Source of the DNA: an uncultured virus (IMG/VR IMGVR_UViG_3300009164_003518)
Taxonomy: Duplodnaviria; Heunggongvirae; Uroviricota; Caudoviricetes
IMG/VR virus record: IMGVR_UViG_3300009164_003518
Location: 52,958-72,957 of that record
Length of the DNA stretch: 20,000 nucleotides
Reading direction: 5' to 3' (one strand)
The notes under the pieces were generated by a model. That model was not told the DNA's origin and did no database searches. It saw nothing but the letters and a program-made list of their open reading frames with translations. The translations under genes and the position numbers were made by a program. Position 1 is the first letter of the stretch. Each line of letters opens with the position of its first letter. This document shows, piece after piece, positions 1 through 20,000 of this stretch.

Positions 1-2
1 CA

Positions 3-215
3 CACATTGTACCTGTGCTGGTTGGGGATGCTAAACGTGCCAAAGCAATGAGCGATGCATTGATTAACGATCACAACATCTATGTGCAGGCCATCAACTA
101 TCCCACAGTGGATGTGGGAACGGAGAGGTTGCGATTTGCTCCCACTCCGTTTCACGATGATGGTATGATCGAAGACTTGGTTCAAGCCCTCGTCAAAGTG
201 TTTAACACATACTGA
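3..215 (+). CDS. hemA: 5-aminolevulinate synthase, C-terminal part (5' truncated by window edge)
   Basis: Frame is open from base 3: HIVPVLVGDA...IYVQAINYPTV..GTERLRFAPTPFH, the typical ALAS C-terminus. Confidence 0.85.
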   Translation, partial: HIVPVLVGDAKRAKAMSDALINDHNIYVQAINYPTVDVGTERLRFAPTPFHDDGMIEDLVQALVKVFNTY

Positions 216-435
216 GAACTTGTGTAACACCAAATACTAATGCAGCTCGTAACTGCAAGTCAGCGCCAGCAGATTCTAACTTCTCAGTGTTGATCAAGTC
301 TTCAAGCAGGGCACGAGCTTCGTCTTGTGAAACTTGTCCGTTCTGTAGAGCTTCTGCTATTTGTAGAGCATATTGAGCACGTTCAGCTGCCCAAGGTTGC
401 CCACTGTTAATCACTTCATGCAGTACTGAGCTCAT
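202..435 (-). CDS. hypothetical helical protein (77 aa, MSSVLHEV...)
   Basis: ATG at 435 overlaps the TGA of the upstream gene (ATGA); overlaps the hemA 3' end convergently. Confidence 0.75.
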   Translation of the reverse strand: MSSVLHEVINSGQPWAAERAQYALQIAEALQNGQVSQDEARALLEDLINTEKLESAGADLQLRAALVFGVTQVLSMC

Positions 436-1319
436 AGTCCGCTCGCGCCCATTGTTGCCCACTCACGTGCGCCATTTGGTAATGTCTGCTCACAAGCCAA
501 CTGTGCTACCATTGTTGTAACAATACCTGCTACAACCGCTGCACAACTTTGTGGGACGATCATAGCACCAGCCGCTACATCAAACGATTTTGCCAACGAG
601 AATGCAATGGCAAACGTTAGAATTTGTTTATTAGATTCACCGATTGCTTTACGCACATCTGGAGCCATCCAAATCAATTCAACAAATGCTGCTGCTGTTA
701 AATCACAGGCTGCACCTAATGCTACTGCACCTACAGTTTCTTTAGCTGCCAAATACATAATAGCAGTAGAACTTAGTGGTGCTGTTGCTGCCACTGTAGT
801 TGCTTGACTGCTTGGCTCTGGACGATATAACAACGCGGCAAATACTGTACCTAATGCAATGCTAACACCGATCTGGCAGTAGTTGGCTTGCACCCACTCA
901 GCCATCAACTCACCACCACGTGCGACACCATATACACCTGCACGAGCACCTTGCTCCATGGCTCTAATAGCCAACTTGCTACCTGCATCAATATCACCAA
1001 GAGCGGCATCAGCTACTTTAGCAGACCACATACCATGACGGGTGTAACCAATTTTTGCTTGTCCGGCGGCACTAACTCCGATACCGTGAACTGAGTTGAT
1101 CGAGTTTCTCGCAAACTGTTCAGCTTGACCAGTAAGATTACCAGCCCCATCAGTGATCTGTTGACCTGCAACATTAATTGCTTTAGGTGTTTCTCTGATT
1201 ACAGTATTGATTACATTAGTAGTAGGTGCTACTACTGCGTTGTTAACTGTGTTTACTGCGCTGTTAAATGTATTTGTCACAGCCGTGTAGCTACTTTTCT
1301 TAAACGGATTCCATCCCAT
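432..1319 (-). CDS. hypothetical membrane-associated protein with N/T/A/V-rich N-terminus and several hydrophobic C-terminal helices
   Basis: 295-aa ORF, AGGAG RBS at 1327-1331, Ala/Val/Gly-rich hydrophobic segments. Confidence 0.75.
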   Translation of the reverse strand: MGWNPFKKSSYTAVTNTFNSAVNTVNNAVVAPTTNVINTVIRETPKAINVAGQQITDGAGNLTGQAEQFARNSINSVHGIGVSAAGQAKIGYTRHGMWSAKVADAALGDIDAGSKLAIRAMEQGARAGVYGVARGGELMAEWVQANYCQIGVSIALGTVFAALLYRPEPSSQATTVAATAPLSSTAIMYLAAKETVGAVALGAACDLTAAAFVELIWMAPDVRKAIGESNKQILTFAIAFSLAKSFDVAAGAMIVPQSCAAVVAGIVTTMVAQLACEQTLPNGAREWATMGASGL

Positions 1320-1337
1320 AATTTAACTCCTTAATAA

Positions 1338-2057
1338 TTATTTGGATTTTTCTAACTTAGCAATGTAGTTGGCCATCATGTGATCAAACACACCAATATA
1401 CTTTTGCCCTTTTGATCTGGCTCTCAATCTACTGCGAACCATATCTTTCACACGCTGCCACGGAGTTAGGTCTCTAAACTCTCCATGGAAGTTCATGTAC
1501 TTGTGTGTGCCATGATGATCAAATCCCATTAGTCTAAATGGAACTTTGGTTACATCATCACAGTTGTTTTGTACTCTGTAATGCTCTATTGTTAAGCTCT
1601 TAACAAACTCTGCATTGCCAACTCTTGGCGAACCAAATGTTACCAATGCTGTTACACGATCCTGCATACGACTGGCAGCGATTGTGGCCATGGCAGCACC
1701 AAGACTGTGTCCAGTTACATATACATTACCTGGATTGTCTGCAAGTGCGGCAGTGATGCTGGGCCATAGTTTGTTTATTTCGCCTTTGAATCCTACGTGT
1801 ACTTTGCCGCCACAGGCTTCAATGTTCTTACCTGACTTTAGGTCTGCCAACACATCTGACTTCTCAGTTACTTCAGTACCTCTAAATGACAGCACTGTAA
1901 TAGTACCATTGGTTAACAAGTATGCCTGTGCTCCGTCTATGTCAAAGAACTCTACAATGGTATAGCCTAAGGCTTTAAACTTACTTTTAGAATCTTTGGG
2001 ATTGTCATAGGTAGTTTGCGCTATGTTAGCAAACTCTAATAGTAGTTCTGTTTTCAT
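1338..2057 (-). CDS. class 3 lipase (Lipase_3, alpha/beta hydrolase)
   Basis: Motifs SFRGT, VHxGF, VTGHSLGAA nucleophile elbow, TFGSPRVGN, NNCDDVTKVP, C-terminal DH. Confidence 0.92.
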   Translation of the reverse strand: MKTELLLEFANIAQTTYDNPKDSKSKFKALGYTIVEFFDIDGAQAYLLTNGTITVLSFRGTEVTEKSDVLADLKSGKNIEACGGKVHVGFKGEINKLWPSITAALADNPGNVYVTGHSLGAAMATIAASRMQDRVTALVTFGSPRVGNAEFVKSLTIEHYRVQNNCDDVTKVPFRLMGFDHHGTHKYMNFHGEFRDLTPWQRVKDMVRSRLRARSKGQKYIGVFDHMMANYIAKLEKSK

Positions 2058-2440
2058 TAGAATCTTCCTTGTGTTGTTTTAGCCAGCACGTCAGCTTGCT
2101 GTTTAATAATCTTGATCTTTATATCGCAATACATAGGACTAACTGGTCCTGTCTTTAGGCGATCCTGATACTCGTTAACAGTGTTTGTTATTGTACCAGT
2201 TAGCTTGGCAATATCCTTAGTGGGTTTAGTCTTAGCATAGGTATCAAACCACTCTACATTCAATGCTAATGATTTAAGCTGTTGGGCTTGATCACCTCGA
2301 CAATCAAAGTGATTAGTCTGTACCTGGATGTCTGTTATGACTTTGGCTTGATTGGCATCCCACTTGCTGGGAATCATATCAACTATGCTGGCACAACCAG
2401 TTAGTCCTACTACTGCTAACATAACTATGAGTCTTTTCAT
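2057..2440 (-). CDS. lipoprotein of unknown function
   Basis: Signal peptide with lipobox LTGC; TAATG coupling to the lipase. Confidence 0.8.
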   Translation of the reverse strand: MKRLIVMLAVVGLTGCASIVDMIPSKWDANQAKVITDIQVQTNHFDCRGDQAQQLKSLALNVEWFDTYAKTKPTKDIAKLTGTITNTVNEYQDRLKTGPVSPMYCDIKIKIIKQQADVLAKTTQGRF

Positions 2441-2450
2441 ATTCTAATCC

Positions 2451-3263
2451 TTAGTCTGCTTTACCGCACTTAGCACGTTTTGCATTTGTCAATGCGCCAT
2501 AGTCCATAGGCCACTCTTGTCCTGGGGTAATCTCTTTTGCGTTAGCAGGGAATTTATATGCTACACCTGCTTGTTTCATAATCTCTGCTACCGGCTTACG
2601 GAATACTGTTAGATCGTTACCTAAATTAACATATGGTTTAGTATGGGGGAATACCCAACCTGCAATCTGTTTTGTATCGTTATTAATTACTATCTTGTAG
2701 TAACCGTGTGGAACAATAACGCCAGCACCGATAGTAGGATCGCCAGCACCATAGAATGCGCCAACATAGATGGTAAATGACTGTTTCTGTTGTACTGCCC
2801 AACCTCGGATGTTAGTTTCAAGTAGTTTCCATATGCCACGATTTAAACTGCCATGCTGTGGATACATATTAGTCATTAGGAATGATTCGTATTCAACAAT
2901 CTCACTCCAAGATAAGTCGCCATCCGGAGCGGCATGTCCTTTGTCATAGCCTGTGCCAGCGTAGTCATCTGGGCGGGCACCGTTTGGTATGCTCTTGTCT
3001 GCTACAAAAGCATTAGTACGTGGCCAGCAGCCTAATGCATTTTGTGGCAGTAGCGTGTAGGCAACATAAACAGGAATCTTTACAGGAGCATCATAAGCAA
3101 CCAAATACGCTTCACGGCAGATTGGTTGTGATGGACGCAGGGTGGCTGCAAAGCCATATGGGCTATGAACAGCGCAGGCTTGTGGTGGTAGTGGAGCACG
3201 TTGCTCCCAGGCTTGTGCTAATCCTGCTGTGATCAGCAAGACTAAGGCTAATAATCGTTTCAT
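2451..3263 (-). CDS. exported DNA/RNA non-specific endonuclease (NucA/Endonuclease_NS family)
   Basis: Signal peptide ending AQA; YDKGH, MTNMYPQ..LNRGIW and VPHGYYKI motifs; GAGG RBS. Confidence 0.92.
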   Translation of the reverse strand: MKRLLALVLLITAGLAQAWEQRAPLPPQACAVHSPYGFAATLRPSQPICREAYLVAYDAPVKIPVYVAYTLLPQNALGCWPRTNAFVADKSIPNGARPDDYAGTGYDKGHAAPDGDLSWSEIVEYESFLMTNMYPQHGSLNRGIWKLLETNIRGWAVQQKQSFTIYVGAFYGAGDPTIGAGVIVPHGYYKIVINNDTKQIAGWVFPHTKPYVNLGNDLTVFRKPVAEIMKQAGVAYKFPANAKEITPGQEWPMDYGALTNAKRAKCGKAD

Positions 3264-3285
3264 GTAGTACCTCGTTAAGTACTAC

Positions 3286-3291
3286 TATTTA
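3286..3291 (-). promoter_or_regulatory. late-type promoter core TAAATA upstream of the nuclease-lipase operon
   Basis: GGTAAATA in the short intergenic gap; the same core precedes several other genes. Confidence 0.5.
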
Positions 3292-3293
3292 CC

Positions 3294-3710
3294 TTAGAAG
3301 CTGTTGTTGAACCATCCAACCTTTTTACCGTCGGCTATTCGTTTGTCATAAGCTTCTACACTACCCGGAAAACGCCAAGCCCATACTGCTACAATGCACA
3401 TGAATATGCCCGTGTACACTACGCCCTTAACAGGCACAGTAAAGCTCATAATAACCAAACTGGTACTCATCATGGCCAGCATAAAGTATTTCATCTTCTG
3501 TGGGAACACACGTTTTTCACCCCAGTTGGTTAGGAACGGTCCAAAGATCTTATGGTTGTATAACCAACGATGCATACGTTCATTGCCCTTGCTAAAGCAA
3601 TAGGCAGCAAACACTACAAAACAACTATAAGGGATGCCCGGAGTTATTAATCCGATATAAGCCATACCCAAACTTAAAAATCCCAATACATTCCAAAATA
3701 ACTTTTTCAT
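3294..3710 (-). CDS. YbaN/DUF454 family inner-membrane protein
   Basis: GLITPGIP..FVVFAAYCFSKG..R.H.WL..H..FGP.L.NW pattern; ATG 3710 in ATGA overlap. Confidence 0.85.
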   Translation of the reverse strand: MKKLFWNVLGFLSLGMAYIGLITPGIPYSCFVVFAAYCFSKGNERMHRWLYNHKIFGPFLTNWGEKRVFPQKMKYFMLAMMSTSLVIMSFTVPVKGVVYTGIFMCIVAVWAWRFPGSVEAYDKRIADGKKVGWFNNSF

Positions 3711-4219
3711 GTAAGGTACTCCAGCCACTCTTGATAACGAACTTGGTAAGGCAATCGTTTACGTTTGTTAACCAGTTCATAGAACTCTGGCTTATAAGGT
3801 TTGTACTTAGGTTTATATTTGGTACTTGCACCTTTGTTTGCATTGCATGTGCCGCAGGCTGTAACACAGTTTTCAAAGCTGGTCTTGCCGCCTTTGCTCA
3901 CAGGCATAACGTGGTCAAGAGTACATTCTTTTTTCTGCAACACCTTTTCGCAGTACAAGCAAGTGTACAAGTCTCGAAGGTATACATTGCTTCTTGAGAA
4001 TCGAACGTTGCTTTTAGTCTTCATATATTCTTTTAATATGATAACACTGGGAACCTTAGTTTCCCATACTGCACTATGTACAATCCATTCTTCGTGCCAT
4101 GTAAGTACGTGGCACTTTTCAAGTACCATATACTTTATAGCTTCTTGCCAATCAATAGTAGAAACTGGCAGAAAGCTAACTGGTGCTCCGTCGGCATTGA
4201 GTACGAGCGTGTCTGACAT
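3707..4219 (-). CDS. HNH endonuclease (McrA-like)
   Basis: TLVLNA start; RD.YTCLYC...TLDHVMPVSKGG...FENCVTACGTCNANKG. Confidence 0.92.
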   Translation of the reverse strand: MSDTLVLNADGAPVSFLPVSTIDWQEAIKYMVLEKCHVLTWHEEWIVHSAVWETKVPSVIILKEYMKTKSNVRFSRSNVYLRDLYTCLYCEKVLQKKECTLDHVMPVSKGGKTSFENCVTACGTCNANKGASTKYKPKYKPYKPEFYELVNKRKRLPYQVRYQEWLEYLT

Positions 4220-4249
4220 GTTAGATTTCCGTGTTAGGTTGAATACTAT

Positions 4250-4278
4250 ATTATATAGTAAAATTGCTACTTGAACAA
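4250..4278 (-). promoter_or_regulatory. sigma70-type promoter for the HNH gene
   Basis: TTGTTC-17-TATAAT in the intergenic gap. Confidence 0.6.
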
Positions 4279-4292
4279 GCAGTTTTGGTGTG

Positions 4293-4841
4293 TTAAGCTA
4301 ATATAGATCGAGCAAACTCGTTGCCAGAATGATCGATAGCTTTAGTCCATTGGCTTTGATTATCGAGATCAAACACTAAATCTTGATCTGCTGTGGCCAC
4401 TAACCAACTATGGTTATGTTTAAACGGTGGGTTACCTTGTATCTCATTCTCGAGTTGACCGGGAGTCCACCCACACAATCCTACAAACAATCTCCATCGA
4501 GCAGGACAGTTGCCCATGGCTAAGTTTGTTAGTATATCTGCACTTGAACTAATAGAAAACGTATCATTAATTCTCATAGTGTTACTACACTTCCATTCGG
4601 CGCTGTGCAACATAGTAAATGCTTTAACATTTACAGGGCCACCAATATGTACAAATCCCGCAACATCTAAACTTACATTATGTTGTAGTGCAAACTCTTT
4701 AATAGTCATTTGACTGCGTTTATTCAACACAAGACCCACAGCGCCTTTGGTATGCTGCTCTGTTAGAAAAATTGTAGATTTTTCCCAGAAGTTACCTCTT
4801 ACACTTGGAGGCGCAATGATTAAGTTACCTGTAAAATTCAT
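4293..4841 (-). CDS. YqgE/AlgH (DUF179) family protein
   Basis: LIIAPP, GAVGLVLNK, GGPV, LH, GxxGWxxGQLExEI, W motifs. Confidence 0.9.
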   Translation of the reverse strand: MNFTGNLIIAPPSVRGNFWEKSTIFLTEQHTKGAVGLVLNKRSQMTIKEFALQHNVSLDVAGFVHIGGPVNVKAFTMLHSAEWKCSNTMRINDTFSISSSADILTNLAMGNCPARWRLFVGLCGWTPGQLENEIQGNPPFKHNHSWLVATADQDLVFDLDNQSQWTKAIDHSGNEFARSILA

Positions 4842-6256
4842 TATGCAAATATCGTTCCGCCGACTTGCTGGCCGCCGGCTGCTTTAAGTTTATGTAAGTA
4901 TCCAATGTTGGTACCAGGACCATAAGCTGCCGGATTGGCAGCAGTGAATCGTTGAATATCCTTTGGAGCATTAGGTAAGTGCTCTTTGATACCAGTTAGT
5001 ATCGAAGTTAACTGTCGTTGTGTTGGGCCTCGAGTAAAATTAGGACTGGCTGCATGTCCGTCGGCACTGGTTCCAGTAACTGCTTGGAATTGGTTAGGAG
5101 CCATTAGCACACTGACAACACTGTTGCCCCACTTACCGGATCTCGTTCTATTTAAGATAACTGCCATGACCAGGGCCTGCTCTTCTGAGTTGTTACTTGC
5201 TTCTGCAGAAACTGCTCTTAATAGGTAGTTCCATTCTTTCTCGTCCATGTCTCTACCTAAGAACTTGTCGGCAGTTGCTTTGCCTTCTTTGACTGTTTCG
5301 TCTGATGCTAATGCGGCTAAGTCGGCAGCGCCTTTACTATAGTCTGTGCTCTTAACATCCTTGTCTGTACTCTTAGTAATTGTAATACCTTTAGTAGCAA
5401 TCAATTTATTAAGTGCGGCTACAGTTTCTGTGCCCGGATCACCATCTACAGTAAGACTATTTGCCTGTTGGAATGCTTTAACAGCCTCAACAGTTTCAGG
5501 GCCACGTATCCCATCTGGACCATGCTTTGGTAATTTATATCCTAACGCTATCAATGCCTGCTGAACATCACGCACAGCAGGGCCTCTACGTCCGGTCGGA
5601 ACATCAAGGGTGGGTGCAGAAGGCGAGCCGCCTTGGCCTGCTTTGTCTTTGGTGCGAGGTGCGCCTGGTGCGCCTGTACTGTTTCCTAAGGAAACACCGC
5701 TACCAGATTGAGCTGTAACTTTATTGGCTACTTCTTTATAAACAGCCATAGTGGCATGCACGCCATCTGTTAATGGCTTGCCGTCGATATCGATAATAGG
5801 AACATCGATTGCACCTTTGATAGCATTGCGAACTTCTTCTTGATAATCGCCGCCGTAGTATTGAGCAAGGCCTGCGCCACTGCCTGGGCCATTAGGAAAT
5901 AGCATAAAATATACTTTGGCGGGCTGTTGTGCTTGAACTTTAGCAACTACATTGGCCACGTTAGATGCAATAGTAGCTGCCGGAACTGGCTTACGCTGTC
6001 CTTTACTATCTATAACTGATCTCGATGCATTAGCAGTGTCGTTGGCACCCTGAGAAACTACTACAATCGCGCCTGCTGGTAGCTTACTGATATTAGCCAG
6101 CATTTGACTGTCTGTACTACTGCGGCCACCGATAGCTAAGTTAACCCAATCTTTGCCTCCAGCGTGTGCGATAGCCACTGCATGGCTATCGCCTATCGTA
6201 TAGAATTTTGGGGTTTCACCAGCTTCTTTTACAATTTTAAATTCGTTGAATCTCAT
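4841..6256 (-). CDS. modular cell-wall enzyme: SGNH/GDSL esterase + PG_binding_1 domain + SleB-like (Hydrolase_2) lytic transglycosylase
   Basis: GDSH, GGRS, GAND and DGVH SGNH blocks; VRDVQQAL..LGY..DGI.G.ET..AVKAFQ....L.VDG..G.ET; RAVSAEA...VILNR...NQFQAV; ATG 6256 in ATGA overlap. Confidence 0.85.
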   Translation of the reverse strand: MRFNEFKIVKEAGETPKFYTIGDSHAVAIAHAGGKDWVNLAIGGRSSTDSQMLANISKLPAGAIVVVSQGANDTANASRSVIDSKGQRKPVPAATIASNVANVVAKVQAQQPAKVYFMLFPNGPGSGAGLAQYYGGDYQEEVRNAIKGAIDVPIIDIDGKPLTDGVHATMAVYKEVANKVTAQSGSGVSLGNSTGAPGAPRTKDKAGQGGSPSAPTLDVPTGRRGPAVRDVQQALIALGYKLPKHGPDGIRGPETVEAVKAFQQANSLTVDGDPGTETVAALNKLIATKGITITKSTDKDVKSTDYSKGAADLAALASDETVKEGKATADKFLGRDMDEKEWNYLLRAVSAEASNNSEEQALVMAVILNRTRSGKWGNSVVSVLMAPNQFQAVTGTSADGHAASPNFTRGPTQRQLTSILTGIKEHLPNAPKDIQRFTAANPAAYGPGTNIGYLHKLKAAGGQQVGGTIFA

Positions 6257-6501
6257 TGGCCTTTCCTTGTACCCCAATCAGGAATCTTGCCGCCATACTT
6301 TTTGCCTTTGACTTTGTGTCCGCCCATGACCATACGGCTCTTTGGACTCTTACCCATCTTATGGCTTTTGTCACCTTCGCGGGCACGTAGACCTTGACTC
6401 TTACAGGATGCAAGGTTACTTGCGCCTAAATCACTGTTAGACTTAGTGCTGATGCAAAGAGCTCGGGATGCTTTTTCTGTGATAATTTCGCTGACTTTCA
6501 T
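6253..6501 (-). CDS. small basic hypothetical protein, possibly internal virion protein
   Basis: 82 aa, K/R/G-rich; TAAATA 5 nt before ATG; N-terminus MKVSEIITE. Confidence 0.7.
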   Translation of the reverse strand: MKVSEIITEKASRALCISTKSNSDLGASNLASCKSQGLRAREGDKSHKMGKSPKSRMVMGGHKVKGKKYGGKIPDWGTRKGQ

Positions 6502-6506
6502 GTATG

Positions 6507-6512
6507 TATTTA
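6507..6512 (-). promoter_or_regulatory. late-type promoter core TAAATA (leaderless arrangement)
   Basis: AATAAATA-CATAC-ATG. Confidence 0.55.
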
Positions 6513-7334
6513 TTAGCTTTCAGTATCCAGCCATTCATATACATTTAGCCACTGTTGCTTACCCACAGTTTCTTTTAAGTGCTTTAAGTTTGCCTTAGTA
6601 TTGCTACGAAAACGTTGTAGTTCTTGTTGCGAAACTGGTTCATATTCTATTTCTACACCTTCTTGGTCAGCAATATATTCAGCAATATCTAAGAAGCTAT
6701 GGGCAAGGCCTGCACCCACGTTCCAAATGCCTGAACCGTTAACAGTGGTCATGAAATCAGTATGTATACGGCAAACATCGCCTACCCATGTCCAATCTCT
6801 GTATACATGCTCGGCCGTTTCCCACACTGTGATCTTGCCTTCTTTGCGGGCCTGTTGACGCCATTTGTAAATGGCATTGGCTCGTTTACCTCTAAGATGC
6901 ATCCACTTGCCGTAGACGTTAAAGTAACGAAACCCTTGTACCATGATAGTAGGCTCTTGCTGGAATACCCAGCGATCAAATAGATACTTTGACCACGCAT
7001 AAGGAGTCTGCGGATAGCAGGGAGCAAACTCACTGAAGTCTTTAGTTTGTCCGTAGACTGTGCTACTGCTGGCATACTGTAAGTTTACACCATTGTACTG
7101 ACAGGCAGTGAATATCTCTTGACTGAATTCGAAGTTTTGTTTTAATACAGTGTCAACATCTGTATTGGCAACATCTGCTATTGCTCCGAGGTGTATAACC
7201 CAGTTGTAGGGCTTTACATTAGGGAAGTCTTTAGGATCCCACTCCCAACCTTCAACTTCATGTCCTTGTTGGTTTAACCAACTCATCATATTGCGACCAA
7301 TAAACCCTTGGTGCCCGGTTACAAGAATCTTCAT
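6513..7334 (-). CDS. NAD-dependent epimerase, ADP-L-glycero-D-manno-heptose 6-epimerase (HldD/RfaD)-like
   Basis: TGxxGFIG, HLGA, YASS, YAWSK (YxxxK), GFRYFNVYG, RDW, GIWNVG. Confidence 0.85.
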   Translation of the reverse strand: MKILVTGHQGFIGRNMMSWLNQQGHEVEGWEWDPKDFPNVKPYNWVIHLGAIADVANTDVDTVLKQNFEFSQEIFTACQYNGVNLQYASSSTVYGQTKDFSEFAPCYPQTPYAWSKYLFDRWVFQQEPTIMVQGFRYFNVYGKWMHLRGKRANAIYKWRQQARKEGKITVWETAEHVYRDWTWVGDVCRIHTDFMTTVNGSGIWNVGAGLAHSFLDIAEYIADQEGVEIEYEPVSQQELQRFRSNTKANLKHLKETVGKQQWLNVYEWLDTES

Positions 7335-7351
7335 AGTTACCTCTCACTGAA

Positions 7352-7359
7352 TATTTATA
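7352..7359 (-). promoter_or_regulatory. T4-type late promoter TATAAATA
   Basis: Exact consensus just downstream of a terminator and upstream of the epimerase GAGG RBS. Confidence 0.75.
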
Positions 7360-7377
7360 GGGTTGTTAAGAAGACAT

Positions 7378-7404
7378 AAAAAAAGCAGCCCTGAGGCTGC
7401 TTTT
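7378..7404 (-). terminator. rho-independent terminator
   Basis: Hairpin AAAAGCAGCC-CTGA-GGCTGCTTTT with a T7 tail on the minus strand. Confidence 0.85.
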
Positions 7405-7422
7405 AATTTAAGCAATAAGAGC

Positions 7423-7695
7423 TTAGACTAAGCCAGCTGCCAATGCTTTGTAACCTGCGGCTACAACCTTACGGCTTGGCTTGCCAATTACATACTCAGT
7501 AACAGCAACACCATTGCCCGCGACACGCTTGTTTGCGTATACAGCATAACCGTTTTGACGGATGCGGCTAACTTCAGCACTGATGTTCTTAATGCCAAAA
7601 CGCTTAGTGGCTTGTGCTGGAGTAACAACTTCGCCGTTGTACAATGCGTTAAAAAGTTTGAAAGTCTTAGTTTCTGGATTGAAATGTTTAATCAT
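7423..7695 (-). CDS. small winged-helix DNA-binding protein
   Basis: VTPAQATKRFGI..ISAEVSRIRQNGY HTH followed by a beta wing; own promoter, AAGGA RBS and terminator. Confidence 0.7.
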   Translation of the reverse strand: MIKHFNPETKTFKLFNALYNGEVVTPAQATKRFGIKNISAEVSRIRQNGYAVYANKRVAGNGVAVTEYVIGKPSRKVVAAGYKALAAGLV

Positions 7696-7741
7696 AATAG
7701 TTTTCCTTGTTAGTGTTAGCTTTAATTGCTAACGTTCTATA

Positions 7742-7770
7742 AGTATAAGCGAAATGCGATGCAAGGTCAA
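7742..7770 (-). promoter_or_regulatory. sigma70-type promoter
   Basis: TTGACC-17-TATACT. Confidence 0.8.
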
Positions 7771-7789
7771 GATAAACGGTAAAACACGT

Positions 7790-8137
7790 TTAAATTTTAA
7801 TGCCCAATGTATCCACTTCTTCTTTTGATAATACGCCTTTAAAGGTCTTGCCGGGAAAACGCTGTCCAACCAAATCTAATGCTTCTTGAAGTGTAGCACC
7901 TTGTGCAAGGAATTCTTTAGTAGTATCGTTGTATAGATAAATCACGTCATCATGTCGCTCTACTCTAAGAGGATCTGAGCTGTCAGTTTCAGCATCATCG
8001 GGTTGTTTAAATTTTTCTAAAATTGTAATTAGAGAACCGGGATCCTCTAATAATTTATTCATTATTCGTTGAGTCCAGCGACTATGTAGCCACCAGCCGT
8101 AGATGAATCCCAATACAAAAGTTATTAAAATTTCCAT
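7790..8137 (-). CDS. hypothetical protein with N-terminal transmembrane anchor
   Basis: 115-aa ORF with hydrophobic N-terminus. Confidence 0.75.
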   Translation of the reverse strand: MEILITFVLGFIYGWWLHSRWTQRIMNKLLEDPGSLITILEKFKQPDDAETDSSDPLRVERHDDVIYLYNDTTKEFLAQGATLQEALDLVGQRFPGKTFKGVLSKEEVDTLGIKI

Positions 8138-8138
8138 G

Positions 8139-8321
8139 TTATGAATTTACCGTTTCTGTGAATCGTTGTAAAAAAGCATCAACTAAGCAATTGTAAGTAT
8201 TGCCAGTGTTAATGTTATCATAGTGAATCCAAGTTTCTTGATCATTGTTAATTACGTTCGAGACTTTGAACACAATCGATGCAGATGTTGTCCACCGTGA
8301 TCCTATTTTGATTTGTTTCAT
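8139..8321 (-). CDS. hypothetical protein (60 aa, MKQIKIGSRW...)
   Basis: TAAATA (8327-8332) lies 5 nt before ATG 8321. Confidence 0.65.
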   Translation of the reverse strand: MKQIKIGSRWTTSASIVFKVSNVINNDQETWIHYDNINTGNTYNCLVDAFLQRFTETVNS

Positions 8322-8335
8322 ATCTTTATTTAATG

Positions 8336-8623
8336 TTAACTGCCCCATTTTAGTATCCAATATGTATAATCTTTAGCAGTTAGTTTAGCCGTTACGATGT
8401 AACTATATCCGTAAGTTAAGTGATCCGTTTGCCTATGCCATTCGGGTTGATCCACAGCATGATTCATAACCCATTGGCCCATTTCACTTTGCTGCCATTC
8501 CCAAAGTGGTTGTGCGGCATAGAGATCTGGATCATCAACATCACCCATCTGAAAGCGATGCACTACCGCAGTTTTAATTTCAACTACTTGATCGTTAATG
8601 ACATTAAACTGATTGAGATACAT
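8336..8623 (-). CDS. hypothetical protein, F/W-x-L-K/R-W C-terminal family
   Basis: Ends YWILKWGS; start uncertain. Confidence 0.65.
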   Translation of the reverse strand: MYLNQFNVINDQVVEIKTAVVHRFQMGDVDDPDLYAAQPLWEWQQSEMGQWVMNHAVDQPEWHRQTDHLTYGYSYIVTAKLTAKDYTYWILKWGS

Positions 8624-8957
8624 TTTCCTCAGCGATGACCAATCTCTTGAAAGTTTCGAAGTTTCCCCGTGCTCTATCAAGTCCGGGGTATTTTCCACAT
8701 AGCTCATCTAACTGCTTTTCCTCTGCTTGTTTTTTGCTTGCCCAATCTAATATAGATTCTGCTTCGGGTGTTAGGCTTACTGTAGGATAGAATACGCTAA
8801 ATTGTTTCCACATGTTGCCATCATTAACTTCCATACAGTTCATATTAGAGTTCCATCGAAGCATGCCGGCGCCTACTGATCCTGGGCTAATATATGGATC
8901 ACTTACACCGCTGTTTGAAATAGTAATATACTTACTGCCATTGATGTTTTTAATCAT
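8604..8957 (-). CDS. hypothetical protein
   Basis: 117-aa ORF, ATGA-coupled. Confidence 0.75.
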   Translation of the reverse strand: MIKNINGSKYITISNSGVSDPYISPGSVGAGMLRWNSNMNCMEVNDGNMWKQFSVFYPTVSLTPEAESILDWASKKQAEEKQLDELCGKYPGLDRARGNFETFKRLVIAEENVSQSV

Positions 8958-9181
8958 TCGTTACCACTCCATCTTAATATAAACCAGTCTCGTTGGCTTT
9001 CTTTACGGAAGCTGAACAATCTATCAGTCATCCGCATGCCTTTACCAAACTCGCTGTTACACCAATCTTCCATTTCTTTAAGTTGAATTTCAGAAACTGG
9101 TATCGCATCTTCGTTATCATCGTCTTCAATAACTATGCCAGGTAGTCTAAACATACCCACTTCACAGGTCTTAAGTTTCAT
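8954..9181 (-). CDS. hypothetical protein, FxLRW family
   Basis: Ends RDWFILRWSGNE; ATGA-coupled. Confidence 0.75.
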   Translation of the reverse strand: MKLKTCEVGMFRLPGIVIEDDDNEDAIPVSEIQLKEMEDWCNSEFGKGMRMTDRLFSFRKESQRDWFILRWSGNE

Positions 9182-9330
9182 AATGATTTAATCCGTTCAA
9201 TAATCTGTTTTGCATCTAACATGTTGCTGGTTTCTAATAGTTTTTCAATAATACTATCTTGTTGATTATACACGGGTTGACACATATAGTCAAGACTGTA
9301 CGGTTGTGTCCATTTAATTGAGTATTTCAT
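9178..9330 (-). CDS. small hypothetical protein (50 aa, MKYSIKWTQPY...), absent from the ORF track
   Basis: Hand-translated; fills the gap exactly with ATGA overlaps at both ends. Confidence 0.7.
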   Translation of the reverse strand: MKYSIKWTQPYSLDYMCQPVYNQQDSIIEKLLETSNMLDAKQIIERIKSL

Positions 9331-9608
9331 GAGCTCCACCTTAATAAGAACATGGTTATTTGTTTGTCGTTAGTAAATTGAAACATGTCGAAACTGATAC
9401 GCTTTCCACATTTACTATCCTGGCACCACTTTTGGATTGGATCCATGTCTGATTCTTTCAAACCCAATTCAAATCCTCTTTGTTGAGGCAACCATGTGGC
9501 TTTGAGTTTTCGTCCGGGCAGTTGATGCCAAATGATCTTAGGTGGATTAGGCAACATGCGCATGAATGCCTGCGCAGACATTGCTCGTTTACTGTTAAAC
9601 CCTGTCAT
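9327..9608 (-). CDS. hypothetical protein, FxLRW family
   Basis: Ends MFLLRWSS; ATG 9608 in ATGA overlap. Confidence 0.75.
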   Translation of the reverse strand: MTGFNSKRAMSAQAFMRMLPNPPKIIWHQLPGRKLKATWLPQQRGFELGLKESDMDPIQKWCQDSKCGKRISFDMFQFTNDKQITMFLLRWSS

Positions 9609-9931
9609 GACCACCTCAATATAAACCAATCACGATCTTTGGCATTACGGAACCAAAACTTGGCATTGTTCACATACCAACGTTGATCAGCTGTCCGTAC
9701 ACCGTCTTTATGTGTAGGACCAAATGAGTTAACCATCCATTCCATCATATCGCTCCACTTACCTTCTGCATTCATAGGAGCCACTGTGAGATACTCGTGA
9801 CCAAACACTGTACCCTTGCTGTACTCTAAGTAGTAATCAAATACATAGCCCATACCTTTAAGAACCTGCTTATCAATATCGTCAGACATGCGTTGTCCGG
9901 CAGCATCTAAGATTGCTTGTTCTAATGTCAT
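9605..9931 (-). CDS. hypothetical protein, FxLRW family
   Basis: Ends RDWFILRWS. Confidence 0.75.
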   Translation of the reverse strand: MTLEQAILDAAGQRMSDDIDKQVLKGMGYVFDYYLEYSKGTVFGHEYLTVAPMNAEGKWSDMMEWMVNSFGPTHKDGVRTADQRWYVNNAKFWFRNAKDRDWFILRWS

Positions 9932-10293
9932 TTACGTGCTAACTCCAACAGCATCACATACTTTTGATAGGCTTTTTCCACTGCGGGATTGTTCAGCCTA
10001 ACATTCCTATCTTGTTCATAACGTGCCATCAGTTGTCGTTCTGAGTCAAGTCTTTTGTAATGTCCTTCTGCATCTGTAACAAAACCTATAAGGCTGTCTA
10101 ATCTATCTTTGGGCATTAGGATGTCAACACAGTCTACTTCTTCAATTTGCATTGCTGTCTGATAGAAAGTATTATCGCTAACAGCATAATTCCAAGCATT
10201 TGTCTTGTGCCACATGTTAGGAATCCTGCGTAGCTTGCGACGGCTTTGCTCCACACGCATATCAAACTTGTTAAAAAATTCTTCTTCCTTCAT
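9928..10293 (-). CDS. hypothetical protein
   Basis: 121 aa, ends NPAVEKAYQKYVMLLEL. Confidence 0.75.
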   Translation of the reverse strand: MKEEEFFNKFDMRVEQSRRKLRRIPNMWHKTNAWNYAVSDNTFYQTAMQIEEVDCVDILMPKDRLDSLIGFVTDAEGHYKRLDSERQLMARYEQDRNVRLNNPAVEKAYQKYVMLLELARK

Positions 10294-10508
10294 GATAGAT
10301 ACTTTAATGCAAATAGTGTTGAATACTTTTCTTCATAGAAGGTAAAATTAGTAAAGCCCTTGACATCACCAATCATTGGATCCCAACGGCTTTGATTGTA
10401 GGCAAAGTCAAAATGCACACCCTGTACCAATCCGCTGGCACGTAGTTCTTTAACTATCTCAATTACAGCTACTGGATTTTTATCTTTGACAACAACGGTT
10501 ATAGCCAT
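10290..10508 (-). CDS. hypothetical protein, FxLK(W/Y) family
   Basis: Ends LFALKYLS. Confidence 0.7.
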   Translation of the reverse strand: MAITVVVKDKNPVAVIEIVKELRASGLVQGVHFDFAYNQSRWDPMIGDVKGFTNFTFYEEKYSTLFALKYLS

Positions 10509-10819
10509 TTAAGTTTGAACCAATTGGCTTCCTTGTCTGAGCGCAAATAGATCTTAGTGTCATAGAACTCAGTGTGCCAACACCAATGTGTGTTAACATT
10601 GAACTCGTCAGATAACATCTGCAGATAGTGTTCACGCTCACAGCTCATGCCCCACGTCTGTATGCACCAATCTCGGACCTCTTGAAACTTTGTAATCTTT
10701 TGACTCTTGTTTAGCTTGGTATGGATTATAGCAAACGAAGTGTTCTTAATGTCAACTACATAGGCAAACACATCTGAGCCAGTGTATCGCTTGTCTGTTT
10801 TCTTAACAGTGATCTTCAT
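10499..10819 (-). CDS. hypothetical protein, FxLKW family
   Basis: Ends NWFKLKWL. Confidence 0.75.
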   Translation of the reverse strand: MKITVKKTDKRYTGSDVFAYVVDIKNTSFAIIHTKLNKSQKITKFQEVRDWCIQTWGMSCEREHYLQMLSDEFNVNTHWCWHTEFYDTKIYLRSDKEANWFKLKWL

Positions 10820-11022
10820 TTGTCTTCAAAACCAAAGAGTACTTTTAAATCGGCGCCGAGCAGATGCCCGTGTTCCCAAGTGCTACGAGCATACCGATCG
10901 CACTCCAATATAACCATTTTAGTATATTGCTCCACTGCGGCTTCCCACTTGACTCGATCCTTGCCCAGGCCGTAGACATCAATATGTGATTCTCTAACAA
11001 GTTCTCTAATTCGTTCGTTCAT
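10816..11022 (-). CDS. hypothetical protein, MNERI family
   Basis: Paralog of 11019-11255 and 11617-11829. Confidence 0.75.
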   Translation of the reverse strand: MNERIRELVRESHIDVYGLGKDRVKWEAAVEQYTKMVILECDRYARSTWEHGHLLGADLKVLFGFEDK

Positions 11023-11255
11023 TCTTCAACTCCAAAATGTTGTTTAATCTGTTCACCTATCATACGGCCTGTCCAAGCAGGATGATCCTCACAAGTCTGT
11101 AACATTTCTTTTACAATCAACTCGGCGAACTTTTCTAATCCCATTCCGTTAGTATAAACAATCTTTTCAAGACCTATTGCTGATGGGATATACCATTCGC
11201 CATCCATAACTTTACATCCAGCCTGTTCAGCAAGTTGTCGAATTCGTTCGTTCAT
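11019..11255 (-). CDS. hypothetical protein, MNERI family
   Basis: MNERI...EKFAELIVKE...HFGVEE. Confidence 0.8.
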   Translation of the reverse strand: MNERIRQLAEQAGCKVMDGEWYIPSAIGLEKIVYTNGMGLEKFAELIVKEMLQTCEDHPAWTGRMIGEQIKQHFGVEE

Positions 11256-11620
11256 TCTTCAACTCCTTCTGCAGGTTGATTGGGTATGTTGTCGGTATCG
11301 CCATCCTGTGCAACTACAAACCCCAAGTCCAACATGGTTTTCTGTTCGTCCCAGACACAGTGAGGACGAAATACAAACAGCCGTAAAGTAAGATTATCTC
11401 GGCTGTAGTAAATCCTGTATCGTACCGGATCCTCACCCAGGGCCGTGGCAAGTTCTTGCAATGTAAAACTTTCCGGCCAATCTTCATTCACACTGGTGCG
11501 AGTCTGCTCAAAGTAGAAATCCTGCATACGCTGTATGGCACTACCTTTGCCCCACAATGTGTTTTGCTCACACCATTGAATGGTGCGGTCCAGCATCGCT
11601 GTTGTAATTTCATTGTTCAT
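11252..11620 (-). CDS. hypothetical protein
   Basis: 122 aa; shares only its ends (MN.., GVEE) with the neighbouring family. Confidence 0.75.
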   Translation of the reverse strand: MNNEITTAMLDRTIQWCEQNTLWGKGSAIQRMQDFYFEQTRTSVNEDWPESFTLQELATALGEDPVRYRIYYSRDNLTLRLFVFRPHCVWDEQKTMLDLGFVVAQDGDTDNIPNQPAEGVEE

Positions 11621-11829
11621 TCTTCAACTCCGAAATGTTCTGCCAATGCATTATATGCTGTAGGACTTGCACACTTTTTAGCAACAACTTCCATACATTC
11701 CTTAACAATCAACTCAGCGAACTTTTCGTGATACACTTTTGCCCAGTTTTCTATATCAAGATTGTTTGGATGCAACTCGTCAGCATGTTGTCTTGCCAGT
11801 AGCGCAAGGTATTCGATTCTTTCGTTCAT
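11617..11829 (-). CDS. hypothetical protein, MNERI family
   Basis: MNERI...EKFAELIVKEC...HFGVEE. Confidence 0.8.
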   Translation of the reverse strand: MNERIEYLALLARQHADELHPNNLDIENWAKVYHEKFAELIVKECMEVVAKKCASPTAYNALAEHFGVEE

Positions 11830-12068
11830 TTGCGTAGTCCTTTGATATCTTTATATTTGACACGAATAATAGTGTGCCATTCTTTACCAATCTTCATAGG
11901 CAAGTCCAGACTGACACTGACCATAGGCCCTTCTGGCTCATTACGCATATTGTCTGTATAGGCAGTGCCCACAAAAGGTATCTTCATATATGTGCCTTCA
12001 ACCCTATCGCCAAACTTGTATTTGGGCTTAGGTCGATTGGCTTCAAAGTATTCAGCAAGACTTGCCAT
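11826..12068 (-). CDS. hypothetical protein, possibly SH3-like beta barrel
   Basis: 80 aa, YKFGDRVEG motif; coupled overlaps. Confidence 0.7.
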   Translation of the reverse strand: MASLAEYFEANRPKPKYKFGDRVEGTYMKIPFVGTAYTDNMRNEPEGPMVSVSLDLPMKIGKEWHTIIRVKYKDIKGLRK

Positions 12069-12289
12069 TAGATAACCCTGCCTAATCCTAACCAGATAAG
12101 TTGTTCAAGCTCAGTTTGATAGTCCTGTCCTAATCTACGTTTTTCGTAAATAGTCTGCAGGATCTCTTTGCCATCGCTGAAGCTGCCTGTGCCTGCACCG
12201 CGGCTTTCTAATTCTTCAATCAGGTCGTCTGTATCAAACTCTGATAAGTCAACATCTACCTCTACCTCGGTGTAAATTGTTTTATACAT
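12068..12289 (-). CDS. hypothetical acidic protein
   Basis: 73 aa, EVEVDVDLSEFDTDDLIEELE; AAGGA RBS. Confidence 0.75.
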   Translation of the reverse strand: MYKTIYTEVEVDVDLSEFDTDDLIEELESRGAGTGSFSDGKEILQTIYEKRRLGQDYQTELEQLIWLGLGRVI

Positions 12290-12740
12290 TATGTTCCTTT
12301 GTTAGTTCTACTACAAATAAAAACTTCTCATAAGCCTTGCGAACGATTGGGTTAGCCAATAGTTTGTCTGCTTCTTCTTGCATAGCTTTAACTCCTGCTT
12401 CGGCACAGTCGTGTACACTCAACCCGTGTAATGTACACAGGTCGTCACCAAACTCTTTGGCTAACTTTTCCCAAGCTCGCTTCTGCCCTACTGTGATAGG
12501 AGTACTCTTTGGACGCAGTTCGCTGGCTTTTGATATAGCCCGACAAATAGCATCTTCAGCTACACGGCCTGCGGCAATCATGGCAGCATAGTCAGGGTCG
12601 ATGTTATAGCGAGTACTTTTACCGCCAGGGTAGCTCATGACCAAATGTGTGCCTTTGGTAAAGCTGTCAAGGAAATTGTTGTCGTACTCGCTCACAGGCA
12701 CATACTTGCGGCCTATCTTTTCGTAGTAAATCTTTTTCAT
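12282..12740 (-). CDS. hypothetical protein (MKKIYYEK...)
   Basis: ATG 12740 avoids overlap with the upstream gene; ends NPIVRKAYEKF..VEL. Confidence 0.75.
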   Translation of the reverse strand: MKKIYYEKIGRKYVPVSEYDNNFLDSFTKGTHLVMSYPGGKSTRYNIDPDYAAMIAAGRVAEDAICRAISKASELRPKSTPITVGQKRAWEKLAKEFGDDLCTLHGLSVHDCAEAGVKAMQEEADKLLANPIVRKAYEKFLFVVELTKEHNV

Positions 12741-12750
12741 TGTACGAATC

Positions 12751-13521
12751 TCAAAATTGTTTATCAACAATATGATTATACATGATATCTTTAACTTTGT
12801 CAAACCTTTCTTGTTTATTCTTTGCGCCAAGAATAACTATGTAAAAGATTTGGCTATTCTGTTCAACTACTAAACCAACACACCAACCGGCCGGATTTGT
12901 AAATCCAGTTTTGGTAACAACAATATTGTCAAATTCAAATAACACCGGTGCATTGGTGTTTGGCAATACTATCTTTCGAATTTGTTTTTTAGCCTGAGTT
13001 TCAAATATTGCCTGTTTCTTAATACTGGTTGCTCGAATAAACTCGTTCTCTGAACTGGCTTTGAGTAGTTTAGCAACATCTCGAGCAGTACTTACATTGA
13101 ACACACTTAGTCCCGAAGGATCAATAAACTTAGTGTCAGTCATACCAAGTAGGTGAGCTTTTTGATTCATTGCTTTTAGAAAGCCTACGCGACCATTTGG
13201 GTAGTCTTCTGCTAATGTTTCAGCGGCTGCATTGTCACTGCGAACTAACATAGCAGTTAATAATTCTTCACGTGTATAACGATTTCTTGGTAATAGACTT
13301 CCAAACCTACTATGCAATGGTAACAGTGCATAGGGCGCATTACCGCTGTCCAATGCAACAAGGGCAGTCATTAACTTAGTAAGGCTGGCAAAAGGTCGCA
13401 CCCGATCAGGCGCCTGTGCAATTATAGTTTTATTAGTAGTTTGATTAAACAACAAGATGCTGGGCTCGGTGGCCCAGCATGTGTTCGATACAACGATAAT
13501 AACTGCCGCTATAAATCGCAT
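12751..13521 (-). CDS. D-alanyl-D-alanine carboxy/endopeptidase (peptidase S11, PBP7/PbpG-like)
   Basis: Signal peptide; SxxK (ASLTK), SxN (SDN) and KTG motifs; MNQKA..LGM..T.F.DPSGL. Confidence 0.92.
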   Translation of the reverse strand: MRFIAAVIIVVSNTCWATEPSILLFNQTTNKTIIAQAPDRVRPFASLTKLMTALVALDSGNAPYALLPLHSRFGSLLPRNRYTREELLTAMLVRSDNAAAETLAEDYPNGRVGFLKAMNQKAHLLGMTDTKFIDPSGLSVFNVSTARDVAKLLKASSENEFIRATSIKKQAIFETQAKKQIRKIVLPNTNAPVLFEFDNIVVTKTGFTNPAGWCVGLVVEQNSQIFYIVILGAKNKQERFDKVKDIMYNHIVDKQF

Positions 13522-13533
13522 ACATCGACAATA

Positions 13534-14094
13534 TTACAACTGAGTTTCTTTCCACCGATCTGCACGGGCACGTGAGCCTTCTGGATCAATGTGATACTCA
13601 TCAATAGCATGACGTAACGCTTGTTCTACAAACTGATTAAAAGTTATATCTTTTTCATGTGCCATTTTCATATATTGAAGGAGCTCATGATCCGGGATAT
13701 CAATTGGTAAACTTACACGAGTATCATAGTCTTCACCTTCTTTAATGGCCAAACACTTTTGGAAGAAGTCATCGTCGACTTCTAAATCTATATAGTCTAC
13801 TTCGTCCCACGCTTGGTCTTTGTTGATGCCACGATGGTCAGCTTCATCCTGCATGTCTGCACTGAAGTCTGAATTGATCATTCGGTATGCACGGTTGTGT
13901 ACATAGTCATGTGCTTGAACTTCGTAGACTGTTTGATTGTCAGTATCAAAAATAATACTAAAACTATATCCGTCTTGCTCTCCATTCCAACTGTCCAATT
14001 GATAGACATCGGTGCCATAACATTGCCAGCCGTAATTGCTGCCTTCTGTAATGCGATAATCTACAAGTTCCATCCATTCTTTAATAGTGATCAT
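13534..14094 (-). CDS. hypothetical protein with possible C-terminal ribbon-helix-helix
   Basis: 186 aa; VSLPIDIPD..L..YMKMAHEKDITFNQFVEQAL resembles an RHH pattern. Confidence 0.7.
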   Translation of the reverse strand: MITIKEWMELVDYRITEGSNYGWQCYGTDVYQLDSWNGEQDGYSFSIIFDTDNQTVYEVQAHDYVHNRAYRMINSDFSADMQDEADHRGINKDQAWDEVDYIDLEVDDDFFQKCLAIKEGEDYDTRVSLPIDIPDHELLQYMKMAHEKDITFNQFVEQALRHAIDEYHIDPEGSRARADRWKETQL

Positions 14095-14414
14095 TTTATA
14101 ACTTCCTTTGATTTGTGGGTAACGAAAACTGACTTGCCTTTTTCTCTAATTAAGTCTGCTAACTCTTGCGGACTGTCCTTACTGTACTCGATTACAGTTT
14201 CTATATCAACACTGCTCCAAAAGGTCCATATCTCTGGGAACCTTTGCGGGTTTGCTTTGGCCCGCATGATCAATGCTCCTATGGGGAACTTACTCGTTGC
14301 GGGCTTGTCTGTTAGGGCGGCCCACATTGCTTTTTTATCTAACTCTGTGAGATCAACTACACACTCAAAGCCCAGAGTATCAAAATAGGCAAGTAATAGA
14401 TTATCCTGTTGCAT
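14091..14414 (-). CDS. hypothetical protein
   Basis: 107-aa ORF, ATGA-coupled. Confidence 0.75.
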   Translation of the reverse strand: MQQDNLLLAYFDTLGFECVVDLTELDKKAMWAALTDKPATSKFPIGALIMRAKANPQRFPEIWTFWSSVDIETVIEYSKDSPQELADLIREKGKSVFVTHKSKEVIK

Positions 14415-14416
14415 AA

Positions 14417-15091
14417 TTAACCTTGTACTGTTACGGCCTGTTCAAATAGCCATTCGTCGTTAAGTGTAGCATCGCTGATAAACTCTGGATTGTGTACGAA
14501 ACAACGATCCTTCTTAGACTCGTAAGTGATTACCAAAGTCTTGTCAGTGTCTGCATGATTACGCACATGATGCTTCTTAACTGAGTCTGCTGGTTTAACC
14601 TGTACAGGATAGTCTCCAATCCAAGCATCAATGCCCTGTGTTTCTTCTTCGGCTGTACTCCAACGATGTTCAAGGTCAAAGTATTTGGCCACTGCCAGTA
14701 CACTGTGATACTCACCGCTCATGCCATAATGGGTTTTGTTAATTACCAAGTCTGTGATGTAGGCTTCGGCAACTGCTTTGGTGAACACAGTTCTATCTAA
14801 CGGCATCTTTGACAGCATGTCCCAGAGCTTGTCTGCGGCACTGGCTATCTTTGCTTGTCCTTTATGCTGAGTAAAGTAGAACTCCTGCCATGCTTCAACA
14901 GAATGTCCTGTTGTCTGCTTTGTGGCTAAAAACTCTGTAAACAGCTCTTTCATACTGCCCACAGTCTTTACCTGTGTGGCTTTGCTGTTTTGAGTAGCAA
15001 TGTTCAACACAGGCTTTGAGTACTTAGGAAAGTCAAAGTCACTGTTGCGTTTAGTCAACGATTGAAAGTGTTTGGCAGTAAGTGTTAGCAT
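14417..15091 (-). CDS. MjaI-family type II restriction endonuclease (PD-(D/E)xK)
   Basis: FPKY...LN.A.QN...T....VG.M.EL..EF; W..FY; LVI.KT..G; T.EEE.QGIDAWIG..PVQVKP, matching the RE_MjaI pattern as recalled. Confidence 0.8.
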   Translation of the reverse strand: MLTLTAKHFQSLTKRNSDFDFPKYSKPVLNIATQNSKATQVKTVGSMKELFTEFLATKQTTGHSVEAWQEFYFTQHKGQAKIASAADKLWDMLSKMPLDRTVFTKAVAEAYITDLVINKTHYGMSGEYHSVLAVAKYFDLEHRWSTAEEETQGIDAWIGDYPVQVKPADSVKKHHVRNHADTDKTLVITYESKKDRCFVHNPEFISDATLNDEWLFEQAVTVQG

Positions 15092-15117
15092 ATGAGTAGT
15101 TCTTAAACAATACAGTA

Positions 15118-15146
15118 ATTATACAACGGATCTTGATCCCTGTCAA
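15118..15146 (-). promoter_or_regulatory. perfect sigma70 promoter driving the REase and downstream genes
   Basis: TTGACA-17-TATAAT. Confidence 0.9.
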
Positions 15147-15167
15147 CAATTATCTCAGCCAAACAGC

Positions 15168-15998
15168 TTAATCTACTGCGGGAATTGGGCAACGTAGATC
15201 TATTTGACTAACCCTATTGGCTATACGAACTTCATCAAAATAAGCAACCTGTGTGGGCATTGGCGCACCGTGTCTACTGACAAAACTGCGATAGATACCA
15301 TATTTAAAGTAAAAGTAATCAGGATCCCAAGTTACCACAGGCGATGCTATGTCTGCTTTGACTTGGCCATTAACCCATACTTTGAGCTTGCCAGTACGGC
15401 TGTTAGTGTCAATTTCAAACTGTACATCTGTCCACTTGCCCTGCATGTCTGCCAGCTTGGCCAAGGGCCAATATTCGCACTTGTCCACTACATTGTTAAT
15501 GTCACCTGTGAGTCTGTGTATGCACATTTGATACTGCCCGTTCCACAGTTCAAATTGCAGTAAGGGGCCATTCTTAAACCAGGCCTTTTGGTGCAGTTGA
15601 CCCAGGGTGGTCTTTACTATGGGGCTGTCTTGGAACCCTGGCTCAAGATACACACTCCAGCTGATGGCTGTTTGGCTGGCTGGACGTATTTGTGCATCAG
15701 TGACCCATTCACTGCGTTCTCGATCTTGCTGGCAATCACTCCATGTGGCGTCAGCTGAACAGTCACCTGGGCGTACTTCGTAGCGTTGGGCTCGGGTACC
15801 CATGCGTACAGGTGTAGTGACTTGAGCCCACCCCCATGCTGTGTCACTGAGACTACGGCGCCCGGGAGCGGCCCAGCTTTGGCTGGTAGGCTCGCATACT
15901 GCTTTTGCTTCGGCCTCGCTGATAGCTGAACCCCCACCACCCCCACAGGCCTGCAGGGCTATGGCCAGGGCCACAATGGTAAACTTAGGCTTTAACAT
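15168..15998 (-). CDS. polysaccharide lyase-like lipoprotein (Polysacc_lyase beta-jelly roll)
   Basis: Lipobox LQAC plus Gly linker; RERSE, GQLH, GKWTD, KVWVNG, YFKYGIYR; AGGAG RBS before ATG 15998. Confidence 0.8.
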   Translation of the reverse strand: MLKPKFTIVALAIALQACGGGGGSAISEAEAKAVCEPTSQSWAAPGRRSLSDTAWGWAQVTTPVRMGTRAQRYEVRPGDCSADATWSDCQQDRERSEWVTDAQIRPASQTAISWSVYLEPGFQDSPIVKTTLGQLHQKAWFKNGPLLQFELWNGQYQMCIHRLTGDINNVVDKCEYWPLAKLADMQGKWTDVQFEIDTNSRTGKLKVWVNGQVKADIASPVVTWDPDYFYFKYGIYRSFVSRHGAPMPTQVAYFDEVRIANRVSQIDLRCPIPAVD

Positions 15999-16323
15999 GT
16001 TTACAGTCTCCTCTGTATGTGTACCCTGGGCAGGTACAGGTTTTCTCTGTTGTGTTGACAAAATACACTTGGCCCTTTGAGCCCTGTACTTCTACTACGT
16101 CACTGGGTGTGAGCACATTGAATGACCCTGTGAACTGGGCTGAGTCCACGGGTTCAAACTTACGTCCCGAGCGGCTGATGGTGATGGGCTTCTTAAACCA
16201 AAAGGGCTCTGTGGTACCCAGACGTATATAAGCCAGCATCTTGTCGCCACTGAGCAGGTAGGTGTGGTTCACTTGGGTAGCACCATCGGTCCATTGGGTT
16301 ATTTCTTTGAAGGCCTGTTCCAT
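15985..16323 (-). CDS. SWIM zinc-finger protein
   Basis: GSKG..Y.V.....CTCPGYTYRGDCKH; ATG 16323 in TAATG overlap. Confidence 0.8.
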   Translation of the reverse strand: MEQAFKEITQWTDGATQVNHTYLLSGDKMLAYIRLGTTEPFWFKKPITISRSGRKFEPVDSAQFTGSFNVLTPSDVVEVQGSKGQVYFVNTTEKTCTCPGYTYRGDCKHVKA

Positions 16324-16517
16324 TACCACTGCTCCCCACGTTGGCGGCGAATGATGGCCTCGTTCTGCATGTTGGGTAACTGTTGCCAAGTCTCACCACA
16401 GCGTATGCAGGGGTCATAGGGTTTGTAGCCCATACTTTGCTTTTTTACTGCATAGTAGAACTCAGGGCTGGCACAGCCTGTGAGCAGGGTCACGATGATT
16501 AAGTATATAATACGCAT
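16323..16517 (-). CDS. small lipoprotein with CxxC
   Basis: Lipobox LTGC; PCIRCGE. Confidence 0.7.
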   Translation of the reverse strand: MRIIYLIIVTLLTGCASPEFYYAVKKQSMGYKPYDPCIRCGETWQQLPNMQNEAIIRRQRGEQW

Positions 16518-16521
16518 GATA

Positions 16522-17109
16522 TTAATGGCGTGTTATGCCCAGAGTGATTCTGCCCGGTGTTCGACCGTGCTCTTTAACAAACTGATTGCCTTTGTAAGCA
16601 TGACAGCACTTGCAGAGGGTTTGAAAATTGCTGGGCTTATCGTTACTGGGGTTTTCATCTATGTGATCCACATCTAACATACCGCTCCAAGCTATGGTAG
16701 TGGTACATACAAAACCCAGTCTGCCGTCCTGATTCTCGCAATGGTCTTTGCGATATTGCCGATAAGGATGTCGACTGTTAACATAGTCAGCATGGGAGGT
16801 GAATCCTGCTTTGTGTGCCACTACGTCGTCGATGTTTCTAATCCAATCTGCGCCTGTTTTCTCTGCGTAGCGTTTGGCTGTGCGCTGATGATGACACTGA
16901 CTGCAGACTGTTCTATACACAGGCTCTCCTGAAGTCCAGTGCCAATCCTGTACCGCTCGTTCGTTTGAACAGCCTTCTTCAGAGCAACGGGGGTGAACCA
17001 TACTGCTATAAACCCTGTGTGGCTTCCTGGGTGTGCCCTGTGCAAGAGCAATTTCTCGGGCTGTGTTGTGCCCAAATTGATTGAGTTCTCTAATAGTATA
17101 GCGAGCCAT
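16522..17109 (-). CDS. HNH endonuclease-like protein with N-terminal Zn finger
   Basis: CSEEGC...CSQCH; LDVDHIDENPSN...NFQTLCKCCH. Confidence 0.8.
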   Translation of the reverse strand: MARYTIRELNQFGHNTAREIALAQGTPRKPHRVYSSMVHPRCSEEGCSNERAVQDWHWTSGEPVYRTVCSQCHHQRTAKRYAEKTGADWIRNIDDVVAHKAGFTSHADYVNSRHPYRQYRKDHCENQDGRLGFVCTTTIAWSGMLDVDHIDENPSNDKPSNFQTLCKCCHAYKGNQFVKEHGRTPGRITLGITRH

Positions 17110-17139
17110 AAAGTCCCTTTGTGTGTTAGTGTAGTGTTT

Positions 17140-17168
17140 ATTATAACAGTTATCCCGAACTCAGTCAA
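17140..17168 (-). promoter_or_regulatory. sigma70-type promoter
   Basis: TTGACT-17-TATAAT. Confidence 0.85.
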
Positions 17169-17169
17169 C

Positions 17170-17177
17170 TATAAATA
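17170..17177 (+). promoter_or_regulatory. T4-type late promoter TATAAATA
   Basis: Exact consensus, back-to-back with the leftward sigma70 promoter. Confidence 0.7.
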
Positions 17178-17218
17178 ACCCATATGACAACCAAAATTAA
17201 CCCGATATTCAAAACAAC

Positions 17219-18073
17219 ATGATACATGCTTTTGGCTGCAGTTTTACACGCTATCAATGGCCCACATGGGCAGACTTACTCAATCAAATAGAACCCTGTG
17301 TTAACTACGGCAGCCCGGGCACGGGCAACAAGGCCATATATACCCGAATGGCCAATGCTCTGTTCACGGGTAAGATCACACAGGGAGTAGATCGAGTTAC
17401 CATACAGTGGACAGGCCATACACGCTATGATCTTTGGCTGGGTCCAAAACAGTGGCAGCAGTTGGGCAATGTGTGGAATCAAACAGGAGACAGCCCTGTG
17501 ACCAGTGCGTTTCTACAGCATTTGTGGAGTGACCAAGACGCACTGATACAGACTCTGATATTGGTACAGTCAGCGGCTCTGCTACTTAACTATCACAAAA
17601 TAGCCTATCACTTTGTGTTTATGAATAACCTGCGCAGTTTCACTTTGGAAACGGGTAATCACAGCCTTGGACCCTATCCTGATCTCTTAGATCCACACTG
17701 GCAGAACTTTGACAAGTTAAATCGCAGTGAACTCAGCATGACAGACTGGGTCAAGCAGAGCAGAAAAACACGGAAACCCTGTTTGTGGCAGTGGGACAAA
17801 CACCGTCCTGCAAGCGATGATCTACACCCAGAACCCTGGGAAGCCTACACTTATGCAAAGAAAGAGTTGGGCTCTGTGCTGAGATGGCAACCTGAGCAAT
17901 GGCAGCAACTGGCCACTATAGCAGAGCAATGTCAACAGGAACTACGGGAGTACAATGCTGAGAATCCTCAGTGCTTGATGTACGTAAACAAGAATAACCT
18001 TAACTACTATCCCGGAGCTCCTATATATAAAGAAGGTCATATCAAATATCTACGTGATCAAGAGCTGATCTAA
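17219..18073 (+). CDS. SGNH-fold hydrolase/acyltransferase-like protein
   Basis: FGCSFT, NYGxxGxGN, IQWT...R.D, DLHP. Confidence 0.7.
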   Translation: MIHAFGCSFTRYQWPTWADLLNQIEPCVNYGSPGTGNKAIYTRMANALFTGKITQGVDRVTIQWTGHTRYDLWLGPKQWQQLGNVWNQTGDSPVTSAFLQHLWSDQDALIQTLILVQSAALLLNYHKIAYHFVFMNNLRSFTLETGNHSLGPYPDLLDPHWQNFDKLNRSELSMTDWVKQSRKTRKPCLWQWDKHRPASDDLHPEPWEAYTYAKKELGSVLRWQPEQWQQLATIAEQCQQELREYNAENPQCLMYVNKNNLNYYPGAPIYKEGHIKYLRDQELI

Positions 18074-18273
18074 AACACAGTTAGATAATCCGCATAACAT
18101 AACAGCAGCCAAGTAATGTGCTTATTGGGCTCTGCTTCAATACGCCAACACCAATATGAATCTCCTACATGTATATAGGGACCGGGATACATCACTATGT
18201 CATTGAGTTGACAATAGCGATAGATGCTGTCAATAACGGGACTGTGGCTGTCAAGAGTAACGCATATACGCAT
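18070..18273 (-). CDS. hypothetical protein (67 aa, MRICVTLD...)
   Basis: TAAATA (18282-18287) lies 8 nt before ATG 18273; the longer predicted N-terminus runs through repeats. Confidence 0.6.
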   Translation of the reverse strand: MRICVTLDSHSPVIDSIYRYCQLNDIVMYPGPYIHVGDSYWCWRIEAEPNKHITWLLLCYADYLTVF

Positions 18274-18311
18274 AGTATGATTATTTACTGTATATACAGC
18301 ATATTGAGCAT

Positions 18312-18396
18312 AGGCCCCGCTGTGTGTATATAGACTACAGTAGAGCAAGGCCCCGCTGCGCGGTCTGCACAGTTTGGGCCCACAGGCCCCGCTGCG
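18312..18396. repeat. three AGGCCCCGCTG repeats at exact 36-bp period
   Basis: Copies start at 18312, 18348 and 18384. Confidence 0.85.
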
Positions 18397-18678
18397 AGTG
18401 TCCGTAGCCACGAAGTGGACAGCGCAAAAAAGTTTTTTAGGTGGCCCCTGATAGAGTATTCACTGTATATACAGTATAGAACCAGAGTGGCGCCAGGATT
18501 GAGAGGGGATTACTATAAGCGTGTGTGTTTTTTTGGCTGTGTTGTGCGGGGTTTTAAGATGGGTTTTGACTATTTGAACTATGCCTCTCTGCCCCAGCCG
18601 TCTCAAAAATTTTTTACTCTAAGCCACGCCATCCTGATCTTATGATTTGACTCTAAATCAAGGATTCGTTGCACAATT

Positions 18679-18799
18679 TTGCACTTTGTCACACTTTTCC
18701 ACAGAATCTTGACTCATCAACCGCACTCGTTCACGCTACAGCGTAGGCCATGGGATCTAAATTGCACTTTTGGCCATTCTACTTGCACTTTGTCACACT
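18679..18799. repeat. 17-bp direct repeat TTGCACTTTGTCACACT
   Basis: 18679-18695 and 18783-18799; partial copies at 18669 and 18762. Confidence 0.8.
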
Positions 18800-18905
18800 G
18801 TGTCTAATATAGTAGACATTGCCGTCACTGTGTATGGTATACTGTACATTCACGGCGGTCTCTGTGCTTGGTCTGCTATATACAGTATATGGACCGGGAG
18901 TCATA

Positions 18906-19130
18906 ATGATCAATAACCTTGCACACATCCGCTATGGTCAACACAGTGTACACTTAGCTAAGAACACTGAGACTGGCAGTATAGTCTGTTTTAAGTATAA
19001 TGATCGACGCTGTGACTTACGTGTATTTGACCGAGACCAAAGTGATCAATGTGCTGAGTACATGCTACAGTCAATACCTGCTTTTGGATGGGGTTTTGTT
19101 GAGGATTCCGAAGCAGAAAACACAGAATAG
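18906..19130 (+). CDS. hypothetical protein (74 aa, MINNLAHIRY...)
   Basis: GGGAG RBS at 18896-18900 before ATG 18906. Confidence 0.55.
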   Translation: MINNLAHIRYGQHSVHLAKNTETGSIVCFKYNDRRCDLRVFDRDQSDQCAEYMLQSIPAFGWGFVEDSEAENTE

Positions 19131-19177
19131 GGGCCGGCGGTAATACTATCGTTTGCAATTTTTTCGGCTGTTTTCTA

Positions 19178-19308
19178 TGTGGATAACTCTGTGGATAACT
19201 TTTCGCTGTTGTTTTTTCGCCACAGTGGATAACCTGTGGATAAGTTCTGAGATTTAAAGTTATCCACAGCCAAAATGTTGTCCACAGGTTATACATCAGT
19301 TATCCACA
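19178..19308. promoter_or_regulatory. DnaA-box cluster (oriC/datA-like)
   Basis: Perfect boxes at 19178, 19190, 19235 (TGTGGATAA) and 19260, 19300 (TTATCCACA); 1-mismatch boxes at 19224 and 19278. Confidence 0.85.
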
Positions 19309-19362
19309 GCTGAAAACACAGGCGCTGTCGCCGTCCACCCCCACCTTGTTCGAACAGTCTTT

Positions 19363-19391
19363 ATTATACTGTCTTTTGGGCGAACCGTCAA
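19363..19391 (-). promoter_or_regulatory. sigma70 promoter pointing into the DnaA-box array
   Basis: TTGACG-17-TATAAT. Confidence 0.8.
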
Positions 19392-19438
19392 CCGATTCAG
19401 AGAGACCCTACACAGAGAGTGTGTTCTTTTAGCCACAG

Positions 19439-19467
19439 TTGACGAAAGTGTGTTTTGGCTGTAAAAT
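19439..19467 (+). promoter_or_regulatory. sigma70 early promoter
   Basis: TTGACG-17-TAAAAT followed by an AAGGA RBS. Confidence 0.8.
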
Positions 19468-19489
19468 TAGGGCTTAAAACAAGGAAACT

Positions 19490-19639
19490 ATGTACGCAAT
19501 CGTTAACATTAATACTAAAGCTATTAACTATTATACAACCGAAAATGCCGCTTCAGAAGCGTGTCGCGTATACAATGTATTACCGGGCCATAAAGTTTAT
19601 ATTATAGACTTTACATTATCATTAATCGAACAGTTATAA
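19490..19639 (+). CDS. small hypothetical protein (49 aa, MYAIVNINTK...), absent from the ORF track
   Basis: Hand-translated; promoter and RBS upstream. Confidence 0.7.
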   Translation: MYAIVNINTKAINYYTTENAASEACRVYNVLPGHKVYIIDFTLSLIEQL

Positions 19640-19650
19640 AAAGGATTATC

Positions 19651-19800
19651 ATGTCAGAAACTATTACTACAAAAGATAAACTCACCAGTTTAATGTTGCA
19701 AATGCAAGACATTATCATGGAGGATTATGAAGATAATGAAGATATTCAAAATGCATTTAATGCGCTTGCAAGTGCATTTGATTATTATATAGAAGATTAA
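19651..19800 (+). CDS. small acidic protein (49 aa, MSETITTKDK...), absent from the ORF track
   Basis: Hand-translated; AAGGA RBS; 12 D/E versus 2 K. Confidence 0.75.
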   Translation: MSETITTKDKLTSLMLQMQDIIMEDYEDNEDIQNAFNALASAFDYYIED

Positions 19801-19815
19801 TATTATCTAATAATA

Positions 19816-19839
19816 CTGTGTGGCGTTAAAGCCACACAG
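19816..19839. repeat. inverted repeat CTGTGTGGC-GTTAAA-GCCACACAG
   Basis: Perfect 9-bp arms, 16 bp upstream of a -35 box. Confidence 0.75.
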
Positions 19840-19855
19840 CGAGTGCGGTCTGGGG

Positions 19856-19884
19856 TTGACGTTTTGGGCCCGTAGTGCTATAAT
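19856..19884 (+). promoter_or_regulatory. sigma70 early promoter with extended -10
   Basis: TTGACG-17-TATAAT with TG upstream of the -10; AAGGAG RBS. Confidence 0.85.
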
Positions 19885-19907
19885 AGACACATAGTAAGGA
19901 GAGAGCG

Positions 19908-20000
19908 ATGACAAGACGTACACCCAGATCAGATTGCAACTACATCATCTACGCTATGACCAGCGAGCGGGGTGATTCGTACATTGGCTTGACACGTAAG
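19908..20000 (+). CDS. GIY-YIG nuclease-family protein, N-terminus (3' truncated)
   Basis: MTRRTPRSDCNYIIYAMTSERGDSYIGLTRK carries an IIY...YIG motif. Confidence 0.7.
   Translation, partial: MTRRTPRSDCNYIIYAMTSERGDSYIGLTRK

What the first reader, a model, noticed from the sequence alone, without database searches (positions are those of the whole stretch)
14417..15146. Orphan MjaI-family (CTAG-type) restriction endonuclease in a phage region with no CTAG sites
Seen: the 224-aa ORF is the first gene behind a perfect TTGACA-17-TATAAT promoter, and no methyltransferase occurs in the window. My line-by-line manual scan found no CTAG in the 20 kb. CTA is very common (always followed by A, C or T), and GATC, GTAC, AGCT, GGCC and TGCA are abundant. 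A rough composition estimate would give several tens of CTAG sites. Known: MjaI, the family prototype, recognises CTAG. Inference: the phage expresses a methylase-free REase early to cut host or competitor DNA and protects itself by having purged the site. Caveat: CTAG is commonly depleted in Proteobacteria and their phages, and this homolog's specificity is unproven.
Basis: partly seen in the sequence, partly recalled or inferred. Interest (0 to 1): 0.9.

Follow-up and report, generated by a model that had tools for sequence, protein, structure and literature searches.

The report
Methylase-free restriction enzyme, site-free phage
A large freshwater phage carries a CTAG-type restriction enzyme with no protective methylase and has no CTAG anywhere in its known DNA, a pairing that recurs in many related phages and suggests that they can cut foreign DNA without harming their own.

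Summary
The 224-aa ORF (window 14417-15091, minus strand) is a clear MjaI-family restriction endonuclease (Pfam PF09568, E 3e-29). It sits behind a perfect TTGACA-17-TATAAT promoter. CTAG occurs 0 times in the window, 0 times in the 72,957-bp record (196 expected) and 0 times in the 114,735-bp contig that contains it (304 expected). No DNA methyltransferase was found in that contig.

- Enzyme-only genomes are essentially CTAG-free: 6 sites against about 1,854 expected over 26 contigs and genomes in 11 enzyme lineages. They include the cultured, complete Synechococcus phage S-SM2 (0 against 291 expected, no methylase).
- Relatives with the enzyme plus an adjacent N4/N6 methylase keep some CTAG (observed/expected 0.12-0.62, some short contigs 0).
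- Relatives without the enzyme are normal: six Kyanoviridae score 0.81-1.05, and 80 of 80 contigs with a 78-93% identical ribonucleotide reductase score 0.35-1.42.

The solitary enzyme genes are under purifying selection (dN/dS 0.03-0.15).

Best reading (about 0.7): an active CTAG endonuclease that needs no methylase because the phage has eliminated its target. Unproven: the enzyme's activity and specificity, its timing, its target (host or rival DNA), and whether the phage's own enzyme or a host enzyme drove the purge.

The parts
14417..15091 (-). Solitary MjaI-family type II restriction endonuclease gene (224 aa). It has an N-terminal helical part and a C-terminal nuclease-like core with invariant E150, D155, Q164 and K166.
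   Evidence: Pfam PF09568 E 3.2e-29. The residues are invariant in a 20-sequence alignment. AlphaFold model mean pLDDT 82.6. Residues about 120-213 resemble PD-(D/E)XK nucleases only weakly (I-Ssp6803I Z 6.3, Hjc Z about 5). dN/dS against the closest solitary homolog is 0.146.
15118..15146 (-). Consensus sigma-70-type promoter, TTGACA-17-TATAAT, directly upstream of the endonuclease gene.
   Evidence: 12 of 12 matches. Comparable promoters lie 46-57 nt upstream of the gene in other lineages that otherwise share no flanking sequence: L006, L025, L026/27 and L028-32.
1..20000 (.). CTAG-free phage DNA. The whole window lacks the presumed recognition site, as do the 72,957-bp record and the 114,735-bp parent contig.
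   Evidence: 0 CTAG against 68.6 expected in the window, 196 in the record and 304 in the parent contig. In coding sequence both relevant reading frames are purged: expected 116 (CTA|G) and 122 (xCT|AGx), observed 0 and 0.
12751..14414 (-). Three tightly packed downstream ORFs, probably in the same transcription unit: 107 aa and 186 aa of unknown function, then a Peptidase_S11 D-Ala-D-Ala carboxypeptidase. None is a methyltransferase.
   Evidence: ORF coordinates. Pfam and PHROG results. The next perfect promoter lies at 12803..12775. Co-transcription is inferred from spacing only.

Best explanation
The gene encodes an active type IIP restriction endonuclease of the MjaI family that recognises CTAG. 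The phage keeps it without a partner methyltransferase because its own DNA contains no CTAG, so the enzyme has nothing to cut there.

Proposed course of events:
- Host RNA polymerase transcribes the gene from a consensus sigma-70 promoter.
- The enzyme cuts any unmethylated CTAG-bearing DNA in the cell: the host chromosome and co-infecting phages or plasmids.
- Host DNA cleavage would feed nucleotide salvage, since the contig also encodes ribonucleotide reductase, nucleases and a nucleotidase. Cleavage of rival DNA would exclude competitors.

Proposed evolutionary route:
- A phage acquires the enzyme-plus-methylase cassette.
- CTAG is progressively lost under imperfect self-protection.
- Once no sites remain, the methylase is dispensable and is lost, or the enzyme gene moves on its own.

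Shown here: family membership, the promoter, total absence of CTAG, absence of a methylase in the known DNA, the three-way association across relatives, and purifying selection. Inferred: catalytic activity, CTAG specificity, timing, the target, and the order of evolutionary events.
For: 1. Family and residues. PF09568 at 102 bits. E150, D155, Q164 and K166 are invariant in 20 homologs. D155 and K166 also hold in the 14 full-length rows of the wider alignment, cyanophage and bacterial members included (3 of its 17 rows were truncated and lack the region), where Q164 is S. MjaI is an active CTAG enzyme (PMC2615612, passages read).

2. Site purge. 0 of 304 expected over 114.7 kb, and CTAG is the only absent tetramer. 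The purge is independent of reading frame.

3. Enzyme without methylase goes with zero CTAG.
- Whole contigs: G002 0/165, G004 0/325, G005 0/145, G006 0/127, G007 0/111.
- 12 of 12 further viral loci have 0 sites against 20-46 expected each.
- Complete cultured phage S-SM2 has 0/291. It has no PF01555, PF00145 or PF02086 gene, and its enzyme matches the family at E 1e-46.

4. Enzyme plus adjacent methylase goes with partial depletion. G003 76/122, L022 7/18, S-H9-2 61/450, S-CAM3 76/424, S-RIM32 8/69.

5. No enzyme goes with normal CTAG.
- S-BM3 scores 0.81. S-RIM44, S-H9-1, S-RSM4, S-MbCM7 and Sf-CH1a score 0.94-1.05.
- 80 of 80 contigs with 78-93% identical ribonucleotide reductase score 0.35-1.42, two of them from the same metagenome as the window's contig.
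- A 357,559-bp relative rated 100% complete lacks the gene.
- Sf-CH1a (1.02) and S-H9-2 (0.14) were isolated on the same host strain, WH8102. That argues against a purely host-driven effect.

6. The solitary genes are maintained. dN/dS is 0.03-0.15 in 9 unsaturated pairs, 8 of them within enzyme-only clades.

7. Methylase presence changes at least 3 to 5 times on the enzyme tree. The gene sits in non-syntenic contexts.

8. At 998 relative-by-site pairs where relatives have CTAG, the window's contig never does. The commonest replacements are single-base variants: CAAG 176, CTAA 136, CTGG 87, CCAG 79, CTTG 71.
Against: - No biochemical evidence. Activity and CTAG specificity are inferred from a family prototype with which the enzyme shares only a Pfam-level match.
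- Only about a third of the genome is known.
- The fold match to PD-(D/E)XK nucleases is weak (best Z 6.3; Foldseek gave nothing at E <= 0.001).
- Two of 26 enzyme-only contigs do carry CTAG near a contig end: L029 has 4 in its last kb and L040 has 2 in its first 83 bases. For two of L029's sites the homologous stretch in a relative has none, so they may be real or may be assembly joins.
- Some methylase-bearing contigs are also CTAG-free (L027 0/11.8, L034 0/9.4), so the purge can precede methylase loss.
- Total avoidance of a 4-bp site can arise without a matching phage enzyme. CCGG is 0-1 in most Kyanoviridae, and 0 of 5 searched carry an HpaII-family enzyme.
- Most of the 80 reductase relatives were judged 'without enzyme' only from the 5-22 kb fetched.
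- The promoter class is common in the contig, so early expression is not established.
Confidence: 0.7

Rival explanations
1. Host-driven avoidance. The hosts of these phages carry a CTAG-specific restriction system, which purged CTAG from the phage genomes. The phages then picked up the enzyme, or the enzyme-methylase pair, from such hosts. The enzyme is tolerated because no sites are left, but it did not cause the purge.
For: - Complete loss of a tetramer without a matching phage enzyme is seen for CCGG in Kyanoviridae (0/92, 0/95, 1/159). No HpaII-family gene was found in 5 of 5.
- Some methylase-bearing contigs are already CTAG-free.
- Other palindromes are also strongly depleted in some enzyme-only contigs, which shows host pressure exists: AGCT 4/107 in G007 and CGCG 1/20 in G006.
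Against: - Phages isolated on the same host strain differ according to whether they carry the enzyme: S-H9-2 scores 0.14 and Sf-CH1a 1.02, both on WH8102.
- 80 of 80 close relatives, including two from the same metagenome, are not depleted.
- The 11 prokaryotic homologs found were in Poribacteria, Clostridia, Calditrichaeota, Desulfosalsimonadaceae, Lentisphaeria, Pseudomonadota and Bacteroidota MAGs, none in cyanobacteria. That scan only reaches near relatives.
- This rival does not explain the purifying selection on the solitary gene.
Confidence: 0.17
2. The homolog is no longer a CTAG endonuclease. It is inactive, has another specificity, or serves as a DNA-binding or regulatory protein. 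The absence of CTAG has an unrelated cause.
For: - No assay exists.
- Solitary restriction genes in prokaryotes are often suspected to be inactive or dependent on their methylase (PMC3488263, passages read).
- Q replaces S at the position before the conserved lysine, compared with the classical branch.
- CTAG is underrepresented in 55% of prokaryotic genomes for reasons unrelated to restriction (PMC4687349, passages read).
Against: - The tetramer that is wiped out in every enzyme-only genome is exactly the family prototype's site. It ranks first of 256 in G001, G004-G007 and S-SM2.
- Depletion tracks the presence of the gene and not the clade.
- The family-wide acidic and lysine residues are invariant.
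- dN/dS is 0.03-0.15.
Confidence: 0.08
3. Ordinary restriction-modification system whose methylase lies in the unsequenced two thirds of the genome.
For: - The contig is about 33% complete.
- Separated restriction and modification genes exist in prokaryotes (PMC3488263).
Against: - With no CTAG in 114.7 kb a CTAG methylase would have no substrate in the known DNA.
- In every methylase-bearing relative the methylase is immediately downstream of the enzyme gene.
- The complete S-SM2 genome has the enzyme and no PF01555, PF00145 or PF02086 gene.
Confidence: 0.05

Closest known systems
MjaI / MthZI / BfaI type IIP restriction-modification systems (CTAG)
   Same: Same Pfam family (PF09568). Relatives of the window's gene are paired with a beta-class methylase carrying the SPPY motif, like the m4C CTAG methylases M.MjaI, M.MthZI and M.BfaI (PMC5867850). 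MjaI is an active CTAG enzyme (PMC2615612).
   Different: The enzyme here stands alone, is phage-borne and is driven by its own consensus promoter. Protection comes from absence of the site and not from methylation. The sequence is distant from the cellular members: the related G003 phage enzyme is 27-35% identical to full-length bacterial homologs.
Phage avoidance of host restriction sites (survey: PMC6286503; phage K lacking GATC is recalled, not checked)
   Same: A short palindrome is eliminated from a phage genome by selection at the DNA level.
   Different: The eliminated site here matches an enzyme encoded by the phage itself, and its loss tracks the presence of that gene across relatives. 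A term search of that survey for CTAG, 'encoded by', 'own', 'cyano' and 'orphan' found none of them.
Solitary restriction endonucleases in prokaryotic genomes (Ershova et al. 2012, PMC3488263)
   Same: A type II restriction gene without an adjacent methylase.
   Different: That survey covers cellular genomes. It explains solitary genes by distant methylases, inactivity or nucleoid protection. The word 'avoid' does not occur in its text. Here the genome itself is site-free.
Virus-encoded nucleases that destroy host DNA while viral DNA is chemically protected: chlorovirus restriction-modification pairs, and T4 EndoII/EndoIV with hydroxymethylcytosine (recalled, not checked here)
   Same: A virus nuclease discriminates host from viral DNA so that host DNA can be degraded.
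   Different: Those systems rely on modification of viral DNA. Here discrimination would rest on sequence content alone.
Homing endonucleases
   Same: The carrier is immune because its own DNA lacks an intact target.
   Different: Homing targets are long and unique, and the gene's own insertion disrupts them. Here a 4-bp site, expected about 2.6 times per kb, is absent genome-wide.

Membership tests
RE_MjaI (Pfam PF09568) restriction endonucleases | Significant full-length match to the family profile | tested here: met
   E 3.2e-29, 102.3 bits against a cut-off of 22.7, profile positions 2-161 of 164.
RE_MjaI (Pfam PF09568) restriction endonucleases | Family-conserved putative catalytic residues retained (acidic cluster, Asp, x-K) | tested here: met
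   E150, D155, Q164 and K166 are invariant in 20 homologs. D155, K166 and the EE(E/S) cluster hold in the 14 full-length rows of the wider alignment, cyanophage and bacterial members included; 3 of its 17 rows were truncated. Position 164 is S in those cyanophage and bacterial members. That these residues are catalytic is inferred.
RE_MjaI (Pfam PF09568) restriction endonucleases | PD-(D/E)XK-type nuclease fold | tested here: inconclusive
   Model pLDDT 82.6. Foldseek gave no hit at E <= 0.001. VIA-align best matches for residues about 120-213 are nucleases at low Z: I-Ssp6803I 6.3, Hjc 5.0-5.1, HhaI 4.3.
RE_MjaI (Pfam PF09568) restriction endonucleases | Cleavage at CTAG | not testable with these tools
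   Indirect only. CTAG is the single tetramer erased from every enzyme-only genome and depleted in the enzyme-plus-methylase phages.
Type II restriction-modification system | Cognate methyltransferase encoded with the endonuclease | tested here: not met
   No DNA methylase in the window or in the 114.7-kb contig. Relatives G003, L022, L026/27, L031, L034-36, S-H9-2, S-CAM3 and S-RIM32 do have one immediately downstream. The genome is only about 33% known.
Type IV (modification-dependent) restriction enzymes | Modification-sensing domain or family typical of methyl-dependent enzymes | tested here: not met
   The only Pfam hit is RE_MjaI. Close homologs are paired with a methylase, which would be self-defeating for a methyl-dependent enzyme.

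The most novel reading that the evidence does not exclude
A recurrent phage strategy. A type II restriction enzyme is kept as a methylase-free weapon against host or rival DNA, and self-immunity is achieved solely by erasing every copy of its 4-bp target from a genome of 190-350 kb. It would arise through a ratchet: the enzyme-methylase pair is acquired, sites are depleted, then the methylase is lost. This happened at least three times. It is present in the cultured cyanophage S-SM2, which makes it directly testable.
Probability: 0.55. Interest if true: 0.85.

Novelty: new variant of a known kind. Interest (0 to 1): 0.82.

Why it matters
Restriction enzymes are taught as needing a partner methylase to spare their owner's DNA. 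Here self/non-self discrimination would rest only on what the genome does not contain.

If confirmed, this would:
- explain how phages without modified bases can shred host or competitor DNA safely;
- add an explanation for solitary restriction genes;
- show that a virus can purge roughly a thousand sites from a 350-kb genome;
- give a genomic footprint (one tetramer missing) that predicts the specificity of uncharacterised restriction enzymes in metagenomes.

A cultured phage-host pair, S-SM2 on marine Synechococcus, carries the same arrangement, so ordinary experiments can test the idea.

Tried and rejected
- Megablast of 6 kb around the gene against the phage collection found nothing.
I counted in scripts on the fetched DNA.
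- NCBIfam gave no family for the enzyme.
- A profile search of solved structures found nothing at E <= 1.
- Foldseek against the PDB found nothing at E <= 0.001.
- The homodimer prediction gave no verdict: score 0.39 against a mark of 0.42, with one control at 0.35. It counts neither way.
- The first scan of prokaryotic genomes, with the phage-clade alignment, found no relative. The second, with the S-SM2 enzyme, found 11 MAG loci and no cyanobacteria.
- RNA evidence is thin. One lake-water metatranscriptome library held a 256-nt contig identical to window 14536-14791 and three other exact or near-exact pieces in the window. DNA carry-over cannot be excluded, and parts without cover mean nothing.
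- Synteny: the flanks of the enzyme gene are unrelated in all three sister pairs compared, so a precise methylase deletion could not be traced.
- I considered a sequencing or assembly artefact. I rejected it because two related contigs from the same metagenome as the window's contig have normal CTAG (L156 0.99, L171 1.02).
- I considered stop-codon or translational effects. I rejected them because TAG is abundant (1,713 occurrences in the contig) and both non-stop frames are purged.
- Literature: six searches and term look-ups in six papers found no report of a phage-borne solitary enzyme whose site is missing from the phage genome (searches; look-ups: 77, 79, 81, 96, 105; a seventh search, only looked for the paper named next). 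The S-H9-2 paper mentions its restriction-modification genes only as possible anti-restriction. The paper that first described S-SM2 (recalled: Sullivan et al. 2010) is not in the library and was not seen.

Full report
THE OBSERVATION

The minus-strand ORF at window 14417-15091 encodes 224 residues. It matches Pfam RE_MjaI (PF09568) at E 3.2e-29, 102 bits, over nearly the whole profile. It also falls in PHROG 14722, of unknown function. In the 76-bp gap upstream lies TTGACA, 17 nt, TATAAT at 15146..15118, 12 of 12 matches.

CTAG does not occur in the window, where dinucleotide shuffles give 68.6 +/- 8.2. The window is the last 20 kb of a 72,957-bp virus record, which also has no CTAG (196 expected by a second-order Markov model). 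That record is 99.99% identical to part of a 114,735-bp IMG/VR contig (G001). G001 has 0 CTAG against 304 expected and is rated 33% complete, which implies a phage of roughly 350 kb.

CTAG is the only one of the 256 tetramers missing from G001. The next lowest is CGCG at 0.42. CTA occurs 1,668 times and TAG 1,713 times, but never as CTAG. In predicted genes both possible non-stop frames are purged: expected 116 and 122, observed 0 and 0. Selection therefore acts on the DNA and not on codons.

Pfam scans of the ORFs of all 114.7 kb found no DNA methyltransferase (two ORFs straddling fetch boundaries were not scanned as proteins). Six-frame searches for PF00145 and PF02086 were also negative.

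WHAT KIND OF PHAGE

The contig carries ribonucleotide reductase, Hsp70, Hsp20, ClpS, ribosomal protein S21, heme oxygenase with a bilin reductase, IscU/IscA and two giant ORFs. One giant ORF is a virion structural protein whose best database relatives are T4-like cyanomyophages, at 36-45% identity over 30-42% of its length.

It has 35 near-consensus sigma-70 promoters, 10 of them perfect, against 4.85 in shuffles, almost all on the coding strand. The enzyme's promoter is thus real but typical of this phage. It does not by itself show early expression. The host is unknown.

RELATIVES: THE NATURAL EXPERIMENT

I collected homologs of the enzyme from several sources:
- viral contigs;
- metagenome contigs;
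- the phage collection;
- the large protein database, which gave 70 hits, all unnamed metagenomic proteins carrying PF09568.

For each locus I counted CTAG and looked for a methylase homologous to the one found next to the enzyme in relative G003 (PF01555, E 1.4e-40, immediately downstream). Three classes emerged.

(a) Enzyme only
- Whole contigs: G001 0/304, G002 0/165, G004 0/325 (160 kb), G005 0/145, G006 0/127, G007 0/111.
- 12 of 12 further viral loci had 0 sites against 20-46 expected each.
- Ten metagenome contigs were CTAG-free except L029 (4 sites, all in the last kb) and L040 (2 sites, at bases 4 and 83).
- The cultured, complete Synechococcus phage S-SM2 has 0/291 over 190,789 bp. 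Its enzyme scores E 1.2e-46 against the family, and it has no PF01555, PF00145 or PF02086 gene anywhere.
- Added up by hand from those calls, this is 6 sites observed against about 1,854 expected.

(b) Enzyme plus adjacent methylase
- G003 76/122 (0.62), L022 7/18, L035 2/7.
- L027 0/11.8 and L034 0/9.4.
- Cyanophages S-H9-2 61/450 (0.14), S-CAM3 76/424 (0.18) and S-RIM32 8/69 (0.12).

(c) No enzyme
- S-BM3 scores 0.81 over its whole genome. S-RIM44, S-H9-1, S-RSM4, S-MbCM7 and Sf-CH1a score 0.94-1.05 in 80-kb samples, and PF09568 is absent from all five.
- Closest to the window, 80 of 80 viral contigs whose ribonucleotide-reductase large subunit is 78-93% identical to the window phage's score 0.35-1.42. 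None of the 77 with at least 15 expected sites is CTAG-free. That is closer than G003, at 70% identity.
- Two of these contigs come from the same metagenome as G001, which also rules out an assembly artefact.
- A 357,559-bp member rated 100% complete lacks the gene.
- For most of the 80 contigs only the fetched 5-22 kb could be checked for the gene.

A rough Fisher test gives p = 1.4e-14. It sets 11 enzyme-only lineages, all purged, against 83 enzyme-less genomes or contigs, none purged. The test ignores relatedness and treats the two lineages with the L029 and L040 exceptions as purged.

IS THE SOLITARY GENE ALIVE?

- Nine pairs of enzyme genes with unsaturated synonymous change gave dN/dS of 0.03-0.15, eight of them within enzyme-only clades. 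The window's gene against its 85%-identical relative gave 0.146.
- E150, D155, Q164 and K166 are invariant in 20 homologs. D155, K166 and the acidic cluster also hold in the 14 full-length rows of the wider alignment, which include cyanophage and bacterial members.
- The AlphaFold model (pLDDT 82.6) has a helical N-terminal half. Its C-terminal alpha/beta core resembles PD-(D/E)XK nucleases only weakly (best Z 6.3).
- One RNA-library contig matches the gene exactly, which is a weak hint of transcription.

EVOLUTION

- On the enzyme tree, methylase presence changes at least 3 times (well-supported branches) and up to 5 times. The methylase-bearing cyanophage branch lies outside the rest.
- The methylases are orthologous (74-84% identical among the clade) and carry an SPPY motif. 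This fits the beta-class m4C CTAG methylases M.MjaI, M.MthZI and M.BfaI (PMC5867850). That SPPY marks N4-cytosine enzymes is recalled knowledge.
- The enzyme gene is the only shared segment between sister loci. In several lineages it brings its own consensus promoter, so it behaves as a small mobile cassette.
- The series normal (about 1), then 0.6, then 0.1-0.2, then 0 with a methylase, then 0 without one suggests a ratchet. Imperfect self-protection depletes sites, and once none remain the methylase can go.
- At 998 relative-by-site pairs where reductase-region relatives have CTAG, G001 never does. The commonest replacements are single-base variants.

RIVALS

The main rival is that a host CTAG system drove the purge and the enzyme was captured later. 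Points for it:
- CCGG is completely missing from most Kyanoviridae, yet 0 of 5 searched carry an HpaII-family enzyme.
- Some methylase-bearing contigs are already CTAG-free.

Points against it:
- Depletion follows the phage's gene and not the clade or the isolation host. S-H9-2 scores 0.14 and Sf-CH1a 1.02, both on WH8102.
- The solitary gene is under selection.

Under either reading, the end state is the same: an enzyme that needs no methylase because the genome lacks its site.

An inactive or re-purposed protein, or a methylase hidden in the unsequenced part of the genome, is less likely. The reasons are given under the rival explanations.

KNOWN AND NEW

- MjaI is an active CTAG enzyme (PMC2615612).
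- CTAG is generally underrepresented in prokaryotes (PMC4687349).
- Phages avoid host restriction sites (PMC6286503).
- Solitary restriction genes exist in cells (PMC3488263).
- Six full-text searches and the passages read turned up no description of a phage-borne, methylase-free type II enzyme matched by a genome-wide purge of its site (a seventh, only looked for the original S-SM2 genome paper). The library lacks many subscription papers, including that S-SM2 paper.
- I rate this a new variant of a known kind.

VERDICT

- Confidence in the mechanism is about 0.7.
- Enzyme activity, specificity, timing and target remain to be shown, and S-SM2 offers a cultured system in which to do so.

Noticed in passing
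phage records W02, W03, W05-W10 (loci L078-L141): CCGG is absent or nearly absent in most marine cyanomyophages examined: 0/92 in S-BM3, 0/95 in S-H9-2, 1/159 in S-CAM3, and 0-1 in the 80-kb samples of five others. It is present in S-SM2 (74/166). No HpaII-family enzyme was found in 5 of 5 searched. The cause is unknown. Host restriction is likely.
   Followed up: partly
W06 (Cyanophage S-RIM44), loci L122-L125: GTAC occurs 0 times against 234 expected in an 80-kb sample. Whether this phage carries a GTAC-specific endonuclease, which would be a second case of the same principle, was not checked.
   Followed up: no
G007 (L071-L073), G004 (L056-L063), G006 (L068-L070), W05: Other palindromes are strongly but not completely depleted in some of these phages: AGCT 4/107 in G007 and 90/447 in G004, CGCG 1/20 in G006, TTAA 76/552 in S-BM3.
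   Followed up: no
window 2451-3263 (-), 3707-4219 (-), 16522-17109 (-): A DNA/RNA non-specific endonuclease (Endonuclease_NS, E 3.6e-36) and two HNH endonucleases lie in the same window. In relative G002 an HNH gene sits directly upstream of the restriction enzyme gene.
   Followed up: no
G000 1-53000 (loci L001-L004) and window 1-12000: The phage has an unusual cargo for its kind: Hsp70/DnaK, Hsp20, ClpS, ribosomal protein S21, heme oxygenase plus ferredoxin-dependent bilin reductase, IscU and IscA, a PAAR protein, AlgH-like and DUF454 proteins, lipases, a polysaccharide lyase and a D-Ala-D-Ala carboxypeptidase. Relatives add IF-1, ClpX, ClpP, isocitrate lyase, TerC, PstS-like protein, ferritin and an adenylate/guanylate cyclase domain.
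   Followed up: no
G000 34271-49939 (L004:1271-16939, minus strand): Two adjacent giant ORFs of 2,956 and 2,260 aa. The first has no Pfam or PHROG match and contains internal DNA repeats of 72-92% identity, seen as off-diagonal blastn hits. The second is a virion structural protein related to cyanomyophage proteins.
   Followed up: partly
G001 whole contig; window 12775-12803, 15118-15146, 17140-17168: There are 35 near-consensus sigma-70 promoters, 10 of them perfect TTGACA-17-TATAAT, against 4.85 in shuffles, nearly all on the coding strand. For a roughly 350-kb phage this implies heavy reliance on the host's primary sigma factor.
   Followed up: partly
L029:4931-5725; L040:4-83: These are the only CTAG sites found in enzyme-only contigs, and they cluster at contig ends. 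They may be assembly joins between co-occurring strains or recently imported DNA. This is unresolved.
   Followed up: partly
W05 (S-BM3) 85580-86227: S-BM3 has a PF01555 methylase (E 4e-50) but no MjaI-family enzyme, and near-normal CTAG at 0.81. It is an orphan methylase of unknown specificity.
   Followed up: no
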